The translations under genes were made by a program, and so were the position numbers. Positions 1-64,000 of a DNA stretch of 64,000 bases are shown here, one piece after another. Each line of letters opens with the position of its first letter. Position 1 is the first letter of the stretch. This stretch comes from an uncultured virus (IMG/VR IMGVR_UViG_3300046003_004339) (lineage: Duplodnaviria > Heunggongvirae > Uroviricota > Caudoviricetes), in the IMG/VR virus record IMGVR_UViG_3300046003_004339; one strand, written 5' to 3'. The notes under the pieces are model-generated. The model saw only the letters and a program-made list of their open reading frames with translations, was not told the origin of the DNA and ran no database searches.

Positions 1-39
1 AGAATGAACTAAATTTATCAAATGTCAAACATAATCTGA

Positions 40-150
40 GATCAATCAAGCGCATCATACGCTAATTCTGCAATGCTTCACGGGCCAATCACGACCACAC
101 GTCCGCTAGGACACGGCTTCTCTCAATTGATCAAAAGAACAGTCACCTAA
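40..150 (-). ncRNA. candidate structured small RNA
   Basis: Downstream of a promoter copy (161-187) with no ATG at +1; boxA-like TGTTCTTTTGA; 11-bp closing stem GATCAATTGAG/CTTGATTGATC (122-132 with 40-50) around inner hairpins. Confidence 0.45.
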
Positions 151-182
151 CTCTTATTACTCTAACTACTTTTTATAATATG

Positions 183-563
183 TCAAGCCTTGACCAGAAT
201 ATATTTGACTCCATCCACCTCAACGACCTTGCCAGCGCAAGACGCTTGCTTGGGCTTGGTGTGAGCAAGAAACTGCTTCTGCGTCAGCTTCTTGCCATCC
301 ACATACCAAGCCTTGGTGCCAGTCGCCCATTCAATGGCAGGACCATCCTCACGATGATGCTTGCCATTCACATACCAAGACTTGTCGCCATTCGCATATT
401 CAATGGCAGGGCCGTCTTTGCGATGACGCTTGCCATCGTCATACCAATACTTGTCGCCATGCGCCCATTCAACGGCCGGGCCATTCTTGCGATGCAGCTT
501 GCCATCGCTGTTGCGCCACTCAATCGTTTTGTTGTCGTAAATCGTTACGGTGTAAGTTTCCAT
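183..563 (-). CDS. 23-aa HREDGPA (MORN-like) repeat protein, paralog 1 (3 repeats)
   Basis: xGKxHRxDGPAxExAxGxKxWY repeats; start set at METYTV by paralog alignment and promoter spacing. Confidence 0.85.
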   Translation of the reverse strand: METYTVTIYDNKTIEWRNSDGKLHRKNGPAVEWAHGDKYWYDDGKRHRKDGPAIEYANGDKSWYVNGKHHREDGPAIEWATGTKAWYVDGKKLTQKQFLAHTKPKQASCAGKVVEVDGVKYILVKA

Positions 564-595
564 GATGTAATAGTGAGTTAGATTTTTATGAAATG

Positions 596-1183
596 TCAAG
601 CCTTGACCAGAATATATTTGACGCCATCCACCTCAACGACCTTGCCAGCACAAGACGCTTGCTTGGGCTTGGTGTGAGCAAGAAACTGCTCGTGCGTCAG
701 GCGCTTGTCATTCACATACCAAAACTTGGTGCCATTCGCAGATTCAATGGCTGGGCCATCCTCACGGTGCAGCTTGCCATTCACAAACCACTCCTTGGTG
801 CCATTCGCACGTTCAATGGCAGGACCATCTTCACAGATCGGAATGCCATTCACAAACCAAGCCTTGGTGCCATCCGCCCATTCAACGGCTGGACCATCTT
901 CACGATGACGCTTGTCATTCACAAACCAAGCCTTGGTGCCATTCGCCCATTCAACGGCTGGACCATCTTCACGATGACGCTTGTCATTCACAAACCACTC
1001 CTTGCAGTCCATCGCCCATTCAGCGGCAGGGCCATCTTCACGATGACGCTTGTCATTCACATACCACTCCTTGGTGCCATCCGCACGTTCAATGGCGGGG
1101 CCATTCTTGCGATGACGCTTGCCTGCGCTGTTGCGCCACTCAATCGTTTTCTCGTCGTTGACCGTTACGGTGTAAGTTTCCAT
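596..1183 (-). CDS. HREDGPA repeat protein, paralog 2 (6 repeats)
   Basis: Same N- and C-termini as paralog 1, 69 aa (3 x 23) longer. Confidence 0.85.
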   Translation of the reverse strand: METYTVTVNDEKTIEWRNSAGKRHRKNGPAIERADGTKEWYVNDKRHREDGPAAEWAMDCKEWFVNDKRHREDGPAVEWANGTKAWFVNDKRHREDGPAVEWADGTKAWFVNGIPICEDGPAIERANGTKEWFVNGKLHREDGPAIESANGTKFWYVNDKRLTHEQFLAHTKPKQASCAGKVVEVDGVKYILVKA

Positions 1184-1221
1184 GATATGAATAGTGAATT
1201 AGTTTTTTATAAAAAGCAACA

Positions 1222-1602
1222 TTAAACTTCTACCAGTTTGTATTTTTTACCATCCACCTCAACGACCTTGCCAGCGCAAGACGCTTGCTTGGGCTTGGTG
1301 TGAGCAAGAAACTGCTCGTGCGTCAGCTTCTTGTCATTCAAATACCACTCCTTGTCGCCATTCGCATGTTCAATGGCAGGACCATTTTCACGATGGAACT
1401 TGTCATCGTCATACCAAAACTTGTCGCCATTCGCCCATTCAATGGCAGGGCCATCCTTGCGATGGCGCTTGCCATTCACAAACCAAGCCTTGGTGCCATT
1501 CGCATGTTCAATGGCAGGGCCGTCTTTGCGATGCAGCTTGCCATCGCTGTTGCACCACGCAATCGTTTTGTTGTCGTAAATCGTTACGGTGTAAGTTTCC
1601 AT
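1222..1602 (-). CDS. HREDGPA repeat protein, paralog 3 (3 repeats)
   Basis: Near-identical architecture to paralog 1. Confidence 0.85.
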   Translation of the reverse strand: METYTVTIYDNKTIAWCNSDGKLHRKDGPAIEHANGTKAWFVNGKRHRKDGPAIEWANGDKFWYDDDKFHRENGPAIEHANGDKEWYLNDKKLTHEQFLAHTKPKQASCAGKVVEVDGKKYKLVEV

Positions 1603-1623
1603 GATGTAATAGTGAGTTAGATT

Positions 1624-1824
1624 TTATGAATCTGCAAGACAATTTTCAATGTTTTCGTAAAAACCAACATCAAGCAAAGTGTTGCTGTCGGTGTCATAAT
1701 TCTTTTTGATCAACCGAATAAGTTTTGGATGCTTTTTCTTGATCTGCAACAGCAACTCTTTTCTATTCTTTCGGATAAGTTGCTGAACATCTTTGCGAGA
1801 TTCTTTGATTTCTTTGTGTTTCAT
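1624..1824 (-). CDS. hypothetical protein
   Basis: ORF in co-oriented run; MKHK start chosen to avoid overlap. Confidence 0.55.
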   Translation of the reverse strand: MKHKEIKESRKDVQQLIRKNRKELLLQIKKKHPKLIRLIKKNYDTDSNTLLDVGFYENIENCLADS

Positions 1825-1834
1825 AATTATAATT

Positions 1835-2050
1835 TTATCGTTGATTGTCAATCATGAACTGAACAGACTCCAATAATTCTGGGTCTACCTTGGTTCCATC
1901 TGAATATGTATAACCATACCACAGATATGATCCTTTTGACGATTTGCTAAGAGCCTTTGAATACTTTCGTTGTTTTTTTACTGCCGCCGCCACGCTAAGA
2001 TGGCGAGAGATGACACGATTGTTAAATGTGTCGGACAGAATAATTTTCAT
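1835..2050 (-). CDS. hypothetical protein
   Basis: ATG 35 nt from TTGACT. Confidence 0.7.
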   Translation of the reverse strand: MKIILSDTFNNRVISRHLSVAAAVKKQRKYSKALSKSSKGSYLWYGYTYSDGTKVDPELLESVQFMIDNQR

Positions 2051-2086
2051 GATATGAATAATGAACTACTTTTTATAAAAGTCAAG
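2050..2086 (-). promoter_or_regulatory. representative copy of the repeated sigma70-like early promoter TTGAC(A/T)TT(T/C)TATAAAAA-N-TAnnnT
   Basis: Plus-strand motif TTTTATA(A/G)AA(A/T)GTCAAG or close variants at 35 or more intergenic sites, mostly 0.1-14.6 kb and 38.9-53.8 kb. Confidence 0.85.
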
Positions 2087-2273
2087 AACTGTTTGCTTGG
2101 TCGATTGCCAAATTCATCATATCTCCCCAAAGAGCATCTGGAATATCTTTCGTGTCAAGATATTTGTCTTCAAATTGACCCAGAATATCTTTCATCATAG
2201 ATGCTTCACGATTGGTCGCATCGCTACCCATCAATTGCCTAACATCGTAGTTTTTTATGTCTTTAAGTTTCAT
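2082..2273 (-). CDS. hypothetical protein
   Basis: TGA stop lies inside the next promoter -35 box. Confidence 0.65.
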   Translation of the reverse strand: MKLKDIKNYDVRQLMGSDATNREASMMKDILGQFEDKYLDTKDIPDALWGDMMNLAIDQANSS

Positions 2274-2294
2274 TTGAAATAAGTTATTAAGTTT

Positions 2295-2585
2295 TTACAC
2301 GGACCTTGACTTGCGATATTCTTCGGCCAGTTCCCGTTCAAGGGTAACAATGTCTTGCTCAACTCGTGGTTTGCGCACAAACAGTTTTGCGCGTTCGGAT
2401 CGCAAATTTGCAATCTTATCAACCAACCATTCGGGTTGGTGGCTTGCTCCATTTACTTTGGGAGTCCACGTTTCAAGCTGCGCACCAATCTCCGCAACAC
2501 GTTCATCAATATCGTGGATGCCTTCACGACGACTGGCAATTTTGCGACGCAGGTTTGCTCTGACAAAATATTCTACAATGTTCAT
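2295..2585 (-). CDS. hypothetical coiled-coil protein
   Basis: MNIVEY start 35 nt from promoter. Confidence 0.7.
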   Translation of the reverse strand: MNIVEYFVRANLRRKIASRREGIHDIDERVAEIGAQLETWTPKVNGASHQPEWLVDKIANLRSERAKLFVRKPRVEQDIVTLERELAEEYRKSRSV

Positions 2586-2616
2586 ATGAGTCAAGCTATG
2601 AAGTTTTTATAAAATA

Positions 2617-3099
2617 TCAAGAAGTTTTGTAAAGTTTCGCCGCTTTTCCGCGCTGTCCTTCAACGCGTGCAACTTCGCCCGCGACTTCCAAATTGTCACG
2701 GCAATAGTTTGCAGCGTATTGGTAAGGAATTTCATTGAAGTCTGCCAACTGTTGTGCAGTGAATGAACCGACCGGAAACTTCAAGTCTTCCATGAGATTC
2801 TTATACTTACCACGGGGAGCGCGGTCCGTCTCAGGATTGAATGACATGCTTGCAACGGTCACAGTTGCCCGTCCTGTGTCTTTTGCCACAAACACGCTGA
2901 CTTCGTGTTGAAAGCTTGACATAACAGCCGGAGACTTGCAACTGATAATGACCTCGCCACAATCGCGACCATAAACGGTAGAACCGCTTGGAGCAATTCG
3001 TTTGATTACAACTCCTTGCATGTCGGCGATTCCAGAAATGTCAACCGTTTGACCTTCGGAAAAATCTTGCAAATCTCGGACTTCGGTGGTGGTGAACAT
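2617..3099 (-). CDS. hypothetical protein, possible C-terminal winged HTH
   Basis: FTAQQLADF...GQRGKAAKLY; own promoter. Confidence 0.7.
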   Translation of the reverse strand: MFTTTEVRDLQDFSEGQTVDISGIADMQGVVIKRIAPSGSTVYGRDCGEVIISCKSPAVMSSFQHEVSVFVAKDTGRATVTVASMSFNPETDRAPRGKYKNLMEDLKFPVGSFTAQQLADFNEIPYQYAANYCRDNLEVAGEVARVEGQRGKAAKLYKTS

Positions 3100-3173
3100 A
3101 GGTAATAGAATGTTGAAGTTTTATAAAAAGTCAATCCTATTTTTTAATTGCGCAAAAAAAAATTGTGAAACGT

Positions 3174-3425
3174 CTAGTATTTTTGTCCAACAACCAATTT
3201 ATCAAAACTTGGTACTTCAATACCATACTGTGTTAAAGTTTCGCGTGAAAGAGTTGAGTCCTCTACGTGTGGTCCAATTTGTTTTAGAGCATTAAACAAT
3301 TCAATTTTTTTATTGCGATATTCCATCGCGCCGATATATACAACACTTGGATTGGTTGATTTAACTGTTTCATTTGCAACCTTGAATTTATTTTCGCCGA
3401 TATTATTGAAGATTTTATTTTCCAT
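3174..3425 (-). CDS. hypothetical protein
   Basis: ORF preceded by ATACTTAT motif. Confidence 0.6.
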   Translation of the reverse strand: MENKIFNNIGENKFKVANETVKSTNPSVVYIGAMEYRNKKIELFNALKQIGPHVEDSTLSRETLTQYGIEVPSFDKLVVGQKY

Positions 3426-3475
3426 GATGATAATAAGTATCATCAATTTTATAAAATGCCAAGGTGTAATTAATT

Positions 3476-3655
3476 TTAATCAAACAACCCGGCTTGCCAA
3501 TACAGCACAATTATGGCCGCACTTGCAAGGAGAGAAGAAACCGCCCCCCAAAATCCACCCGGCTCTTTTGCTTCAACTCCATTGAAATCACGATACAAGT
3601 TAACAAAAAACCCGAGGGCGGCTAAAGCGAGAAGAATAATTACTGAGATTTTCAT
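3476..3655 (-). CDS. small two-TM membrane protein (59 aa, below ORF-track cutoff)
   Basis: MKISVIILLALAALGFFVNL...AIIVLYWQAGLFD; ATG 35 nt from TTGACA. Confidence 0.65.
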   Translation of the reverse strand: MKISVIILLALAALGFFVNLYRDFNGVEAKEPGGFWGAVSSLLASAAIIVLYWQAGLFD

Positions 3656-3699
3656 GTGGTGAGAGTGTTGGAGTTTTTATAAAATGTCAATGAAAAAAG

Positions 3700-3773
3700 T
3701 GGTAGGAGGTGAGGGATTCGAACCCCCAACAAGCGCCTATAAAGCACCAGTTTTACCATTAAACTAACCTCCC
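3700..3773 (-). tRNA. tRNA-Ile(UAU)
   Basis: Acceptor GGGAGGT/ACCTCCT, anticodon arm GGTGC-TT TAT AG-GCGCT, TTCGAAT T-loop, encoded CCA. Confidence 0.88.
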
Positions 3774-3780
3774 ACGAAAG

Positions 3781-3975
3781 TTAGTTCAAACAAACAGCAT
3801 TGACTTTAGCTTCTTCACTATTGTCAAAATTGGCACCATCAAAATTCCCAACGGCGGGACCAAACTGAACAGAAGAAAAATTATTTCCTTCGTCGTCTGC
3901 GGCATAAATCACTTTGGCATTTGGATGATCTTTGGCAATTTCTTGAAGCTTTGTGATGTAATCTTTGAGTTTCAT
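3781..3975 (-). CDS. conserved phage hypothetical protein
   Basis: VIYAADDEGNNF motif. Confidence 0.7.
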   Translation of the reverse strand: MKLKDYITKLQEIAKDHPNAKVIYAADDEGNNFSSVQFGPAVGNFDGANFDNSEEAKVNAVCLN

Positions 3976-3995
3976 GTTATTAGAGAGTTGGAGTT

Positions 3996-4193
3996 TTATC
4001 GGAAGATATATTCTTTGTCCCGCGCTTTGTTATGTTTCTTTTCTTGCTCGGGAGTTTCCCATTGCGCACCATCGGCGTCAACATCATTCCACACCGTTCC
4101 GTCAAATTGTTGTAAGACTTTGGTATAATCGACGTGACGTTGCTTGTCAAGCCGTTTGACATACCGAAGTTGGGCGATAAATGGAGGTTTCAT
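3996..4193 (-). CDS. hypothetical protein
   Basis: ORF with upstream TTGCAC promoter variant. Confidence 0.6.
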   Translation of the reverse strand: MKPPFIAQLRYVKRLDKQRHVDYTKVLQQFDGTVWNDVDADGAQWETPEQEKKHNKARDKEYIFR

Positions 4194-4235
4194 GTTATTA
4201 GTATTCAGACTTTTTTTAATTGTGCAAGAAAAAAA

Positions 4236-4266
4236 TGGTGCGAGGACCGGGAATCGAACCCCCGAC
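4236..4266 (-). pseudogene. tRNA 3-prime remnant (T-arm, acceptor strand, CCA)
   Basis: GGGGGTTCGATTCCCGGTCCTCGCACCA; T-stem partly mismatched; no 5-prime half seen nearby. Confidence 0.6.
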
Positions 4267-4321
4267 TTTATTTATTTGATCTAGTTGATTGTTTGGAGTT
4301 CAAGTCAGATACTTATTGAAT

Positions 4322-5149
4322 ATGAAACACACTGAAGAGACAAGAAAAAAGATGTCAGAAAAAAGAAAAGAATGGCTGAAAGCAAATCCAGATAAACACG
4401 TTTGGAAGCGGCATTCAAAGTTTAAATCAGTTCCTTGTGAAAAAGTAAAGCAGTTTATTTTGGATAATGGAATAAGATTTCTACCAGAGTTTACACCGTT
4501 AACCGACAGAGCATTTGCTGTTGACATTGCATTTCCAGAAAAGATGGTGTGTGTTGAAGTGAACGGCAATCAACACTACGATGCTTCTGGGAAGCTAAAA
4601 CCATACTATCAAGAAAAACACGATTTATTAACTGCCACTGGTTGGAAAGTGGTTGAGATACATTATTCACTTTGCTACAACACGGAATACATTTCCAACC
4701 TAGTATCCACAATAAAAAGCATTCCAGTATTGAACGATTTTGATTATGATGTTTGGGAAAGTGGCGGGTCTACCGGTATTCGAAACCGGAATAATTCTTT
4801 AGAAGAGAATTGTGATATCCAATTTCACCATAGACCCTTGGATAAGTTTCAGTATGAAGTATATATACCAATTAACAAGAAAAAAGAGAAGAAAAAATGC
4901 TTGGATTGTGGCAAAGAAATAAGTTATTACAAAAGTAAAAGATGTAGGAGTTGTGCGTCAAAATGTCAACCAAAAGTTAAACTACCAGAAAAGGGTGAAC
5001 TTCAAAGAATGGTTTATGAAACTCCATTATGGAAACTTGGACCTCAATTTGGTTTATCAGATGTTGGACTAAAAAAGAGATGTTTGGGAATGGGAATAAT
5101 TATCCCAAACAATTCTTATCGCTTAAAAAAGCATTTCGATAAATTATAA
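4322..5149 (+). CDS. DUF559/Vsr-like putative homing endonuclease with NUMOD3-like N-terminus and Zn-ribbon/HTH C-terminus
   Basis: KHTEETRKKMSE; FAVDIAFP..VEVNGNQHY; CLDC..CRSC; LGPQFGLSDVGLKKRC. Confidence 0.75.
   Translation: MKHTEETRKKMSEKRKEWLKANPDKHVWKRHSKFKSVPCEKVKQFILDNGIRFLPEFTPLTDRAFAVDIAFPEKMVCVEVNGNQHYDASGKLKPYYQEKHDLLTATGWKVVEIHYSLCYNTEYISNLVSTIKSIPVLNDFDYDVWESGGSTGIRNRNNSLEENCDIQFHHRPLDKFQYEVYIPINKKKEKKKCLDCGKEISYYKSKRCRSCASKCQPKVKLPEKGELQRMVYETPLWKLGPQFGLSDVGLKKRCLGMGIIIPNNSYRLKKHFDKL
4762..4837 (-). tRNA. tRNA-Arg(UCU), nested antisense inside the endonuclease ORF
   Basis: GGGTCTA/TAGACCC acceptor, GTGA/TCAC D-stem, ATTCT-CT TCT AA-AGAAT, CCGGT-TTCGAAT-ACCGG, CCA. Confidence 0.88.
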
Positions 5150-5154
5150 AAAAG

Positions 5155-5331
5155 TCAATTCTTTTTTTGAAAGAAAAACGTAGCAATGTAGATAATAGTA
5201 AATGCCACAAATCCGCCGAAATCTACACCAGAAGGACTTGTTCCGTTGATTACAAACTTAAAAGTAGGCACGATAATCCATCCAATGCAAAATGCGATAA
5301 TAAATGGGCGAAATTCGTCGATTGTTTTCAT
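5155..5331 (-). CDS. small two-TM membrane protein (58 aa)
   Basis: MKTIDEFRPFIIAFCIGWIIV...FVAFTIIYIATFFFQKKN. Confidence 0.55.
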   Translation of the reverse strand: MKTIDEFRPFIIAFCIGWIIVPTFKFVINGTSPSGVDFGGFVAFTIIYIATFFFQKKN

Positions 5332-5372
5332 ATTAGTTTGGTGTAGTAGAAGAATTTAGTTTCTGTTCAATG

Positions 5373-6065
5373 TTAAACAGAAATCACGAATCCGGTAGAA
5401 TCTTTTTTACCTTTACCCTTGGCTTTGAGTCCGACGACGACGTTTTTTTCGTCATTGAAACGCAAATCACTTTCGTCGCCGTCAATGACCTTGTAACCAT
5501 TCCATTTCTCGGGAAGCTTGCCACCGAAAACCGCCGCAACGTTTCCGCCGTTGGCAAGAACATTCAGAGCAGAAGTTTCGTTGCTTTCGCTACGAGAGAA
5601 AGTCAAATGATAATTTTTGGGAAGCTTGCCAAGGGCGAAATCCACGGCGCGACTTGCGGACTTTGTATAGTCATAGAATTGCACGTCGGAGAACTTGTCG
5701 AAAATTCCAAGACGTTCCCAAGGAACATCCGAGGTGCCGTTCAAGCGAACGCAAACCTTCTTTTCCTCTTTCGCCCCATTCTTAATGAGGTTGGAAATGT
5801 CTTGGAAAATGGTTTCAAGAAACTTGGCTTTGTCGGTGAAGAAAAGACGAGTCTTGCGAATACGAGCTTGCTTGACATTGCTCATTGCACCGCGGCCAGC
5901 GGTATAAAGACACGATGCCAAGCAACCAGCCGAGGCATTTGGGCAGAGGTTGCCAAAACCAGCTTCGTTTGCGGGAGCAAGATAAAGGATACCGGTGAGG
6001 TAACCGAACTTTTCACCTTTGACGGTCTTTGCATCGGTGCCAACAGAGAGAAGATTAAGTTTCAT
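5373..6065 (-). CDS. Gp88-like phage protein (Cys-rich, radical-SAM-like)
   Basis: CPNASAGCLASCL, RLNGTSD, QFYDYTK, NYHLTFS, DGDESDLRF, VVGLKAKG. Confidence 0.8.
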   Translation of the reverse strand: MKLNLLSVGTDAKTVKGEKFGYLTGILYLAPANEAGFGNLCPNASAGCLASCLYTAGRGAMSNVKQARIRKTRLFFTDKAKFLETIFQDISNLIKNGAKEEKKVCVRLNGTSDVPWERLGIFDKFSDVQFYDYTKSASRAVDFALGKLPKNYHLTFSRSESNETSALNVLANGGNVAAVFGGKLPEKWNGYKVIDGDESDLRFNDEKNVVVGLKAKGKGKKDSTGFVISV

Positions 6066-6120
6066 GTGATAACCCTATTCGATTTTTTATAGAAAGCGAG
6101 ACTTATTTTTAATTTCTCGA

Positions 6121-6468
6121 TTAAATCTTTGCAAGAATCAATCGACCAAAGATGTGTGCAACATCCGCTGTTTTGATACCAACTTCGTCATTTTTCTTGA
6201 CAAAGGTATTATATTTGTAGGGGTTGTAGGTGATCGTTTGAAGATTGTCAACAGAATCTTCTGGATTGTTTTCCAATGCAACAAGTTCACCGCGCACAAA
6301 GGCGTGAACATTCTTGCGTTTTTCACGAAGCACACGCTGACGCCCAGCTTCGCTCACCACAAACGTAGGGTTGACGATCTTCACATAATTGCTGTGATGA
6401 ATCACCCTGCCTTTGTGGCGAACACTCAGCAGTTTCTTATGCAGATTGAAATATACGTCAACTTTCAT
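6121..6468 (-). CDS. conserved phage hypothetical protein
   Basis: VYFNLHK..SVR, FVVSEAGRQRVLREKRKNVHAFVRG, TYNPYK. Confidence 0.8.
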   Translation of the reverse strand: MKVDVYFNLHKKLLSVRHKGRVIHHSNYVKIVNPTFVVSEAGRQRVLREKRKNVHAFVRGELVALENNPEDSVDNLQTITYNPYKYNTFVKKNDEVGIKTADVAHIFGRLILAKI

Positions 6469-6731
6469 GTGAGTTAACGTATTTAAATTTTATAATAAGT
6501 CAAGTATTTTTCTTGTTGATGTCTCGTTTTTCTAACACAAGTTTTGTTTTATTTTCTGGATTTATCTTGACGTAAGCAGGAGTCGATTTAACGACGGATA
6601 TGGTGGGGTGGTTACTGATGAACGAAAACCCCGATGAATTAGATACTTTCATGGGAAAAAAAAGATTGCTACTTGAATAAATAGTAATATTTTTTATTAT
6701 GTCAAAACAAAACTGAAAAGATTTTTATTTT

Positions 6732-7217
6732 CTACGCAAGCTCCAAATTCTTTTTCCAGTTTGGAAGTTCGTGATGAAAAATGATTGCGTCCTTCACGAT
6801 AAATTGTTTGTTGAACTTTTGAGCAACTGCACTGATAGGTTCCTCGCGATGACTGTTGCCGTCATAGATCATGCCGTTGGCTAGCAGCACAGCGTGATGG
6901 CTGTTGCTTGGACGACCCCGCACACCTTGATTGACAAAGTGGCAACCAAGATAGATGGGCCAACGATATGAGTTAAGCTCCAACCACCACAAATGATTCC
7001 CAGAGTCAACGTCAAGATGAATATGATTGCACTCTACGCTTTCTTTGCGCAGAGCGGCAACAAGAATCGAGACATATGTTCCTTTATTCTTCTTGCACTC
7101 TACCAAGTTCTCCAAGTTCTCCAGCGATGTGTCAAGGATGCAAGATAAGGCAACTGGGCCGCAGTTGTATGCGCCCAGTTGGTGATAGTGTCGGATGTTT
7201 TGGCGATAGTTTAGCAT
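6732..7217 (-). CDS. peptidase C39-like cysteine protease domain protein
   Basis: Q..YNCGPVALS with HAVLL..IYD spacing. Confidence 0.65.
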   Translation of the reverse strand: MLNYRQNIRHYHQLGAYNCGPVALSCILDTSLENLENLVECKKNKGTYVSILVAALRKESVECNHIHLDVDSGNHLWWLELNSYRWPIYLGCHFVNQGVRGRPSNSHHAVLLANGMIYDGNSHREEPISAVAQKFNKQFIVKDAIIFHHELPNWKKNLELA

Positions 7218-7930
7218 GTGAGTGGACGGCTGATGTTCATTGAACGCCCCACTGAATATCCATCTGTTGCAACTGTCGAGTTAGAAAAGTTTCGGATATT
7301 AACTTTCGCGCTTGACAAGCGTGAATAAGTTTTATTGACGAACTGCTGAACTGCTGCCGCTTTGTTTGATACTACCAAGCCATATCGAACCTTGGTGTCG
7401 GCAACCGTATCTTGTGGAAGAGTGTTGAACTTGTTTTGTTCCGCCGTCGCCTTAGCTTCGGTCAGTTTGCTGTCAAGTCCACGCCAAAGATTATACATAA
7501 ACGTGTCCTTCATCGCCACAGTCAAGCTATTGCTTTTCTTGTAATACTCCCAACGCCGCTGCATATCTTCCTGCACAAACTCGTTGACGAACTTGGCAAA
7601 CTCAACGTCTTTCTTGTCACCAAGAAGATTGACGCTGCGACCATAATAACGACCACCCGAATACACAACATGAACGTTGAAGTGCTTGTTGAGTAGCCAA
7701 GATGCATACTTTTGCAGCGAGGGCAGACGCTTGCCGTTGAAGGCAGTCTCTTGAACCATTTCCAACTTTTCAGCCTCGCTGTCAGCTTTTACGCTAACCA
7801 TCGCAAGGTCGATGCCAGCTTCCGCTGCCATAGCGGTAGCCTTTTGAAGAGCAAGTTCAGCTTCATTGATGTTGCTGGACTTGGACAGGTTGAGGAGCTT
7901 TTTGAGCTTGTTGAGCAGTTGTTCGTTCAT
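7211..7930 (-). CDS. DUF2786-domain protein
   Basis: N-terminal KLKKLLNLSKSSNINEAELALQKA. Confidence 0.75.
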   Translation of the reverse strand: MNEQLLNKLKKLLNLSKSSNINEAELALQKATAMAAEAGIDLAMVSVKADSEAEKLEMVQETAFNGKRLPSLQKYASWLLNKHFNVHVVYSGGRYYGRSVNLLGDKKDVEFAKFVNEFVQEDMQRRWEYYKKSNSLTVAMKDTFMYNLWRGLDSKLTEAKATAEQNKFNTLPQDTVADTKVRYGLVVSNKAAAVQQFVNKTYSRLSSAKVNIRNFSNSTVATDGYSVGRSMNISRPLTC

Positions 7931-7984
7931 GGTGGTGATTGATTACGAAACAGAAGGTGGCAGAGTTTTTATAAATTGCAAGAC

Positions 7985-8179
7985 TTATTTTTTAATTCGT
8001 TTCATGTTTTTAATGTCTTGTTCCATTCTCCAACGAGCACAGTTTAAAACGCAACAAGGAATCAATATGCCAAACGAAACCAACAAAATGATTCCGTCGG
8101 CAAAATGTGCAAATCCTTGCAACCACAATCTGGTTTGTTTGTCGATGGAAGGTTGACGATGAAAGGTGAATAATTTCAT
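7985..8179 (-). CDS. hypothetical protein
   Basis: ORF with own promoter copy. Confidence 0.6.
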   Translation of the reverse strand: MKLFTFHRQPSIDKQTRLWLQGFAHFADGIILLVSFGILIPCCVLNCARWRMEQDIKNMKRIKK

Positions 8180-8216
8180 GTCTCTAACTTATTCCACTTT
8201 TTATAGAAAGCAAGAC

Positions 8217-8453
8217 TTATTTTACAGAGTAGGGAGGAGTATAAGGATTCTTTTCGGTTACAAAACTGGAATTATTGTAGCAACGAGCATGATATTCGTT
8301 GTAAAGCTTTTTCATTTCGTCAGTTCCATTTTCAAGCGCACCGTAAATTTGAGCACTTTCACGCTCACCACGAACCCACACACTGTGGTCATCGCTAAAG
8401 TTGTAGAACCAATCGTGATTGTCGAGAAGTTTCTTGAAGTCTTGGAGTTTCAT
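8217..8453 (-). CDS. conserved phage hypothetical protein
   Basis: HDWFYNFSDDHSVW.RG; MKLQ start 36 nt from TTGACA. Confidence 0.7.
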   Translation of the reverse strand: MKLQDFKKLLDNHDWFYNFSDDHSVWVRGERESAQIYGALENGTDEMKKLYNEYHARCYNNSSFVTEKNPYTPPYSVK

Positions 8454-8490
8454 AATTAAATATCTTGGATACTTTTTATAGAATGTCAAC

Positions 8491-8522
8491 AAAAAAGGCT
8501 ACATATCATAAATATGCAGCCT
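8491..8522 (-). terminator. intrinsic terminator
   Basis: AGGCTGCATAT/ATATGTAGCCT hairpin then T-run on minus strand. Confidence 0.6.
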
Positions 8523-8544
8523 CGTTGAAAGTCAAGAAAAAACT

Positions 8545-8892
8545 TTAATCTATTTGCGCGTCTTGCAAATGTTGCCGAACGTATTCAGCATCCTGTTCTG
8601 ACAGTTCAAGGTCTTGAATGTCTTGTTCACTCAAGTTTTGATTGGCGCAGGAAATCACTTCCCGGATGATTTCAAACGAACCATCCATGTATTCGGGATC
8701 GGTAGGAAGCGAAGCCTCATCGGCCTTTTCGATTGCTTCCGCCAAACTGTCAGCTTCGATTTCCATTGTGGCCATTACAGACCATGACACGGGAATTTTA
8801 TATGTTTTCATTTTGTTTTGTTTAGTGTTGATTAAGAAAATGTTCCGAACAGTTTTGGCGTCGGTTCCAACGGAGAGAAGAGTAAGTTTCAT
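8545..8892 (-). CDS. hypothetical protein whose first 15 codons duplicate the Gp88-like N-terminus (alternative start 8811)
   Basis: MKLTLLSVGTDAKTV versus MKLNLLSVGTDAKTV. Confidence 0.65.
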   Translation of the reverse strand: MKLTLLSVGTDAKTVRNIFLINTKQNKMKTYKIPVSWSVMATMEIEADSLAEAIEKADEASLPTDPEYMDGSFEIIREVISCANQNLSEQDIQDLELSEQDAEYVRQHLQDAQID

Positions 8893-9005
8893 GGATAGGA
8901 TATTACCAGACTTTTTATAAACAGCGAGAAAAAAGTTAAAAAAAAATGAGGCTGAGAAGAACATTAATTAGCTTGTGCTAAAAACTATCCTAACCAGCCC
9001 CAAAT

Positions 9006-9080
9006 TGGGAGCAGGGACGGCGTTCGAATCCGTTGTTGCACATTATGAGCGTGCCGAGTTACCACATACTCTACCCTGCC
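9006..9080 (-). tRNA. tRNA-Met(CAU), probably elongator
   Basis: GGCAGGG/CCCTGCT acceptor, GCACG-CT CAT AA-TGTGC, CCA; upstream TTGCCG-N16-TATGAT and boxA-like TGTTCTTTAGAA. Confidence 0.82.
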
Positions 9081-9189
9081 GTAAATTGATTTTTTCTAAA
9101 GAACATTCGGAATGTCTATCATTCCTTTCCTAAGCTTGACACTATCATACAGATTCTATTACATTCGGCAACATATTTCGCAAACTTTA

Positions 9190-9386
9190 CTTTTCTGTCC
9201 GACTTGATTCTCCGTCCGACCACAGCCCACGATTTTCACAAACATATTTTTTATATATTATCTGCTCATCATTTCACCATTTTCCTACCCGCTTGTTTAA
9301 TTGCTTGCATTATTCTGGCGGCGCGAAGTGCGCACCGTAGGTTCATCAAAGGGTCGCTTGATTTATCTGTATTATTGTTAAAGAAC
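9190..9386 (-). ncRNA. candidate ncRNA or leader upstream of tRNA-Met
   Basis: TTGACA-N16-TATAGT promoter, boxA-like GTTCTTTAACAA, stems CCTAC/GTAGG and GGTGCGC/GCGCCGCC; no convincing ORF. Confidence 0.35.
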
Positions 9387-9458
9387 TACCATCACTATAC
9401 TGATATATATTACTTTGTCAACAAAAAAGATAATCTTTGTTATCTTTTTTTAACTTTC

Positions 9459-9818
9459 TCACTTAATCACCAACTCTTGCGTGTTGGACTTCTTGCCCAC
9501 AGACAACATCCATTGTTCTGGATTCTTTGCCAACGGAGACAAATAATCCTTGGGAGTAGGAATAAATCCGCAATCTTCCATCAAATGCTGCTCTGCGATC
9601 AGTTTGACTGGAATAGTTTGATTGGAACTGTTCAAGACTGCATGACCAAACTTTTCTACACACCATTGAATACCTGCACTATGATGCCGCAATGCGCGAT
9701 GTGTCCAATCGCCAGTATATACTTTCGTCTCATCAAACCAATCGTGAATAGCAACATAATCTTGCCATTTGCCACCCCATTTGCGAGCCGTAGATTCTGC
9801 GTGTTTTACAGGTGTCAT
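9459..9818 (-). CDS. DUF6915-like protein
   Basis: HAEST.RKWGG, IHDWFDETK, HRALRHHS.GI, EQHLMEDCGFIPT. Confidence 0.75.
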   Translation of the reverse strand: MTPVKHAESTARKWGGKWQDYVAIHDWFDETKVYTGDWTHRALRHHSAGIQWCVEKFGHAVLNSSNQTIPVKLIAEQHLMEDCGFIPTPKDYLSPLAKNPEQWMLSVGKKSNTQELVIK

Positions 9819-9826
9819 TGTATATT

Positions 9827-10168
9827 TTATTCAATATCTTCGGCAATTTCCAAGTCGCCATCCTCACTACCACCTTCGGTGCGAGACATATACCATGATT
9901 CGCTTGTGGCAGTTTTGTTCACAAGGTCATACACAACGTCGTCGCCATAGTCGTTGCCGTCGCCAGCACCGCTATAACCATACGCTTCCCAAGCCCAACC
10001 TTCAATTTCTTGCTCAAGCTCAGTGTTGCTTTCCCAACCGTTTTGTCCATTAACATACACACTCAGATAGCCTTCATCACTGCCACCAGAGAATTTAAGT
10101 TCAATCTGGGTGATTCCCAGAGAAACAGCTTTGTCGTAGATTTTCTTGCTAAGAGGTTCAATATTCAT
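9827..10168 (-). CDS. DUF6878-like acidic protein
   Basis: FSGGSDEG motif; adjacent to DUF6915-like gene. Confidence 0.65.
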   Translation of the reverse strand: MNIEPLSKKIYDKAVSLGITQIELKFSGGSDEGYLSVYVNGQNGWESNTELEQEIEGWAWEAYGYSGAGDGNDYGDDVVYDLVNKTATSESWYMSRTEGGSEDGDLEIAEDIE

Positions 10169-10200
10169 CGTCTGTTAGGTTGTGTGGTTTCTATAAAAAG

Positions 10201-10404
10201 TCAAGAAGTTTCTTCAATCCAGATTTCCCAGCTTCTTTTTGGAACATTGTTTTTGACATTTTCCGCAAACCCTTTAGCCAAGCTTTCAACTGTCCAACTG
10301 GAAAGTTGAATCTTCACCGGAACTCCATCATAAATAACTTCGTTCGTCTTTGGATGAACAAATGGCGGACAGGGTTTGTATTTTTTGCCGTAAACAATGA
10401 ACAT
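10201..10404 (-). CDS. hypothetical protein
   Basis: ORF in co-oriented run. Confidence 0.55.
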   Translation of the reverse strand: MFIVYGKKYKPCPPFVHPKTNEVIYDGVPVKIQLSSWTVESLAKGFAENVKNNVPKRSWEIWIEETS

Positions 10405-10409
10405 AAATG

Positions 10410-10619
10410 TTATTCGAAATACATATCGACTCGGGCAATCAAGTCAAGTGGAATTGAAATGAAACTTCTGCCTTCAGTTTTATCTCCGCAAAAGGTAAAC
10501 ATTCCCTTAAAAAAGTATGGGTCTGATGGAATGTCTCGACCAATATACGTGTTACCATCTCGGAGAGTTACATTCACGGTTGCGTCTTTTGCTTCATCTT
10601 CTGTAGGATTGTTAATCAT
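10410..10619 (-). CDS. hypothetical protein
   Basis: ORF in co-oriented run. Confidence 0.6.
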   Translation of the reverse strand: MINNPTEDEAKDATVNVTLRDGNTYIGRDIPSDPYFFKGMFTFCGDKTEGRSFISIPLDLIARVDMYFE

Positions 10620-10625
10620 AATTTT

Positions 10626-10889
10626 TTAATTTAATTCTTTCATGTGCGGATGATATGTCGTTTCTTCTTTAACATAGTCTTTGCTTGGACCTTTACCGGA
10701 TTCGTGGCGGGCTGTCCAGTATTTTCCATTGTGTTTGATCAGAACATGACTTAGTTTGCCATACTTGTTTAATCCTGCAAGGATGGTCTCCCGTATTGGG
10801 CTGGCAACCAATGTCGGGAATTCTTGCTTTTCTAATGTGAGTGGGACTGTTCCGGTGTCAACGAAAAGAAGTTTGATAGTGTCTGACAT
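10626..10889 (-). CDS. hypothetical protein
   Basis: MSDTIKL start 36 nt from promoter. Confidence 0.6.
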   Translation of the reverse strand: MSDTIKLLFVDTGTVPLTLEKQEFPTLVASPIRETILAGLNKYGKLSHVLIKHNGKYWTARHESGKGPSKDYVKEETTYHPHMKELN

Positions 10890-10926
10890 TAAAATAAGGT
10901 TGATTAATGTTTTTGAAAAGTCAAGC

Positions 10927-11349
10927 TCAATACTGCGCCTTGGTGATGTTCTTTCCAAGTTGTTTGGCAACCTCGTAAATGTCATCCAAGTTGATTGATC
11001 GGACTTCTTTCTTGTTGTTAATTGCGATGGTATGACCATTAACGTATCGCATATTTTCTGCTCCTGCCTCTTGGAAAATGGCAACTTCATCATCGGCAAG
11101 ATGTTCTGCAAGTTCGTCCATGAAGTCAATGTCAACATCGCCTTCTTGCTCGTTTCCGTCAGCATCCAAATCAATTTCCCATCGAACGGTTGGCATTCCA
11201 TCATCAAACAACATTCCAAATCCGGTTTCAAGTCCAATCGTTTTCTTAACAACTTCGATTCCACCAAACTGTTCAATCCATTTGTTGAACGCATCAACAT
11301 CTTTGACGCGGAAATAATTTGTGCGAGCGGTGCTAGTGTAGTTGGCCAT
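10927..11349 (-). CDS. conserved phage hypothetical protein
   Basis: MANYTSTARTNYFRVKD...EAGAENMRYVNG. Confidence 0.75.
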   Translation of the reverse strand: MANYTSTARTNYFRVKDVDAFNKWIEQFGGIEVVKKTIGLETGFGMLFDDGMPTVRWEIDLDADGNEQEGDVDIDFMDELAEHLADDEVAIFQEAGAENMRYVNGHTIAINNKKEVRSINLDDIYEVAKQLGKNITKAQY

Positions 11350-11411
11350 GTGAAGAAGAATGATTATCGGTTATAAAAATGCAAGACTATTTTTATTTAT
11401 TCGTGGTGTGC

Positions 11412-11654
11412 TTATTTCGCGTCCCTCGTTATCTCGAACGCTTTGGACGCCAATGCGCATGGGTCAAATTGCGGGTCGATGTAGTTGTCGTCGTTGCGCA
11501 GGTATTTCATAGCATCCCGCAACACGCGCACCTTCTCGCGCTCAACAACAAGCTCGCGCTCCAGCGTGCGGGCGAGTTCAGCCGAGACGCAAACGGCATC
11601 GCCGCTCCATCCGTCGCCCGCTTCCTCGTCGGTCCGTGGCGTCGGCGTGTTCAT
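11412..11654 (-). CDS. phage hypothetical protein in GC-rich island
   Basis: TPRTD...ARTLEREL; ATGA overlap with upstream gene. Confidence 0.7.
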   Translation of the reverse strand: MNTPTPRTDEEAGDGWSGDAVCVSAELARTLERELVVEREKVRVLRDAMKYLRNDDNYIDPQFDPCALASKAFEITRDAK

Positions 11655-11971
11655 GTGCGGTCCGCCTTCATCGCCGCGTCGATGGCGGCGCGATCACACG
11701 GCTCGCCTGTTACCCAACCGTGATCCTCCAGCCAATCCAGCCGCGCCCGTTCAGCGGCGAGTTCGGCCTCTAGTGAGATTGCGCGTTTACCGTAGCGGTC
11801 TGCGATTTCCTCGGCGCGTTCGGCGCGTTCGGCGGTGACTCCCCGCAGCTCGTTTCCGGCCTGCCCTATGCGCTTGAGGTAGTCCACGGCTTGCACGCGC
11901 AGCGGATCGAACGGGGGAAGTCGGCGACTGGTCCGGCGCAATAGCAGCACGAGGTTGTCTGTGTTGTTCAT
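11651..11971 (-). CDS. phage hypothetical protein in GC-rich island
   Basis: ARLDWLE...RAAIDAAM C-terminal motif. Confidence 0.7.
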   Translation of the reverse strand: MNNTDNLVLLLRRTSRRLPPFDPLRVQAVDYLKRIGQAGNELRGVTAERAERAEEIADRYGKRAISLEAELAAERARLDWLEDHGWVTGEPCDRAAIDAAMKADRT

Positions 11972-12015
11972 GTTGAAACTATGAGTTAGATTTTATAAAA
12001 ATGCAAGACTATTTT

Positions 12016-12357
12016 TTACCAACTCCGCTTTTTAAGTTCATATCCTTCATTCTCAAACAATGCACAGATTCTGTTGTAAATTTCTTTCTTTTGCATCATA
12101 TACTCATAATCACGCTCACCTGCACGAAAATTGTTCCATTGATTTGAGTTATAGTTTTGCGCCAACTGATGCTTGAGACGGTTTACATTTGCATAAGCAT
12201 CACGAAAACCATAAAGATTGAAGTGAGCAATAAATCCGCTTGACAAATAAAGAAAATTGTAAGCAGGCTTGGTGAGATGATTGATATCATTTGTTTCAAA
12301 AACTTTGCGAACGCTTGAAACAATCAGGTCGGTTTGGCGAGGTGTTTTAAGTTCCAT
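12016..12357 (-). CDS. conserved phage hypothetical protein
   Basis: YNFLYLSSGFIAHFNLYGF motif. Confidence 0.7.
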   Translation of the reverse strand: MELKTPRQTDLIVSSVRKVFETNDINHLTKPAYNFLYLSSGFIAHFNLYGFRDAYANVNRLKHQLAQNYNSNQWNNFRAGERDYEYMMQKKEIYNRICALFENEGYELKKRSW

Positions 12358-12388
12358 GCTGAGAAAAATAGTCGTTGGTTATAAAAAG

Positions 12389-13795
12389 TCAAACGATTTC
12401 GCTTGGTGCACGAAAGAATTGTTCACTCTCATTCAATTCACCATCGTTGAGAGTTGACAAATTATCCAATTTAAACTTAACTCTGCGACAGATATCCTCT
12501 TCGACGCACCCCGCAGCATACATGATAAATTGAACGCTTTTTGTTACTCCTTTCAGTCTCCAGACTCTGCCCAGAGATTGGCGAAGATTGAATGCGCTCC
12601 ACGTGGGGGAAATAATGCTAGCACGAGGAAATTCACCAGTCAAATCGTGAAGACTGACTCCCACTCCACCCGCCGCAATATTACAGATAATGATTCGTTT
12701 CTTACCAGACTGAAAGTCGTCAATTGCTTGCTGTCTATCTTTGTCAGATTGACCACCAACAACAAACCCAGCCAGTTTTTGGAGCTTCTCCGGAAGCCGC
12801 TCAAACATTGCATTGACTGTATCGGTGAAGTTAACAAACACTGCCACGCTTTTTCCCTCGGCATATAAATCAATCAATTTATCCACCATGGTAGGAACTT
12901 TCAACAATTCCGCCTCCCGACGAGCACGAATTAAAATAGCAAAAATATGTTGACTGTAGTTCTCTGTCCGGTCATCCAACTCGGCAATCTCTTGCTCCAT
13001 TTGTAAATATACGGATTGAATTTGGGGCGAGTTCGGGCCAAGGTCATAAGCTTCCGCGCTGATGCGAGTCTCCGGAAAATCGTCCCCCATATCTCGTACG
13101 GTGAGACGACTTGCACATTGGCGAGCTTCGAATAAATATTCGTTCAACGCCCGCATTGCTTCAATTGCTTCGGCATCGGTGCTATCCCAAGTCACGGCTC
13201 CATAACGCCCAGTCCACTTGCCACCATGCAAGCGACAGAAAGTCGAGAAATCATACAGTTTATGCAAATCTGCCAGATATCCACTAGCACGCATATCCAA
13301 GGGAGAAGTCGCGAGGGTTGCACTCGAAACCAAAGTGGTATACTTTTGCAACTTGAATGCAACCATCATCCACGAATTTGACGTGTCTCCGCCACGGCAT
13401 TTATGGCCCTCATCCATGATAATTAAAGCATTCTGAGGAAACTTGAATACTGGAACCAGTCGCATGACTCCATGCTTGTTTGGAAAATAAGGATCTTGAA
13501 TATTTTTCCAACTCATCCACTGCGTGTTACCACGAGCGAGTTTCTCATATGTAATGAGAACAATTGGTTTAATTCCAAACAAATTCAACACGCGTTGCCA
13601 TTGTGGAATGATCGATTTGGGACAAATCACCACAGTTGGCATTCGCATTTCACGCGAGATTGCACTTGCGCAATACATCTTTCCACATCCGGTGTCGCTT
13701 AAATCAAAAGCAAATCCATTAATGTAAAGACTGTCCACAAGCCGGGTGACGTGAGGAAGTTGGGGCTTTAGAAGCCCCAGTGAATTAATTGTCAT
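12389..13795 (-). CDS. superfamily 2 (SNF2-like) helicase
   Basis: DTGCGKM, MDEGH, SAT, AGGVGVSL, QSLGRVWR. Confidence 0.9.
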   Translation of the reverse strand: MTINSLGLLKPQLPHVTRLVDSLYINGFAFDLSDTGCGKMYCASAISREMRMPTVVICPKSIIPQWQRVLNLFGIKPIVLITYEKLARGNTQWMSWKNIQDPYFPNKHGVMRLVPVFKFPQNALIIMDEGHKCRGGDTSNSWMMVAFKLQKYTTLVSSATLATSPLDMRASGYLADLHKLYDFSTFCRLHGGKWTGRYGAVTWDSTDAEAIEAMRALNEYLFEARQCASRLTVRDMGDDFPETRISAEAYDLGPNSPQIQSVYLQMEQEIAELDDRTENYSQHIFAILIRARREAELLKVPTMVDKLIDLYAEGKSVAVFVNFTDTVNAMFERLPEKLQKLAGFVVGGQSDKDRQQAIDDFQSGKKRIIICNIAAGGVGVSLHDLTGEFPRASIISPTWSAFNLRQSLGRVWRLKGVTKSVQFIMYAAGCVEEDICRRVKFKLDNLSTLNDGELNESEQFFRAPSEIV

Positions 13796-13840
13796 TATAC
13801 CGTTATGGTGATCCGAATTTTTGAAAAGTCGAACTTAAAA

Positions 13841-14260
13841 TTAGATGTTGCTTAGAATAACTTTGTTTTCGAGACTGAATTCCTCACCATCCGCTTTGAC
13901 AATCGTGATGGTGAAAGCATCCTCTGCAAGCCCAGACAATTCGTCGGTATGCATGAAAATGTGCGGTAATGTGTGAAACAATGCAATATATCCCGAAACA
14001 AACGATGGAGTGTGAATCCAACGACCATTTTCGATTTTCTTAAACTCTTCACTATGAGAACCTTTCAACATGATCATAGTCCAATTGAGCAACTCAAGGC
14101 CAGTGACAGTTGTATCAAATGTACCCTTAACCTTGGCAATGCATGGAAGATTCAACCGCTCATTGAGAATTTCCGACATAACATCCATTTGATATTCCAA
14201 AAGGCTTTGTTTAACTTCGTCTAACGTGAAAGTGAAAGTAGTGTGCTTGGTGATGTTCAT
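13841..14260 (-). CDS. hypothetical protein
   Basis: MNITKH start 35 nt from TTGACA. Confidence 0.65.
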   Translation of the reverse strand: MNITKHTTFTFTLDEVKQSLLEYQMDVMSEILNERLNLPCIAKVKGTFDTTVTGLELLNWTMIMLKGSHSEEFKKIENGRWIHTPSFVSGYIALFHTLPHIFMHTDELSGLAEDAFTITIVKADGEEFSLENKVILSNI

Positions 14261-14355
14261 GCGAAGAATATTCCAGATATTTTTGAGAATGTCAACACTT
14301 ACTTTTTTTAAGATTGTTCTCGACTTATTATAACAAACGGTCATTCTTTGGACAC

Positions 14356-14463
14356 TCAAGGGACAGTAGCAAAAGACTCCTCCCGAAGATGTGACCGATA
14401 AAACGGAACGATTGGGGGACCGGAGGCTATTCAAATTGCTCCAAATTTTTGACTACCCCTGAC
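14356..14463 (-). ncRNA. candidate structured small RNA
   Basis: Predicted +1 has no ATG; 5-prime TCAGGGGTAGTCAAAA pairs with 3-prime TTTTGCTACTGTCCCTTGA; inner CCTCC/GGAGG. Confidence 0.4.
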
Positions 14464-14736
14464 TCAAATAGTGTAGCACACTTTTTATAAAAAGTCAAGA
14501 AAAATATTTTTGTTATAAAATTTTTTAAGTTTGACTTTTTATATTTTTCTGACATACTCAAAACGATGCATATATACATTTTTATAAAAGTGGGATTTTG
14601 TGAAGTATATCAACTTTTTATAAAAAGTCAATTAATATAATTTAAAAAAAAAATCCTCATATGTCATCCACAAATTGTTTAATTTATATTAAATGAGGTG
14701 TGAATTTATAACTATAAATTTTTTATATACAATATT

Positions 14737-15030
14737 CCCCGCTTCGCCGGGGTCTTTTGGTTTATTCTCATTCATATTGGAGAGGACATAAACTCTCCAA
14801 CCATTCTTATAATAAAGAATTGGCGGAAGAGTTTATGTCGTCTTTTGGAATATCTCATCTTGTATTCGGACAATAAAGCCGGAGTTTCACCGGCACATTC
14901 TTATAGGTTAAACCGTACAACCAAAAACCTGTTAACAGAATGTCTCTCTAAAATACGATAAAGGTGCTTTACGCAGTACTGTTGGCAATCCACACCATTT
15001 TGATTGAGAGGGTATTATTTGTATCCTCCC
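14737..15030 (+). ncRNA. highly structured non-coding region (ncRNA or origin)
   Basis: Consecutive hairpins GACATAAACTC/GAGTTTATGTC, GCCGG/CCGGC, ACATTCT..AGAATGT, CTCTC..GAGAG; no ORF of 60 aa or more. Confidence 0.5.
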
Positions 15031-15363
15031 GCGCCGTCGCTAGTTTATGCTGCAATCAATTATGAAAAAAAGGTCAAAAAAAAAAAGAATAACAGAATGT
15101 ATGAAAATGAGTAACTGATTTAAAGCTTATACCTATTGTTCATCATACCCAAAACTCCAAAATATTCTTTATATATACAAAATTATGCCAGTACAGTGCC
15201 TATATAAACAAACCAGTACAGTTTGGGTCATGGGGGTACCTAAATATAAAAACAGTATATACTTATTATAATTTGACCTTGACAAGATATAGTGTATTAT
15301 ATTCAGCAAGTTACCTCATAGGGGGGTACCTAAATATACAAAATACGATAGACTAAAATAAAT

Positions 15364-15825
15364 ATGAATAATATAGTACTAGCAGGAAACGTGGTCAAAG
15401 ACCCCGTTACACGTCAGCTAACATCCGGCAAAAGCGTAACTAAAATTCGCCTAGCGGTTAATAACCCAATCAATGATAAGGATACATTATATATCGACGT
15501 TGATACTTGGGACAAGCAAAGTGAATTCGCCCAAAAACATGTAAAGAAGGGTTCTGCAATTAGCATTGTAGGCCGTCTTAAGCAAGAAACTTGGGAGAAG
15601 GATGGAGTAGAACGCACAACATTTGTTGTATCTGCCTCCCAAATCAACTTTAACGGCCCAAAGAAAGCTGATTCTACGAACGGAACTTCAGTTGTTGCAG
15701 CATCCGATCCAGTGAAGACTGCGGTAGTTGCTGCCACTACAGCCAGCAAACCTAGTAAGATAGTTGCTGCCAATGAATCGGAATTTGATAGCCTATTTAC
15801 TGAGGCACCTAAAGACCAATTCTAA
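15364..15825 (+). CDS. ssb: single-stranded DNA-binding protein
   Basis: MNNIVLAGNVVKDP, RLAVN, KKGS.I.IVGRL OB-fold; acidic tail ending in F. Confidence 0.92.
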   Translation: MNNIVLAGNVVKDPVTRQLTSGKSVTKIRLAVNNPINDKDTLYIDVDTWDKQSEFAQKHVKKGSAISIVGRLKQETWEKDGVERTTFVVSASQINFNGPKKADSTNGTSVVAASDPVKTAVVAATTASKPSKIVAANESEFDSLFTEAPKDQF

Positions 15826-15853
15826 TATATAGGCTAGACCTATAACAAACTCA

Positions 15854-15883
15854 GACCCACCATTTTGTTATGGTGGGTTCTTT
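15854..15883 (+). terminator. intrinsic terminator after ssb
   Basis: ACCCACCAT/ATGGTGGGT hairpin then TCTTT; second hairpin at about 15940-15967 could serve the opposite strand. Confidence 0.7.
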
Positions 15884-16175
15884 GCGTATAGCTATGGGGG
15901 TACCTAAATATATTTATCTAGTTGTATATACACAAAAAAATAGCCCACCTGATTAAAGATGGGCTATTTCCATACATGAAACTACCTAACAAAAGTTCTA
16001 TTATTCAATATCTTCGGCGCGAGTTTTATGAGTGCAATCTTCACAATCACAGTCATGTGGTGGATCTTCATTATATTTAAACAAAGCTTTAATAAGAGTG
16101 TCCACGGTAAGAGCAAAACAAATCAGCCCAATAACCCAAACAATCATTTCATAAGCATTCATATATATGTATATA

Positions 16176-16508
16176 TTAGACCAACACTCCTTGTGGAGCA
16201 GTGCCTACATTCTCAATACCCTTTCGGTCACGAGGATTATCACTATCGCCGCGACTCATTGGAATGCAGAAATAGTGTGCAGTGTATTTCAAACTAGCTG
16301 GCAGCTTGGTTTCAATAACACCATGCACCATAGTTCGATATGCCGCAAATTCTCGAACATTCTTAGCAACTGCCTTAGCATTACGACACACCAATCGGTC
16401 ATACTGCAATGAGTTGCCAAGCAGTTTGAACCGCTTGAGCTTGTCCGCAGGCATGGTGCCTTTGGGAGTTGTCTTATTACCGGACTTGGACTTTTCGATT
16501 TTTGCCAT
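16176..16508 (-). CDS. hypothetical basic protein
   Basis: MAKIEKSK start. Confidence 0.55.
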   Translation of the reverse strand: MAKIEKSKSGNKTTPKGTMPADKLKRFKLLGNSLQYDRLVCRNAKAVAKNVREFAAYRTMVHGVIETKLPASLKYTAHYFCIPMSRGDSDNPRDRKGIENVGTAPQGVLV

Positions 16509-16866
16509 ATAAATTTTTAAGTGAGACCCATCATACATTTTTTAATGAATAGGTCAAGAACTTTGTGTGAATATTTTTGTGCTTGACGATGTAAATAATT
16601 AATTATAATAATGCGTGTCAATATATATAAAAAATTTTAGAAAAATATTTGTCTTGACAGTCGCGGCGAGCATCTATCTAACTCCCATACTCTCCCATTC
16701 TGCCCCATACTCTTATACACGTATGTTTCAATTTCTTCTTTTATTATAATTTCTAATACTCATATGTATCAATACGCTAATCATCCTTTTTGTTGCGTAT
16801 ATACCCTACCTAGATTTTATAATTATCCATCGCCCACCACAACCATAGCCCACAGCTATGCTTTCC

Positions 16867-17052
16867 TTATTTGCTATCTTCATAACTCAGTGCTGCTTTT
16901 TGCTTCATATACCACTCAGTCATATGTTTCATATAATCTCGCCGTTGTTCTATAGTTTTTAGATCATGATACTCTTTGCTCATCTTATAGAAACCATAGT
17001 GGCGCAAAATATAATCTTCGTTGCTAACAGGTTCATTTATTTCTTTATTCAT
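16867..17052 (-). CDS. hypothetical protein
   Basis: ORF. Confidence 0.5.
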   Translation of the reverse strand: MNKEINEPVSNEDYILRHYGFYKMSKEYHDLKTIEQRRDYMKHMTEWYMKQKAALSYEDSK

Positions 17053-17242
17053 ATATACAAAATGTTATTATAACATCACCAACTATTTTTAGTATGATAC
17101 GTGATAATTTATATAAGTATAACGCACGAATCTTTCTATCTTTTATATGCACAATATTCTTGTGCTTGTTCTTGTGGCAATAAAGAAATGAATTCTATAA
17201 GCATACTCATTTTTTAACTGATTCAAACTTTCAAGCGACTAA

Positions 17243-17473
17243 TCAATTAAGCATTATTCTTTCCACACACGGAGTTTTATCTTCTGAATACATTACTCTG
17301 CAACTGTGTCCATCTTTATACTTGTATAATACGTTCTTTTGAAAGAATTCGCCAGTTTTTGAAATGTTGTCTTCTATGACTTCTTTCTTTTCTGCGCCGA
17401 AATTTCTTCGTTCTGTTTGTGCGGCGGTTTCTTTAACCGGGAGTTTTGACTTTGACTTTGACTTTGCTTTCAT
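17243..17473 (-). CDS. hypothetical protein
   Basis: ATGA-coupled ORF. Confidence 0.6.
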   Translation of the reverse strand: MKAKSKSKSKLPVKETAAQTERRNFGAEKKEVIEDNISKTGEFFQKNVLYKYKDGHSCRVMYSEDKTPCVERIMLN

Positions 17474-17913
17474 ATTTTTATACTCAACATCTTAATATCC
17501 GATACTGTCATGTCACCAAGAATTTTATTCATTTGGTTGTCCGTCTGTCTTATTTTCTTTTCTCTATTGTCGCGCTGTTTTATTTGTCCGGTATAATCCT
17601 TTAGATGTTTATGTAATAGCTCGGGAATTATATTATGTATAGTAAATGCCAATTCGTGCATGTCTGAAAAATCTTTGTATTTATAGATTCTATATATACG
17701 GCGGTCTAGATTATGAAATCTCAGGCGTATAAAATATGAATATATTGATATTTGAACTCTTGCCGGTATAACATTTTTATATGCAAAGTCTGCATGTTGA
17801 ATATCGCATTGTACTTTACTAAGCCATGGTATATATGAATAACCGTGGTGCATATCATAATCGCCTAATTCTTTTAACTTTTCGCAAAACTGGATTCCAT
17901 CTGGTTTTTTCAT
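17470..17913 (-). CDS. hypothetical protein
   Basis: ORF in co-oriented run. Confidence 0.65.
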   Translation of the reverse strand: MKKPDGIQFCEKLKELGDYDMHHGYSYIPWLSKVQCDIQHADFAYKNVIPARVQISIYSYFIRLRFHNLDRRIYRIYKYKDFSDMHELAFTIHNIIPELLHKHLKDYTGQIKQRDNREKKIRQTDNQMNKILGDMTVSDIKMLSIKI

Positions 17914-17919
17914 AACAAT

Positions 17920-18150
17920 TTACAAATAATGATATTTTGTGTTTCTTTTTGTGTTTCTTTTTATAGAATCTTCTTGTTTGTCTGATATTATCAATTCGTT
18001 TACTCTTGACTGTGCGTCTTTGATATTATCGTAGCTTTGTAGTTTGCTGCCGGTTATTAGTTCCCATGGCAAGTACCAATGGGACTTTCCTTCTACGGTG
18101 AATATGGGATTGTTCAGATATGTTCTGCTCTCTTTTATTCTATATTTCAT
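17920..18150 (-). CDS. hypothetical protein
   Basis: MKYRIKE N-terminus typical of small phage proteins. Confidence 0.6.
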   Translation of the reverse strand: MKYRIKESRTYLNNPIFTVEGKSHWYLPWELITGSKLQSYDNIKDAQSRVNELIISDKQEDSIKRNTKRNTKYHYL

Positions 18151-18205
18151 AGATTTTATTTGTGTCAGATTAAGTTAAAATGCCAATATGTCAACATATT
18201 TATGA

Positions 18206-19624
18206 TTGTATATGGAATACACCGATTTTTTTACAGATTTGCTGCTTGAACACACAAAAGAGATATTGCCGGATATATTTGCCGCAATCGAGGCTGAAAA
18301 AGACCCAATGTCGGGCGTACATTTCTCTAGGGGGATACCTAAAAATAAACCAGCCGATATTCCAAAATTGCAAGGTGAAAAAAACCGCCTGCCGCATCTT
18401 GGCATAAACAAGAGCCCCGGTCACAATGACCCACTGGGAATTTATGCATTTCCAAAAGAATATGTGTTGAGTGGTGGATTGAAACATAACTCTGGCTTTT
18501 ACAACTCTGACTATTGGTATATAATCCGGCCAATAAGAAGCAAATGTAAAATATTGAATTTATCTAAGTTGACAGATGCAGAACTGGGCGAATTGCTCAA
18601 AAAGATGGAAATACCAGAAAAATATCTTACTGATCCATCGGTATACCACAAAAGTAACAAAAGTAAAACGCCCGGTCATATGCTATGGGGTATAATGGAA
18701 AAGTATAAACAGGACAATAAAAACTGGAATAACTTTGGTTGGAACAAACTTTTTAAAAAGGCCGATGTAAATGTATTGGTGGACGAGGGTGATAGCATCA
18801 TACATTCGAACGAGCCTAGTCAAATAGTTTATATGGAACCGGGAACATACGAAGTGATAAAGACCGGCACAAGGCGTGCAAAATCGTCAAATGTTCTTGC
18901 TGCTGTGATAAAACATTTTCCAGAATATCGTGCGGTTCGGGGCAATCCGCATGGGCAAAGCGACACTTACATTGTAACTTTAACTCACCCGAAGCTTCGT
19001 GGTATTCAGATACGACTTGAATATTATGAAAGTTCAACCCCCGATTTGACTGTGTCTATATATGGACTTGGTGATTCACACCAAATGAAATATACAAGTT
19101 ATGAAGGTCTTTATGGTCAGAATTATAGCTATCATTTAGACCCGGACAAAATTGCGGCTGATATCAAGAATTTTATAGAAACAAATAAAGATAAGTACAA
19201 GCCGGATTATACTAACGATTTAAATGCGCGGGATTCTCAGATAATGAAGAAAATATCTGAGTATTATAAAATTGCATTGGACAAGCGCAATCTCAGAAAG
19301 CTTGTTAAACAATATACTCACCGTGGTTATCCTGTCAAGTTTGAATTGATGGCATATGATAACAAACTTCAAATTTCAATTAGTCGCTACGAAAGATACT
19401 CTTCATATAATTATGGCCACGTTTCTGGTATAGATTATACTGTATATGGTGGCGACGTTGAAGCTATTATGAAAGCCGCGTTTAAGTCGCTGGAAGACCA
19501 AATAGAGTCTACGAAGCCATATAGAAATGATTGGGCATTTGACATTAATAAGACAGATGCACTTCGCACCATAAAGTTTCTACAGCAAAGAGTTTTTACG
19601 CATAGAAGCAAATCGCCGGAATAA
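18206..19624 (+). CDS. hypothetical protein, possibly virion-internal
   Basis: 472-aa ORF, upstream ATATTTAT, N-terminal LLLE, GIN...PLGIYAFP motif. Confidence 0.75.
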   Translation: MYMEYTDFFTDLLLEHTKEILPDIFAAIEAEKDPMSGVHFSRGIPKNKPADIPKLQGEKNRLPHLGINKSPGHNDPLGIYAFPKEYVLSGGLKHNSGFYNSDYWYIIRPIRSKCKILNLSKLTDAELGELLKKMEIPEKYLTDPSVYHKSNKSKTPGHMLWGIMEKYKQDNKNWNNFGWNKLFKKADVNVLVDEGDSIIHSNEPSQIVYMEPGTYEVIKTGTRRAKSSNVLAAVIKHFPEYRAVRGNPHGQSDTYIVTLTHPKLRGIQIRLEYYESSTPDLTVSIYGLGDSHQMKYTSYEGLYGQNYSYHLDPDKIAADIKNFIETNKDKYKPDYTNDLNARDSQIMKKISEYYKIALDKRNLRKLVKQYTHRGYPVKFELMAYDNKLQISISRYERYSSYNYGHVSGIDYTVYGGDVEAIMKAAFKSLEDQIESTKPYRNDWAFDINKTDALRTIKFLQQRVFTHRSKSPE

Positions 19625-19660
19625 TAAATTAGGATATATTATTCCGGCGAGTGGATTTAC

Positions 19661-20617
19661 TTATGAAGTGAATGCTCCCCATCCGGCTTTTATAGCAAAT
19701 TTGATTTTATTGAATAGAGATTTTGGCTTCTTGGAAGTTGTCGATGTGAGGTGTGACCTTTTCTCAGTCGTGGAAAATGTATTGGACGAAGGCTGCGGCC
19801 CTGCTATTTTTAGATTGTCCAATGTCACAGACTCATCTGTCGATTTTGCCGTTTTTTTCCGCTTTTCCTTGTAATATTTGTTGTGTTTGACCTTAGCTTC
19901 ACTGGTCCACGATTTCTTACCATTCTTGAATTCTCTTTGATACAACCATTTTCCTCTCGGTGTCATCTTGAAGTCTACCACCTTTGCCATTCCTAGCATT
20001 TGTCCTTTTGGCACTGGGTCATCTATTACGAATTCTTTGACTGGTGCAATCGGGTCTTCGATTATGAATTTATTCGTCTCGGTAGAAGAATCCACATGTT
20101 TCGCAATTTTCGGCGAGGATGCTGCGCTAGCCGCACATGCAGCGGAGATTGATTTTCCTGTGTATTGTTTATTGTCTATCTGTTTATCAGTATTTGCTAC
20201 GGTGTTCATTTTTTTTGTTTTCGGTTTTTTCTTTTTTTCTTTTATTTCAAATGCTTTTTTGGTTTTTTCCATCGCGGCTTCTAATCTAAGTTTGCGCATT
20301 TCATTAGTTGATATATTTTTCAAATAGTCGTCAAAAAATAAAATAATTTTGCAGGCGTCTTCGCTGTATATCATGTTTTGGCAATTTTTGATGATATTTT
20401 TGATGTGCGGAACAGTCAACAATGACACCGGCTTAATTTCGTACTTATATTTACGTTCGTTGACCGTTTTTCTCCAAGCTCCATTTCTTAGCAATTCATA
20501 GACTCCAATACTGGAATACTTCTTATTTAATTCCGGCTGTGACATTTTATCACAATCAAGTTCTACGCGTAAAATGGCAATCGTCTCTTCGGGTGTTGGT
20601 ATACTACTTATATTCAT
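19661..20617 (-). CDS. hypothetical Lys-rich protein
   Basis: 318-aa ORF. Confidence 0.7.
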   Translation of the reverse strand: MNISSIPTPEETIAILRVELDCDKMSQPELNKKYSSIGVYELLRNGAWRKTVNERKYKYEIKPVSLLTVPHIKNIIKNCQNMIYSEDACKIILFFDDYLKNISTNEMRKLRLEAAMEKTKKAFEIKEKKKKPKTKKMNTVANTDKQIDNKQYTGKSISAACAASAASSPKIAKHVDSSTETNKFIIEDPIAPVKEFVIDDPVPKGQMLGMAKVVDFKMTPRGKWLYQREFKNGKKSWTSEAKVKHNKYYKEKRKKTAKSTDESVTLDNLKIAGPQPSSNTFSTTEKRSHLTSTTSKKPKSLFNKIKFAIKAGWGAFTS

Positions 20618-20939
20618 TTTCTTCGGTATCTGTCATAATTATTTTGCTAATATCACTCAGTCGTAGCAAATTAGAAGAAAGATTTACAAATTCTTTCTTT
20701 TCTATTGCCGCAAGTTCCAATGCGATATGCATCTGTTTCACTTCATCTTCTATTGTTTGTCTGGCAATGTCGCGGTTAGATTTTGGTAGATTTTGGTAAA
20801 ATCTACTTGGATGTGTTCCATCTTTCGTATATATCATCCATCCAATTTTGTATGTAGGAGCGTATGATATTTTTGATGTCGGTGAATTTGCATCATTTAG
20901 TGGATTTGGATTTTTCTTGAACCATCGTTTGATATTCAT
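20604..20939 (-). CDS. hypothetical protein
   Basis: Coupled ORF. Confidence 0.65.
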   Translation of the reverse strand: MNIKRWFKKNPNPLNDANSPTSKISYAPTYKIGWMIYTKDGTHPSRFYQNLPKSNRDIARQTIEDEVKQMHIALELAAIEKKEFVNLSSNLLRLSDISKIIMTDTEENEYK

Positions 20940-21676
20940 TGTTGTGTTTTTGATTTTTTATATTGTGTCCAAGCAGTTTCTTTTGTTGTAATAAATCCTA
21001 CCGGACCAACGTCTGGATATGCTTCATTATATGCAGATTTATGTCCTGAGTTCCATCCTGCACAAAATGCTGCATATACTGGGTCGCGCGTTTGTCTGTG
21101 TATATCCAAGATTTTTTCTCTGCGAATTTGCTCACAGACCAAATCAATGGCCAAAAAACTACATCCTTTGCGTTCGCATAATGCTATAGAATTTGATATA
21201 TGACTGTCTGTCATCTTCTTTATTTCAATAAATGTGCCGTCTTTTTGACGCCAGAATCCTTCTGGTGTTTGTGGTCTGCCGTCACCAGCATAGCTATCCT
21301 CAACATCCCAATTCAGTTGTTCCAATGCATAATCTGCCATGTCGCCCATATGTTTGTTTGTTTGTTTGTTTATTGGAGCGTGAGAATTCCAAGGCGGAAC
21401 GTCTGCACTTGGCCATCCACTACCATAACCATGCCCACGTTTATCTAAATAATCCGCAGTGTCATTTTCGTCGCCATTTGTAAAACCATGCTCCATATGT
21501 TTGTTTGTGTTTTTATGTTCTCGTGGATACATTTCATTTTCTTTTATATATCCCTGTGGATACTCGTCACCAATGTCATCATCTCTATAGTCTTTAGGAT
21601 ACATATTTTTATAGTCTCGGTAAGTGGTGTCACACTCGTCGTCTTCGTCGCCTGTTCTATATCCTGTTGGATACAT
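20936..21676 (-). CDS. hypothetical mosaic protein with YPxxY repeats
   Basis: MYPTGY/MYPKDY/EYPQGY/MYPREH; W.QKDG..I.I.KMTDSHI.N domain. Confidence 0.7.
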   Translation of the reverse strand: MYPTGYRTGDEDDECDTTYRDYKNMYPKDYRDDDIGDEYPQGYIKENEMYPREHKNTNKHMEHGFTNGDENDTADYLDKRGHGYGSGWPSADVPPWNSHAPINKQTNKHMGDMADYALEQLNWDVEDSYAGDGRPQTPEGFWRQKDGTFIEIKKMTDSHISNSIALCERKGCSFLAIDLVCEQIRREKILDIHRQTRDPVYAAFCAGWNSGHKSAYNEAYPDVGPVGFITTKETAWTQYKKSKTQQ

Positions 21677-21679
21677 ATA

Positions 21680-21925
21680 TCAAAACAGTTTTTCGTATTC
21701 TTTGAGTTCTTCTCTTGAGAACGAAGTTTCGGCCTCAAGATTGCCGACTTTCACTTTGTTTACTTTATCATATATAACAGTATAACCTGTTGCTCCTTCA
21801 AACTGATCTGCTTTTTTTACACAATAATCAAGTTTATATGCTACCGACATGCAAACTCTGTGGCCGTTCGGCGTTACACGGCCCATGCCCATATATATAT
21901 ATTCACCCAATTTTGGATTATTCAT
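21680..21925 (-). CDS. hypothetical protein
   Basis: ORF. Confidence 0.65.
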   Translation of the reverse strand: MNNPKLGEYIYMGMGRVTPNGHRVCMSVAYKLDYCVKKADQFEGATGYTVIYDKVNKVKVGNLEAETSFSREELKEYEKLF

Positions 21926-21942
21926 GTTTTACCCTTTCATTA

Positions 21943-22311
21943 TTATTCATCGCCACCATATTCGTATTCCGGTGGGTCATCTAATAGATCGACCAATTCT
22001 TTGAATCCTGTTACTCCCCAACAACTCGTGGATTCCGGCACTCCAAACCACGTTGACGACAACATGGATGACAAAGCCGCCACATCGCCCCTCTCCAATG
22101 CTACTCCAAATCTGGCGCTCGGGTCTAGGCTAGATGATTCTTCATTGATTATTGACGCACAAATGGTATCACACACACACTGTGCGGATTTTGCTGTAAT
22201 AGGACCGATTGAATGTGGCTCGTTACCTCTGTATGGGTAATAGTTACCAACGACTTCCAACAGTACGGAGCCATTTTGGCGGCATTGCTCAAGCCATTCG
22301 TCTTTTTTCAT
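21943..22311 (-). CDS. hypothetical protein
   Basis: ORF with upstream TTGACA-N17-TATGGT. Confidence 0.65.
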   Translation of the reverse strand: MKKDEWLEQCRQNGSVLLEVVGNYYPYRGNEPHSIGPITAKSAQCVCDTICASIINEESSSLDPSARFGVALERGDVAALSSMLSSTWFGVPESTSCWGVTGFKELVDLLDDPPEYEYGGDE

Positions 22312-22372
22312 TTGTGTGAGGTAACCATACTAAATTGCATTCGATTTGTCAAGCGGAATACTATTTATACTT

Positions 22373-23014
22373 GTGCTAAACTACCGAAGTTTTTATAACG
22401 AAGATTCTCCGATAGTGGAAGACTATCCGGTGGCTTGGAATAAACATGAATTCGAGAAGATTTCAAGCTTCGACGCTAAACTAAAGTATGCCTCTTCTCA
22501 TCTACCAAGAATTTCAAGTGGAACTGGTCGGGCTGTATTCAAAATTGACAATGAAAAAGCCTTGAAAATTGCAAAAAACAAAAAGGGGCTAGCCCAGAAC
22601 AATGTAGAGAGAGAAAAGTATCTCCAAAATTATAGTATCACAGCCCGCACCTTCGATTATGGAGATGAGATTAAAAGTATTGGACCATTCTGGGTTGAGA
22701 TGGAATTTGCCAAGAAAATCAACGAGCGAAGATTCGAGGAACTTACCGGCGTCAGATTCCAAGAATTTGTTACATACTATAGAAACCGTTCTCGTGGCAA
22801 TGATACCAAACGATGGGATGAAATGGACATAGAAAACAATGAGTTCGTGTCGGATTTGAACAGTCTTATTGCCGATTACGATTTTCCTGTGGGAGACATG
22901 TTGAGATTATCTAGCTACGGAGAAGTGACACGAGAAGGAAAACCGGCAATAGTATTGGTAGATTTCGGCATGACGAACACAGTATTCAACGATTATTATA
23001 AAGTACAATTATGA
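22373..23014 (+). CDS. protein-kinase-like fold protein
   Basis: SSGTGRAVF, ALKIA, QNNVE, GDM..SSYG, LVDFG; GTG start inferred. Confidence 0.65.
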   Translation: MLNYRSFYNEDSPIVEDYPVAWNKHEFEKISSFDAKLKYASSHLPRISSGTGRAVFKIDNEKALKIAKNKKGLAQNNVEREKYLQNYSITARTFDYGDEIKSIGPFWVEMEFAKKINERRFEELTGVRFQEFVTYYRNRSRGNDTKRWDEMDIENNEFVSDLNSLIADYDFPVGDMLRLSSYGEVTREGKPAIVLVDFGMTNTVFNDYYKVQL

Positions 23015-23442
23015 AAAACAAAGAAACCCCCACCTCAGTCCGAGTCGCTAGATGGTCCGCGGGTGCGGCGTTAATAACAGGAACAGTGTCTATGTTTAAT
23101 ACTGTGTGGACCGAGCGTCCGTGGTGGATGGTATCAGAAAAAACTTCAATCGACACTGCTACGTCCGCCAATATGGCAATGGTAATGTCAACATCACCCG
23201 GCCCGGAACTAGGAGTATTCAACGACTTTCTAGTGCGGATGGAACACAGCCCAATCTCAACTTGGTTGATTATTGGGTCTGTTGTTATAATTGTAGTATT
23301 CGCCGCAATAGAATATTTTCATCATCGCCAAAAAAATAAAACAAAGATTATCGTTATATCTACAAGCAATGGAACTTCGGGTCCAATTGGCACAGATAAT
23401 TATACCAGTGCTACCGGCACAAACGGAACGTCTGGTGAATAA
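23011..23442 (+). CDS. membrane protein with two hydrophobic segments
   Basis: WSAGAALITGTVSMF and WLIIGSVVIIVVFAAIEYF followed by basic residues. Confidence 0.6.
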   Translation: MKNKETPTSVRVARWSAGAALITGTVSMFNTVWTERPWWMVSEKTSIDTATSANMAMVMSTSPGPELGVFNDFLVRMEHSPISTWLIIGSVVIIVVFAAIEYFHHRQKNKTKIIVISTSNGTSGPIGTDNYTSATGTNGTSGE

Positions 23443-23490
23443 ACTTTTTACCCTTCACGGGGTAAAATACTGCGTTGGTCACGTAGTCAT

Positions 23491-23525
23491 AAAAACCCCC
23501 TCCGCTGGAACCGGAGGGGGTTTTT
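23491..23525. terminator. bidirectional intrinsic terminator
   Basis: AAAAACCCCCTCCG-CTGGAAC-CGGAGGGGGTTTTT between convergent genes. Confidence 0.85.
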
Positions 23526-23528
23526 CTT

Positions 23529-24521
23529 TTATAGCTTAGAGATGCGTCTTTTGTATAATATACCGACCAAACAGACTCCGATGAATATTGCGCCGTAAGT
23601 AGAAGGCTCTGGAACTGGTGTGTGTTTTTGCCACGTGAATCCATTTATACCATAAGGGTCCAGTCCATTTGTAGAGTTTTCTGGAAAGTAATTTGTGTTG
23701 CTCCACTCATCAAATTTACCTCTGCGCGTTGTGCTATCATTTGCAGCAATGGAATATCCATATATGGTTTGTCCATTTTTAGCACCCAAACCGAAGAAAT
23801 CTAATAGCACAGCACCAACCCCCTGACTTCCAGTCTGTGAATTTGTATTCCACGCCGCTAAATTATCTCCGTTATTGTATCTGAAGAGGTTGTAATTATA
23901 ATTGTAATTGGCAACTCCGTCCACCGTAACATTACTAGACCCATAGTCTGATGTGGATACTGTGGTTATTCTCGTAAATGAGGTTGGGGTGTTTGTGACC
24001 GAATCCCATCCAGTTATCAATGTTATATTAAATCCGTCGTGAGCATTTGCTAGACCGCGCTCAAACATTACAACGGAAAGTGATGCATTGGCTTGTATTC
24101 CAATCGTACCATTGAATAAAAAATCAACTCGTTCGATATTTCCCGCGTCGGCGGAATTTCCGTTGTTAAATAAATTGTCAGACGAACGATATATGTTGTT
24201 GCTCAATAGAACGTTCTGTAATGTTGTAGCATACGTGGAAGAAAACCCCGATGGGCTGGAAGAGAATGTGACCGAAGTATTGTTTGAATTTCCAACGGCG
24301 GTATTTCTGCGCACAAATACATCGGTTCCCATTGCACTGGGAGTATACGTGTTGCCAGCGGCATCGGACATGCCTATTACGGCCCGATTTAAGCCATCAA
24401 ACGTAGTTCCCCCTACTGTTGTGGCCCCAATGCTCGTTGTTGTCGTAGTTATGTTTGTAATGGCGGTCTGTGCGGTAGCCAGAGTCGCCATTAACATAAA
24501 TGCCAAGATTAATTTTTTCAT
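23529..24521 (-). CDS. PEP-CTERM sorting-domain surface protein
   Basis: Signal peptide MKKLILAFMLMATLATA; T/S/N/G-rich body; C-terminal VPEPSTYGAIFIGVCLVGILYKRR. Confidence 0.88.
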   Translation of the reverse strand: MKKLILAFMLMATLATAQTAITNITTTTTSIGATTVGGTTFDGLNRAVIGMSDAAGNTYTPSAMGTDVFVRRNTAVGNSNNTSVTFSSSPSGFSSTYATTLQNVLLSNNIYRSSDNLFNNGNSADAGNIERVDFLFNGTIGIQANASLSVVMFERGLANAHDGFNITLITGWDSVTNTPTSFTRITTVSTSDYGSSNVTVDGVANYNYNYNLFRYNNGDNLAAWNTNSQTGSQGVGAVLLDFFGLGAKNGQTIYGYSIAANDSTTRRGKFDEWSNTNYFPENSTNGLDPYGINGFTWQKHTPVPEPSTYGAIFIGVCLVGILYKRRISKL

Positions 24522-24562
24522 ATTATATAAATATGAATCTATTATGAGTATAATTTTTATAA

Positions 24563-25423
24563 TTATGGCACTCCAAGTATGCAATTATTTATTTTAAGTT
24601 TTACTGATTCTACTGATATTTTCTTTGTACATTCAAAGTTTTTATTTCTGGGGCAATACATCCAACCTGTATGCACACCATTTATATTATCAATTGTCGG
24701 GTCATTTAAACATCCATGACAAACGTCTTTATTTATTACACGATAGCAACCTTCTTTAAATTCATTGTCTTCGTCTGTGCAACCCGATACCATGACAACT
24801 TTTTTGTTTAATGCCCATGCTACCCATGACAGTCCTCCGCTCAGTCCAATAAAGAATTCACAGTTCTTTATCTGCTCCATTCTTAGCTGAATAGGATAGT
24901 CGCCCGTTTCGTTGTATGCACCTTTTGGCATATAATTCCACTTGCCATCTATTCCAAATACTTCGTCCTTGTCTATGCAATATACATCATAACCCTTATC
25001 CTTAACAAACTTGACAATCTTGTCCCATCCATTCGGGTTCCAATATTTCATCTGTGCGGTGGACTGTACGCTAATACAGACATATTTCTTCTTTCGATTG
25101 AAACTATATTTTGGGTTGAGTCGAAGCTTGGGCCTTATTTCTTTATATTCTAGCCCAAGAGCATCGCATATAATTTTTTGGAGCGGTCCTCTCTGAAATG
25201 CAAATCTTACATCAATTACCTTGGCCCCAGCACACTCAAATTCTAGACTAACAAATTCAACATTTGGATTGTCCGTGTCTAGTATGGTGTGCCATTTCGT
25301 CTTTACGAATATTTTTCCCCCATGCTTCTTTTGATATAAATCTGCGTATGGAGAGAATGCTATATTATCTCCGAGAGCATGACTGATGAAATGTATGATG
25401 GTGATGTTCAAGCATTTATCCAA
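24563..25423 (-). CDS. GT9-family glycosyltransferase, Aah/TibC autotransporter-heptosyltransferase-like
   Basis: ALGD.IAF, STAQMKYWN, FFIGLSGGLSWVAWA, CHGC...CPR...ECTK. Confidence 0.8.
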   Translation of the reverse strand: MDKCLNITIIHFISHALGDNIAFSPYADLYQKKHGGKIFVKTKWHTILDTDNPNVEFVSLEFECAGAKVIDVRFAFQRGPLQKIICDALGLEYKEIRPKLRLNPKYSFNRKKKYVCISVQSTAQMKYWNPNGWDKIVKFVKDKGYDVYCIDKDEVFGIDGKWNYMPKGAYNETGDYPIQLRMEQIKNCEFFIGLSGGLSWVAWALNKKVVMVSGCTDEDNEFKEGCYRVINKDVCHGCLNDPTIDNINGVHTGWMYCPRNKNFECTKKISVESVKLKINNCILGVP

Positions 25424-25686
25424 ACTTTGAAGGCTTTAGTCCACTGAGAATATTTTCTATTATGTTTCTTGGATGTACTCTCTATATGCTTTTTAAATCC
25501 CTCGTACCAATGAGAAGTATACATATCTCCGTACAAAGTCCAGCAATAATCATCCAGCGTAAAGATAGAATCAGATTGCTTCTTATCTTTTAAAACGTCT
25601 ATACTGCGAAGATAATCTCCCCAACCGACTTGCATGTCCTCCGCTTCGGCGTAGAACTTTTTTGTCTTAATATTTGATTTAATCAC
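25408..25686 (-). CDS. hypothetical protein
   Basis: Coupled ORF. Confidence 0.6.
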   Translation of the reverse strand: MIKSNIKTKKFYAEAEDMQVGWGDYLRSIDVLKDKKQSDSIFTLDDYCWTLYGDMYTSHWYEGFKKHIESTSKKHNRKYSQWTKAFKVWINA

Positions 25687-26240
25687 GGTAATCTAATTCT
25701 TATATATCCGATGGATGCCTCCAAACAGCGTAAAAATCTAGCAACTTGCTTTCTTCCTTTTCCCCATATAGAAGTATCGAAGATGTATTTGTTATACCAT
25801 TTGTTGCGCCTCACTTTTGCTTCTTCAAATATAGCTTCAAGTCTCTTTCTTGATTCTGTGTTGTCGGTTGTTTTGAACTTTACCAATTCAACTTTTTCCA
25901 TAACACCATTTGTAAATACAGCATTATATTCCATCCAGCAATCAAGATTATCAACTGCTTCAATATGATAAAAGTTTAGCGTACCATGATATTGAGTATC
26001 AACTAAATATGGTTCTTGTTTGTCCAAATACCCACCAAACAAATCGTCCTTTTTTTCTATCCACGTTGTTTCTTTATATTTCTGCTCAAGCAGTTTACCA
26101 CCCTGAATGAAATAAGTATCCAAAGAACAATGAAGGTCTTTGGTTTGAAAACTATATACATTCTTGTCTAGACCAAGTTTTACCATTTCATCATTGAATG
26201 GTAGTTTATCTGATACTGATATATTGTCAAACATTCCCAT
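25683..26240 (-). CDS. conserved phage hypothetical protein
   Basis: MGMFD...FQTKDL...EY.A.FT.G. Confidence 0.75.
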   Translation of the reverse strand: MGMFDNISVSDKLPFNDEMVKLGLDKNVYSFQTKDLHCSLDTYFIQGGKLLEQKYKETTWIEKKDDLFGGYLDKQEPYLVDTQYHGTLNFYHIEAVDNLDCWMEYNAVFTNGVMEKVELVKFKTTDNTESRKRLEAIFEEAKVRRNKWYNKYIFDTSIWGKGRKQVARFLRCLEASIGYIRIRLP

Positions 26241-26246
26241 GATATT

Positions 26247-26603
26247 TTATCCTTTCAAGATTTTCTTTGATGTGTTTGGTTTTACCGATTTGTATTCTAC
26301 CCACTTTTTCACAAGTTCGTTGTGTTGTTCACGAGAACAACAAAAATACCACTGTTTCACGTCGTGTATATCACCCGACAATATATAACCAATGATTGTT
26401 GTTTCATCGGATGTATTCCAACCATTTCGCTCAATACTGAAAACATTTATATCTGGATTGGCAAAATCAAATGCAAACAAACATTCTGTTCTTGCGGCAA
26501 TCTTTTCAAGAACTTGTTTTTCGTCGTCCATCAACTTTTCCATATGCTCTGCAACGGCAGTGTCTTTGATAAGTTCAATTTCTTTATTGGTTAGAATTTT
26601 CAT
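26247..26603 (-). CDS. hypothetical protein
   Basis: FDF...VFSIER motif; own promoter. Confidence 0.7.
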   Translation of the reverse strand: MKILTNKEIELIKDTAVAEHMEKLMDDEKQVLEKIAARTECLFAFDFANPDINVFSIERNGWNTSDETTIIGYILSGDIHDVKQWYFCCSREQHNELVKKWVEYKSVKPNTSKKILKG

Positions 26604-26645
26604 ATAGTAAATATTATGTCTATTTTCGTGTGATTGTCAATACAT

Positions 26646-26948
26646 TTACGATTTGTCCCAAATTTTCTTTAGTGTATTATAAAAGTTGATGACCGCAAAG
26701 ACTGCGCACAATAGAAAAAACAGTGTGACAATTACTATCGCCCCAACAAGCATTGTGGTGGGATTTCCAGATGGAAAAATGGTTGCAGGAATAAACAGGT
26801 TTGCAATCCAACCTATGCACCAAGATATCCCAAACATACAACCTAATATTGCAATTTGAATTGCACACGACTTTCCGAGAGATTTGGCTTCTGGAATCTC
26901 TTTGCGCAGAGATGTGCCAACGTTTTTGATAAAATTTAATAGTTTCAT
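26646..26948 (-). CDS. two-TM membrane protein
   Basis: Two hydrophobic helices. Confidence 0.65.
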   Translation of the reverse strand: MKLLNFIKNVGTSLRKEIPEAKSLGKSCAIQIAILGCMFGISWCIGWIANLFIPATIFPSGNPTTMLVGAIVIVTLFFLLCAVFAVINFYNTLKKIWDKS

Positions 26949-27003
26949 TTTTTTTCGTCTTTGTTCAATTCAATACAACTTAGTTTAATGATTTTGAGGT
27001 TGG

Positions 27004-27195
27004 TTAGCAATGTTGCTCTCGGGCATTGGCTAAGAAAGTGGCCAACGACTGGCATTGTTCGTTTGGAGTGTGTGTCGTATTTGATTGATAATGAAACCCA
27101 CGCTCCTCGATTTCGTCTTGAACCATTTTGTACAAGAGATTCAAATCGGTGCGGGTTAACGTCTTCAACTTCGCTTTTGTTTTTATTTGGTCCAT
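27004..27195 (-). CDS. hypothetical protein
   Basis: ORF. Confidence 0.5.
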   Translation of the reverse strand: MDQIKTKAKLKTLTRTDLNLLYKMVQDEIEERGFHYQSNTTHTPNEQCQSLATFLANAREQHC

Positions 27196-27282
27196 ATTAA
27201 TTTAATGATTTAAGTTTTAATGCTTCCTTGATTCGTAGTAGGCGCATGACAATAATCTATCGTATCTTTTTATAGAGTCAAT

Positions 27283-27317
27283 AAAAAAGTGAGCGGATTT
27301 TTACGTCCGCTCACTTT
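27283..27317 (-). terminator. intrinsic terminator after nadV
   Basis: AAAGTGAGCGGA/TCCGCTCACTTT hairpin plus T-run. Confidence 0.85.
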
Positions 27318-27325
27318 GATTTATA

Positions 27326-28753
27326 TTATAGTGCTGCGTTGTTACGAACTTCTGTGAATGTATATTCTTTTACAAGATCGCCGTTGAGAAATACAGTCTC
27401 CAACAAGTCGCCAGTCATTCCGCCTGCCTGATAATTGGGCTGATATTCCGGCACAGTGGCGAATGTTCCATCGTTATATTTCACAAGAGCGAGACGACCA
27501 CGCTTAGATGCTTTGCTCAAGTCCTTTGGTAGCTTGTAAATATCGTACCAGTTGCCATTGCGGCACTGCGCACTCGACTTAAAAGCAAATCGCTGTGTGT
27601 CGCGGTTGATCTTCTGTAACAATCCGCCGCCCATACCGAAGACCATGTTTTCAGCCGAGAACCCATTGGTTTCAAGCAAGGTAAGAATCTTTTCGATTCC
27701 GTCCTTGTCGATTCCGTCGCCCCACAGCACGCGCACCTTTGGGTTGAGCACCATGAACCCCTTTGTGTTCATCGTGTATCCAAAGTGATTGGCCAAAGTC
27801 TGGACAATCCACAGGGTTTCGCCCTCGGGAGTCGGATGGATTGGCGAGATGCTGTCTGGCCGAACCACGAACACACCATCACGCGCTTCAATGCGATTCT
27901 TGTATTTCTTACAGACCAGATTTTCAACAAAGTTATAAATGTCGTAAGAATCCGCCACCACGCTCAAGATTCCCTTGGGATACTTATTGAGCAGGTCGTC
28001 AAGGACAGCATCTTCGCCGTTAGGCCCACGGGCAGTCATGATCGAGTGCTCGGTTGCGGCGACGGAGTATGCGAGACCTTCTAACGATGCTGCATAATAA
28101 TCCATTGCGAACTCCATAGCGGGCAATGTATCAGTCCCAAGGAAGTTGATGAGATGCGCCGCGCCCCCAATTCCAGCAGCTTCGTCCGTGCTGGCTCCGC
28201 GATAGCCGAAGTCATGCAACATGAACATAATCGCATCAGGATTGTCCGATGTGCGGTCAAGGAATCCCTTCATCATTTCTTTAGTTGCGCGACTGAGTGT
28301 CGCCACAGTGGAAGGATACCACACGTGAGTCAACACCGACTCCACGTAATTTGTAAGAAATGCAACTTGCTTGTCGTCATCCTTGGGCAATTCCACGGAC
28401 ATGAGGATGTTGTTCACCGTGACGGGCATACCTTCCGGTACCGCTTTGATGCGGAGAGGAAGCTTACCATCGTATTTGTTTAGAATGTGCTCCCAACCTT
28501 TGCGGTTAAAGAAGGCTTCGCTTCCGAAGTGAGCCTTGGCAATCGCTGCGGCCTGTTCAATCTTTTCCCGTGTGACAACCTTGCCCACGAGATATTTCTT
28601 TAGAATGTACTGCAATCCAAAGAATACAGTCTTGTCAAACTTTGCCCCTTTGCGGGATTCAAAGTAACTGTAAACGTTCTCGGTACCGTCTGGATACATG
28701 TTCCAGTGGCTACCCATTTTGTAACTGTCAGTCTGTGTCATTATGTTTTTCAT
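27326..28753 (-). CDS. nadV: nicotinamide phosphoribosyltransferase (Nampt)
   Basis: TDSYK, WYPSTVAT, LHDFGYRG, ATEHS, SVVADSYD, VVRPDS, GDGI, FGMGGGLLQ..RDT..AFK. Confidence 0.95.
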   Translation of the reverse strand: MKNIMTQTDSYKMGSHWNMYPDGTENVYSYFESRKGAKFDKTVFFGLQYILKKYLVGKVVTREKIEQAAAIAKAHFGSEAFFNRKGWEHILNKYDGKLPLRIKAVPEGMPVTVNNILMSVELPKDDDKQVAFLTNYVESVLTHVWYPSTVATLSRATKEMMKGFLDRTSDNPDAIMFMLHDFGYRGASTDEAAGIGGAAHLINFLGTDTLPAMEFAMDYYAASLEGLAYSVAATEHSIMTARGPNGEDAVLDDLLNKYPKGILSVVADSYDIYNFVENLVCKKYKNRIEARDGVFVVRPDSISPIHPTPEGETLWIVQTLANHFGYTMNTKGFMVLNPKVRVLWGDGIDKDGIEKILTLLETNGFSAENMVFGMGGGLLQKINRDTQRFAFKSSAQCRNGNWYDIYKLPKDLSKASKRGRLALVKYNDGTFATVPEYQPNYQAGGMTGDLLETVFLNGDLVKEYTFTEVRNNAAL

Positions 28754-28793
28754 AGTATTTATATTATATCTTACACTATTTTTTAATTTGCCC

Positions 28794-28979
28794 TTATTTT
28801 ATATCTCGGGCAGTAAATTGTGGTTGACTTGTGATTTTTTGTTTACCCGTAATTATGGTGACATTTTTATCTAAGGCAAGCTTTTTCAAGCCTCCGTATA
28901 ATTTTGCCATCTCTGCATAATTTTGAGGCGATCCTGTTCTTGGGTTTAGGTTGTTAGAATAATCAATTATTTTCGTCAT
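28794..28979 (-). CDS. 61-aa protein resembling a DnaB helicase Walker-B/H3 fragment
   Basis: IIDY...LKKLALDKNVTIITGKQ; start overlaps the NMNAT-Nudix stop. Confidence 0.45.
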   Translation of the reverse strand: MTKIIDYSNNLNPRTGSPQNYAEMAKLYGGLKKLALDKNVTIITGKQKITSQPQFTARDIK

Positions 28980-29967
28980 TTTCTGGTTGATTGGCACGTC
29001 TGGAACGAACTGGGTTTTGAGGAAAGTTTGTGTCGATGTATGCTTTAAGCATATTCCAAAGAGGAATATGTTCATCCATCAGAAAATAGTCAAGAGCTTC
29101 CGTGGGATTAAATTTGTCATAATCAAACCATCTGCATTCTGCGATATCGTCAGCAGCTTTTGGAGCACCCATGCTGTATAAACCAACATACAAATGAGTC
29201 ATGATTTTTTCCGAAGGATTATTTTTATAGCGCCAGTCGTCAACCTTTTTGCTACCGACATATCTAAGTCCTGCCAGACTAACGCTCAATCCACATTCTT
29301 CGTCAAGTTCTCGCAATGCAGCTTCTTCAAAAGAATCGTCTTTTGGGTCGATGAATCCACCAACAAAACGATAACCATTTTCAAGAGGCTTGCGAGCCAA
29401 TAGGATGCGACGTTCTTTTGGGTCGAACACAGCAACATCCACTGTGGAATAGACTGTAGGATATCTTTGGTATGTGGCCCAGATTGCTCCCGCCCTAAAT
29501 TGTGGGTTACTCTGTGGAGCTTGTGCAATCTTATTGCGCATTTCCGTGCCAGATACAAAGCGAGTTGCTTGTAATTCCTTTGTGGTAAATTTACCTTTGT
29601 AGTGCGAAAGGAACGAGTCTCTGCTACCATACAATACAACCGTGTCGTTGGGGCTAATAATGTCTCGGATTTGCCCGTCGAGTTTTTCCGACCAGTCGTC
29701 GTCGCTGCGATTATCTTTAATATAACCAATCGTTAAATTGGGAAACTTGTCATGTGGATAAGCCTCAAGCAACATTTGCTTTCTGGGCTGAAAGTCCAGC
29801 GGGTCGTGAATACTTCCTCGTACTTGACTTAGACCAAGGAAAATTACCACTTTGGCGTGATTTGCGATTACCGTGTTAATTAACTCGGTGTGTGCTTCGT
29901 GCAATGCTGCACATTGAAAACGTGCAACGATTACTCCGACAGTATAGTCTTTTGTTACTTCTTTCAT
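28963..29967 (-). CDS. bifunctional NMN adenylyltransferase / Nudix hydrolase (NadM-Nudix, NatV-like)
   Basis: ARFQ...HEAH, SGTEMR, Nudix box GG.....DSFEEAALRELDEECGL. Confidence 0.92.
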   Translation of the reverse strand: MKEVTKDYTVGVIVARFQCAALHEAHTELINTVIANHAKVVIFLGLSQVRGSIHDPLDFQPRKQMLLEAYPHDKFPNLTIGYIKDNRSDDDWSEKLDGQIRDIISPNDTVVLYGSRDSFLSHYKGKFTTKELQATRFVSGTEMRNKIAQAPQSNPQFRAGAIWATYQRYPTVYSTVDVAVFDPKERRILLARKPLENGYRFVGGFIDPKDDSFEEAALRELDEECGLSVSLAGLRYVGSKKVDDWRYKNNPSEKIMTHLYVGLYSMGAPKAADDIAECRWFDYDKFNPTEALDYFLMDEHIPLWNMLKAYIDTNFPQNPVRSRRANQPENDENN

Positions 29968-30070
29968 ATATGTATCCGAATTTAGTTGTTTGGTGTAACT
30001 TGGATCATCAATAACATCCTTATTACGAATATAAATATGGCTCTAATCTGTGAAATGTCAAGCAATATTG

Positions 30071-30304
30071 TTATTTTTGTTTTTTATGAGTCAAATGCCA
30101 CATTTTACAGTACGGACATGCATAGGTTGAAAGCAATAGACCTTCTTTTTTATAAACATTCTTGATAGCGATGTTGGCGACAAGATTGGTGTAACAAAAC
30201 TTTCTCTCACATGCTTTGTATTTGTCTCTTTGTCCAACACTGTCAAACTTGATATACCCATTTTCAGTTTTGAAAAAGGCAGTTTTCATTTGTTGTCTGG
30301 CCAT
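30071..30304 (-). CDS. small Zn-finger phage protein
   Basis: C.RK..Y and YACPYCKMWHLT. Confidence 0.65.
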   Translation of the reverse strand: MARQQMKTAFFKTENGYIKFDSVGQRDKYKACERKFCYTNLVANIAIKNVYKKEGLLLSTYACPYCKMWHLTHKKQK

Positions 30305-30513
30305 TTCTTCAAATCTACTAATCGTTTAATTGTGTCATTAATATCTTGTCCGGAGACCATATACGCGATAAGAATTTCCATGTTCTCTTTTGTTACCAAC
30401 TCGTCAACCTCTTTAGCCCGATATACAATTGTATATGGCATAGGAGGAGGGCCATTAAAATCCTCTTCTTCATATAATCCTGTTGCAGTGGCGTAGTGTT
30501 TTTTCAGGTTCAT
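30286..30513 (-). CDS. hypothetical protein
   Basis: ORF. Confidence 0.6.
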   Translation of the reverse strand: MNLKKHYATATGLYEEEDFNGPPPMPYTIVYRAKEVDELVTKENMEILIAYMVSGQDINDTIKRLVDLKKWPDNK

Positions 30514-30514
30514 C

Positions 30515-30751
30515 TTATTTCTTCATAAAGATTGTTCCACGCTGAATGTCTCCAAGCAAACAAGAATATGCATCAAATGCTCCTCTGGCCTTTTCTCTTT
30601 CACGGTCATCGCGCAGCAAATCATTCATCAATAAATGATTTAGATCACGCAGATGCCTTATCCATTTGACCAATTTTACTTGATCAATTTTATACATTGT
30701 ATCAACCGGATCAACCTTTTGATCTTCCCATTTATGTGTGTATTGGAACAT
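30515..30751 (-). CDS. hypothetical protein, tandem duplicate A
   Basis: Highly similar to 30788-31024. Confidence 0.75.
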   Translation of the reverse strand: MFQYTHKWEDQKVDPVDTMYKIDQVKLVKWIRHLRDLNHLLMNDLLRDDREREKARGAFDAYSCLLGDIQRGTIFMKK

Positions 30752-30787
30752 ATGAATAGAGTGACTTATTTTTTATATTTACCCAGC

Positions 30788-31024
30788 TTACTTCTTCATG
30801 AAGATTGTGCCGCGTTGAATGTCTCCAAGCAAACAATCATAAGAGTCAAATCTTCCTTTATCGGTGCCTCGCTGCACATCGTCGCGAGATAAGTCATTCA
30901 TCAATACCATGTTCAAATCGCGCAGATGCTTCAACCATTTAACCAATTTTACTTGGTCGATTTCATACATTGTATCAACCGGGTCAATTTTCTGGTCTTC
31001 CCATTTATGTGTGTATTGGAACAT
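30788..31024 (-). CDS. hypothetical protein, tandem duplicate B
   Basis: MFQYTHKWEDQK...LLGDIQRGTIFMKK. Confidence 0.75.
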   Translation of the reverse strand: MFQYTHKWEDQKIDPVDTMYEIDQVKLVKWLKHLRDLNMVLMNDLSRDDVQRGTDKGRFDSYDCLLGDIQRGTIFMKK

Positions 31025-31055
31025 ATGAATAGAGTGACTTACTTTTTATCGAATG

Positions 31056-31226
31056 TCAAGCCGATTTTGACAGCGTCATTAAAAATAACAGAGGGTAACA
31101 CGCCTCACGAGAATTTGCATAAGCACATGCTTCAAATTTATTGAAGTTAATCTCGGTAGAATTTTCTACGATAGTGCGCTGTTTGGTGTCCTTGTTTTCT
31201 AGGATTACGAATTTGTAGTGATTCAT
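31056..31226 (-). CDS. hypothetical protein (56 aa)
   Basis: Between two promoter copies; stop in TTGAC. Confidence 0.5.
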   Translation of the reverse strand: MNHYKFVILENKDTKQRTIVENSTEINFNKFEACAYANSREACYPLLFLMTLSKSA

Positions 31227-31264
31227 ATGAGAATCACGGTGACTTACTTTTTATCGAATGTCAA

Positions 31265-31723
31265 TTACTTTTTATCAAAATCAAATTGTGCCTGCTTCTC
31301 CACTGGGTCTTCGTACCAATCATATGATGTTGTTCTGTTTCTCAATTCTGCACGCAATGCCCAATGCGTGTGACTATAGTTTGGGTCCATGTCAATATGA
31401 TTGAAAGCATGTTGCAAATCGTACTTTATTGTATTCAGTATTGTTTTTAAAACATTGGCGTCTGCGTTGGCATTGTCATAGTTGTAGAGACAATTGTCTT
31501 GTCTGTTCACACATACTTTGTCAGACATACCAAAATCATATGTATAATAAGCAATTTCTCCATCAACTTCTATACAACCATCCACAATCAATGGTGGATT
31601 GAACAACAATGCACCATATCCGTATAATTCTCGTATAACAAACTTGAAATCAATATATGTTTTACCATCATACTCTGACACATGTTGTTCAAGAGTGGTT
31701 TCTACTTTATCGGCGTTTTTCAT
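31265..31723 (-). CDS. hypothetical protein
   Basis: ORF. Confidence 0.65.
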   Translation of the reverse strand: MKNADKVETTLEQHVSEYDGKTYIDFKFVIRELYGYGALLFNPPLIVDGCIEVDGEIAYYTYDFGMSDKVCVNRQDNCLYNYDNANADANVLKTILNTIKYDLQHAFNHIDMDPNYSHTHWALRAELRNRTTSYDWYEDPVEKQAQFDFDKK

Positions 31724-31724
31724 T

Positions 31725-32237
31725 TTAAGGTAATATTTTCATAGAATTTAACGATAAATATGCATTTTCTCTGTGGGCTGTTCCACCATTGCATGTGGCT
31801 TGGGTTCTAGTTATTTCCTTTTTCAAATCGACGACGTAATTTCCTTTAACTCCGCATATTTTCCAGAATATAATTTTGGAATCTCCTAGCAAAGAAACAA
31901 ATAAAAATCCCGGAACACCAAGTGCACAGCAAAGATGCTTTAATTTTTCTAATTTCTCATATGTTATCAAATAAGAATCATACTCGTTTCCTCTATATAT
32001 TAGTTTACTGTCCGAAGTTTTATCGCCGAGTTTTATTCCCATTTCTCTAGATTTTACTTCGGCGAGACCAATTAGGGTTTTATTTCTCACCATCAGTGCA
32101 TCTATATCCGATGAACTGGCAGGGTCTGTTTTTATAATATCGCACTTTAAGGCTACTTCTATTCTATCGTGACATGATAATTGCGACCCTATATAAATTT
32201 GTCCTCTGGGGGTGTTGCAGTCTAATGAAGAATTCAT
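31725..32237 (-). CDS. PD-(D/E)XK nuclease-like protein
   Basis: IDAL...AEVKSR; MNSSL start avoids thyX overlap. Confidence 0.6.
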   Translation of the reverse strand: MNSSLDCNTPRGQIYIGSQLSCHDRIEVALKCDIIKTDPASSSDIDALMVRNKTLIGLAEVKSREMGIKLGDKTSDSKLIYRGNEYDSYLITYEKLEKLKHLCCALGVPGFLFVSLLGDSKIIFWKICGVKGNYVVDLKKEITRTQATCNGGTAHRENAYLSLNSMKILP

Positions 32238-32239
32238 AA

Positions 32240-33220
32240 TTAATTTAATTGGAACCGTTGAACTCTGCCGTCTGTGCGATTTTCTCCATTGAACATCTTG
32301 CGATATTGCTTCCAACCAACAAAATTACCACTTTGTTCAGGTGTGTTGAGTGCTATTGCACAATGTTCAAATGGACTCCAATGGCCAGAATTTTTTAGAA
32401 TATCATGCAGTTCAATGTCTTTGACATAATCATCTTTACCTTCAAAGTTTAGATATGATACACGAGCGCAGCGAGCAGTTGAAATTTTTATCGCTGTTTC
32501 TCTAAAAAGATTTTCATCATTGGAAAGTGTTCCTTTGGAAACTTCTACTCCATATGGAGTTTTTTCATGTGTTGATTCTTGTACCATCTTCCATATTCTT
32601 TTATGGTCTAGGTTATCACCAAATGGAATATGCCATTCACCTTCTTTGAGTTTATTTGGCTCTTTCGATTGATATAAATCAAGCATCTTATATGCAAGGT
32701 CTTGAAATTCTGGTTGAGTATCCTCGTGAGCACGCAATGAAAGGAAGTTTTCGTGTTCTGTTGCAGTAACTAATACAGTAATGTGCATGAATGGTTCCAG
32801 AATACGATTAGCGATTTGTTTGTGCAATCCAAGTTCTAGCATCTTTTCGGCATGTTTTACAGCACTATCTCTTGCCAACAACCACTCTCGCTTCGCCTCC
32901 TGTTTTTTGGTTGTAATTAACAGCCCTTCACCATACGGCAAATCTTTGCGTACTTCTGCATATTTCTCCGTATCATCCAGTTCTTCCTTAGCTTGCATTC
33001 CAGCTTGATTCTTGCCCCAAAATATTGGCATTGCTGGATTGTTATTGACTTCATCAATCATCTTCTTCACGGGAATGGCTCGACTAGATGACGCATTGCG
33101 TGAGAACACTCTATGGGTCATCACTTCGCTGTGAAAAAAACGAGGATATGTAAGAATCCAAGTTGTGATGCGGTTTCCCGCTGGATTGACGCTATCTAAA
33201 AGTATTTTTGCTGTAATCAT
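32240..33220 (-). CDS. thyX: flavin-dependent thymidylate synthase
   Basis: YPRFFHSEVMTHRVFSRNASSSRAIP, HKQIANRILEPF, ARCARVSY, HWSPFEH. Confidence 0.9.
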   Translation of the reverse strand: MITAKILLDSVNPAGNRITTWILTYPRFFHSEVMTHRVFSRNASSSRAIPVKKMIDEVNNNPAMPIFWGKNQAGMQAKEELDDTEKYAEVRKDLPYGEGLLITTKKQEAKREWLLARDSAVKHAEKMLELGLHKQIANRILEPFMHITVLVTATEHENFLSLRAHEDTQPEFQDLAYKMLDLYQSKEPNKLKEGEWHIPFGDNLDHKRIWKMVQESTHEKTPYGVEVSKGTLSNDENLFRETAIKISTARCARVSYLNFEGKDDYVKDIELHDILKNSGHWSPFEHCAIALNTPEQSGNFVGWKQYRKMFNGENRTDGRVQRFQLN

Positions 33221-33223
33221 AAA

Positions 33224-33709
33224 TTATGTTTGTTGGTTATATTTTCCCAGTTGCTCTTCGGTTGTTTTTTCCCATTTTGCTTTTCTCAATGCTTTTATTT
33301 TAGCATACCATCTAGGTTCACCATTATAAAATCCATCAATGGCAATCAATGCCTCTTCAACACTGTATAATAAAGTATAGTTTTCGCCTCCCCACCCAAA
33401 ATTGAAAATCACTCGATCATATATCGTAACTGGTTTATCGTCCTTTACTGTCCAATCATAGCATATACTACCCCATATAGTTGGATTGTCATATTCATCG
33501 TCGTAATCTTCTTTTTTAGGTGGTATAATTTTGGGTAAAAACGAAAATTCAATACCGGTTGTTTCTTTAGTATCAACATTTGCATGTTCTTCCATTTTCA
33601 AATTTGAATTTGGTAGTGTAGAGAACTTGTACAATATTGGCAGAAAATTATTGCGAATGATATTCTGTCCTACGAAGTCATTATATTCTTTGAGTTCTGT
33701 TTCAGTCAT
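33224..33709 (-). CDS. hypothetical protein
   Basis: ORF. Confidence 0.65.
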   Translation of the reverse strand: MTETELKEYNDFVGQNIIRNNFLPILYKFSTLPNSNLKMEEHANVDTKETTGIEFSFLPKIIPPKKEDYDDEYDNPTIWGSICYDWTVKDDKPVTIYDRVIFNFGWGGENYTLLYSVEEALIAIDGFYNGEPRWYAKIKALRKAKWEKTTEEQLGKYNQQT

Positions 33710-33712
33710 AAA

Positions 33713-33985
33713 TTATTTTATTTCTCTTATCTCTCTGTGTAATCTATACACTATAAGTGCATCTTCCAACAAGTCAATTTGTTTTTGAATTTTTTCTCTT
33801 TTTATTGGATCGGTTGTGTTGTTCAACTTGTTTTGAAAATACATCAAATCTTCATATTTAACCGCATTATCTATTTGTATGTCCTTGGGATTTGATTGCT
33901 CGACAATATCTTGCAATAAGAATGTCGCAAATCCAATAAAAAATAAAACAAAGAAAAGTACTATGCATATAATGAATGTAATCAT
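33713..33985 (-). CDS. hypothetical membrane-anchored protein
   Basis: N-terminal TM helix. Confidence 0.6.
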   Translation of the reverse strand: MITFIICIVLFFVLFFIGFATFLLQDIVEQSNPKDIQIDNAVKYEDLMYFQNKLNNTTDPIKREKIQKQIDLLEDALIVYRLHREIREIK

Positions 33986-34383
33986 TTTACGGTTGCTCCT
34001 CGTATCACCATGCTACATTTCGTAGGATTTTCCCAAGTTGGACACATCCATACAACATATACACAGTTCATTTTCAATACATGCCTTCCATATTTCAGAG
34101 ATTCTTCTACTATAATATCAACATTATCGCCCAGCTTCCAAGATGCAGCAAACGGCAATTTGCATGATTTTACACAATATGATTGTGCATTATGTATAAA
34201 TTGAGGCCGAGATACTTTCATATATCCATACTTGTTCACCAAATGATCACTTGGCACAATGTCTTGGTTTAAAACAATACTATCTCGTGCCAATGGTTGG
34301 GATACTTCTTGTATAGATGTTGCGATGAGTGGAGTTGCCACCACCCCAAAACCTAAACTGGTAATAAAATTACGTCTATTCAT
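33982..34383 (-). CDS. protein with twin-arginine (Tat)-like signal peptide
   Basis: MNRRNFITSLGFGVVATPLIA. Confidence 0.65.
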   Translation of the reverse strand: MNRRNFITSLGFGVVATPLIATSIQEVSQPLARDSIVLNQDIVPSDHLVNKYGYMKVSRPQFIHNAQSYCVKSCKLPFAASWKLGDNVDIIVEESLKYGRHVLKMNCVYVVWMCPTWENPTKCSMVIRGATVK

Positions 34384-34388
34384 AAATT

Positions 34389-34948
34389 TTATTTCACGCC
34401 AAAGTATTCTCCAACGATTTTCAATGCTGGCAATAGTTTTTTAAAATACTCTTTATCTTCAATTTGATATTTTCCCAACTTGTTTTTACTGCGATTTAGT
34501 TTATGTAGGTCTTTAGTAATAGTATCAATATGCCATTTCAAGTTGTCTCGAAATGCATCATCAAGTTGCTCATCGTCTATATCAATTTGTATTTTCATCG
34601 GTATATACCACTGTCCAATTACTGTCATTATAGATATGATCAAACAAAGTATCACCATCTTCGCCATCTGGCTGAATGTTTAGTTTCTTGCATAGTTTGG
34701 AAAAAACTTTATCTTGTCTAGACATGTCTGTTAGAATTTCTTTGCGAAATGCTGCTATTTCTTTTTTATGTTTCTTGTGTATTGTTATCATTTGGTATAA
34801 TGTTTATTTTTACTTTCCAATTCGGATTTACAATAACTCCTTTGCCCTTTGGGTCTTTCTTGCGAAAGATATCATCAAAGTTGTTGCCATATTTTTCATA
34901 TGGCACACTATATGGTCTTGCTTTACTGCCTTTTCCGTTTTGGCTCAT
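34389..34948 (-). other. run of three short overlapping hypothetical ORFs (about 34389-34598, 34582-34791, 34766-34948)
   Basis: Coupled starts and stops; GKGSKARP motif in the last. Confidence 0.55.
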
Positions 34949-35550
34949 GTTGTTGTTTTTTCTTTCTTCAATGACCTCACAGTAACATAGTTTCTATCTA
35001 CGCAGAATGGATCTGTCTTAGCATGATCACAGTTTAGAGTTTTGTACCATCCACTTTTGGTCACATGCATTTCGCCCTTCTGTCCAGTGACTTCACATGT
35101 GCGCTCAGACAGTGTTTCGGCCATATGAATAACACCATCAAAATAAGCATTGTATCTGTTTATGATTTCTTTCAAATCAGGATATTTGTTGGTTTTTTCC
35201 AATTCAAGCAAATCAGAATCATATTGTAGATGATAATAGAAACGCAACGTACCAAACTTTTCTTTCACTTGATCTGCAACAAGTTGTGGAGGCTTTATAC
35301 TAAAATGATATGTCGTTTCATTTGAGTATGAATATGGAGCAATATTTAGACGCTTGCCGTCAACTTCATCCACCATAATAGAAGTTGAATAGGTATATGT
35401 TGCGGCTTGACACAAAGCATCAATCACATCATACCATCCGTCGCCAACCAAAATACCCCAATGCATGCAAGACTCAGTTTCAGAAGCATTTCTGTTCTTG
35501 AATATCTTGGGATATTTCTCACAAAGTTGTTTGTCTAATTCGGGTTTCAT
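34945..35550 (-). CDS. conserved phage hypothetical protein
   Basis: GDGWY, QVKEKFGTLRFY, SERTCEVTG. Confidence 0.8.
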   Translation of the reverse strand: MKPELDKQLCEKYPKIFKNRNASETESCMHWGILVGDGWYDVIDALCQAATYTYSTSIMVDEVDGKRLNIAPYSYSNETTYHFSIKPPQLVADQVKEKFGTLRFYYHLQYDSDLLELEKTNKYPDLKEIINRYNAYFDGVIHMAETLSERTCEVTGQKGEMHVTKSGWYKTLNCDHAKTDPFCVDRNYVTVRSLKKEKTTT

Positions 35551-36224
35551 ATAGTATCATATCTTACTTCAGGAAACAGGTGTTTGTCAATAAAATTCTT
35601 AACATCCTCTTCCTTGTATCCGCAGTTTATCAAAAAGCGAGATGTATGAATATTCTGCTTTTGATTTTTACAATATTTGTTGTGACGCTCTGACATGCTG
35701 AAATCAACAATGGTTATTCCCACATTGTTTATATAATAATCCAAGCAATCTTTGGCAACTTCAATGATCTGTTCAAGTTCAGCATCAGTATTCACTCCAC
35801 CAGCAGCAATCATATTTTCACTGAATATGTTCTTGCCCCAATCTGGCAGTTCACGGTCTTTTTTCCACACAAGGTCTTTGGTTCGGTTCTTGAACCATAC
35901 ATTCATTGGATGATTGCTTGTTGCCATACTGAAATCAAGAAATACTCCTGTTATCTTGTTGGCTCCGCAAATTACATCAAAGCCAAAGATTGGCGAAGTG
36001 TCATCAAGATGTGGAAATATACACACATGCATAATCCACATCTTTTTTTCTTCAATGACATTCAATATTTCAATATGACCACGACGAAATTTTGCTCCGC
36101 GAAATATACGATTGGTCCAGTTATATGCAGTTAGCATATCACTTTCAATTTCAGTATTGTTCTTGGCGATTTTTAGATATAAATCGCTAGACAACACTTT
36201 CATTTTGTCGAAGATGATGCTCAT
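35547..36224 (-). CDS. ferredoxin-dependent bilin reductase, PcyX/PcyA-like
   Basis: RRGHI, WIMHVCIFP, PIFGFDVI.G.NKITG.F.DFS, RELPDWG..IFS, YC.NQKQN.HT. Confidence 0.85.
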   Translation of the reverse strand: MSIIFDKMKVLSSDLYLKIAKNNTEIESDMLTAYNWTNRIFRGAKFRRGHIEILNVIEEKKMWIMHVCIFPHLDDTSPIFGFDVICGANKITGVFLDFSMATSNHPMNVWFKNRTKDLVWKKDRELPDWGKNIFSENMIAAGGVNTDAELEQIIEVAKDCLDYYINNVGITIVDFSMSERHNKYCKNQKQNIHTSRFLINCGYKEEDVKNFIDKHLFPEVRYDTI

Positions 36225-36225
36225 T

Positions 36226-36771
36226 TTAGAACAAATTGCTCTTTGTGATAGAATCTATAATATCAACAGTTCTATTGAACGCCATGTTGGCATCGTCGGC
36301 AAGGTCTGGTGTAGCAAGCTCACGCATCTTTTGACGCAAAGCAGGCAGCTTGTCATCAAAATCATACATTGAACCACTGCCATGAGCAAGCGGTTTGAGC
36401 ATTTGGCCACCATACATATCACCAGCATAACGAACATAAAAATGAGCAAGAATTTCATTGCGTTCTGTCATACGAGTAATCTCGTTGTAATACATAACAG
36501 TTTCCCAATGAATTATAGATTGCTTGCCAAGTTTACTGTTCAGTTCGGCCACGTCGGCACGAACCTTTGCTGCTCGTTGAATACCATCAAGTTCTTGAAG
36601 AATGCCAACCTTTTCAGCGGCAAACTCAAGTGCTGTATAAATAACAGAAAGTTGAGTAATATATTCCATATACTCTTCTTCGGTAATAGCCTTTGCCATA
36701 AACAATCGCATAAAGTGCGTGTTTTCGGCTTTGGCATGTGATTGTGCTGTAAGTTCGCGTAGTGTACTCAT
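36226..36771 (-). CDS. heme oxygenase
   Basis: LRELT...HAKAE proximal His, IYTALE, AHFYVRYAGDMYGGQML. Confidence 0.9.
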   Translation of the reverse strand: MSTLRELTAQSHAKAENTHFMRLFMAKAITEEEYMEYITQLSVIYTALEFAAEKVGILQELDGIQRAAKVRADVAELNSKLGKQSIIHWETVMYYNEITRMTERNEILAHFYVRYAGDMYGGQMLKPLAHGSGSMYDFDDKLPALRQKMRELATPDLADDANMAFNRTVDIIDSITKSNLF

Positions 36772-36779
36772 ATATTGTT

Positions 36780-36989
36780 TTATTTTTTAGTTAGCCAGTT
36801 GTGAAATGGAATGTATATTTTATATACAATGATGGCCAATAATTGAAAAATGTCAGTTGCCCAGATAAATGGGCCAGATAAAGCGTAAAATACTATTTTT
36901 TGTGGCAATCTATTTACATTGTCATTATTGAAAATGAAAAATACAGTACCAAGTATTGCCCACATGATCAGTATAATTGAAAATATCAT
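36780..36989 (-). CDS. small membrane protein
   Basis: Hydrophobic ORF. Confidence 0.55.
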   Translation of the reverse strand: MIFSIILIMWAILGTVFFIFNNDNVNRLPQKIVFYALSGPFIWATDIFQLLAIIVYKIYIPFHNWLTKK

Positions 36990-37037
36990 ATGCGTTATAT
37001 CATACTCACAATCACGTGATTGTCAATGATATAAAAA

Positions 37038-37703
37038 CTAAATGTTGATTATGTGCGGATTGTTTGTGACAACATAACTTTCATCCAATACCGAACAATT
37101 ATAGCACACAGTTCTGGTTGCATCGTCGTGAATTACATTTCCAATTCCATAGGAATGGTGTATGTGACCTGACAGGTGTATTTTGGGCTTTACTCGTTTG
37201 ATTGCATCAAGCAAATCTACGCAGCCAACATGCTCTGTAATGTTATAACCCACACGATATGCTTCATCACAAATGCCATATGCAGGACCATGTGTAATCA
37301 ATACATCAGTGTCGTCTGGAATTTTATCCCAATATCGTTTGATATCAGCACCACGATCTTTGTTGAAAGCCCAATTATAGAATCTTGGTTGATGCGGTGA
37401 ACCATAAAACTTTATTCCTTCAATTTCACAACCTTCATCTTGTAGATAAGTCAATGATGGAAACTCCATCTGAATTATCCTCCAAAAGTTGGGGTCTTGT
37501 TCTAGAAGCCAGTCGTGATTACCTGCTATAAAAATTTTACGACGATGAGGTTGAGTATTGAACCATCTCAAAAAATCCATCGTGTCGGGAAGCCTTCCGT
37601 GAGAAGAAAAATCTCCCGCATGAACCAGCCAATCTCCATCTGGTATATTCTTTATATCCCAATGGCTTCCATGTGAATCTGACAAAGCTATAATTCTAGT
37701 CAT
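37038..37703 (-). CDS. calcineurin-like metallophosphoesterase
   Basis: SDSH, HAGD, GNHD, ITHGP, GHIH. Confidence 0.9.
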   Translation of the reverse strand: MTRIIALSDSHGSHWDIKNIPDGDWLVHAGDFSSHGRLPDTMDFLRWFNTQPHRRKIFIAGNHDWLLEQDPNFWRIIQMEFPSLTYLQDEGCEIEGIKFYGSPHQPRFYNWAFNKDRGADIKRYWDKIPDDTDVLITHGPAYGICDEAYRVGYNITEHVGCVDLLDAIKRVKPKIHLSGHIHHSYGIGNVIHDDATRTVCYNCSVLDESYVVTNNPHIINI

Positions 37704-37746
37704 CTTAGAATACTAATGAATTTGTGCTTTTGTGCAAGCAAATTCA

Positions 37747-37968
37747 CTAACGATCTTGTGGTATGCCAAACTTTCTTGCCTTATTTTCTTCGCAGTCATC
37801 GTAACCATCATTGTAATGACTCTTTTGGAGCCGCTTCAACAGAGTTTTAAAGTCCGGCATGCAATCTATAACAAACCCCCAATTGTCGCTGTTTGTGTAA
37901 AACCCCTGTTGGTCCTCTTTGAAACCAAGCTTTTTGAGAAGTGCAATATTTTCTTTGGTCTCTTTCAT
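37747..37968 (-). CDS. hypothetical protein
   Basis: ORF. Confidence 0.55.
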   Translation of the reverse strand: MKETKENIALLKKLGFKEDQQGFYTNSDNWGFVIDCMPDFKTLLKRLQKSHYNDGYDDCEENKARKFGIPQDR

Positions 37969-37969
37969 G

Positions 37970-38431
37970 TTAAAAGTATCTATTTACTGTGTTTCTTAGT
38001 ATATTGGCCAACTGAGGAGTCATATTAAATCTTTTCTCATTTACATCAATTGATTGTCTAATGTTGCCATCTTTGACGCGAGCCGTTGATGCCAACCAAT
38101 CACATAACATCTCTGTAAGATCTACCAAATCCATATCATCCACTCCGTTTTTATGGTGTTGGGGATGATGACGATTCTTGGCATAATGATTGTCTGTTGC
38201 TGGCTTTACTTTAGCCAGCAATGCTTCATATTCTGGCGTGCCATACTTTGTTTTAATTAGTTCTGGGCCATATTCACCAAAAATTTCAGCCTCCGGGCTT
38301 TCTAACTTTGATTGGTCATGATTTCTAGCACGATTATCCAGTTCTTCAATCATCAAATAAAGATAAGAACGCACAGATTGAATGTGCTTCAACGTCTCCA
38401 TCTTTCCTATAATTGTTTTATCATTATCCAT
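37970..38431 (-). CDS. DUF5662-like HD-type protein
   Basis: HDQSK, HYAKNRHHPQH, EMLCDW. Confidence 0.75.
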   Translation of the reverse strand: MDNDKTIIGKMETLKHIQSVRSYLYLMIEELDNRARNHDQSKLESPEAEIFGEYGPELIKTKYGTPEYEALLAKVKPATDNHYAKNRHHPQHHKNGVDDMDLVDLTEMLCDWLASTARVKDGNIRQSIDVNEKRFNMTPQLANILRNTVNRYF

Positions 38432-38432
38432 A

Positions 38433-38654
38433 TTATTTTCGGTTGGTGAATTCTCTCAACAGCTTTCCTATGGGGCTGTTTTCTTTATCTGGAACAATCA
38501 TAATATATTCAACATTATTAGTATTTTCTTTTCCATCAAATATCTCATTCAGTTGTTCTTTTGTAAATGTTGATAAAGAATAAAATGTTGTTCCGGGTGG
38601 AACTCCATTCATGTTTTCCGGCATATAATGTGTTTCTAGATTGAATTTATTCAT
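38433..38654 (-). CDS. hypothetical protein
   Basis: ORF. Confidence 0.55.
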   Translation of the reverse strand: MNKFNLETHYMPENMNGVPPGTTFYSLSTFTKEQLNEIFDGKENTNNVEYIMIVPDKENSPIGKLLREFTNRK

Positions 38655-38655
38655 T

Positions 38656-38850
38656 TTATTCTTTATGTGTTTCCCGACCAGTCAAAACATTTCCATCAAA
38701 ATCACATGCTTTGGAACTGAATTGTCCCTTCTTTTTATCAATAATGATAGATACCTTGTAATAATTCTTACCATCAGCTTCTTCTACAACATATATGTCG
38801 CCCACTTTGGGTTTGGTTGGCACTCCAATGTGAGTTTTCTTGGTTTTCAT
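38656..38850 (-). CDS. hypothetical protein
   Basis: ATG 34 nt from TTGACA. Confidence 0.6.
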   Translation of the reverse strand: MKTKKTHIGVPTKPKVGDIYVVEEADGKNYYKVSIIIDKKKGQFSSKACDFDGNVLTGRETHKE

Positions 38851-38880
38851 GATTTTAGAATGACATCTTTTTATAAAATG

Positions 38881-39306
38881 TCAAGCCTTGACCAGAATAT
38901 ATTTGACGCCATCCACTTCAACCACCTTGCCAGAGCAAGACGCTTGCTTGGGCTTGGTGCGAGCAAGAAACTGCTCCTGCGTCAGAAAATTGCCATCCAC
39001 AAGCCAATGCTTGGCGCCAGATGCATATTCAACTGCTGGGCCATCCTCACGATGACGCTTGCCATTCAACCACCACTCCTTGGTGCCATCCCCCCATTCA
39101 ATGGCTGGACCATCCTCACGATGCAGCTTGCCATCGTCATACCAATACTTGGTGCCATCCTCACGGTACAGCTTGCCATTCACATACCAAGACTTGCTGC
39201 CAGTCGCACGTTCGACGGCTGGGCCATCTTTGCGATGCAGCTTGCCATCGCTGTTGCGCCACTCAATCGTGTTGAAGTCGTCAACCGTTACAATATAAGT
39301 TTCCAT
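38881..39306 (-). CDS. HREDGPA repeat protein, paralog 4
   Basis: Same termini and promoter as the 183-1602 copies; 3 full and one internally deleted repeat. Confidence 0.85.
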   Translation of the reverse strand: METYIVTVDDFNTIEWRNSDGKLHRKDGPAVERATGSKSWYVNGKLYREDGTKYWYDDGKLHREDGPAIEWGDGTKEWWLNGKRHREDGPAVEYASGAKHWLVDGNFLTQEQFLARTKPKQASCSGKVVEVDGVKYILVKA

Positions 39307-39397
39307 GATGTAATAATGAGTTAGATTTTATAAAATGTCAAGGTTTTTTGCTGACATAGAATGTTGCATTGTAGTGTATTTTTATTTGATCAATTTA

Positions 39398-39849
39398 TCA
39401 GGTATATCCTTTGATATTGGCGTCTTTTAGAAATTTATCGTATTTATTTTCTTGTAATTTCTCAACTTCAATTGGCCAAGCATTGTTGTCTTTTAGCATT
39501 TTTTCAAGAGATCTTTGTGGTTTTTGATTGCGTTTCATACATACCCAGATGGTTGAACCTTGCCACGCTCCATATTTTTCACAATAGTCGTATAGGCTTT
39601 TTAGTTCTTCTATGCTGGACACATCTTCTGCATCGGCACAAGCCCAAGCAAATACATCGTTACAATTCAGGAATAGTACAATCGTTTTACCATCGTTGGT
39701 TAGTTTTTTATCATCGCTACTATGTGTGCGATAATTGGAGAACAATATTTCCTCGGTCAATAATTGAAGTATTGCTTGTTCTTCATCAAAATAAACTTCT
39801 TTTTTACCATCATAACTGTGGGTGCTATAAACTTTACTTTTGTCCATAA
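39398..39849 (-). CDS. conserved phage hypothetical protein
   Basis: NCNDVFAWACADAE motif. Confidence 0.7.
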
Positions 39850-39851
39850 AA

Positions 39852-40190
39852 TCAACCAAAATTCGCATATGATTTGTAATAAAAGTCAATCAATGCTCCT
39901 GCTTTATTGGCGTGAAACATATATTCAATATTTTTCTCTGTGAAAAAGTCCTTCATTATATTTTTTATTTTGGCGTGTTGGGTTTCGTCGTCCATATCAT
40001 AAACAACAACTCCGTGTGAAAAATAAGATATGCACAACATGTCAGTTGCGTCATTATTACAGAGATGTTTGATACAAAATGCTTTTTTAGCACCTTCTTC
40101 ATTCAAACCATCTGCATATACAACAGCCATAACATTTTTTATACCTTCGCCCGTTGCGAAATAATTTAACTGACAGAAATATGTTTTCAT
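39852..40190 (-). CDS. hypothetical protein
   Basis: YFATGEG motif. Confidence 0.65.
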   Translation of the reverse strand: MKTYFCQLNYFATGEGIKNVMAVVYADGLNEEGAKKAFCIKHLCNNDATDMLCISYFSHGVVVYDMDDETQHAKIKNIMKDFFTEKNIEYMFHANKAGALIDFYYKSYANFG

Positions 40191-40621
40191 AATGTACTAT
40201 ATTTTGTTATCAACATTGTAAACGATTGTTTTTCGGACTGTGGCTGAGACGAGGACTCTATAATAAATCCAACTTCTGGAAACTGATTGTTACTATATGA
40301 ATATGCTTCTTTAACAGAGTCAATCTCATTTATTGGCTGATATGGAATATCTGGAGGGTTTCTTCCGTTTGATACATAAAACGCATCCTCAAAATCCTTG
40401 TCATCGGCATGCCGAATCATCACATTTTCAATTACTCGAAGCGTGCCATCGGCATTTCTGATGAAATAGGCATCCATACCAAATGCACCAACCTTCTTTC
40501 TGACTTGGACCAATCTACCAGACCGTTGATAATCTGTTAGACCAAATACCATTTCAGCGACCACATAGTCGTTAAATTTGAATTGGCGCTTTTCTGGAGA
40601 AATATAAATGTTCTTATCCAT
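40187..40621 (-). CDS. hypothetical protein
   Basis: GRLVQVRK..GAFG.D motif. Confidence 0.65.
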   Translation of the reverse strand: MDKNIYISPEKRQFKFNDYVVAEMVFGLTDYQRSGRLVQVRKKVGAFGMDAYFIRNADGTLRVIENVMIRHADDKDFEDAFYVSNGRNPPDIPYQPINEIDSVKEAYSYSNNQFPEVGFIIESSSQPQSEKQSFTMLITKYSTL

Positions 40622-40713
40622 CTTTATAAAAGTTGCGCTTAAAAGAAGCTCATGTATCCACGCTTTTATTCAATGATTGGCCAGCAATAATTTTTGGCCA
40701 CGGATCATCTTTG

Positions 40714-40953
40714 TCATGCCATTTTTTTACTTTTATTCAAAGAATCGTTTGCAGCCTTTACAATTGCTTCACCAACAAGCAAAGCAATTTCGGGGCTGAA
40801 TGTCATACGCTCTTTAATTTTGTGCCCGTCTTCTTTGTAACGAATTTCTACGCAGCCCAATCCATCGCGGTCTGGACCAACTTCAACGCTCCAGCCGTCT
40901 CCATCATTGGGCCAAATTTCATATAATGTTTCAATTTCCGGTTTTTGTTTCAT
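40714..40953 (-). CDS. hypothetical protein
   Basis: EVGPDRDGLGCVEIR; own promoter. Confidence 0.7.
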   Translation of the reverse strand: MKQKPEIETLYEIWPNDGDGWSVEVGPDRDGLGCVEIRYKEDGHKIKERMTFSPEIALLVGEAIVKAANDSLNKSKKMA

Positions 40954-40984
40954 GTTATATACAATAACTACTTTTTATAGAATG

Positions 40985-41308
40985 TCAATCAGATTTTTCA
41001 ACTCGCACAAACTTTACAGATTCCATAATCCGCTTGGCGTGGTAAGTATTCTTTTGTAAATATTTGTGATAGGATTTGTCCGCAGGCGTCATGTCTTCAA
41101 TTTCACACTTACATTTGCCCATGTGTTTCATTTCCGCCATGAGACAACCACAATATGAGTCTTTCAGTGCAGTATAAATCAAGTCCATTGCATGTGTCTC
41201 AACTGGAAAGTCTGGATTGTAACCACCACCAAATACTACATTACAGGTAGCTTCGGTATGTGGAACGGCGTCAATGGAAATTTCAAAAACGAATTTTTCA
41301 GTTTTCAT
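40985..41308 (-). CDS. hypothetical protein, tandem paralog A
   Basis: Paralog of 41339-41662. Confidence 0.75.
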   Translation of the reverse strand: MKTEKFVFEISIDAVPHTEATCNVVFGGGYNPDFPVETHAMDLIYTALKDSYCGCLMAEMKHMGKCKCEIEDMTPADKSYHKYLQKNTYHAKRIMESVKFVRVEKSD

Positions 41309-41338
41309 ATAAAAACAATAACTACTTTTTATAGAATG

Positions 41339-41662
41339 TCAATCGGATTTTTCAACTCGCACAAACTTTACAGATTCCATGATTGTTTTGACACTTGTCG
41401 TGTTTTCTTTGAGATATTTTCTGTGTGCCTTTTGGTTAGCATCCATATCATTTTCTCCACAGTGACATCTTTCCAAGTGGTCCATTTCTGCATGCAAGCA
41501 AGCTACATACGCTTCTCTCAAAGCATTAGAAATCAATTGATTGGCATGAGTTTGGATAGGAAAGTCTGAGTTGTATGTTCCACCAAGCAATTTCTTGGCC
41601 GTGGCTTTATTGTGTGGAAATTCCTCTACGGTAATTTCATACACGAATTTTTGTTTTTTCAT
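41339..41662 (-). CDS. hypothetical protein, tandem paralog B
   Basis: Identical C-terminus IMESVKFVRVEKSD. Confidence 0.75.
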   Translation of the reverse strand: MKKQKFVYEITVEEFPHNKATAKKLLGGTYNSDFPIQTHANQLISNALREAYVACLHAEMDHLERCHCGENDMDANQKAHRKYLKENTTSVKTIMESVKFVRVEKSD

Positions 41663-41676
41663 GATGGAGAAGGATA

Positions 41677-41940
41677 TTACTTTATTTTTTTTGCAAGCAA
41701 TCGCTTAATCCCAGTTTGTAGTTGTGGGAGATATTCACCCAAATAGATGCATCTGGAAGCGAGTTCATGTGCATCATAGCCATCGACCACTCCGTTAGTC
41801 TCGCTTTTGTCGCTGGCAAGAAAAATGAAATGTCCTTTCAATAAATCGCTTTCATCTATATACAGATAAATGTATCGCTCAGTTTTTTCAACGTAGTAAC
41901 CCGGTTTGATTTTACGACTTTTAGCTTTGGTAGATTTCAT
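41677..41940 (-). CDS. hypothetical protein
   Basis: Own promoter copy. Confidence 0.6.
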   Translation of the reverse strand: MKSTKAKSRKIKPGYYVEKTERYIYLYIDESDLLKGHFIFLASDKSETNGVVDGYDAHELASRCIYLGEYLPQLQTGIKRLLAKKIK

Positions 41941-41970
41941 GATTTACGGTCTCAGACTTTTTGTAGAATG

Positions 41971-42189
41971 TCAAGACAACTTCACATCAGTCCAGTATGT
42001 CTCTTTTTGATAATCGGGAATAGACTTTGACGCCTTTGTCAAAGCATCAATGGCTACACACATTCCTTTTGTGAGACGCTTATTGTCTTTATTTGTGCGA
42101 CCATCGGTATGCTCGCACACATGGCGAGTATATTCCAACGCAAGCACAGTATCACGCAGCATCTTTTTTAGTTTGGCGTTTTCTTTCAT
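41971..42189 (-). CDS. hypothetical protein
   Basis: Stop in TTGAC. Confidence 0.55.
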   Translation of the reverse strand: MKENAKLKKMLRDTVLALEYTRHVCEHTDGRTNKDNKRLTKGMCVAIDALTKASKSIPDYQKETYWTDVKLS

Positions 42190-42306
42190 ATTGTTCTAAT
42201 TTTTTCTTGGCATCTTCCGACATCGGAATGTTGTGTTGTTTGAGTTGCAGCAATGCTTCTTCCTCTGTTTTCAGAGGATGTTCAAGTCTACCTTTGAGTG
42301 TAGGCC

Positions 42307-42379
42307 ATTTCATATAATGTTTCAATTTCCGGTTTTTGTTTCATGTTATATACAATAACTACTTTTTATAGAATGTCAA
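42307..42379. repeat. 73-bp exact duplicate of 40916-40988 (promoter plus first 12 codons)
   Basis: Direct sequence identity. Confidence 0.9.
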
Positions 42380-42433
42380 GACTTTTCTCACTTTTTTCTT
42401 ACTTTTACACAACTGCTTTATATTTATTGATAT

Positions 42434-42589
42434 ATGGGAAGAAAGAAAAAATACAAAACATTAGAAGAAAAACTGGTCGCTGACCGTGAAAAAGCTATGC
42501 GTTATTACTTCAACAATAAAGAGGTTATAAAGAAAAAGAACTTGAGGAGGTATTATGAAAACAAGCGGAATATACAAGATAGTCAATAA
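42434..42589 (+). CDS. small basic protein overlapping the GIY-YIG start
   Basis: MGRKKKYKT...MRYY...RRYYE; upstream ATATTTAT. Confidence 0.55.
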   Translation: MGRKKKYKTLEEKLVADREKAMRYYFNNKEVIKKKNLRRYYENKRNIQDSQ

Positions 42590-43289
42590 AGTGAATGGGA
42601 AGTATTATGTGGGGAGTTCTGTTGGTATAGAATTTCGATGGAAGGCTCATATAAGTTCATTAAAACGCAATGTTCACAAATCCCCAAAACTTCAAGCCGC
42701 TTGGAATAAATATGGAATGGATAATTTCATTTTTATGACCATTGAAACATGTGAGCCAAATACCGATATTACACAGAGAATTGAGCAAAAATACTTGGAT
42801 ATAGCAAAAACTGAACAACTTTGTTGCTATAATACAACTTTTATCGCACATGCACCTATGCTTGGAAGAAAGCATAGTAGAAAAACTAGGAATCTAATAA
42901 GTAAAATGGTCAATAAAGGATATCTGGAAGGTAAAATGCGATGGAATAAAGGAAAAAAATTAACCGATGAACACAAAAAAAGAGTTAGCGAAGCGCGGAT
43001 ACGATTACAAATAAAACCGTCTCGCCGCCAACGCAGATTGCAGAGTATGATGGTAAGAGGAAAAAATAACTATTTTTATAAAAATCCAATGTATGGAGAA
43101 AAGAATGGAAGATATATTTCAACAGAATTTAAATTTTATAATATAAAGACGGGAGAGATATTCTTCGGGACTCGTACCGAGTTGATTAAAAAATTTAATC
43201 TATCAAGCGGAAATGTATGCAATATGATGCAAGGAAAATTAAAAAGTGTAAAAGGATGGATTATTCGTAATTCCGAATCGCCACAATAA
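42555..43289 (+). mobile_element. free-standing GIY-YIG homing endonuclease with NUMOD3-like motifs
   Basis: GIYKIVNKVNGKYYVGSS, RW..H, LQ.AWNKYG, GRKHS, GKKLTDEHKKRVSE; antisense, overlaps ligase 3-prime end by 29 nt. Confidence 0.9.
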
Positions 43290-44355
43290 CCCCGAACCGA
43301 GGCTTGCCATCGGGAGTCATATTCTGATAGCGAACAGTCGCCAGCGTTTTGCCGATATAATTTTTCTTGTTCTTTAGCAAATCAATATAAAATTGTTCGT
43401 TGCCGCGAGCATTTGCTTCAAATTCGATTCCACTGGAAGTCACTAAACGAGCACGCCCAAACATTCCAGAACGATTTCCTTTACCCTCCGTAATGTCCAA
43501 AATCTTAAATTCATCATCAACAAACTCTTTTCTCTTGAGCAAGAATTTACTACGCTTATTTTCATATATATCGTCTGTGCGAATCATCTGACCTTCTTGA
43601 CCATCCATCAGATATTCTTGATATTTAGCATCAAGTTCTTCTTGGTCATTGACCAATGCAGTATCCACCATCACAATAGAATTGTGTTTGGGGAGTAGCT
43701 TTTTGAGTTCAGCATTTCGTTTGCTGAATACCAGTTCGCTACTGGGTAAATCATAGACCCAATATTGCAACGATACTTCGCTCTTATTCAAATCTTCTTT
43801 GGTCGGTTTGGTTTGCTTGGCAAGGCTGATGATGCTGTTGAAATCGTTCTTGAACTTATCGCAGAAAATTTCCCCGTCGAAAATCAACGAGGGGTCTTCC
43901 TCGAAAAGATGCTTCAACGCATTATAAATGTGAGGCGCTGAAGCAATTTTCTTTCCCGTTCGGCTCCACATACCATCTTTGCGAACAATACACCGCATAC
44001 CATCCAACTTTGGTTGAGTATAAACTGGAAATGAAAAATCAACATCCTCATACTTCTTAGCAAGCATTGGTTCAACATATGATGTGCATTCGTCAATTTT
44101 CTTTACATCAGTTGTATAACCGGTCTTGGATTTTTTGTCCCACTTGGCAAGTGCTTCACTATATGCTTGTTCAGCAGGAGTTGTTTCATTCTTTTTACCA
44201 ATATTCTTGCCTTCGCAAACCGTGGGTTCATTTTCAATTTTTTTACCATCTTGTTGACCAGTGATGCTATAATACTTGTTGCCATCAACAAGCATTTGCC
44301 AAGTTTGAATTGCACCAGTAGATGTACGACTAAAGAGAGTAGGAAGTGTTTTCAT
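43261..44355 (-). CDS. ATP-dependent DNA ligase
   Basis: PMLA, QPKLDGMR, FDGEIF, YDLP, EGQMIR, KRSKFLLKRK, OB domain ..PRF. Confidence 0.93.
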   Translation of the reverse strand: MKTLPTLFSRTSTGAIQTWQMLVDGNKYYSITGQQDGKKIENEPTVCEGKNIGKKNETTPAEQAYSEALAKWDKKSKTGYTTDVKKIDECTSYVEPMLAKKYEDVDFSFPVYTQPKLDGMRCIVRKDGMWSRTGKKIASAPHIYNALKHLFEEDPSLIFDGEIFCDKFKNDFNSIISLAKQTKPTKEDLNKSEVSLQYWVYDLPSSELVFSKRNAELKKLLPKHNSIVMVDTALVNDQEELDAKYQEYLMDGQEGQMIRTDDIYENKRSKFLLKRKEFVDDEFKILDITEGKGNRSGMFGRARLVTSSGIEFEANARGNEQFYIDLLKNKKNYIGKTLATVRYQNMTPDGKPRFGVIVAIRNYE

Positions 44356-44386
44356 GTTTATGATAGTGACTACTTTTTATAGAAAG

Positions 44387-44656
44387 TCAAGGATTTTTTG
44401 CGGCAAGTCGTCTGAAATATTCCAGACCTTTTTCCGATTGTTCTTTCTTTGCCTTTAGGGCTCGCAGCTTTTGATAAGCCGCAGTAGCCGCATCAAAATT
44501 GTCCTCCGCATCTGCCTTGGAATAAATAATCCGTTGTTCATCTACTGCCGTGGATATCTTTTCTGTGCGAATTTTCGCCGCCTCATAGTTATCACGATGC
44601 GTGATTTTCTTTATTTCGGCTAGCTCTGCCAAGAGTTCTTGTTTCCGTTTTTTCAT
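44387..44656 (-). CDS. hypothetical coiled-coil protein
   Basis: ORF. Confidence 0.6.
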   Translation of the reverse strand: MKKRKQELLAELAEIKKITHRDNYEAAKIRTEKISTAVDEQRIIYSKADAEDNFDAATAAYQKLRALKAKKEQSEKGLEYFRRLAAKNP

Positions 44657-44657
44657 T

Positions 44658-44879
44658 TTAGATGGATTTGAGGTGAGTCACCTTGACAACATCAATAGAA
44701 AACTGCACAGAGGTTTCGTTCTCGGCGGAAACAACTTGTTTGCCAGAACGATTGAACGCCACACGACAACCCTTCGGAGTGAAGGATGCGACCTTACCAA
44801 ATGCCAGTCCCTTATATACTGGCGGATTGAAAACCACGGTGTCTCCAATGGATAATTCTTGTCCAAGTTTGTCTTTCAT
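44658..44879 (-). CDS. conserved small phage protein
   Basis: MKDKLGQELSIGDTVVF...GKV..FTPK. Confidence 0.7.
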   Translation of the reverse strand: MKDKLGQELSIGDTVVFNPPVYKGLAFGKVASFTPKGCRVAFNRSGKQVVSAENETSVQFSIDVVKVTHLKSI

Positions 44880-44926
44880 GTTTATGAGAGTGACAGGTTT
44901 TTATAAAAAGTCAAGGATTTTTTGTA

Positions 44927-45289
44927 TTAGCAAACAAGCTTTTCAAATGCTGAGATAATCGGCAGTCGGCGTTGTTTTTCTTTTTCGGCAACACAAATAT
45001 TATATCCTTTCATTATCAACTTTTCATCATCTTCGGAAATAAATTTTTTATATTCTCCCGGAAACACATAAAGTGTATCAACACTAAGCATTGAAATTAT
45101 AAACATTTCTACGCCGATCTTTGTTTTTATATTAGGATAGGAAGTAAAGGAATACTCCAAATCCCATTTGTCCATATGTTCGGTCAGTGACACATAAATG
45201 CCTTTGGCAAAACATGAGTGTTCGACTGGAGTTGGTGTTGGTGTTGGTGTTGGTGTTTTCTTTTTGAATAGATTAGTTATAAATTTCAT
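44927..45289 (-). CDS. hypothetical protein with short PT repeat
   Basis: Own promoter copy. Confidence 0.65.
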   Translation of the reverse strand: MKFITNLFKKKTPTPTPTPTPVEHSCFAKGIYVSLTEHMDKWDLEYSFTSYPNIKTKIGVEMFIISMLSVDTLYVFPGEYKKFISEDDEKLIMKGYNICVAEKEKQRRLPIISAFEKLVC

Positions 45290-45332
45290 AATATAATTAG
45301 AATGACAGGTGTTTATAAAAAGTCAAGAAGTT

Positions 45333-45614
45333 TTATCCAGCGTATTGAATTTCTTTGTTGATACTAGGCGCACCATTCTGTGCGTCCAACTGCTTGATAT
45401 ATTCCGCAATGGCTTGTTCACCAGTAGGAATCTCTTCTTTGGTGATATAGCCTTCTTTAACATAATTATATATGAAGTCATAAGACCAGAACTCATATTC
45501 ATCTCCATTACGAGAATATCGGTCACGAATTGAACCAAATCGAAGTTGGCGTCCATCCTTCAAAATAAAGGCGGAAGCAGTTGAGAAACCAAGTGCGTCA
45601 AATACGATTTTCAT
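45333..45614 (-). CDS. hypothetical protein
   Basis: Own promoter copy. Confidence 0.65.
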   Translation of the reverse strand: MKIVFDALGFSTASAFILKDGRQLRFGSIRDRYSRNGDEYEFWSYDFIYNYVKEGYITKEEIPTGEQAIAEYIKQLDAQNGAPSINKEIQYAG

Positions 45615-45647
45615 AATGTAATTAGAATGACAGATTTTTATAAAAAG

Positions 45648-45776
45648 TCAAGAAACTTTTTTCTTTTTCTTGTGCTCGGCTTCAATTTTTTTCGCAAGCC
45701 GTTTGAGTGAACGCTTGCCCAATTTCAAAAAATCGGGATGATTGCATATTGCAGAGGCGAGTTGGACAGGTTTCAT
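45648..45776 (-). CDS. small basic protein (42 aa)
   Basis: MKPVQLASAICNHPDFLKLGKR...; ATG 34 nt from TTGACT; stop in next TTGAC. Confidence 0.5.
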   Translation of the reverse strand: MKPVQLASAICNHPDFLKLGKRSLKRLAKKIEAEHKKKKKVS

Positions 45777-45806
45777 AATAGTATAGTGACAGATTTTTAT
45801 AAAAAG

Positions 45807-45995
45807 TCAAGTATTTTTCTGAGGCTGTAATTGTAGTTGCGAATATAGTCGATCATATAGTTGCAAATCTAGTTGCGAATCTAGTTGTGACTCTAGTTCC
45901 CAATATAGTTGATCATATAGTTGCGAACTTAGTTGCGAACTTAGTTGAGAACGCAGTTGATACTGTACACTTTTACCCAGTTTTATTGGTTTCAT
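45807..45995 (-). CDS. QLxx tetrad-repeat mini-protein C4
   Basis: MKPIKLGKS then QLxx repeats. Confidence 0.75.
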   Translation of the reverse strand: MKPIKLGKSVQYQLRSQLSSQLSSQLYDQLYWELESQLDSQLDLQLYDRLYSQLQLQPQKNT

Positions 45996-46233
45996 TGTGT
46001 AGTTCCCAATCTAGCTGTAAAAATATTTGATCATAAAGTTGCGTATCCACTTGATCATAAATTTGCGTATCCAGTTGATCATATAGTTTATATAGTTGAT
46101 TATATATTTGCGGATCTAGTTGATTATATAGTTGCAAACCCAGTTGCGAACTTAGTTGATTCTCTAATTGATTATATAGTTGCGAACCTAGTTGCGAATT
46201 ACATAAACTTTTACCTAGATTTATTGGTTTCAT
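45973..46233 (-). CDS. QLxx tetrad-repeat mini-protein C3
   Basis: MKPINLGKS; 23-nt overlap with C4. Confidence 0.75.
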   Translation of the reverse strand: MKPINLGKSLCNSQLGSQLYNQLENQLSSQLGLQLYNQLDPQIYNQLYKLYDQLDTQIYDQVDTQLYDQIFLQLDWELHNETNKTG

Positions 46234-46387
46234 TGCATAGTTGCGAATCTAGTTGTGACTCTAGTTCCCAATATAGTTGATCATATAGTTGCGAATATAT
46301 TTGCGAATATATTTGCGACTTTAGTTGCCAATTTAGTTGCGAACTTAGTTGCGACTTTACACTCTTACCCAGTTTTACTGATTTCAT
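46211..46387 (-). CDS. QLxx tetrad-repeat mini-protein C2 (58 aa, absent from ORF track)
   Basis: MKSVKLGKSVKSQLSSQLNWQL...QLCNETNKSR. Confidence 0.75.
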   Translation of the reverse strand: MKSVKLGKSVKSQLSSQLNWQLKSQIYSQIYSQLYDQLYWELESQLDSQLCNETNKSR

Positions 46388-46577
46388 TGTGCAGTTGATT
46401 ATCCAGTGGCCTGTATAGTTGCCAATCTAGTTGCAAATCTAGTTGCAAATATAGTTGCGACTCTAGTTGCGAACTTAGTTGAGTATCTAGTTGCAAACGT
46501 AGTTGCGACTCTAGTCGCGAACCTAGTTGATAACTCAGTTGATACTTTACACTTTTACCCAGTTTTACTGGTTGCAT
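46365..46577 (-). CDS. QLxx tetrad-repeat mini-protein C1
   Basis: MQPVKLGKS. Confidence 0.75.
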   Translation of the reverse strand: MQPVKLGKSVKYQLSYQLGSRLESQLRLQLDTQLSSQLESQLYLQLDLQLDWQLYRPLDNQLHNEISKTG

Positions 46578-46581
46578 TGCA

Positions 46582-46920
46582 TCAATCTCTCACAGCATTC
46601 ATTCTGGCTGTAAATGGATCATATTCTTGCTGAGAACCAAATTCATATGTTCCTGCTGGCAGAGTGATAGAATCATGTCTATCAGAGTGTAAGCAGCGAA
46701 TTGTAGTTTCAACTGTATTTTCCATGAAAAGAGTGCCCTTGTCATCTTCATAAAAATCTACTCCTGTTGGCATATCAACCACATGATGATTGCCAGTAGT
46801 TTCGCTGTCGGCTACAATCATATAGCCATTGCTATTACGATTCTTTTTCTTTGCATTGGATGGCAGTTTGCTGGTAAATACCATGCATTCGCCGTGGAGG
46901 ATAACTTCGTTGTTTTTCAT
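46582..46920 (-). CDS. His-rich small beta protein of the type I recall beside DUF6745 genes
   Basis: HGE, ADSETTGNHH, H.DRHD.I.LP.GTY...QQEYDP...VRD. Confidence 0.75.
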   Translation of the reverse strand: MKNNEVILHGECMVFTSKLPSNAKKKNRNSNGYMIVADSETTGNHHVVDMPTGVDFYEDDKGTLFMENTVETTIRCLHSDRHDSITLPAGTYEFGSQQEYDPFTARMNAVRD

Positions 46921-46987
46921 ATATTTTATTATTATTATTGCTGTGTTTTATACTATGGTTGAATTTTTCAAAAAGTCAAATCTATTC

Positions 46988-47215
46988 TCAATTTTCATTG
47001 TTATAAAGTTGAGATTCAAGTTCTTGAGATAGTTGATCATATATTTGCGAATTTAGTTGCCAACATAATTGCGAACTTAGTTGCAAATATAGTTGCGACT
47101 CTAGGTGCGAATATAGTTGCCCATGTAGTTGCCGAAGAAGTTGCCTATCTAGTTGAGTATTTAGTTGCCAATATACTTGATCATATAAATTTTTACCCAG
47201 ATTTATTGGCTTCAT
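46988..47215 (-). CDS. QLxx tetrad-repeat mini-protein B4
   Basis: MKPINLGKN. Confidence 0.75.
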   Translation of the reverse strand: MKPINLGKNLYDQVYWQLNTQLDRQLLRQLHGQLYSHLESQLYLQLSSQLCWQLNSQIYDQLSQELESQLYNNEN

Positions 47216-47441
47216 TGTGTAGTTGCGACTCTAGTTGATCATCTAGTTGCCAACGTAGTTGGTCATCTAGTTGCGAATATAGTTGCGAATTTAGTTGCGA
47301 ATATAGTTGCGAATATAGTTGCGAACTTAGTTGCTTATATAGTTGAGTATCTAGTTGCCAATATTGTTGAATATTTAGTTTCCTATCTATTTGCGAAACT
47401 AGTTGATACTGTACACTCTTACCCAGATTTATTGGCTTCAT
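47193..47441 (-). CDS. QLxx tetrad-repeat mini-protein B3
   Basis: MKPINLGKS. Confidence 0.75.
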   Translation of the reverse strand: MKPINLGKSVQYQLVSQIDRKLNIQQYWQLDTQLYKQLSSQLYSQLYSQLNSQLYSQLDDQLRWQLDDQLESQLHNEANKSG

Positions 47442-47616
47442 TGTGTAGTTGATCATCTAGTTGCGAATTTAGTTGCCTGTATAGTTGAGTATATAGTTGC
47501 GAACGTAGTTGAAAATATAGTGGCCAACTTAGTTGAGAACTTAGTTGCTTATATTGCGAATCTAGTTGCGAACGTAGTTGATCATATAAATTTTTACCCA
47601 GATTTATTGGCTTCAT
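47419..47616 (-). CDS. QLxx tetrad-repeat mini-protein B2
   Basis: MKPINLGKN. Confidence 0.75.
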   Translation of the reverse strand: MKPINLGKNLYDQLRSQLDSQYKQLSSQLSWPLYFQLRSQLYTQLYRQLNSQLDDQLHNEANKSG

Positions 47617-47830
47617 TGTGTAGTTGTACATTTAGTTGCGAACGTAGTTGAGTATCTAGTTCCCAATATAGTTGCGAACTTAGTTGCGAACTTAGTTCCC
47701 GATATAGTTGCGAACGTAGTTGCGAATATAGTTGCGAATATAGTTGAGAACTTAGTCGCAACTCTAGTTGCGAAAGTATTTTCCTATCTAGTTGCGACTG
47801 TACACTCTTACCTAATTTTACTGATTTCAC
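47594..47830 (-). CDS. QLxx tetrad-repeat mini-protein B1
   Basis: GTGA overlap with the DUF6745-like stop. Confidence 0.75.
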   Translation of the reverse strand: MKSVKLGKSVQSQLDRKILSQLELRLSSQLYSQLYSQLRSQLYRELSSQLSSQLYWELDTQLRSQLNVQLHNEANKSG

Positions 47831-48714
47831 GCAATATTGACAATTTTCATTGTTTTACCACCAAATCTCTCAGCAATAGCCTGAACCAAATTACGAGACT
47901 GCGGAGAAACTGCTTCCACATGCCAGATGCCAGTAGTTTGATTGAGCATCTTGACATATGGCTGATAATCAAGTCCTTCAAACAGAACTTTCATATCCCA
48001 CAGTTCATATTGAGACTCATGCCAATAAGGATGTTCATTTGCGTCATAATTTTCATATGAATCAATCTTTTTACCCAAATGCAACATACGTTCAACGCCA
48101 AACTTTCTTACAAATTCAGCCTTGACATCAGCATTCTTTTCGGTGCTGAAAAATGAAATATCAAGTTGCTCTGAATCAGTTGTAACAAGTTTTTCCGGCA
48201 CACGCACACCATTCAGATACCACATGCCCCAGCCGTCGCTATATTCAATAGCCATGACCGATTCATTATGCAATCTGCCAGATTCATTTACAGTCAAACG
48301 AATTGGTCGCTCGGATACCAAAACATATTCTTCATATGGAAACCACCAATGTAGATTTTTAGCCTCTTGCATCCATTCTGCAAGCAACTCGGAGTCTTCT
48401 TTGCTATATTTGACTCCAATCATTTCTCCAAATGTGCAAAATGCTTTCCAGCCAATCCATTGCTGGCCCGAAAAATAATCCGACAGTCCAGATTCATCGC
48501 CACACAGTTTTCTATAATCAACGATGGCTTTGGGAGAAGGAAAATAAAGAAATTTTGGATTTTTGAGTCCAATTCTATTATAGAATTTGGTGATAATTTT
48601 CTCAGCAACATCGTGGTTGATTGGTTCAATAGATCGTCCAATGTTCAGCATTTCGTTATAGAACTTGCTCAGTTGCTCAGTTTGATCGTCGGTCAATTTT
48701 TGTATTGTGCTCAT
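47827..48714 (-). CDS. DUF6745-like protein
   Basis: IQKLT..Q, F.SP, GQ.W..W..F, WWFPYE....SERP, GRLH.....AIEYSDGW..W.LNGVRVP, EKNA.V......K.G.ER, VKM...TTG..H.E.V.P. Confidence 0.8.
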   Translation of the reverse strand: MSTIQKLTDDQTEQLSKFYNEMLNIGRSIEPINHDVAEKIITKFYNRIGLKNPKFLYFPSPKAIVDYRKLCGDESGLSDYFSGQQWIGWKAFCTFGEMIGVKYSKEDSELLAEWMQEAKNLHWWFPYEEYVLVSERPIRLTVNESGRLHNESVMAIEYSDGWGMWYLNGVRVPEKLVTTDSEQLDISFFSTEKNADVKAEFVRKFGVERMLHLGKKIDSYENYDANEHPYWHESQYELWDMKVLFEGLDYQPYVKMLNQTTGIWHVEAVSPQSRNLVQAIAERFGGKTMKIVNIA

Positions 48715-48758
48715 ATTTTAAGTTTTGTAATGTTATTATGAATGTTGATGAATAAAAG

Positions 48759-48980
48759 TCAAGATGTTTTTATGTTTTGTTCCAATTGAATACTCAGTTG
48801 CAAATATAGTTGATTATCTAGTTGATTATATAGTTGCGAATTTAGTTGTGAATATAGTGGCGAAGTTAGTTGGTTATTTAGTTGTAAAACTAGTTGCGAA
48901 CGTAGTCGATAACATAGTTGCGAATCTAGTTGCGAATCTAGTTGAGTATGTAGTTTCTTACCTAATTTTATCGGTTTCAT
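48759..48980 (-). CDS. QLxx tetrad-repeat mini-protein A3
   Basis: MKPIKLGKK. Confidence 0.75.
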   Translation of the reverse strand: MKPIKLGKKLHTQLDSQLDSQLCYRLRSQLVLQLNNQLTSPLYSQLNSQLYNQLDNQLYLQLSIQLEQNIKTS

Positions 48981-49206
48981 TGCGTAGTTGATCATCTAGT
49001 TGCCAACGTAGTTGGTCATGTAGTTGCCTATCTAGTTGCGAATATAGTTGCGAATATAGTTGCAAACGCAGTTGCGAACGTAGTTGAGTATCTAGTTGCC
49101 AAAGTAGTTGCGAATCTAGTTGCGAACATAGTTGAGTATCTAGTTGCGAACATAGTTGCCCATGTAGTTGATACTTTATACTTTTACCTAATTTTATTGG
49201 TTTCAT
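48958..49206 (-). CDS. QLxx tetrad-repeat mini-protein A2
   Basis: MKPIKLGKS. Confidence 0.75.
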   Translation of the reverse strand: MKPIKLGKSIKYQLHGQLCSQLDTQLCSQLDSQLLWQLDTQLRSQLRLQLYSQLYSQLDRQLHDQLRWQLDDQLRNETDKIR

Positions 49207-49420
49207 TGTGTAGTTGATCATCTAGTTGCCAACGTAGTTGGTCATCTAGTTGCCAAAGTAGTTGCGAATCTAGTTGAAAACTTAGTCGAGTATCTAGTTG
49301 CGAATTTAGTTGCGAATTTAGTTGAGTATGTAGTCGGGTATCTAGTTGAGTATATAGTTGACCATATAGTTGACCATATAGTTGCAATTCTATATTTTTA
49401 CCTAATTTTATTGGTTTCAT
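49184..49420 (-). CDS. QLxx tetrad-repeat mini-protein A1
   Basis: MKPIKLGKN; ATGA overlap with upstream gene. Confidence 0.75.
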   Translation of the reverse strand: MKPIKLGKNIELQLYGQLYGQLYTQLDTRLHTQLNSQLNSQLDTRLSFQLDSQLLWQLDDQLRWQLDDQLHNETNKIR

Positions 49421-49743
49421 TTCTTTTCTTTTGGAAGTTCATAAACTTTACTTACAGCAGCAACCACATCTTTTAGTGTGCGATACAATGTAGCATGCAA
49501 TGGAGTTTGCTGAACTTTTGCACGACTGTTATATACATTTTGATATACATTCACAACTGCTTCAACAAATTCATTTTCATATGAACAAAGTGAAACATAT
49601 TGATATTGGTTTTCGTGCTTGCGAACAAGATAAAACAAGCCAGTTACAGGCGTGCCAAGATCTTCATAATAGTTATTTTTGTCGCGTGCTCCTTGTTTGA
49701 ATCCAAGAGTTTCAAGTGATGTTTTCAAAGTTTCGTTTTTCAT
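49417..49743 (-). CDS. hypothetical protein heading repeat block A
   Basis: Own promoter copy. Confidence 0.65.
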   Translation of the reverse strand: MKNETLKTSLETLGFKQGARDKNNYYEDLGTPVTGLFYLVRKHENQYQYVSLCSYENEFVEAVVNVYQNVYNSRAKVQQTPLHATLYRTLKDVVAAVSKVYELPKEKK

Positions 49744-50016
49744 TTGAACTCCACAATGGCTGCTTTTTATAGAAAGTCAAGCAGATAGTTATTATGGAAT
49801 GCAAAAGTTCCACGTTGTGTTTGGACGCAACCACGAAGAAGTTTTATTGGTTTGGGCATTGCGTTCTACCATATCTGGCAAGCCAATCAACATCTTTTTA
49901 TATACATTTGCCAAGTTTGAGTATATAAACAAGCGAAAGATGGAAAATCATCTAAAATCTATACATTCATATATGGTGAATACCAACGATAACTACGACT
50001 TGATGCACTAGTGTTT

Positions 50017-50187
50017 CTAAGCCGTTTCTATGGCTATATAATGGTTTTGACTAAAGTTTAGGGTTACTCCATCTATTCTAACAGCATGACCATCTATTTT
50101 CACGCTTTGAGCATCTACTCTAAATTCTAGCAGTGGCTCACTCTGACCACCTAGATATATTTTTATAATGTATGTTCGATCAAACAT
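50017..50187 (-). CDS. hypothetical protein (56 aa)
   Basis: MFDRTYIIKIYLGG; upstream ATATTTAT. Confidence 0.5.
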   Translation of the reverse strand: MFDRTYIIKIYLGGQSEPLLEFRVDAQSVKIDGHAVRIDGVTLNFSQNHYIAIETA

Positions 50188-50224
50188 GATATTATATAAA
50201 TATATGTTTGTTTTATTATAATAA

Positions 50225-51118
50225 TCAAAAACAACTGTTTAGGTCACTGTCTGGTATATAATAATTGTTTATGTCACGTAGATTTATATTATTGTTACAA
50301 TCGTATATATTCACAACGCCATCTTCAATGATGGCATAATGATTGGATTGAGTGTCCAAGTTGTAACTAACACTCAAATACTCTGGGTCAAGTTTATTTG
50401 GTTGATCCAACAGTTTGTAATGTTCAGTCACATCTTGTTTCACAAAGCCACCATGTTTGTGTTGTACCAACACTTGCGGAACACGATGAATGCTGTGACC
50501 AACTATTTGATTTATACCATTGACTGGCCCAAAGGTGTTCCAATCAACCCAGTTGATGCCACCATATTGTTGATATCCTCCACGCTCCCAACCAGCACCA
50601 AACAATTCAACATTGTTGTTTAGATTTGCTTGTTCTAGTGCAATAGTTGTTTCTTGCTGTAACACATGATCAAAAAATTCAAGTTTTGAAGCAAACTTTG
50701 TTTCATCAAAGTTCAATGAATATTTTTTCCAAAGTTTGTTGGTCAATCCAGCATGACTAAACACATGATTTTGATCAATGTGATATACACGAAACTTTGC
50801 TTTATCTTCATTGGTCAATACATCATTTATAGCAACACTTTTATAGGGAGTATAGCCCGAGCACCTAAAATGTATATTTTCAGGCCAAATATATGAAGTG
50901 CAATGATTGCCCATAAGTGGAACAATTTTTGGATTATGCAGTATTTTCTCTTTGAGCCAAACCGCAGTGGCCCTAGCATATTCTACTGCGTGTGCACCTT
51001 CACCATGATTGTCAAAATAATCACCTGTGAGCACAAGTTTATCATGTGGCACTTTATCTATAATAGATTGTGCTCGTATGATACGATTGTGAATATCTGA
51101 AATACATAGGGTGCGCAT
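50225..51118 (-). CDS. calcineurin-like metallophosphoesterase
   Basis: SDIH, GDYFD, GNH, SHAG, QIVGHS. Confidence 0.88.
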   Translation of the reverse strand: MRTLCISDIHNRIIRAQSIIDKVPHDKLVLTGDYFDNHGEGAHAVEYARATAVWLKEKILHNPKIVPLMGNHCTSYIWPENIHFRCSGYTPYKSVAINDVLTNEDKAKFRVYHIDQNHVFSHAGLTNKLWKKYSLNFDETKFASKLEFFDHVLQQETTIALEQANLNNNVELFGAGWERGGYQQYGGINWVDWNTFGPVNGINQIVGHSIHRVPQVLVQHKHGGFVKQDVTEHYKLLDQPNKLDPEYLSVSYNLDTQSNHYAIIEDGVVNIYDCNNNINLRDINNYYIPDSDLNSCF

Positions 51119-51138
51119 CTGTTGACTATAGACTGCAC

Positions 51139-51516
51139 CTAAACATTGTCAATCTTTTTCTTGTTGCACAAATATTTGCTATTCATGAAATTGTCAGCAT
51201 CCATGCTTGCTTTCTTTTTGTTGCAAGCATTGCAACATACCACAAAGTTGTTGTGATCAAATGCATCGCCGCCAACGGACTTTGCTTTGTAATGATCTAC
51301 AGTGGCTTGATCATTTCGGCGCAAAGATTTATATTTCAATTCTTTTTCGCAATAAAAACAAACCAACTTGTTTTTCTTTTCCAGTTCTTCTTTGAGAAAA
51401 TCATTGCGTGATGTTGCCCAACGCTTGCGCTCCATTTGAGCATACAAGCGTTGCAGCAACACAAGATTAGCATAACTGCTAATATGCACATCATCCATAT
51501 GGATGAAATGTTTCAT
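51139..51516 (-). CDS. HNH endonuclease
   Basis: CFYC, ATVDH, GG, N.VVCCNACNKKK. Confidence 0.85.
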   Translation of the reverse strand: MKHFIHMDDVHISSYANLVLLQRLYAQMERKRWATSRNDFLKEELEKKNKLVCFYCEKELKYKSLRRNDQATVDHYKAKSVGGDAFDHNNFVVCCNACNKKKASMDADNFMNSKYLCNKKKIDNV

Positions 51517-51848
51517 TTATCCACGTCATCTCTGTCCCATTCATAACCGTCTTCACCATAACACTTTTCACCTTTGTCAAGTGAATCGCACAGCAATTGC
51601 TTTTTCTTTGGAAGATTACCATCTGTTCTTGCTTTGGGAGATTCCCAAACAATCTTGACGCTATCCATATGCTTTTCTGGCATATAAACCAGTCGTATGC
51701 CATTTTGAGCAAAAAGATTCACAAGTTCATCCAGTTTCATACCCTTCCACTTTGACAGATTATCAGCGCCGCCAGCTTGTATCACAGCGTTGCGCATCAT
51801 AAGATAGAAGTCATCTTGACACAGTTTTACTTTGATATCGTTGTTCAT
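51513..51848 (-). CDS. hypothetical protein
   Basis: Coupled ORF. Confidence 0.6.
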   Translation of the reverse strand: MNNDIKVKLCQDDFYLMMRNAVIQAGGADNLSKWKGMKLDELVNLFAQNGIRLVYMPEKHMDSVKIVWESPKARTDGNLPKKKQLLCDSLDKGEKCYGEDGYEWDRDDVDK

Positions 51849-51853
51849 AAATT

Positions 51854-52645
51854 TTAAGTCCAGAAAAAATCACGATTGGTCACAATCCAAACCAAATATT
51901 TGGTATCTTCTTTGTTGATGAGCACTTCCAAACGAGTGTTTTCAGCATAATCAACTTCAAATACACCAGTCATCGTTTCTTCGTCTGGGTATGAATCATC
52001 ATGTTGCTTTTGCAAATCGGGACGACGATTCTTCACATAGTCATAACAATCCTTCAACTCATTGGCAAACTTTGCATGATCTTCTCCAGATGCTTCATAG
52101 TCAGTGTTATCAAAACATTTTTCACCTTCTATAAAATGAACCACCATAGCAAAATTGAGTTCAGTAATAAGATGTGTCTTGTCACTCCAACAATCTGGAA
52201 TTTGATTCTTGAGCCATTTCTGACGTGGATTTAGTTTATATTCAAGCCAATCATATGCACGACTGATCTTGCATTTCAAGCTAAAGCAGTTTTCACGCAG
52301 CCAGTATTGAACAGGAAAGCGATATTGTAAAAATGTGTCAATAGCATCACGTTCAGACTTGCGTCCAAGAATGTTATGCCCATCACTTATGATGGCATCC
52401 AAATACCAGAAATATAGATATGTGCGCTTGCTGCGTGGCATATCCATATATTCATCTGCGTTCTTTACAATCCGATATCTTGTAAATGGATTGTTGTCTT
52501 CCAACCAATAGCAGAAGTTGTAATACATATGACGAAATGTAGTTGTGTCTGTATCTGGCATTTTTACAGCACGATTATGCTTGCTGAAAATTTCAGCGGA
52601 TTCTTTCATAGAATCAGTAAGTTCTTTTTCGTTAGAATTGTTCAT
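51854..52645 (-). CDS. conserved phage hypothetical protein
   Basis: IP..WSDK..LI...F, DTKYL..IV..R...WT. Confidence 0.7.
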   Translation of the reverse strand: MNNSNEKELTDSMKESAEIFSKHNRAVKMPDTDTTTFRHMYYNFCYWLEDNNPFTRYRIVKNADEYMDMPRSKRTYLYFWYLDAIISDGHNILGRKSERDAIDTFLQYRFPVQYWLRENCFSLKCKISRAYDWLEYKLNPRQKWLKNQIPDCWSDKTHLITELNFAMVVHFIEGEKCFDNTDYEASGEDHAKFANELKDCYDYVKNRRPDLQKQHDDSYPDEETMTGVFEVDYAENTRLEVLINKEDTKYLVWIVTNRDFFWT

Positions 52646-52938
52646 TGAGTATTTTTTGGTTTGAAATTTTTCATGTCTTCCCAGCCCGGCCAATTTCCGT
52701 CCAATTTGGCATTGGCAAGATCAAGGTCTTCTCTGTTATGCATCCATTCATTTACAAGTTCGTTCAACAACTCTTTTCCATTTTTATCAAGTTGATCTTC
52801 GATGCGTGCAGTCAATGGACCCCAACGAGTACAAAGATCGCAACCACATTTCTTTTGTGTTTCATCAGTCCAGTCTGAGGTGATTATATCCCCCAACCGA
52901 GGCCGAATAACAGGAAGAGGTGTGGTTGCGTTGTTCAT
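52642..52938 (-). CDS. hypothetical protein
   Basis: Coupled ORF. Confidence 0.6.
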   Translation of the reverse strand: MNNATTPLPVIRPRLGDIITSDWTDETQKKCGCDLCTRWGPLTARIEDQLDKNGKELLNELVNEWMHNREDLDLANAKLDGNWPGWEDMKNFKPKNTQ

Positions 52939-53777
52939 AGATTATTTACTTTATATGGATTGATGAATGTAAGGTCGGGATAGTCTTTGGCTACTTCATT
53001 ATAGTCATAGCGTCCAGACAAGTGAGCAGCATATATTTTCTTTACGCCAACATCATCACAGATTTTAATAGCTTCGTCAATAGTAAAATGAGTTGTGTCG
53101 TCTCGGTCCTTTTCGTTTACAAAAGTACAATCCATCACAACATCCTTGCAATCAGTCAATTGGCTACGGTCTGGAATATCATAAGCATCAAGACAATAAG
53201 CAAACAAATTGGCACGATAAGACTCATTCATAACATCTTTGGTCAAACCATTTTTGAGAAGTGATGGAATATCCTGCCCACGAAACTCTGGCTTGAGTCT
53301 ATTACGATTTTCATAAATGACATATCCAAGAGTAGTTGCGTTCTTTTGGTGACGCATAGTAAAAGCACGAACAAACTGCTTGTTGCCAAGATCAAGCTCA
53401 AATCCGTCACTGATAGGAACAAATTTGAGATCATAACGCAACCAATTACCAGCACGTGATTTACAAAAAGAAATCAAATCCTTCATAAGATAATTATCTT
53501 CTGGATAATATACCGTGAGAGGCTTGTTGTGGTCTTGAGTATCTATGTTGCGGCTGATTCCTCGACCTGCATTGCGACAACCAATAATGCTGGGCAAACC
53601 AAGTGTATGATCGCCATGACTATGGGAAATACAGATAAATTCTATACCCGCCAAACAATTACCAATGCTTGTTGCAGCACCTTCGCCAGCATCAAACAAA
53701 ATGTTGCGAGTCTTGTCATAGCACCAAGAGCTATACAACGCCTTGCTAAAAATAGAAATGTTGAGTCCGTTATTCAC
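52935..53777 (-). CDS. rnz: metallo-beta-lactamase-fold ribonuclease Z, Thermotoga-type
   Basis: FSKALYSSW, ILFDAGEG, HSHGDH, exosite R.RLKPEFRG, CTF, H.S.RY. Confidence 0.8.
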   Translation of the reverse strand: MNNGLNISIFSKALYSSWCYDKTRNILFDAGEGAATSIGNCLAGIEFICISHSHGDHTLGLPSIIGCRNAGRGISRNIDTQDHNKPLTVYYPEDNYLMKDLISFCKSRAGNWLRYDLKFVPISDGFELDLGNKQFVRAFTMRHQKNATTLGYVIYENRNRLKPEFRGQDIPSLLKNGLTKDVMNESYRANLFAYCLDAYDIPDRSQLTDCKDVVMDCTFVNEKDRDDTTHFTIDEAIKICDDVGVKKIYAAHLSGRYDYNEVAKDYPDLTFINPYKVNNL

Positions 53778-53839
53778 AGACCCAACATTGGTTAGTTTTT
53801 ATGGAATGTCAAGTAATAATAGAACTGTGAATAGAATAT

Positions 53840-54598
53840 TTAACCAAATACATAGGCACCCATTGCAGAGATTCTGACCCTTGAGTTGGAGAATGGTATA
53901 TATATAAATAAAGAATCCGGAACGGGTAAAGCATTTACTCCATCGTTCCATTCTATTCTTGCCAAACTTGTGGTCGTCATGTTGGGCGCATTATTTGCTA
54001 AATCTCCACGCAAATCGGTTGTTGAGTATCCTGCGGCTCCCGGTTCGTGGTTGGGAGTTCCATCAACAAACCACATATCAATCGACTGATTTGATTGTCC
54101 TCTATTGTTGATTAACAATCGAAGTCCCAATAAAGAACAATATAATAGAGTGAGGCCCGGACTATATGCGGCATCAATCGTTCTGGTAATTCCGCTTCCT
54201 GAGTTTGTGGTCACTGAACCGGTTCCGTTAAATCCAACGCCGTATAGCTTACCATCGCCACCGGCCATACGACCCCCAGCTGGGGTGGTTTTTACCGAGG
54301 TTGAACCGGATGTCATCACACCAATGAACAAAGAATTTTGATTTTTTGGAAAAATAGAACCACTGTCTTTCAGTCCGAACATAACCATATTGGTAGCAAG
54401 ACCAATGGTTGTGACTGTTTCATCCGCCGAATTACCGTCGTTGGAACCTGAGCCGGGAACAATCCCGATGTACATTCCCATCCTCAAGTCTGTCCATGCG
54501 GTCCCAACGTTGGTCTGTCTTACAAAATACCCTCTCTCCGTAAGAATCAAAGTGTTGTCTATCGCTGTTTTTTTATATATAGTAGTGCTGTTTGGCAT
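53840..54598 (-). CDS. Gly/Ser/Thr-rich putative virion protein
   Basis: Beta-rich composition; lies in fibre-like block. Confidence 0.65.
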   Translation of the reverse strand: MPNSTTIYKKTAIDNTLILTERGYFVRQTNVGTAWTDLRMGMYIGIVPGSGSNDGNSADETVTTIGLATNMVMFGLKDSGSIFPKNQNSLFIGVMTSGSTSVKTTPAGGRMAGGDGKLYGVGFNGTGSVTTNSGSGITRTIDAAYSPGLTLLYCSLLGLRLLINNRGQSNQSIDMWFVDGTPNHEPGAAGYSTTDLRGDLANNAPNMTTTSLARIEWNDGVNALPVPDSLFIYIPFSNSRVRISAMGAYVFG

Positions 54599-54613
54599 AT
54601 TGTGTACTCTCCG

Positions 54614-55369
54614 TTAAATTTGTATTATCGACCCAGTTCCCAACCAACCTGAGCCAGAATTTGTGTATAAAATGCTTCCTGTTGCATAAGATTCAAAACT
54701 GTCTATGGATGGTGCCGGAAATTCAAGAGAAATTATTGACCCCGTGCCTAACCACCCCGATCCCAAATTTGTGTATAAAATGCTTCCGGTTGGATAAGAT
54801 TCAAAATCGTCAAAAGAATCCGATGGAGGAATTGGAGTTGCGGTAGGTGTTGGTGTTGGCGTGGCCGTTGGTGTTGGCGTGGCCGTTGGTGTCGGCGTTG
54901 GGGTAGCCGTTGGTGTCGGCGTTGGTGTTGGTGTAAGCGTCGGTGTAGCCGTTGGAGTGTATGACGGCGTAGGCGTCAGCGTGGCCGTTGGTGTAGGTGT
55001 CGGAGTGTATGACGGCGTAGGCGTTGGGGTAGCCGTCGGAGTTGGTTCTGGAATAATTGCCGGTATAACCTCGGATTTGAACGATTGATAGCTAAATAAA
55101 GACCAACCGACCGAGTTGTTGCCTTCTCCGACTTTTATCCAAGTTTCATTGGGTTGCGCAAATGTTATCAATTCTTCTTTCAGTGTATGATACCATATTT
55201 TATTTTTATATTTGGTCGCAAAGAACTTTTTTGTTGGATATATCTGTTGGGATATTCCATCAAAGTTTAAATAAAATTCATATCCAACTCTTGCAAATAT
55301 ACTATTTTTCTTGGCGGATATCAATCCTTCCGGACTAGATTGGTCCAATTGATTAGGTATATTGCTCAT
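54614..55369 (-). CDS. putative virion accessory protein: shared N-domain, PT linker, duplicated 35-aa C-terminal module
   Basis: [24 protein letters not shown] twice. Confidence 0.75.
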
Positions 55370-55411
55370 AAGTTTGTGTGATATATATTATAAATATAAG
55401 ACTATATCAAT

Positions 55412-55444
55412 AAAAACGCCGAGAGTTTTTGTTCTCTCGGCGTT
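55412..55444 (-). terminator. intrinsic terminator
   Basis: AACGCCGAGAG/CTCTCGGCGTT hairpin plus T-run. Confidence 0.8.
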
Positions 55445-55474
55445 GCTTTATATAATACTTTATTATATAAGGGT

Positions 55475-58400
55475 TTAGCCGATATTCAGTTTTACTCTAG
55501 GACTTATAGTACTTTGCGAACCGTCAGACAGCAATACATATTTTCCACCACCATATGCAAGTGCGCCCCAATATTGGTTGTATCCAGTTGTTGACGGAGT
55601 CCAAGATATAGCATCCGTTGATGTGAATACGTTATATCCGTCGCTTGCATACCAACTGCTTGCCACGAACTTCGTTCCATCATATATTATCTTACTCACT
55701 GAAACATAAGAACTGGTTGATACATAACTGCCTGTCCAATTGATACCATCTGTAGAAGATACCACAAAACTGTCATCGTCTGAGGTCATGACAAACTTGC
55801 CGTTTGCAAACACAACATCGTTGTACCAATAATCTGGCAGCGAGGATGAGTTCCAAGTCACAGCATCAGTCGAATACATTCCTTTGTCACATGTGTTTTG
55901 AATACCTAATTTATTATCATCGTTATTACCAGTAGCTAGCACAGTTCCATCGTTTTTGATGATATACGTGAAATTGGATCCACAATATACTTTACTTACA
56001 TTGGTTGCTGATAGAGTTGGAACATCATAGCTGGTATAATTACCAACTCCAAGTTGTCCATCTCCGTTTGTTCCCATGCTATATAGTGTACCATCATTTG
56101 CTATAAACGATGCATAACCCCCTCCAACCGATACTTGACTGACACTTCCAGATATCAAGACTGGAATTAGTTGATCGGTATAATCTGCGCCAATTCCAAG
56201 TTGACCATTTGCGTTGGATCCTATTCCCCATAATGTGTTGTCATTTTTGATATAGTATGATGTTCCATTGGATACTGCACAAGATACGACATTTGTCTCT
56301 ATGAGATAGGATGATGTTTGATCGACGGTATCACCGGTTCCAAGTTGGCCGTTCGCGTTGCCACCAATACCATACAAGTTTCCATTGCTCTTGACATACA
56401 ACATTTGGTCGGAAGAAACGGACGCCTGAACAACGCTTGTGTCCAATTGGATTGATGCTGTTACATATGAACCATATGCAGACCCAGTCAGTTGTCCGTT
56501 ATAGTTATATCCCATACCCCACAATGTGTTGTCATTCTTGATATAAACTGTGGTATATGTAGAATATGGTCCGCTAAACGATTGCGATACATTTGTGTCT
56601 ATTTGAATTGGGTGCTTTCTTCCAATGCGGGTTCCGTCTCCAAGTTGTCCGTTATAGTTGGCTCCCATAGCCCACAATGTGTTGTCGTTTTTGACAAATG
56701 TGGTGTTGTATTCACCACATGCCACATTTCTTACATTTGAAACAATTGGAACAAACTTTATGAACGTGTTAAGTGAACTATCCAATCCAAGTTGACCATC
56801 GTTGTTTTCGCCAACGCCATATAATATGCCGTCTTTCAGCACCGTGGCATAAGTACTTCCAAGTGAAATATAGCTTGCTGTGTTTCCATCAAATGTTACT
56901 GAGAATTGATTTTTATCTCCATACGTGCTGTAAGTACCGTAACCAGTTGATATCACGTATGTTCCGTTGCCGTAAGCAATGCTTGTATTGTATACGGGAA
57001 ATGCCGGAATTTGTTCTGCCCAATCGATTCCATTTGATGATGTGACTATTCTGTCTTCACCAACGGCAATGAACTTACCATTGACATACCTTACTCGGTT
57101 TAGATCGTCATAGTTTGTGTTGTTCAACGAACCTGTTGTCCAAGTAATACCATCACTTGATGTAAATACTTCCGGTCTACCGTCGTTGTATCCGTCGGAC
57201 ACATTCGAAACAGCAACATATGTATCAGTTCCATTATATGCTATACCAGAAATTCCAGATTGCACATTTGTAATAGAACCGGTTGTCCAATTTTTACCGT
57301 TTGCGGAATATCTGATATCTGTGTGTCCCTCGCCGCCACCAGCAATAAATTTTCCATCGGCGTATATAACATCGTTCCAGTAAATTTCATCGGTGCCAGA
57401 GTTGTCGGAGAAATTAAATTTATCCGTGCCATCAGTTGTCCAACCTGTTTGGTCTGTATAATACATATTGAATGGAAGTACATAGTTGCCCAATTGCCAG
57501 TAATCGTTGTACCCCATTCCATACAGAGTTTTGTCGCTCTTGATATATAAACCATATTGATTTCCACCGACGGCGTATGTTACATTTGTATCTATGACGA
57601 TTGGCTCAATGGTATTGTTCTGGTACTTGTCACTGAGTTGCCCAGAATTTCCATTGCCCATGCCATACAATGTGCCGTCATTCTTGATATAGTATGTGAA
57701 ATATCCACCACCACCAACAAACTTTACATTTGTGTCAACAAATTGTGGCACAGATACATTAAAGTCATCATATCCATACGATGTTCCAAGTTGGCCATTT
57801 CCGTTATTACCAAATGTATATAAATTACCACTTGTGTCAATATATGCACTATGATATCCCATTGCTGCACATGATGCTACGCTTGATGTGATTTCATATG
57901 GATTATCCCAATTGAACGAAGAACTTACAGCAGATTCGATACCCAACTGATTATAAAAATTGCTTCCGATTCCCCACAGTGTGTTATCATTCTTGATATA
58001 CAACAAGTGACGACCACCTCCAGAAATAGATTTTACATTGCTTGCTATTTCAGTAAATATGGTTGCGCCCAATCCAAACGTTTCATCTGTTGATACCCAC
58101 ACAGTGTTATCGCTCATATGCAATGCGCTGTAATACTGACCGGCCACGATATTTGTTATTGTACCAGAACCTGTGATGTCACCTTCGAGCACTGTTTGTG
58201 TCCATACAGTATAATCACTGAATTCACCATTTCCAAATGTTCCATTTCCGCCATCTCCGGTAAACCAAAGAGTATTGTCGTTCTTGACTGCGCCAGCAAA
58301 CCCACCAAAACCTTCGCCGCCGAAACTTGCTACACAACTTGATGCTGCGAGTTTAACATTCGTGAGTGACAAGCTTGCAGATTGACGATAACTGGTATAT

Positions 58401-58831
58401 CCTACACCAACTTCTCCGGTACTATTATAGCCCATAGACCATAATTGGTTTTCGGCATTTAGCACATAACTGCTATGATATCCCGCCCAAGCGCCAATGA
58501 TGTTTCCAATAGTCGGAAGAATGATTTCCTTCGCAAAAATTGACTTTGTTTTACTCAACCGAGTCCATCCATTTTTACTATTTCCCTCGCCAGTTTTCAA
58601 CCAAGTTTCATTTGGAGTAGAAAAAGTTATTGTTTCTTGTTTTAAAGTGGGATACCAGATCTCATTTTTATAGTGAATTGCGAAGGATTTTTTAGAAATG
58701 ATCAATTTTTTTACAGTGCCATTTGTAAATAAAAAGAAATTTTCTCCTTCTCGTAAGAAGACGCTGCCTTTTGGTGCTATTACTATATTCTCCGGGTTTG
58801 AACTTGATAGTTGGCTTGTTGAATTACTCAT
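55475..58831 (-). CDS. large RCC1-repeat plus SxDGxxW beta-propeller protein, putative fibre/receptor-binding protein
   Basis: Many K.D.TLW.MG.N..GQLG repeats; S.DGI.W repeats; shared N-domain. Confidence 0.85.
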   Translation of the reverse strand: MSNSTSQLSSSNPENIVIAPKGSVFLREGENFFLFTNGTVKKLIISKKSFAIHYKNEIWYPTLKQETITFSTPNETWLKTGEGNSKNGWTRLSKTKSIFAKEIILPTIGNIIGAWAGYHSSYVLNAENQLWSMGYNSTGEVGVGYTSYRQSASLSLTNVKLAASSCVASFGGEGFGGFAGAVKNDNTLWFTGDGGNGTFGNGEFSDYTVWTQTVLEGDITGSGTITNIVAGQYYSALHMSDNTVWVSTDETFGLGATIFTEIASNVKSISGGGRHLLYIKNDNTLWGIGSNFYNQLGIESAVSSSFNWDNPYEITSSVASCAAMGYHSAYIDTSGNLYTFGNNGNGQLGTSYGYDDFNVSVPQFVDTNVKFVGGGGYFTYYIKNDGTLYGMGNGNSGQLSDKYQNNTIEPIVIDTNVTYAVGGNQYGLYIKSDKTLYGMGYNDYWQLGNYVLPFNMYYTDQTGWTTDGTDKFNFSDNSGTDEIYWNDVIYADGKFIAGGGEGHTDIRYSANGKNWTTGSITNVQSGISGIAYNGTDTYVAVSNVSDGYNDGRPEVFTSSDGITWTTGSLNNTNYDDLNRVRYVNGKFIAVGEDRIVTSSNGIDWAEQIPAFPVYNTSIAYGNGTYVISTGYGTYSTYGDKNQFSVTFDGNTASYISLGSTYATVLKDGILYGVGENNDGQLGLDSSLNTFIKFVPIVSNVRNVACGEYNTTFVKNDNTLWAMGANYNGQLGDGTRIGRKHPIQIDTNVSQSFSGPYSTYTTVYIKNDNTLWGMGYNYNGQLTGSAYGSYVTASIQLDTSVVQASVSSDQMLYVKSNGNLYGIGGNANGQLGTGDTVDQTSSYLIETNVVSCAVSNGTSYYIKNDNTLWGIGSNANGQLGIGADYTDQLIPVLISGSVSQVSVGGGYASFIANDGTLYSMGTNGDGQLGVGNYTSYDVPTLSATNVSKVYCGSNFTYIIKNDGTVLATGNNDDNKLGIQNTCDKGMYSTDAVTWNSSSLPDYWYNDVVFANGKFVMTSDDDSFVVSSTDGINWTGSYVSTSSYVSVSKIIYDGTKFVASSWYASDGYNVFTSTDAISWTPSTTGYNQYWGALAYGGGKYVLLSDGSQSTISPRVKLNIG

Positions 58832-58881
58832 ATTTTATAATAATTTAATATATTATAAATATAAGGTTGTGGCAAATACCA

Positions 58882-59142
58882 TTAATTTTTCATCAATTGA
58901 TCGCCAACATATTGTTTTAACTCTCGAAGGTCTTTTATTTCCAATATTACCTCATCTCCGTATGGTCTGCCGTGCTTTAATATATACAATATGCACTTGA
59001 TTCTATATTTCCAAGAAGGTTTGGTTGTATATCCTCGTTGCCAAAATGATATATACCACATATCATCCTCATGATCTTTTTCAACATGAAGTTCGTGACT
59101 ATGACAAGAGCATGTTAGATGCAATTCATTATTTTTTATCAT
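58882..59142 (-). CDS. conserved phage hypothetical protein
   Basis: CSCHSH...W..RIK....I...G.PY.DEVIL. Confidence 0.7.
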   Translation of the reverse strand: MIKNNELHLTCSCHSHELHVEKDHEDDMWYISFWQRGYTTKPSWKYRIKCILYILKHGRPYGDEVILEIKDLRELKQYVGDQLMKN

Positions 59143-59183
59143 AAGTTATTATGCTTCACACGATGAAAAAATTAAATGTGTGT

Positions 59184-60485
59184 TTAAACTAGACTCGCCT
59201 GTATAATTCTCTCCGGGTCTCCGCCACTCTGAGTGATTGTCCACACTTCGCCAGTTAACGCGCTGGTAATTATAGTGTCGCCCGGAGAAGCATCCATTGC
59301 ACTAAACTTCGCGTGTACTTCCTCAAGAACATTACTTATCCATGCCTCGTATATCCTTCCTGATAACAATTGTATGTTTCCGTCAACGTTTCTACCCAAT
59401 GACACTATCTGCGTAGTTCCCGATATTGGTTGTGTAATTGTGGCTTGTTGTGTTCCAATTTGCGTCCAATTATTACCGTCTGTGCTTTGGTAGAAATTCA
59501 CGGTGCTTTGTGAACTTCCATTGTTTACATCAAACTGCATCCGTAACCAACCATCGGTATTGTTTGTTAAAGAGATTGCTGCGTTTGACGTTAAATATGG
59601 CCCCGCACCATTCCACCAAAAAGTAGTAACTCCGGATGGGTTGATTGTCCAATGCCATTCTCTGCCGGTCGTTCCCCATTTACTAATGAGTGTCTGGTAT
59701 CCGCCATTGGCATAACTGGTGGCTCTCAATTTAATTCTTAAATCCAAATCCACAGCGCGAACTGCCGAACTGTCGGGAGTGGAGATTCCATTGGTAGAAG
59801 TACCCGGAACATATAAATAATTTACAAATGACGGAGTAGCCGTTGGTGTTGGCGTTGGTGTTGGCGTAGGAGTCTGCGTCGGTGTCTCGGTTACCGTTGG
59901 TGTTACGGTTGTAGTAACGGAAGGCGTCACCGTAATTGTTGGCGTAGGAGTCTGCGTCGGTGTCTCGCTCACCGTTGGTGTTACAGCGATGGACGGAGTC
60001 GGTGTCTGCGTCGGTGTCTCGGTTACCGTTGGTGTTACGGTGGAAGTAATGGACGGGGTTATCGTAGTTGTCGGCGTCGGTGTCTCGCCTACGGTCGGAG
60101 TAGGCGTCTGTGTCGGGGATAACGTGGGAGTCGGAGTTTGGGTAGCAGTCGGAGTCAATGGAATTTTTTCTTCTACCGCCAATGGCTTGTTGCTCACATA
60201 TTTCCAACCATTCATGCTCGACGCATATCCGACCTTTTTCCATAATTCTGTTGTATATTTAAATACGATATCGGAATCTCTCGCGGTCGCATACCATATT
60301 TCGCCGGAGTATGCGGCAACAAACTTTTTCTTGGGAACGTCTATTCTGCGCCTCGTTGCTCCCTCTATCAAGAAAAACACGTCATTTCCAACCCTGTAAA
60401 AATAAGTGCCACCGCTGGCGGCTATTACGTTTTCTGGATTGGATTGGTCTAACTCGATTTTTCGAGTGAGCGGCGAGAATTTCAT
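59184..60485 (-). CDS. putative virion accessory protein: shared N-domain, long PT linker, LamG/ConA-like domain
   Basis: TP repeats; LISKW, FY.S.DG..W.Q.G, SLG...LSGRIYE. Confidence 0.75.
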
Positions 60486-60535
60486 GTATATATGATAAAT
60501 ATAAACCCAAGGTCAATTTATCATATATTGAGTTA

Positions 60536-60829
60536 TTATAACTTGGGTGTTATTTTGTCTATTTCGACAACTATACTTTGAAGAACCTTTTTTCTCGCAT
60601 TCATTACTGTGTCATACTTGCGCATCCTTTTTATTTTATCGGATAGCAACCGGTCAAATTTTTCTTTCTGAACTTTGTACACAGCCATCACTTTTTCTTT
60701 CTCCGCGCTGTAGTCGGAAATCTCCAATTCTACTTTCTCTCTCCATTGGTTTAATAGAATAAGTTTCTTTTCTTCGGTGATTTCTTCACTTGGGTCTATT
60801 CTCACCGATTGAGTTGGTTCTTCGCTCAT
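60536..60829 (-). CDS. hypothetical coiled-coil protein
   Basis: ORF. Confidence 0.6.
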   Translation of the reverse strand: MSEEPTQSVRIDPSEEITEEKKLILLNQWREKVELEISDYSAEKEKVMAVYKVQKEKFDRLLSDKIKRMRKYDTVMNARKKVLQSIVVEIDKITPKL

Positions 60830-60830
60830 A

Positions 60831-61367
60831 TTAAATGCTCCCCGTCGTTGGACTATTATACGCTATCTCATCTTCATTTCCTATTTTAAATGTTTTTCTA
60901 CATCCAAATGGGTTATTGACATACAAATAATAACAATTGTAGCAAATTAACTCTACATTTTCCCGCAATTTGTTTTTCGCATTTCCGTCGATATAATTAA
61001 GCAACAACGGAACTTGATAGTCCGAGATTCTTTGTTCACTGAACCCACACTTATTACATTTTTTCTCGATTCTGTTGCATCGCAACATTCTGGTTTTCAA
61101 TCGGTTGGTTGAATAGTTTGGAAATTTTCCCTCCAATATCTGATTCAATGGGTATTTACCGGCATCTTCGTTGCGAACCGGCTTATTAGTTCCCTTTCCC
61201 GCCGCGTTCGCACATCTTCCATATAATCCGTACATCTTTGCATATTTTCTGTATGTCATGAATGACACGCCAAGTTTTCTTCCGGCCTCTGCCTCTGTCT
61301 TACTTATACTTTGAGCGGCCATTATCTCACTCTCAAGCAACATTCTTTTTGGTCTTCCGTTTAACAT
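60831..61367 (-). CDS. HTH plus degenerate HNH/Zn-finger protein
   Basis: AGRKLGVSFMTYRKYAK; CNKC...LNYIDGN..N...N...ICYNC. Confidence 0.7.
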   Translation of the reverse strand: MLNGRPKRMLLESEIMAAQSISKTEAEAGRKLGVSFMTYRKYAKMYGLYGRCANAAGKGTNKPVRNEDAGKYPLNQILEGKFPNYSTNRLKTRMLRCNRIEKKCNKCGFSEQRISDYQVPLLLNYIDGNAKNKLRENVELICYNCYYLYVNNPFGCRKTFKIGNEDEIAYNSPTTGSI

Positions 61368-61369
61368 AA

Positions 61370-61630
61370 TTATACAGTTGAAATTGGATAGGTCATGGAT
61401 TCTTTGCTATATGGTATCATTATAAAATCACCGACGTCTTTATTATCAAAACAGAAAGATTCCGTCTCGGTCCATATAAATGTATATCCCTCACATTCAT
61501 AATACGCACATCTACTAAATATTTTTGCACCAACGCCTTTTATGCTAATATATACATGCTCACAATATTCTTCCGGGAGAAGGTTTGCTCCCCAATCTTT
61601 GAGTAGATATGTAGATTGTTTTTTTGTCAT
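61370..61630 (-). CDS. hypothetical protein
   Basis: MTKKQ start avoids overlap. Confidence 0.55.
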   Translation of the reverse strand: MTKKQSTYLLKDWGANLLPEEYCEHVYISIKGVGAKIFSRCAYYECEGYTFIWTETESFCFDNKDVGDFIMIPYSKESMTYPISTV

Positions 61631-61631
61631 G

Positions 61632-61988
61632 TTAGAATGAGTATCCAATGGTGTCATTGGCCAAATCTTTTCCATCGGCACTCTTTTTATAATTTTCTCT
61701 CAAAGTCTCGGCCAGAACATATTGTCCTATATTCAACAAACATAAATACGCGTTTACCATTGCAATTTTTTTCGCCGTCTTTGTTTTTCTAACTAGGAGC
61801 ACAGCCCCCAGATTCAAATTCTCGTCGGTTTTTACTTCCGCCATTTGCTTTTCTATTGCGAGGGTGCCCGCTTCGAATAATTGTGACCGTTCGTCGTCAA
61901 ATATTTCTGGGTCCATGGAAACGGAGTGTTCCCAGTCTGGACCTTCCACAAAAAAAGTTATCAATTTTTCTTTACTCATCTTAATCAT
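61632..61988 (-). CDS. hypothetical protein
   Basis: ORF. Confidence 0.65.
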   Translation of the reverse strand: MIKMSKEKLITFFVEGPDWEHSVSMDPEIFDDERSQLFEAGTLAIEKQMAEVKTDENLNLGAVLLVRKTKTAKKIAMVNAYLCLLNIGQYVLAETLRENYKKSADGKDLANDTIGYSF

Positions 61989-62077
61989 ATATATTAGTTA
62001 ATAGCAATATTACTGCGATATGGTCGGTCTGTCAACACTTAACGAGATTTTGTAGATTATATAGTGGATAGTTATTT

Positions 62078-63736
62078 TCACGGCACTTCAAATATTTCGG
62101 ATGATGATTGGAGGTCTCCGTCGTTTATTAAATCCAAGTTGTTAAGTTTCATCTTCAATTTATCACATACTTCCTCCTCTACTGTGTTCGCAACAAATAC
62201 AATTTTTTGAAGGCTCTTAGTCTTTCCTCCCTGCCTCCACACTCGACCGAGACATTGCTTCAATATGACCGCCGATGGGTGTGGTGATATTAATGCTATT
62301 CGAGGATAATTCCCATTTAGGTCATGTAAACTTACCCCAGTGCCACCGGCTGCGCTATTCAATATGATGACCCGTCTTCTGTCGCTCTGGAAGTTTTCTA
62401 TATTAACATCCCGCTCGTTTCGTTTATTTTCTCCCCATACTATACAGTCGGTTCCAAGTCTCGTAGATAATGCTCTAACCGTCTCACTGAAACTCACAAA
62501 TATAGCCACGGACATGCCGTCTTCTAGTGCATCCTCGGCCATTTCTACGAACAATGGTACCTTTGTAAGCTCCGCCCGTTGCCTAGCCCTCAATTGAATT
62601 ACCATTGCGTTAACTTGGTACTCTTTAGTATTTTTACATTGTATTTGTAGAGCCTTCAACTCTTTTGCCATATCCTCATATATTTCCTTCAACCCCTTTT
62701 CGGATTTTTCGTCTATATTATATGACTCGGCCATCACATCGCAGTCTGGGAAGTCTTTTATCTCTTCGCGCTTGATTCTCACTCCCCGATCCATAAACAA
62801 ATCTCCGTGCAATTTTTTCAGCGCCATTTTGCTACCATTGAACTCCCATCCAAATCTACCTTTTTCGCAATCGTGGTCGCGCAGGAACGAAGTCCACTTT
62901 CCGGTTTTGTATATACCAAGAATTAGCCCCACAGTTTTTAATTCTATGGGATTTATCGCGTTCGTTGCGCTACAGCATAATATTTTGTATCCTTGTTTCT
63001 TTGCCGCCAACGCTATCTCTGAATTTTGGGTACCATGCCCTTTTAATCTATGACTCTCGTCAAAAATGATTAGTGTGTTCTTTGGAATGTTCCAGTGGAA
63101 ATATTCTCGGCTACTGATTTTACTCACATGCTTCCACACACCAATTTCTTTATATTTGCCAGTTTTTACCGACTCGTAGTTTAATATAAATTCCGATTTG
63201 AGACCGAAATGCTTGGTTATTACTTTCTTCCACGCCGATATAACCGCCTTCGGACACACGACCGCGATTTTCATCCCAAGTTCTCTTGCAACTGCTACCG
63301 CAGAGTAGGTTTTCCCACTGCCGGTATCCGACCCATCCAACGCAGCACCATGCCGCGAAATAGCTGCACACAATTTAGAAACAGATGGAATCTGGAACTC
63401 GTGTAACCCCGATACGTTCTTTAACTTGTACTCGGGAAGCGTACTCTCGGTTTGAATTTTAAGTTGTTCCGTCGAAGCTTTGTTATCCCGCCCAAAGTTC
63501 TCTCGAAATTCGTTTTTGTTGGATTGCCACTCGCTGATAGCCCATAGCCCAGCATTGTTTTTACCTATACTATATCCTTGGGACTTTAGTACTGTCTTGT
63601 TTGCATTCCAGAATATAAAAAATCCTTCAAGATAGTCTTTTGGTATAGCCCAAGACCGTAGCCATCTTTGGCCATATTTCGTGGACACTTTAATTGGTGT
63701 AGACCAATTAATAAGAAGCTTAGACTTCTCGGACAT
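62078..63736 (-). CDS. superfamily 2 (SNF2-like) helicase with N-terminal extension
   Basis: DTGSGKT, FDESH, SAT, AGGTGVSL, QCLGRVWR. Confidence 0.9.
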   Translation of the reverse strand: MSEKSKLLINWSTPIKVSTKYGQRWLRSWAIPKDYLEGFFIFWNANKTVLKSQGYSIGKNNAGLWAISEWQSNKNEFRENFGRDNKASTEQLKIQTESTLPEYKLKNVSGLHEFQIPSVSKLCAAISRHGAALDGSDTGSGKTYSAVAVARELGMKIAVVCPKAVISAWKKVITKHFGLKSEFILNYESVKTGKYKEIGVWKHVSKISSREYFHWNIPKNTLIIFDESHRLKGHGTQNSEIALAAKKQGYKILCCSATNAINPIELKTVGLILGIYKTGKWTSFLRDHDCEKGRFGWEFNGSKMALKKLHGDLFMDRGVRIKREEIKDFPDCDVMAESYNIDEKSEKGLKEIYEDMAKELKALQIQCKNTKEYQVNAMVIQLRARQRAELTKVPLFVEMAEDALEDGMSVAIFVSFSETVRALSTRLGTDCIVWGENKRNERDVNIENFQSDRRRVIILNSAAGGTGVSLHDLNGNYPRIALISPHPSAVILKQCLGRVWRQGGKTKSLQKIVFVANTVEEEVCDKLKMKLNNLDLINDGDLQSSSEIFEVP

Positions 63737-63951
63737 TAATTCCCGTTCACACCTTTGCTTTTCTGAAATGCGTTCGCTTGAAAGATGTTCGTTTTAACTG
63801 GCGTAGAACCTCCTCGGATTACTCCAATATTAAAATATTGTTCCATTTGGTCGTAAAATGCTCTGCCTGTCTGTTCATCTCCGCCATGACCCAAGCTCTC
63901 TACGTTATTCATGAACTCTTTGCGAGTTTGATTGAATTGTCTAGAACACAT
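63736..63951 (-). CDS. hypothetical protein
   Basis: TAATG coupling to the helicase. Confidence 0.55.
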   Translation of the reverse strand: MCSRQFNQTRKEFMNNVESLGHGGDEQTGRAFYDQMEQYFNIGVIRGGSTPVKTNIFQANAFQKSKGVNGN

Positions 63952-64000
63952 ACCCTCAAGGTATGCTATAACTTTTGGAACGGCGTCGAATAGGTATACT

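Follow-up and report, generated by a model that had tools for sequence, protein, structure and literature searches.

Chained four-residue-repeat mini-genes around a repeat-less DUF6745 gene and its His-rich partner in a lake-water phage

The stretch of lake-water phage DNA analyzed here (64,000 nt, hereafter the window) carries 11 short open reading frames of 58–86 aa, arranged in blocks of three, four, and four, all on the minus strand like every other feature of this locus described below and as a previous sequence-only reading of this DNA had proposed. Each of these mini-genes combines a common head (MKPIKLGK) with 10–16 Q-L-x-x tetrads, which matches the lower but not the upper bound of the 10–17 initially claimed, and [QE][LIVM] dipeptides likewise number 10–16 per mini-gene (143 over all 11). 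Tetrad tracts are confined to positions 45807–49420 of the window, and 11 copies of the 24-nt head pattern are present across it, against 0.00 expected from 100 shuffles. Each block follows a leader gene. A 108-aa gene (49417–49743), for which we found no Pfam or PHROG family and no homolog at the other related loci, heads the first putative transcription unit, with a stop codon that is interlocked with the start of the first mini-gene (ATGA, 49417–49420). Block C then comprises C1 (49184–49420; 78 aa, head MKPIKLGK, 14 tetrads), C2 (48958–49206; 82 aa from its MKP start, 87 aa from an upstream ATG at 49221, 16 tetrads), and C3 (48759–48980; 73 aa), which ends the block with a tail that is not of the HNETNK type and a stop within the TTGACT of a promoter-like site (TTGACT-16-CATAAT, 48735–48762). 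This site, a member of the TTGACTTTT motif family of the window, precedes the DUF6745 gene (47827–48714; 295 aa), whose stop overlaps the GTG start of B1 (GTGA, 47827–47830). Block B consists of B1 (47594–47830; 78 aa), B2 (47419–47616; 65 aa), B3 (47193–47441; 82 aa), and B4 (46988–47215; 75 aa), the last of these with a tail YNNEN before the stop; lengths are counted from the MKP-type start throughout. A second promoter-like site, TTGACTTTT... (46950–46979), precedes the His-rich partner gene (46582–46920; 112 aa), which is separated by a 4-nt gap (46578–46581) from A1 (46365–46577; 70 aa, head MQPVKLGK), followed by A2 (46211–46387; 58 aa), A3 (45973–46233; 86 aa), and A4 (45807–45995; 62 aa), the last of block A, whose stop is again part of a TTGACT, that of the promoter motif which follows (45802–45810). 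DUF6745 leads only block B, with an unrelated gene at the head of block C and the partner at the head of block A, a counterpoint to the explanation that we favor below.

The ATGA, GTGA, and 4-nt-gap coupling first described for the array is thus found between leaders and first mini-genes. Within blocks, each start codon instead lies 23 nt ahead of the previous stop, and the resulting 23-nt overlap is out of frame, with the tail ...HNETNKSG and the next head MKPINLGK being one DNA segment read in two frames. All eight head-to-head distances (214, 226, 214, 175, 226, 190, 154, and 238) equal 1 modulo 3. The first mini-gene of every block retains the head, with no tail overlapping it there, and the last one no longer has the tail, which marks the head as the element under selection.

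Several sequence features suggest that these frames are translated. No in-frame stop was found across 115 repeat units, compared to 12.2 expected, i.e., the mini-genes have not accumulated stops. The hydrophobic residue of the tetrad is encoded by CTA in the window, by TTA in L004, and by CTG in L005 (all Leu), and by GTC (Val) at that position in L007 and L010, while the entropy of the x1 codon reaches 1.94 bits at its first base and 0.49 bits at its third. The pN/pS ratios at x1x2, which compare repeat unit with repeat unit rather than orthologs, exceed 1 in four of five lineages (1.59, 3.85, 4.07, and 1.84, with L010 at 0.77); those for QL are circular because the units were selected by QL. 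Judged from these sequence comparisons, Q and L are under protein-level constraint, and x1 and x2 carry an excess of non-synonymous variation. Pfam repeat families (leucine-rich, pentapeptide) did not match any of the 11 mini-proteins at E ≤ 0.1, the period here being four residues.

The 295-aa protein was recognized as DUF6745, as expected from the initial reading, through an HMM search (PF20530; E = 3.1e-16, 59.7 bits versus a Pfam gathering cut-off of 27), and 240 homologs were retrieved at E ≤ 0.001. It is collinear with the family over its full length, with an N-terminal LTxEQ domain and a C-terminal NADVKAEF...YELWDM...NQTTG.WH core, and 24 columns are invariant over the 33 sequences of our alignment. 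Its structure model is confident (pLDDT 93), yielded no Foldseek match at E ≤ 0.001, and reached a best VIA Z of 3.9; our literature search found no paper naming DUF6745. The interval between its SP and GQQW motifs comprises 21 non-repetitive residues, in agreement with the approximately 20 reported before, and places it outside the tract-bearing subgroup of the family. An internal tetrad tract in DUF6745 proteins was a premise of the initial reading, and the alignment bears it out: an ([QE][LV]xx)n tract sits in some homologs exactly at the SP-to-GQQW loop that is short in the window protein (residues 71–83, about 48468–48504). Runs of 7–28 consecutive tetrads lie inside 6 of 120 homologs, about 70 tetrads inside P0124, and about 13 QLxx tetrads inside the protein of cyanobacterial locus L077, while the MW202476 gene (46595–47872) encodes SSLx tetrads. 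In P0125, this insertion site is occupied by an x-A-T-x tract, which suggests that residue identity in the tract may matter less than assumed. These tract-bearing proteins (PF20530; phrog_31813; e.g., P0060, P0083, P0124, MW202476, and L077) resemble the window protein in their helical LTxEQ domain at the N-terminus and in their C-terminal core, and share with the mini-genes, which are homologous to the internal tract, the same kind of repeat (polar, Leu/Val, x, x). They differ from the window in that its repeat lies outside the core, in 11 separate genes with conserved heads of their own.

The His-rich partner belongs to a family of proteins of about 100–125 aa with 1965 cluster representatives at E ≤ 0.001 and no Pfam or NCBIfam model. 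Its predicted fold is all-beta with a C-terminal helix (pLDDT 90.8; best structural match Z 3.3). The window protein retains all residues invariant in the family (G10, A37, E40, G43, H46, H82, E99, V110, and D112), of which E, H, H, E, and D probably form a metal site.

We next considered how these elements are distributed. The partner gene was found in 47 of 49 related viral loci, every time on the same strand as DUF6745, and lies within 150 nt of it in 36 of 48 cases when the window is included. Tetrad mini-genes co-occur with this core pair on the same strand at 16 of the 49 loci and on the opposite strand at none. In the chains of L004, L005, L007, and L010, an AAT-GAA in the previous tail holds the next ATG as well, although the heads differ, whereas the closest relative of the window, L003, uses plain ATGA overlaps between mini-genes. 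The suggestion that mini-genes accompany repeat-less homologs held for 16 of 45 tract-less loci and failed for the other 29: in total, mini-genes are absent from the surrounding 6 kb at 33 of the 49 loci, of which 29 also lack an internal tract. The tetrad repeat is therefore accessory rather than obligatory, and the core works without any tetrad element. The contrast between tract-bearing loci (mini-genes at 0 of 4) and tract-less loci (16 of 45) is not significant (about 0.19). The only cultured phage example that we found is Microcystis phage Ma-LMM01, whose gp174 (DUF6745) and gp175 (partner) correspond to this gene pair and likewise share a strand. Both fall into the same middle sub-cluster, B5, rising from a log2 FPKM of 0 to about 12 (PMC5780444, supplementary Table S3), and are co-transcribed alongside the replication and repair genes of the middle class. 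The Ma-LMM01 pair differs from the window in its identity of about 26%, a non-repetitive insert at the loop, the absence of mini-genes, and the partner motifs (QGDV/GEVTGHKH versus HGEC/SETTGNHH).

C1 was modeled in complex with DUF6745, one of the pairings that the earlier reading had suggested for modeling, and the pair obtained a score of 0.72 against 0.04 for the best of three controls; 116 of 157 solved complexes attain that mark, as do 2 of 215 mismatched pairs. Model runs agreed in at least 53% of contacts, with a pLDDT of at least 71 for the mini-protein chain, whose alignment consisted of the 11 paralogs of one genome. The modeled interface lies on the DUF6745 N-terminal domain beside the insertion loop and includes residues 75–82. 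The model thus supports binding of the mini-protein to DUF6745.

Overall, we give about an even chance to the explanation that the locus is a conserved three-part phage module, in which a DUF6745 core and a beta-rich partner are accompanied by chained, diversified mini-proteins that represent detached tetrad tracts. The constant part would be DUF6745 with the small partner and its probable metal site, and the accessory part would be translated, free-standing, diversified copies of the (polar, Leu/Val, x, x) tract from the DUF6745 N-terminal domain. Each transcription unit would comprise a leader gene and three to four mini-genes under a TTGACTTTT-type promoter, with translation re-initiating at the ATG that precedes the previous stop by 23 nt, so that all mini-proteins would be made in roughly equal amounts. 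A mini-protein would then use its conserved head and its repeat helix to dock on the helical domain at the N-terminus of the repeat-less DUF6745, beside the loop that holds the tract in other family members; the 11 mini-proteins would therefore compete for one core and provide 11 alternative surfaces for target recognition. In our reading, the 11 mini-proteins are exchangeable recognition modules, so that a single core may be fitted with many different surfaces. The modules supplied in trans that were originally envisaged fit the same-strand co-occurrence, the diversification of the x positions, and the complex model, but not the many tract-less loci without mini-genes.

A rather unlikely alternative is that the mini-proteins are real but act alone, e.g., as decoys or inhibitors of host proteins, and lie next to DUF6745 merely as a result of their origin by duplication of its tract, without binding it. 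The three different leader genes that precede the arrays and the majority of DUF6745 loci without arrays would fit such independent action, as would the isoelectric points of the mini-proteins (4.2–9.7), which make them a chemically diverse panel. However, it leaves the conserved head without a stated purpose, and it is opposed by the complex model, which passes its controls, and by the same-strand linkage to the core pair at 16 of 49 loci, in lineages with different heads.

We consider it improbable that the arrays are expansions of a 12-nt minisatellite (CAACTAnnnnnn) which invaded both the regions downstream of genes and a permissive DUF6745 loop, with frames kept open and translated solely to prevent polarity and with functionless peptides. 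Such an origin would account for the strict 12-nt period, for the CAACTA core and third codon positions being homogenized within each genome, for the dispensability of the repeat at most loci, and possibly for the x-A-T-x tract of P0125, which resembles the same DNA one frame over. It does not readily account for Leu or Val being retained across lineages through different codons, for the same residue classes at the x positions of QL and QV lineages, for heads with start codons in 11 of 11 units, or for the lack of in-frame stops, and the arrays showed no slipping between 2020 and 2025.

Highly improbable, in our view, is that the mini-genes encode precursor peptides for modification by DUF6745 and its His-rich partner, in which case the fused form would contain its substrate within itself. 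Many genes with a conserved N-terminus and a hypervariable body, the metal-site-like invariant residues of the partner, and the existence of both fused and split forms all resemble such systems, yet the leader would be only about eight residues, the repeat body lacks the Cys/Ser/Thr patterns usual for these substrates, and the tract of the fused form sits midway in a folded domain. A RiPP-type cluster was also rejected as a class, as scans of the module and its near neighbors against Pfam, PHROGs, NCBIfam, and PADLOC gave no recognized modifying enzyme. Prochlorosins, a multi-precursor peptide system with many small genes, a conserved N-terminus, a hypervariable body, and one or two constant proteins, share this gene layout with the mini-genes but not the strict four-residue body or the fused form with the repeat in a folded domain.

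We give very little credence to the arrays being silent donor cassettes for recombination into the DUF6745 loop, the second option of the sequence-only reading. A repeat-less core flanked by cassette-like arrays, built from the repeat that occupies this loop in homologs, is what such a library would look like, but each cassette is equipped with a start codon and a stop, and we saw neither a recombinase nor a flanking repeat at the loop. In contigs from four metagenome runs (2020–2025), the arrays are near-identical and the core gene reads across the insertion site with nothing inserted there, although contigs drop rare variants. Finally, programmed +1 frameshifts that would merge each block into one long repeat protein can be virtually dismissed: the +1 step does occur at every junction in the window and three other lineages, but so does a start codon, a TAG closes the +1 frame within a few codons ahead of each start, known slippery or stop-stimulated shift motifs are absent, and L003 does not use this junction type.

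Targets of a diversity-generating retroelement were considered as well and rejected, with the adenines of CAACTA near-invariant (entropy 0–0.58 bits), no reverse transcriptase among the 17 large ORFs scanned, and arrays stable over the four runs. PADLOC-DB returned no match for DUF6745, the partner, the leucine-rich repeat (LRR) fusion, or the L077 protein, and only chance-level rows for one mini-protein (E = 0.014 and 0.036).

Returning to the three-part module, a cellular comparison is offered by cyanobacteria, in which 34 of 301 sampled genomes carry a DUF6745 match over the cut-off, with up to eight matches per genome. Here, LRR–DUF6745 fusions (Atlas clusters of 72 and 103 members; L064, L069, L070, L072, L074, and L076) link the same core to a variable leucine-based repeat, and thus fit the logic of a recognition repeat plus a DUF6745 core. 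They differ in that the LRRs precede the entire domain on its N-terminal side and the genes are chromosomal and multi-copy, and no partner gene was detected beside them. TALE repeats, of 33–35 residues with two hypervariable residues each (the repeat-variable diresidues), similarly combine a constant scaffold pair with two diversified positions, although the window repeat has four residues and the likeness is an analogy only. We tentatively extend the module, as a possible rather than probable reading, to a built-in repertoire, in which a two-protein core would be loaded with 11 helical modules one at a time, two variable residues per repeat would spell specificity, and the variable part would be either fused (internal tract, LRR) or detached. 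In the replication phase, such a repertoire may be directed at variable host defense or at host factors that are surface-independent.

If this is true, one core with exchangeable, fast-diversifying modules would represent a novel means by which a virus packs a specificity repertoire into very little DNA, and would provide a function for a large and unstudied family pair, which includes DUF6745 in cyanobacterial genomes and many phages along with the numerous partner representatives. The fused, LRR-linked, and detached forms would offer natural controls for experiments, and the tetrad, with its two variable positions, might attract interest as a minimal, designable scaffold for binding.

Direct ORF inspection bore out the layout proposed by the sequence-only reading, i.e., eleven minus-strand genes (hereafter minis) in blocks of three (C), four (B), and four (A) between 45807 and 49420, each block directly preceded by an ordinary gene. 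The junctions between leader and block were likewise as described: an ATGA overlap for a 108-aa gene, a GTGA overlap for the DUF6745 gene (47827-48714), and a 4-nt gap for the gene encoding its His-rich partner (46582-46920). Every tetrad tract of the window lies within 45807-49420, period-12 arrays extend throughout this region (Tandem Repeats Finder), and the window contains 11 copies of the 24-nt head pattern (0.00 expected by chance). Within blocks, the start codon of a following mini precedes the stop of the mini before it by 23 nt and is in the next frame, so that the tail HNETNKSG (ending at the stop) and the next head MKPINLGK are the same DNA, and all eight head-to-head distances equal 1 mod 3. 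Since the head is kept in the first mini of each block, although no tail overlaps there, and the tail is absent from the last mini of each block, it is the head that is selected, the tail being a by-product. A head-pattern search of viral contigs yielded 0 matches, a head protein-pattern scan yielded 32 pattern matches with no relative among them, and five head-pattern matches in metagenome contigs were chance matches lacking tetrads.

Each block terminates at a TTGACTTTT motif. In its longer form, TTGACTTTT(T)ATAAAAA, this motif has 16 sites in the window (1.67 expected); the coding (minus) strand carries 15 of these, and most lie 30-45 nt ahead of a start codon (e.g., 45802-45810, 45643-45651, 45318-45326, 44906-44914, and 14490-14498). 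It is probably an early or middle promoter of this phage, and the short distance to the start codon suggests very short leaders. From the position of the motif at block ends, we infer three transcription units, each comprising a leader gene and three to four minis. A general scan of the window gave weak signals (43 promoter-like sites vs 29.1 +/- 5.5 expected; 3 terminator-like sites, all on the plus strand, vs 3.3 expected), and we therefore relied on the TTGACTTTT motif instead.

Codon usage across 115 tetrad units taken from the window minis indicates that these are coding sequences diversified at two positions per tetrad. While the Q and L codons are near-invariant, the first variable position (x1) displays an entropy of 1.94 bits at the first codon base and only 0.49 at the third, and no in-frame stop was found among these units vs 12.2 predicted from column-independent composition. 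The same codon pattern was found in four further lineages, in which the codon of the constant hydrophobic residue differs (TTA in locus L004, CTG in L005, and Val GTC in L007 and L010); this points to a protein-level constraint along with homogenisation within each array. Ratios of non-synonymous to synonymous changes (pN/pS) at both variable positions (x1x2) were 1.59, 3.85, 4.07, 1.84, and 0.77, based on a rough Nei-Gojobori count that compares repeat units, not orthologs, and for which the QL figures are circular. Long direct repeats revealed no recent block duplication: minis are only 60-75% alike at the DNA level, and are therefore not recent block copies. Finally, a role as uniformly acidic DNA mimics was rejected, as the predicted pI of the minis spans 4.2 to 9.7.

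Family search confirmed that the 295-aa protein of the window is a DUF6745 member, with 240 homologs retrieved in the first search. The sequence-only reading had stated that such proteins often carry a tetrad tract between the SP and GQ..W motifs, and this held for some homologs: 6 of the 120 listed contain 7-28 consecutive [QE][LV]xx tetrads. When aligned to the window protein, the tracts of these six and of homolog P0072 all fall at a single site, flanked by the SP motif and YFxGQQW, that corresponds to a 21-residue loop in the window protein. Another homolog (P0124) includes ~70 QVxx tetrads, and different tetrads occupy the same site elsewhere, namely xNLx (locus L009, 6001-7287) and SSLx with a single variable position (R, G, E, or W; locus L055, 4356-5633); SSLx tetrads are also found in GenBank record MW202476. 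A 530-aa homolog from ENA (P0125) has internal x-A-T-x tetrads, which may represent what a TCG-CAA-CTA type repeat would encode one frame over. Literature searches returned no paper on DUF6745 or PF20530, nor on hypervariable tetrapeptide repeats in bacteriophages.

We then considered gene content across 49 loci obtained from a DUF6745 profile scan of IMG/VR, with the His-rich partner sought in their ORFs by hmmsearch. The partner was detected in 47 of these loci, on the same strand every time, and in the other two a contig end cuts beside the gene. With the window counted, partner and DUF6745 genes lie within 150 nt of each other in 36 of 48 cases, with the partner gene upstream of DUF6745 in 13 cases and downstream of it in 33. 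Same-strand mini-ORFs (≤160 aa with ≥4 tetrads) complete this triad in 16 of the 49 loci, 10 of which have at least two, and no opposite-strand mini-ORF was found in any of the 49. The anticipated association of minis with the core pair thus stands as same-strand co-occurrence but not as an obligatory link, since 29 of 45 tract-less loci lack minis within 6 kb; a non-repeat insert of ~35 aa occupies the tract site in most of the 29. None of the four tract-bearing loci (L008, L009, L015, and L031) include minis vs 16 of 45 tract-less ones, a difference that is not significant (~0.19, hand calculation). Chained minis also occur in L004, L005, L007, and L010, where the next ATG lies inside the AAT-GAA of the preceding tail and the heads differ (MNFTKPIK, MKPIKEQL, MNLRNKV, and MTSQNKV, respectively). 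In the closest relative (L003, 73% identity), three minis are followed by the partner, DUF6745, and one mini, with plain ATGA overlaps as junctions. Homologs of the window's other neighbour genes were absent from all 49 loci.

The model of the DUF6745 protein (pLDDT 93, pTM 0.80) combines an N-terminal helical domain, in which residues 71-83 form the insertion loop, with mixed beta/alpha parts after it, and the partner was modelled as an all-beta fold with a C-terminal helix (pLDDT 90.8). Judging from these models, neither core protein seems to have a convincing solved relative: Foldseek returned no match at E ≤ 0.001 for either, the best VIA-align Z scores were only 3.9 (DUF6745) and 3.3 (partner), and a PDB sequence profile search with the partner had no hit below E 0.38. 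Complex prediction of the DUF6745 protein with mini C1 (49184-49420) yielded a score of 0.72 (runs 0.62, 0.72, and 0.72), while the best of three controls reached 0.04. Of 157 solved complexes, 116 attained this mark, as did 2 of 215 mismatched pairs; these counts provide only a rough calibration because custom alignments were used. Contact agreement between runs was at least 53%, with a pLDDT of at least 71 for the mini chain. The predicted interface involves the head (residues 1-15) and most of the repeat of C1, and the N-terminal domain of the DUF6745 protein, including insertion-loop residues 75-82 and strand 125-128. For this pair, the model supports binding of the mini to the DUF6745 protein but does not show it.

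In 20 lake-water metagenome runs (20 studies, 2020-2025), 75-91% of sampled words of 45700-49800 were found; no RNA data set was among 24 runs listed as carrying the region. Contigs of four runs (X1, X9, X14, and X20), compared at ≥90% likeness, are interrupted at the tracts and nearly identical to the window elsewhere, although contigs lose rare variants and the window may itself come from the sample of X1. No differences were found over 45918-47098 in X14 or over 46266-47156 and 47785-49013 in X1, single-letter differences were few (45991, 45998, 47287, 47301, 47303, 48226, and 48298), no insertions or deletions were listed, and the DUF6745 loop site was spanned without insertion in all four runs. 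Joints between tracts had short sides of 20-53 letters, one of them recurring in two runs, and could stem from variant arrays or from repeat ambiguity. Contigs of X1 and X9 connect 47627 with 49137, which belong to different mini blocks, across 19 further letters; here the array may vary in the population, or short-word assembly may be ambiguous over the repeats. Separately, over 49465-49714 the 108-aa gene that leads block C was covered in the two 2020 runs by contigs of much higher depth (64-96 vs 13-21) carrying 16-23 differences; a commoner related strain therefore has this gene in common with the window, but lacks the identical array region.

Nearly all genes of this large phage contig are on the minus strand, and the window includes three tRNA genes and encodes helicases, thymidylate synthase, and DNA ligase. 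A nicotinamide phosphoribosyltransferase (E 2.6e-150) adjoins a NUDIX and cytidylyltransferase-like protein (27326-28753 and 28963-29967, minus strand), the two forming a phage NAD salvage pair. An 1118-aa protein (55475-58831, minus strand) has several matches to RCC1-like ("regulator of chromosome condensation") repeats (phrog_7220, E 1.4e-86), and a 225-aa protein (35547-36224, minus strand) matches a phage "ferredoxin oxidoreductase" auxiliary-metabolism family (phrog_7278, E 2.7e-19), which may hint at a cyanobacterial host. No near-identical phage was found by megablast of 44000-52000 against GenBank phages, and tblastn searches of these phages with one mini and with the partner gave no match at E ≤ 0.001.

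An ESM Atlas structure search led to cyanobacterial fusions of DUF6745 with leucine-rich repeats (LRRs), and among 301 sampled genomes from the phylum of a Lyngbya MAG, 34 had PF20530 matches above cut-off, single genomes having as many as 8. Cyanobacterial members take two forms, one of ~350-400 aa with an N-terminal domain as in the phage protein, and one of 600-1300 aa with LRRs at the N-terminus. Among the shorter proteins, those of loci L073 and L077 carry a QLxx tract at the shared insertion site, and in these and L075 the partner gene lies directly upstream of DUF6745. A DUF6745 profile search of bacterial genome contigs found no relative, and the partner profile matched only four short MAG contigs. 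The partner family includes 1965 cluster representatives (E ≤ 0.001), nearly all 100-125 aa, with invariant residues G10, A37, E40, G43, H46, H82, E99, V110, and D112, and is matched by no model in PADLOC, NCBIfam, or Pfam. One cultured phage, Ma-LMM01 of Microcystis, encodes both DUF6745 (gp174) and the partner (gp175) amid replication genes; Supplementary Table S3 of PMC5780444 places both in middle sub-cluster B5, with log2 FPKM rising from 0 to 11.6 and 12.6, respectively.

The sequence-only reading had proposed that the minis are modules supplied in trans to the core. The analysis establishes the genes, their chained arrangement, the homology of the minis to the internal tract, the conservation of the triad, and the diversification at x1 and x2. 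The complex model supports binding, but docking in trans is still inferred rather than shown. Under this scheme, minis would be translated by chained re-initiation and would dock in trans on the DUF6745 protein, and the mini/core module may then have a role in recognition.

Follow-up and report, generated by a model that had tools for sequence, protein, structure and literature searches.

Tandem overlapping mini-genes of an uncatalogued family of predicted helical proteins near a DUF6745 gene in a phage genome

Small genes in three blocks of a phage genome share exactly 23 nucleotides with their neighbours, which raises the question of whether this overlap governs how the products are made or is a by-product of how the genes are built. 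The DNA analysed, here called the window, is a stretch of 64,000 nucleotides from an uncultured virus of the Caudoviricetes. The phage that carries the array is a large one from lake water. Eleven mini-genes of 58 to 86 amino acids lie back-to-back within the three blocks, with a DUF6745 gene and a gene for a 112-aa protein between the blocks. These are probably members of an uncatalogued helix family that were amplified in tandem and are translated one by one, with starts embedded in AAT-GAA codons, growth at two levels, and a partnership with DUF6745. The features are as follows.

49417..49743, minus strand: 108-aa gene that heads the block C operon; no match in the family search
49420-48759, minus strand: block C, 3 mini-genes
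49184..49420, minus strand: mini-gene C1, 78 aa; MKPIKLGK head, 15 tetrads, tail HNETNKIR; profile E = 4.9e-20
48958..49206, minus strand: mini-gene C2, 82 aa; 23-nt junction with C1 at 49184-49206
48759..48980, minus strand: mini-gene C3, 73 aa, last in block C; junction with C2 at 48958-48980
47827..48714, minus strand: DUF6745 gene, 295 aa; Pfam PF20530
47830-46988, minus strand: block B, 4 mini-genes
47594..47830, minus strand: mini-gene B1, 78 aa; GTG start, GTGA overlap with the DUF6745 gene
47419..47616, minus strand: mini-gene B2, 65 aa; junction 47594-47616
47193..47441, minus strand: mini-gene B3, 82 aa; junction 47419-47441
46988..47215, minus strand: mini-gene B4, 75 aa, last in block B; junction 47193-47215
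46582..46920, minus strand: 112-aa gene with SETTGNHH motif; recurrent DUF6745 neighbour elsewhere
46577-45807, minus strand: block A, 4 mini-genes
46365..46577, minus strand: mini-gene A1, 70 aa, MQPVKLGK; start 4 nt past the stop of the 112-aa gene
46211..46387, minus strand: mini-gene A2, 58 aa; junction 46365-46387
45973..46233, minus strand: mini-gene A3, 86 aa; junction 46211-46233
45807..45995, minus strand: mini-gene A4, 62 aa, last in block A; junction 45973-45995
45793..45814, minus strand: promoter-like motif ATACTTGACTTTTTATAAAAAT; 7 copies in the window, minus strand only

All 11 units follow one plan, consisting of a short basic head (MKPIKLGK), 10 to 16 x-x-Q-L tetrads encoded by 12-nt units, an L-x-N-E tail, and a stop. 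The x-x-Q-L tetrads are a low-complexity version of the family's body, in which each fourth residue is Leu. Ten start with ATG and one with GTG. The sequence-only reading had claimed that all within-block junctions match one pattern whose bases are read in two frames, and this is borne out by pattern search, shuffles, junction alignment, and translation. The 25-nt pattern fits 8 of 8 within-block junctions on the minus strand of the window (stop ends 45973, 46211, 46365, 47193, 47419, 47594, 48958, and 49184). Searching the window for CAATGAANNCANTAAANNTRGGTAA with at most three mismatches yielded 11 matches, on the minus strand only, against a shuffle mean of 0.02; none of 100 shuffles attained 11. 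Seven of the eight junctions have no mismatch to CAATGAANNCANTAAANNTRGGTAA; that at 48958 has one, yet agrees with the pattern as originally worded, which allowed GAT. The remaining three matches (46555, 47808, and 49398) are starts of block-first genes. On translation, every overlap is exactly 23 nt, from ATG through the end of TAA, and at each of the eight junctions the head is read in the +1 frame relative to the tail, with the shared bases encoding the tail NE-x-x-K-x-G/R-stop of one gene and the MKPIxLGK head of the next. The proposed tail NE(T/A)NKxG/R describes the junctions overall, except that its third place can also be I and its fourth D or S (NETNKIR, NETDKIR, NEANKSG three times, NEISKTG, NETNKSR, and NETNKTG, each before a stop). 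The proposed head is likewise right apart from an MKSV variant (MKPIKLG, MKPINLG, and MKSVKLG).

Junction sequences are specific to their block, and the three in block B are identical. Within the window, 7 of the 23 overlap columns vary, and none of these falls on the second base of a head codon (the third base of a tail codon). Each of the seven alters a tail residue, while the AAA/AAG, CCA/CCG, and TTA/CTG/CTA differences leave the head unchanged; this head-versus-tail asymmetry is based on seven columns, and is not present in the homologous arrays L037 (4/4/4) or L038. Contacts at the block starts take other forms: the ATG of C1 overlaps the TGA of the 108-aa gene (ATGA), the TGA of the DUF6745 gene overlaps the GTG of B1 (GTGA), and A1 follows a 4-nt gap. 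The last genes of the blocks have their own endings. C3 has the tail EQNIKTS and a TGA inside a promoter-like TTGACT hexamer, B4 ends in NNEN-TGA with a truncated junction remnant (AACAATGAAAATTGA), and the TGA of A4 lies inside the TTGACT of the recurring motif ATACTTGACTTTTTATAAAAAT; weaker TTGACT sites follow block B (46979) and block C (48762).

Comparison with other sequences indicates that the mini-genes are a real phage family, and an uncatalogued one, with no match in Pfam or PHROG. A 49-member profile matches the 11 units alone in the window (E ≤6.8e-15; next best 0.17), and clusters of 56 to 146 similar proteins of 65 to 73 aa in the ESM Atlas are exclusively viral. Arrays are present in at least 10 phage contigs, and the complete 230-kb record of a related phage, G001, contains about 34 consecutive mini-genes of 54 to 80 aa. 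These are non-repetitive, with Leu, Ile, or Val at each fourth residue, MKPIK-type heads, and L-x-N-E tails. Each mini-protein is predicted to form a single long alpha-helix; the AF2 model of C1 is one helix from residue 6 to 77 (pLDDT 94.6), although high-pLDDT single-helix AF2 models are common for such sequences and are weak proof.

These relatives bear on whether the tracts encode proteins at all. The tract could instead be non-coding, a series of 12-nt repeats (core CAACTA) to which a factor would bind at the DNA or RNA level, with the ORFs as by-products of a stop-less repeat. The core hexamer is near-invariant even at silent sites, and other frames on both strands are likewise open across the repeats. 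The window contains 151 tetrads, comprising 90 distinct 12-mers, and tetrad codons are CAA for 124 of 125 Gln and CTA for 111 of 125 Leu, compared with CAA for 134 of 180 Gln and CTA for 42 of 401 Leu (~10%) in 13 other window genes. However, G001 homologues show no DNA repeat and still have the head, the period-4 Leu pattern, and the tail. Tandem Repeats Finder returned 0 rows for L001, and other phages encode the same peptide with different cores (CAATTA in L002; Q-V types in L040, L041, and L067). Silent changes also occur: when the 90 distinct 12-mers are joined in a minimum spanning tree, 15 single steps are silent and 54 are replacements, a ratio that fits common descent by duplication with x1 and x2 free and Q-L constrained. 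Considering also the regular starts, stops, and unit lengths, we regard a non-coding tract as very improbable, and proceed with the reading as genes.

Overlap length is uniform within each array, being 23 nt at eight junctions in the window, 29 nt at seven in L037, 14 nt at five in L038, 17 nt at three in L041, and 11 nt at three in L067. Other overlaps are 17 nt (L040), 4 nt (L034), 32 nt (L001), and 4 to 59 nt in the 34-gene array of G001. The 23-nt length is thus not conserved across homologous arrays, an outcome that the sequence-only reading had itself named as refuting it, and only the AAT-GAA/ATG core recurs; the window and L038 have the core AATGAAACCGAT in common. Among 33 G001 junctions, 29 overlap, 24 of these in the +1 frame, and the AATGAA core is found in 13. 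Junction variants include ATGA (L034), TAATG (L047), a 74-nt gap (L040), and in-frame TAA-ATG (G001), and there are 0-nt, 1-nt, and gapped junctions among G001, L040, and L047. Stand-alone copies (L002:5941-6168 and L015:1733-1963) keep the head-body-tail layout. The copy in L015 ends QLLNETE-stop without an overlapping gene, which identifies N-E as a protein motif. We propose that the overlap arises from the codons AAT-GAA of the conserved tail, within which the next ATG lies (with ATG-AAA read as M-K). The upstream frame would continue by chance to a stop in the next head (GGT-AAA as G-GTA-A / TAA), and tail residues beyond N-E would be passengers.

Uniform overlaps within arrays, different overlaps between them, and the existence of stand-alone copies favour translation that starts separately at every ATG over the earlier suggestion that a +1 shift at the junction yields polyproteins. 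Under that suggestion, the blocks would be polyproteins made by a programmed +1 frameshift in the 23-nt junction, and the ATGs would be incidental. The frame arithmetic is correct, at 8 of 8 window junctions and at 24 of 29 overlapping G001 junctions, and the AGG or GGG followed by TAA in the tail bears a loose resemblance to known +1 sites. However, ATG or GTG is kept in all 11 units, including three that follow unrelated genes, and single genes stand alone in other phages. Head-body-tail unit chains occur in 0 of 28 library hits examined by sequence. The ATGA, TAATG, and 74-nt-gap junctions are unbridgeable by such a shift, the in-frame TAA-ATG is a further exception, and with these variants one shift rule cannot hold across arrays. 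We rejected a programmed +1 site as a candidate, given the units' own starts, a frame relation and spacing that are not conserved, and no SD-like stimulator upstream; polyproteins are hardly credible here.

Returning to separate initiation, SD-like 4-mers precede only 5 of the 57 long ORFs and none of the 11 mini-genes, and no unusual RNA structure was found at mini-gene starts (z -2.5 to +1.3). None of the listed sequencing runs that contain this DNA is recorded as RNA. Most likely, each gene would be initiated at its own ATG, independently of SD sequences, on A-rich, unstructured mRNA, and ribosomes ending the upstream cistron 20 nt downstream could possibly feed the start in a loose form of coupling. 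Gene overlap with possible coupling is textbook biology, and translational coupling of the mini-genes is plausible. A stricter possibility is that the overlap is selected and enforces termination-reinitiation, giving fixed ratios of the block mini-proteins and the DUF6745 or 108-aa protein in a helix hetero-oligomer. Every unit indeed overlaps its upstream neighbour or lies 4 nt from it, which holds for the ATGA and GTGA block starts too, SD-like sequences precede none of the 11 starts, and 29 of 33 G001 junctions overlap. One study (PMC10666635) ties short overlaps to subunits of heteromeric complexes, describes coupling demonstrated for 1- and 4-nt overlaps, which 23 nt exceeds, and includes reporter work in which re-initiation drops steeply with distance. 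The mini-genes resemble such coupled genes in lying on the same strand with a start in or beside the upstream stop, exactly so for the block-first ATGA and GTGA, but internal overlaps here are 23 nt (4 to 59 in relatives) rather than 1 or 4 nt, and the window phage is mostly without SD sequences. Most genes of this phage start without an SD sequence (52 of 57 long ORFs), so the lack of one before the mini-genes is no pointer to coupling. Overlap length is moreover free between arrays (4 to 59 nt, plus the 0-nt, 1-nt, and gapped junctions in G001, L040, and L047), and stand-alone mini-genes and the steep fall of re-initiation with distance also weigh against enforced coupling, which we consider unlikely. 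The 23-nt overlap itself is real and mechanistically ordinary.

The sequence-only reading further held that amplification of a unit yields a new gene already joined to its neighbour, and the uniform overlap within every homologous array supports this. Its description of the unit as junction plus variable tract is apt in that the whole gene repeats, but the tract is no unique spacer, consisting of 10 to 16 homologous 12-nt units; the "repeat-spacer-like" layout is a mere analogy. A CRISPR-like array was rejected, the "spacers" being homologous coding tetrad runs and the "repeat" a coding junction. Also rejected was a diversity-generating retroelement target, with CAA/CTA adenines near-invariant and all bases varying at unit positions 1, 2, 4, 5, and 6. 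Growth probably involves two levels: slippage or unequal exchange on 12-nt tetrads within genes, and unequal recombination on whole gene units of ~200-250 nt. Growth and shrinkage of this kind would leave the junction uniform within an array and different between phages, and the N-E motif (AAT-GAA), by doubling as the next start, would explain why whole-gene amplification keeps working. Near-identical units in L038 alternate as ABABA.

PeSL-type cassettes, in which a strong sigma-70-like promoter is joined to a stem-loop terminator, recur between small genes. As described by Arbiol et al. 2010 (PMC2839356), PeSL (promoter-early stem-loop) cassettes mediate modular shuffling in the hyperplastic regions of T4-type phages. 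Similarities to the window are small, non-essential-looking genes in a plastic region, a short recurring border sequence that is a possible recombination site, and a recurring sigma-70-like promoter motif (7 copies here). The border here differs in being coding, read in two frames, and intra-operon, and gene gain or loss at it is inferred from array comparison, not from near-identical genomes. The coding strand of the window showed no stem-loop terminator; between 44000 and 51000 there are 5 terminator-like sites, all of them on the opposite strand and in line with the 4.0 expected from shuffles.

The 295-aa neighbour matches DUF6745 (PF20530, 59.7 bits versus a gathering cut-off of 27, E = 3.1e-16), has 240 homologues at E ≤1e-5, and gives an AF2 model with pLDDT 94.7 and pTM 0.83. 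It is without the internal period-4 repeat found in many homologues, and close homologues have x-x-Q-L, x-x-Q-V, or x-x-A-V repeats at the loop that is repeat-less in the window protein. The mini-protein profile matches 295 proteins at E ≤1e-3 among 1.84 billion representatives. Of the best 150 matches, 142 exceed 100 aa, and 45 of the top 60 contain Pfam DUF6745, with the repeat between an N-domain and the DUF6745 domain. The mini-proteins resemble only this repeat linker, outside the Pfam-matched stretch, and none of the 6 mini-proteins scanned against Pfam matched DUF6745; as the repeats are low-complexity, the similarity to the linker could be convergent rather than homologous. Repeat-bearing DUF6745 proteins (P0001-P0004, P0211, P0212, and P0234), which are mostly viral, share with the mini-proteins the tetrad "dialects" x-x-Q-L and x-x-Q-V and a preference for Y, W, D, S, R, and N in both free places. 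They carry 25 to 75 tetrads in one chain, between the N-domain and the DUF6745 domain, whereas the window has separate 10- to 16-tetrad genes with their own head and tail, and a repeat-less DUF6745.

In five of five further phage records, the DUF6745 locus contains every profile match (31 of 31, among them 4 of 4 in a complete record of 297 kb). The GTGA overlap between DUF6745 and the first mini-gene (GCGTGAAATC) is common to the window and L038, and the 112-aa gene recurs beside DUF6745 in other phages and in metagenome-assembled genomes (MAGs) of bacteria, its homologues adjoining DUF6745 in L001, L002, L034, L020, and L024. Mini-genes and DUF6745 do not go together everywhere, as 57 of 80 viral DUF6745 loci have no profile match, and the large G001 array is 10-20 kb away from DUF6745. 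Co-translation with DUF6745 is not conserved either, since a hairpin followed by a T-run, read by eye, lies between DUF6745 and the first mini-gene in L035, L036, L037, and L040. No mention of DUF6745 (PF20530) was found in the literature searched. The mini-proteins most likely work with the adjacent DUF6745 module, and would provide in trans a hypervariable period-4 helix that in many DUF6745 proteins is part of the chain itself, in cis.

At the two free positions of each mini-protein tetrad, Y, W, D, S, R, and N are abundant, and by analogy such richness at two exposed positions per turn would be as in binding surfaces. A bolder and rather doubtful reading is that the arrays are a fast-evolving repertoire of interchangeable specificity helices for DUF6745, with the helix in cis or in trans and the two-level repeat (12-nt tetrads within overlapping gene units of about 220 nt) making, resizing, and reshuffling many variants through simple unequal recombination; if so, each new unit would arrive already wired for translation. 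New here are an uncatalogued, widespread mini-protein family and its tie to DUF6745, and a conserved protein motif, N-E (AAT-GAA), that doubles as the next start. Occurrence of the repeat in cis and in trans provides a concrete handle on DUF6745, a domain common in large phages, and if the helices are variable binding modules, the arrays would be a simple natural system for protein diversity.

Eleven small genes, here called mini-genes, form three blocks in the part of the window between 43 and 52 kb, where gene orientation is minus strand throughout:

49420-48759, minus strand: block C, three mini-genes (C1-C3)
47830-46988, minus strand: block B, four mini-genes (B1-B4)
46577-45807, minus strand: block A, four mini-genes (A1-A4)

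By translation, the mini-proteins are 78, 82, 73, 78, 65, 82, 75, 70, 58, 86 and 62 aa long (n = 11). Each opens with the head MKPIKLGK or a near variant (10 ATG starts and one GTG), followed by a body of 10-16 tetrads of the form x-x-Q-L, and the eight non-terminal mini-genes end in the tail (H/C/R)-N-E-x-x-K-x-(G/R). The sequence-only reading had described a dual-coded 23-nt junction between successive mini-genes, and this is borne out at all eight within-block sites. Translation in both frames shows that 23 bases, from ATG to TAA, are double-read at each of the eight junctions, with the head frame at +1 of the tail frame, and the observation therefore stands. The junction pattern (≤3 mismatches) has 11 matches in the window, all on the minus strand, versus 0.02 expected from 100 shuffles, so the observation is correct and far beyond chance. 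Eight of these matches are the within-block junctions, and three are the start of the first gene in each block.

Between the blocks lie a 295-aa DUF6745 gene (Pfam E 3.1e-16) and a 112-aa gene; a 108-aa gene precedes. The first start of a block overlaps the upstream stop as ATGA (49417-49420) or GTGA (47827-47830), or follows it by 4 nt (46577), and the stop that closes each block lies in, or immediately upstream of, a promoter-like TTGACT hexamer. Block B closes with ...AAC-AAT-GAA-AAT-TGA (46988-47002, minus strand), a truncated junction copy in which AATGAA is kept and the remainder lost; it looks as though the promoter region behind it had removed a further unit. Just past block A, a 42-aa ORF (45648-45776, minus strand) begins with the head-like MKPVQL and continues with ASAICNHPDFLKLGK..., without a tetrad body. 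This ORF is without a Pfam match, and could be a mini-gene unit that has diverged or been remodelled.

Open frames alone do not prove that these are genes, as other frames are open too, and the decisive evidence is comparative. Tandem Repeats Finder reports a 12-nt period through all bodies (plus-strand unit TAGTTGCGAAnn). Relatives of the DUF6745 protein occur in two IMG/VR records. In one (L002), a single x-x-Q-L mini-gene, coded with CAA-TTA and not CAA-CTA, is downstream of DUF6745. The other (L001) carries two overlapping mini-genes with Leu, Ile or Val at each fourth residue and no DNA repeat (0 rows from Tandem Repeats Finder). A whole 230-kb phage record (G001) has a run of ~34 consecutive mini-genes of 54-80 aa, with MKPIK- or MKSVK-type heads, hydrophobic residues at period 4, and L-x-N-E tails. 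Run against all six reading frames of the window, a mini-protein profile of 49 members recovers the 11 units and no other sequence with E below 0.17. With the profile alignment, AF2 models unit C1 as a single helix (residues 6-77, pLDDT 94.6), a prediction that would be expected for such a sequence and is not strong evidence.

Searches of Pfam (six window mini-proteins) and PHROGs (five), and of 19 relatives, gave nothing over threshold. The ESM Atlas groups similar viral proteins of 65-73 aa into clusters of 56-146, and mini-protein C1, used as the query in a word-based search of 5.8 billion proteins, gave six candidates, none significant. The junction pattern has no match in IMG/VR and three in metagenome contigs, of which two (L016 and L017) are chance matches in unrelated sequence. 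Literature searches on phage tetrapeptide repeats, small genes and jumbo-phage tandem arrays yielded nothing on the present family. Judged by these comparisons, the mini-proteins are a predicted phage family that is undescribed.

A search of IMG/VR with the DUF6745 (PF20530) alignment gave 99 relatives, and 80 loci were kept. The mini-gene profile matches 23 of the 80 and leaves 57 without a match. Nine loci have the match within an ORF of at least 275 aa, that is, with the repeat in cis, and 14 have it in short ORFs, two of them (L055 and L058) only weakly and on the opposite strand. Overlaps were taken from curated arrays.

Mini-gene arrays and the overlaps between successive genes (L, related contig loci)
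Window: 11 genes in 3 blocks; 23 nt, eight times
L034: 4 genes; 4 and 4 nt (ATGA)
L037: 8 genes; 29 nt, seven times
L038: 6 genes, the last truncated; 14 nt, five times; unit order ABABA
L040: 5 genes; 17 nt, 17 nt, a 74-nt gap, 17 nt
L041: 4 genes; 17 nt, three times
L067: 4 genes; 11 nt, three times
L047: 3 genes; 14 and 1 nt
L001: 2 genes; 32 nt
G001: ~34 genes; 4-59 nt, with 29 of 33 overlapping, 24 of the 29 in the +1 frame

Within any one array the overlap length is uniform, and it varies freely from one array to another, as would be expected from whole-unit amplification by unequal recombination. A conserved length, on which the sequence-only reading depended, is not found among homologous arrays (e.g., 4, 11, 14, 17, 29 and 32 nt). 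The window and L038 have the junction core AATGAAACCGAT in common.

The L-x-N-E tail is a feature of the family. It recurs in the 230-kb record (e.g., LKNEGYRS, LLNNEKR, ILNEAN) and in other arrays (NELQQSTIK in L037, KDEID and NNETD in L038, NELTK in L040), and one stand-alone mini-gene ends QLLNETE-stop with nothing overlapping it. AAT-GAA contains ATG-A, and family heads start with M-K or M-N; thus the next start falls inside the N-E codons. The upstream frame then stops wherever the first out-of-frame stop occurs in the next head, and the resulting junction would have been propagated through whole-gene amplification. Seven of the 23 overlap columns vary in the window, and head codon position 2, which is tail position 3, is never among them. 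Each of the seven changes the tail residue, whereas three of four third-position changes are silent in the head, and the tail residues beyond N-E therefore look like passengers, although few columns lie behind this asymmetry and L037 and L038 do not show it. The junction is best explained as a side effect of the start codon contained in a C-terminal motif.

The sequence-only reading also held that a +1 shift at the junction would give polyproteins. This is unlikely, since all 11 units retain ATG or GTG, those behind unrelated genes included, single stand-alone mini-genes exist, and junctions over the arrays are of the types ATGA, TAATG and TAA-ATG or a gap, which one frameshift cannot serve. 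The rival to be weighed is that neighbouring mini-genes are obligatorily coupled. Re-initiation drops steeply with distance and overlaps of 4 and 1 nt dominate, according to PMC10666635, and a review (PMC12548453) describes longer overlaps as rarer and their mechanism as unsettled. RNA structure in 83-nt windows around the mini-gene starts is not out of the ordinary (z from -2.5 to +1.3), so coupling of the RNA-unfolding type is without support. None of the 11 mini-genes has an SD-like element upstream, and only 5 of the 57 long ORFs of the window have one, so SD-independent initiation is the norm here. Together with the kept starts, the stand-alone genes and the mixed junction types, these points make separate initiation of each mini-gene, with loose coupling at most, the most likely reading.

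The bodies tile into 151 tetrads, with 90 distinct 12-mers, of which 64 are singletons. In 125 x-x-Q-L units, Gln is CAA in 124 and Leu is CTA in 111, versus 134 of 180 and 42 of 401, respectively, in 13 other window genes. This bias at first suggested selection at the DNA level, but in a minimum spanning tree built from the distinct units the changes fall at every position [21, 9, 8, 9, 19, 14, 2, 8, 2, 12, 1, 11]. Single steps of the tree are silent in 15 cases and replacements in 54, and the free positions are enriched in Y, D, S, R, N and W. The pattern fits tetrad units that share descent through repeated duplication, with x1 and x2 nearly free and Q-L constrained. Targeted mutagenesis of the DGR type was dropped, given that the adenines of CAA and CTA are nearly invariant. 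The repeat-spacer-like layout previously proposed is an analogy only; a CRISPR-like reading was dropped, the 'spacers' being homologous coding tetrad runs.

The window appears to come from a large phage, and encodes a nicotinamide phosphoribosyltransferase, thymidylate synthase, helicases, an ATP-dependent ligase, an HNH protein and three tRNAs. No tRNA-Leu for the over-used CTA codon was found, and none of these three reads CTA:

3700-3773, minus strand: tRNA-Ile (TAT)
4762-4837, minus strand: tRNA-Arg (TCT)
9006-9080, minus strand: tRNA-Met (CAT)

Of the region's sequence words, 78-90% are present in 20 lake-water metagenome runs from 20 studies; no RNA run containing the region's DNA is among the 24 runs listed. 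A phage GenBank collection gave no match by megablast with 43000-52000, or by tblastn with a mini-protein, where the low-complexity filter may hide matches. Lake-water contigs from four runs break within repeat tracts and show joints between tracts, such as 47627 to 49137 (three runs) and 49216 back to 48995 (one run). These joints could reflect recombination or duplication of units, paralogues from co-occurring relatives, or the route taken by the assembly through repeats of 31-36 nt.

A promoter-like 22-nt motif, ATACTTGACTTTTTATAAAAAT (≤3 mismatches), has seven copies in the window versus 0 expected:

6486, 14481, 14614, 44373, 44897, 45634 and 45793, minus strand: promoter-like motif

Several lake-water contigs branch at copies of this motif, with loose ends at 45817/45818 and 49763/49781. 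By analogy with PeSLs, which have such a double role, the copies may serve both as early promoters and as sites of recombination. Other coding repeats are present as well. A tandem repeat at 54832-55039 (ORF 54614-55369, minus strand) has periods of 18, 24, 42 and 48 nt (plus-strand consensus GTTGGCGTAGCCGTTGGTGTCGGC), and 5.2 copies of TGGTGT at 45227-45257 (ORF 44927-45289, minus strand) code for a (TP)5 run close to the N-terminal end of a 120-aa protein.

A second gene that recurs next to DUF6745 is the 112-aa gene, found also in a Lyngbya MAG and a Marinacidobacterales MAG. Its ~110-aa protein has a conserved SETTGNHH motif and an EYDPF...VRD end, is encoded beside DUF6745 both in phages and in MAGs from distantly related phyla, and has only a weak family match (PHROG 27831, E 1.8e-4):

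Window 46582-46920: SETTGNHH protein
L001 4537-4920: SETTGNHH protein
L002 4626-4979: SETTGNHH protein
L034 5620-5952: SETTGNHH protein
L020 3066-3419: SETTGNHH protein
L024 3276-3596: SETTGNHH protein

From this recurrence, the two look like a conserved two-gene module. ORFs of 69-nt (23-aa) repeats are found at 183-1602 and 38881-39306 (minus strand), with a unit that we read from the repeat-finder consensus as ~LHRxDGPAIEWxNGxKxWYxxGK. They have sub-threshold Pfam matches to DUF6745 positions 55-93 (best E 5.2e-6, 26.3 bits versus a cut-off of 27), and the DUF6745 core LH-x-E-x-G-x-A-x-EY-x-DGW-x-x-Y-LNG may be one such unit. One Marinacidobacterales MAG (L022-L028, L031) has eight DUF6745 matches, five of which are of equal match length and sit at separate positions on a 5.9-Mb contig. 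The one copy inspected (L024) has x-x-S-V repeats in cis among phage-like genes, including two long ORFs that, by reading, resemble DNA methyltransferases. These copies may be repeated prophages or a mobile element.

The mini-gene profile also leads to DUF6745. Against 1.84 billion representatives it has 295 matches at E ≤1e-3, 59 of them at E ≤1e-10. Among the best 150 of the 295, eight are mini-proteins of 63-83 aa and 142 are longer than 100 aa; the long matches have an N-domain, then 25-75 period-4 tetrads, then a C-terminal domain. Of the top 60, 45 have a Pfam match to DUF6745 (E ≤1e-5). Among the other 15, the six library proteins that were read (P0008, P0010, P0036, P0044, P0045 and P0059) show the same layout by eye, and three belong to other families (Flg_new, Ras, DUF4347). 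Close homologues of the window DUF6745 protein carry repeats of the form x-x-Q-L (P0211, P0212), x-x-Q-V (P0234), x-x-x-V (P0223) or x-x-A-V (P0221), at the very position that in the window protein is taken up by only a short stretch (residues 71-82), modelled without helix or strand save one bridge residue (AF2, pLDDT 94.7). In five further phage records, 31 of 31 profile matches are inside the DUF6745 locus, four of four in a complete 297-kb record. L038 shares the GTGA overlap (GCGTGAAATC) in which the DUF6745 stop meets the first mini-gene, and in several relatives a hairpin with a T-run can be seen by eye in the stretch that separates DUF6745 from the mini-genes.

The repeat is of low complexity, so the similarity may be convergent. 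Most DUF6745 loci have neither the cis nor the mini-gene form, and the large array of the 230-kb record is 10-20 kb from DUF6745. LHNE occurs in both the mini-protein tail and the DUF6745 core, possibly by coincidence. The DUF6745 fold has no PDB match at E ≤1e-3 by Foldseek, VIA-align wide (best Z 4.0) allows no known fold to be named, and the literature searched by either name, DUF6745 or PF20530, contains no mention of the domain. The presence of the repeat either in cis or in trans suggests that DUF6745 and the mini-proteins may be partners. This cis/trans relation is a more interesting result than the junction, and would provide a testable entry to both families.
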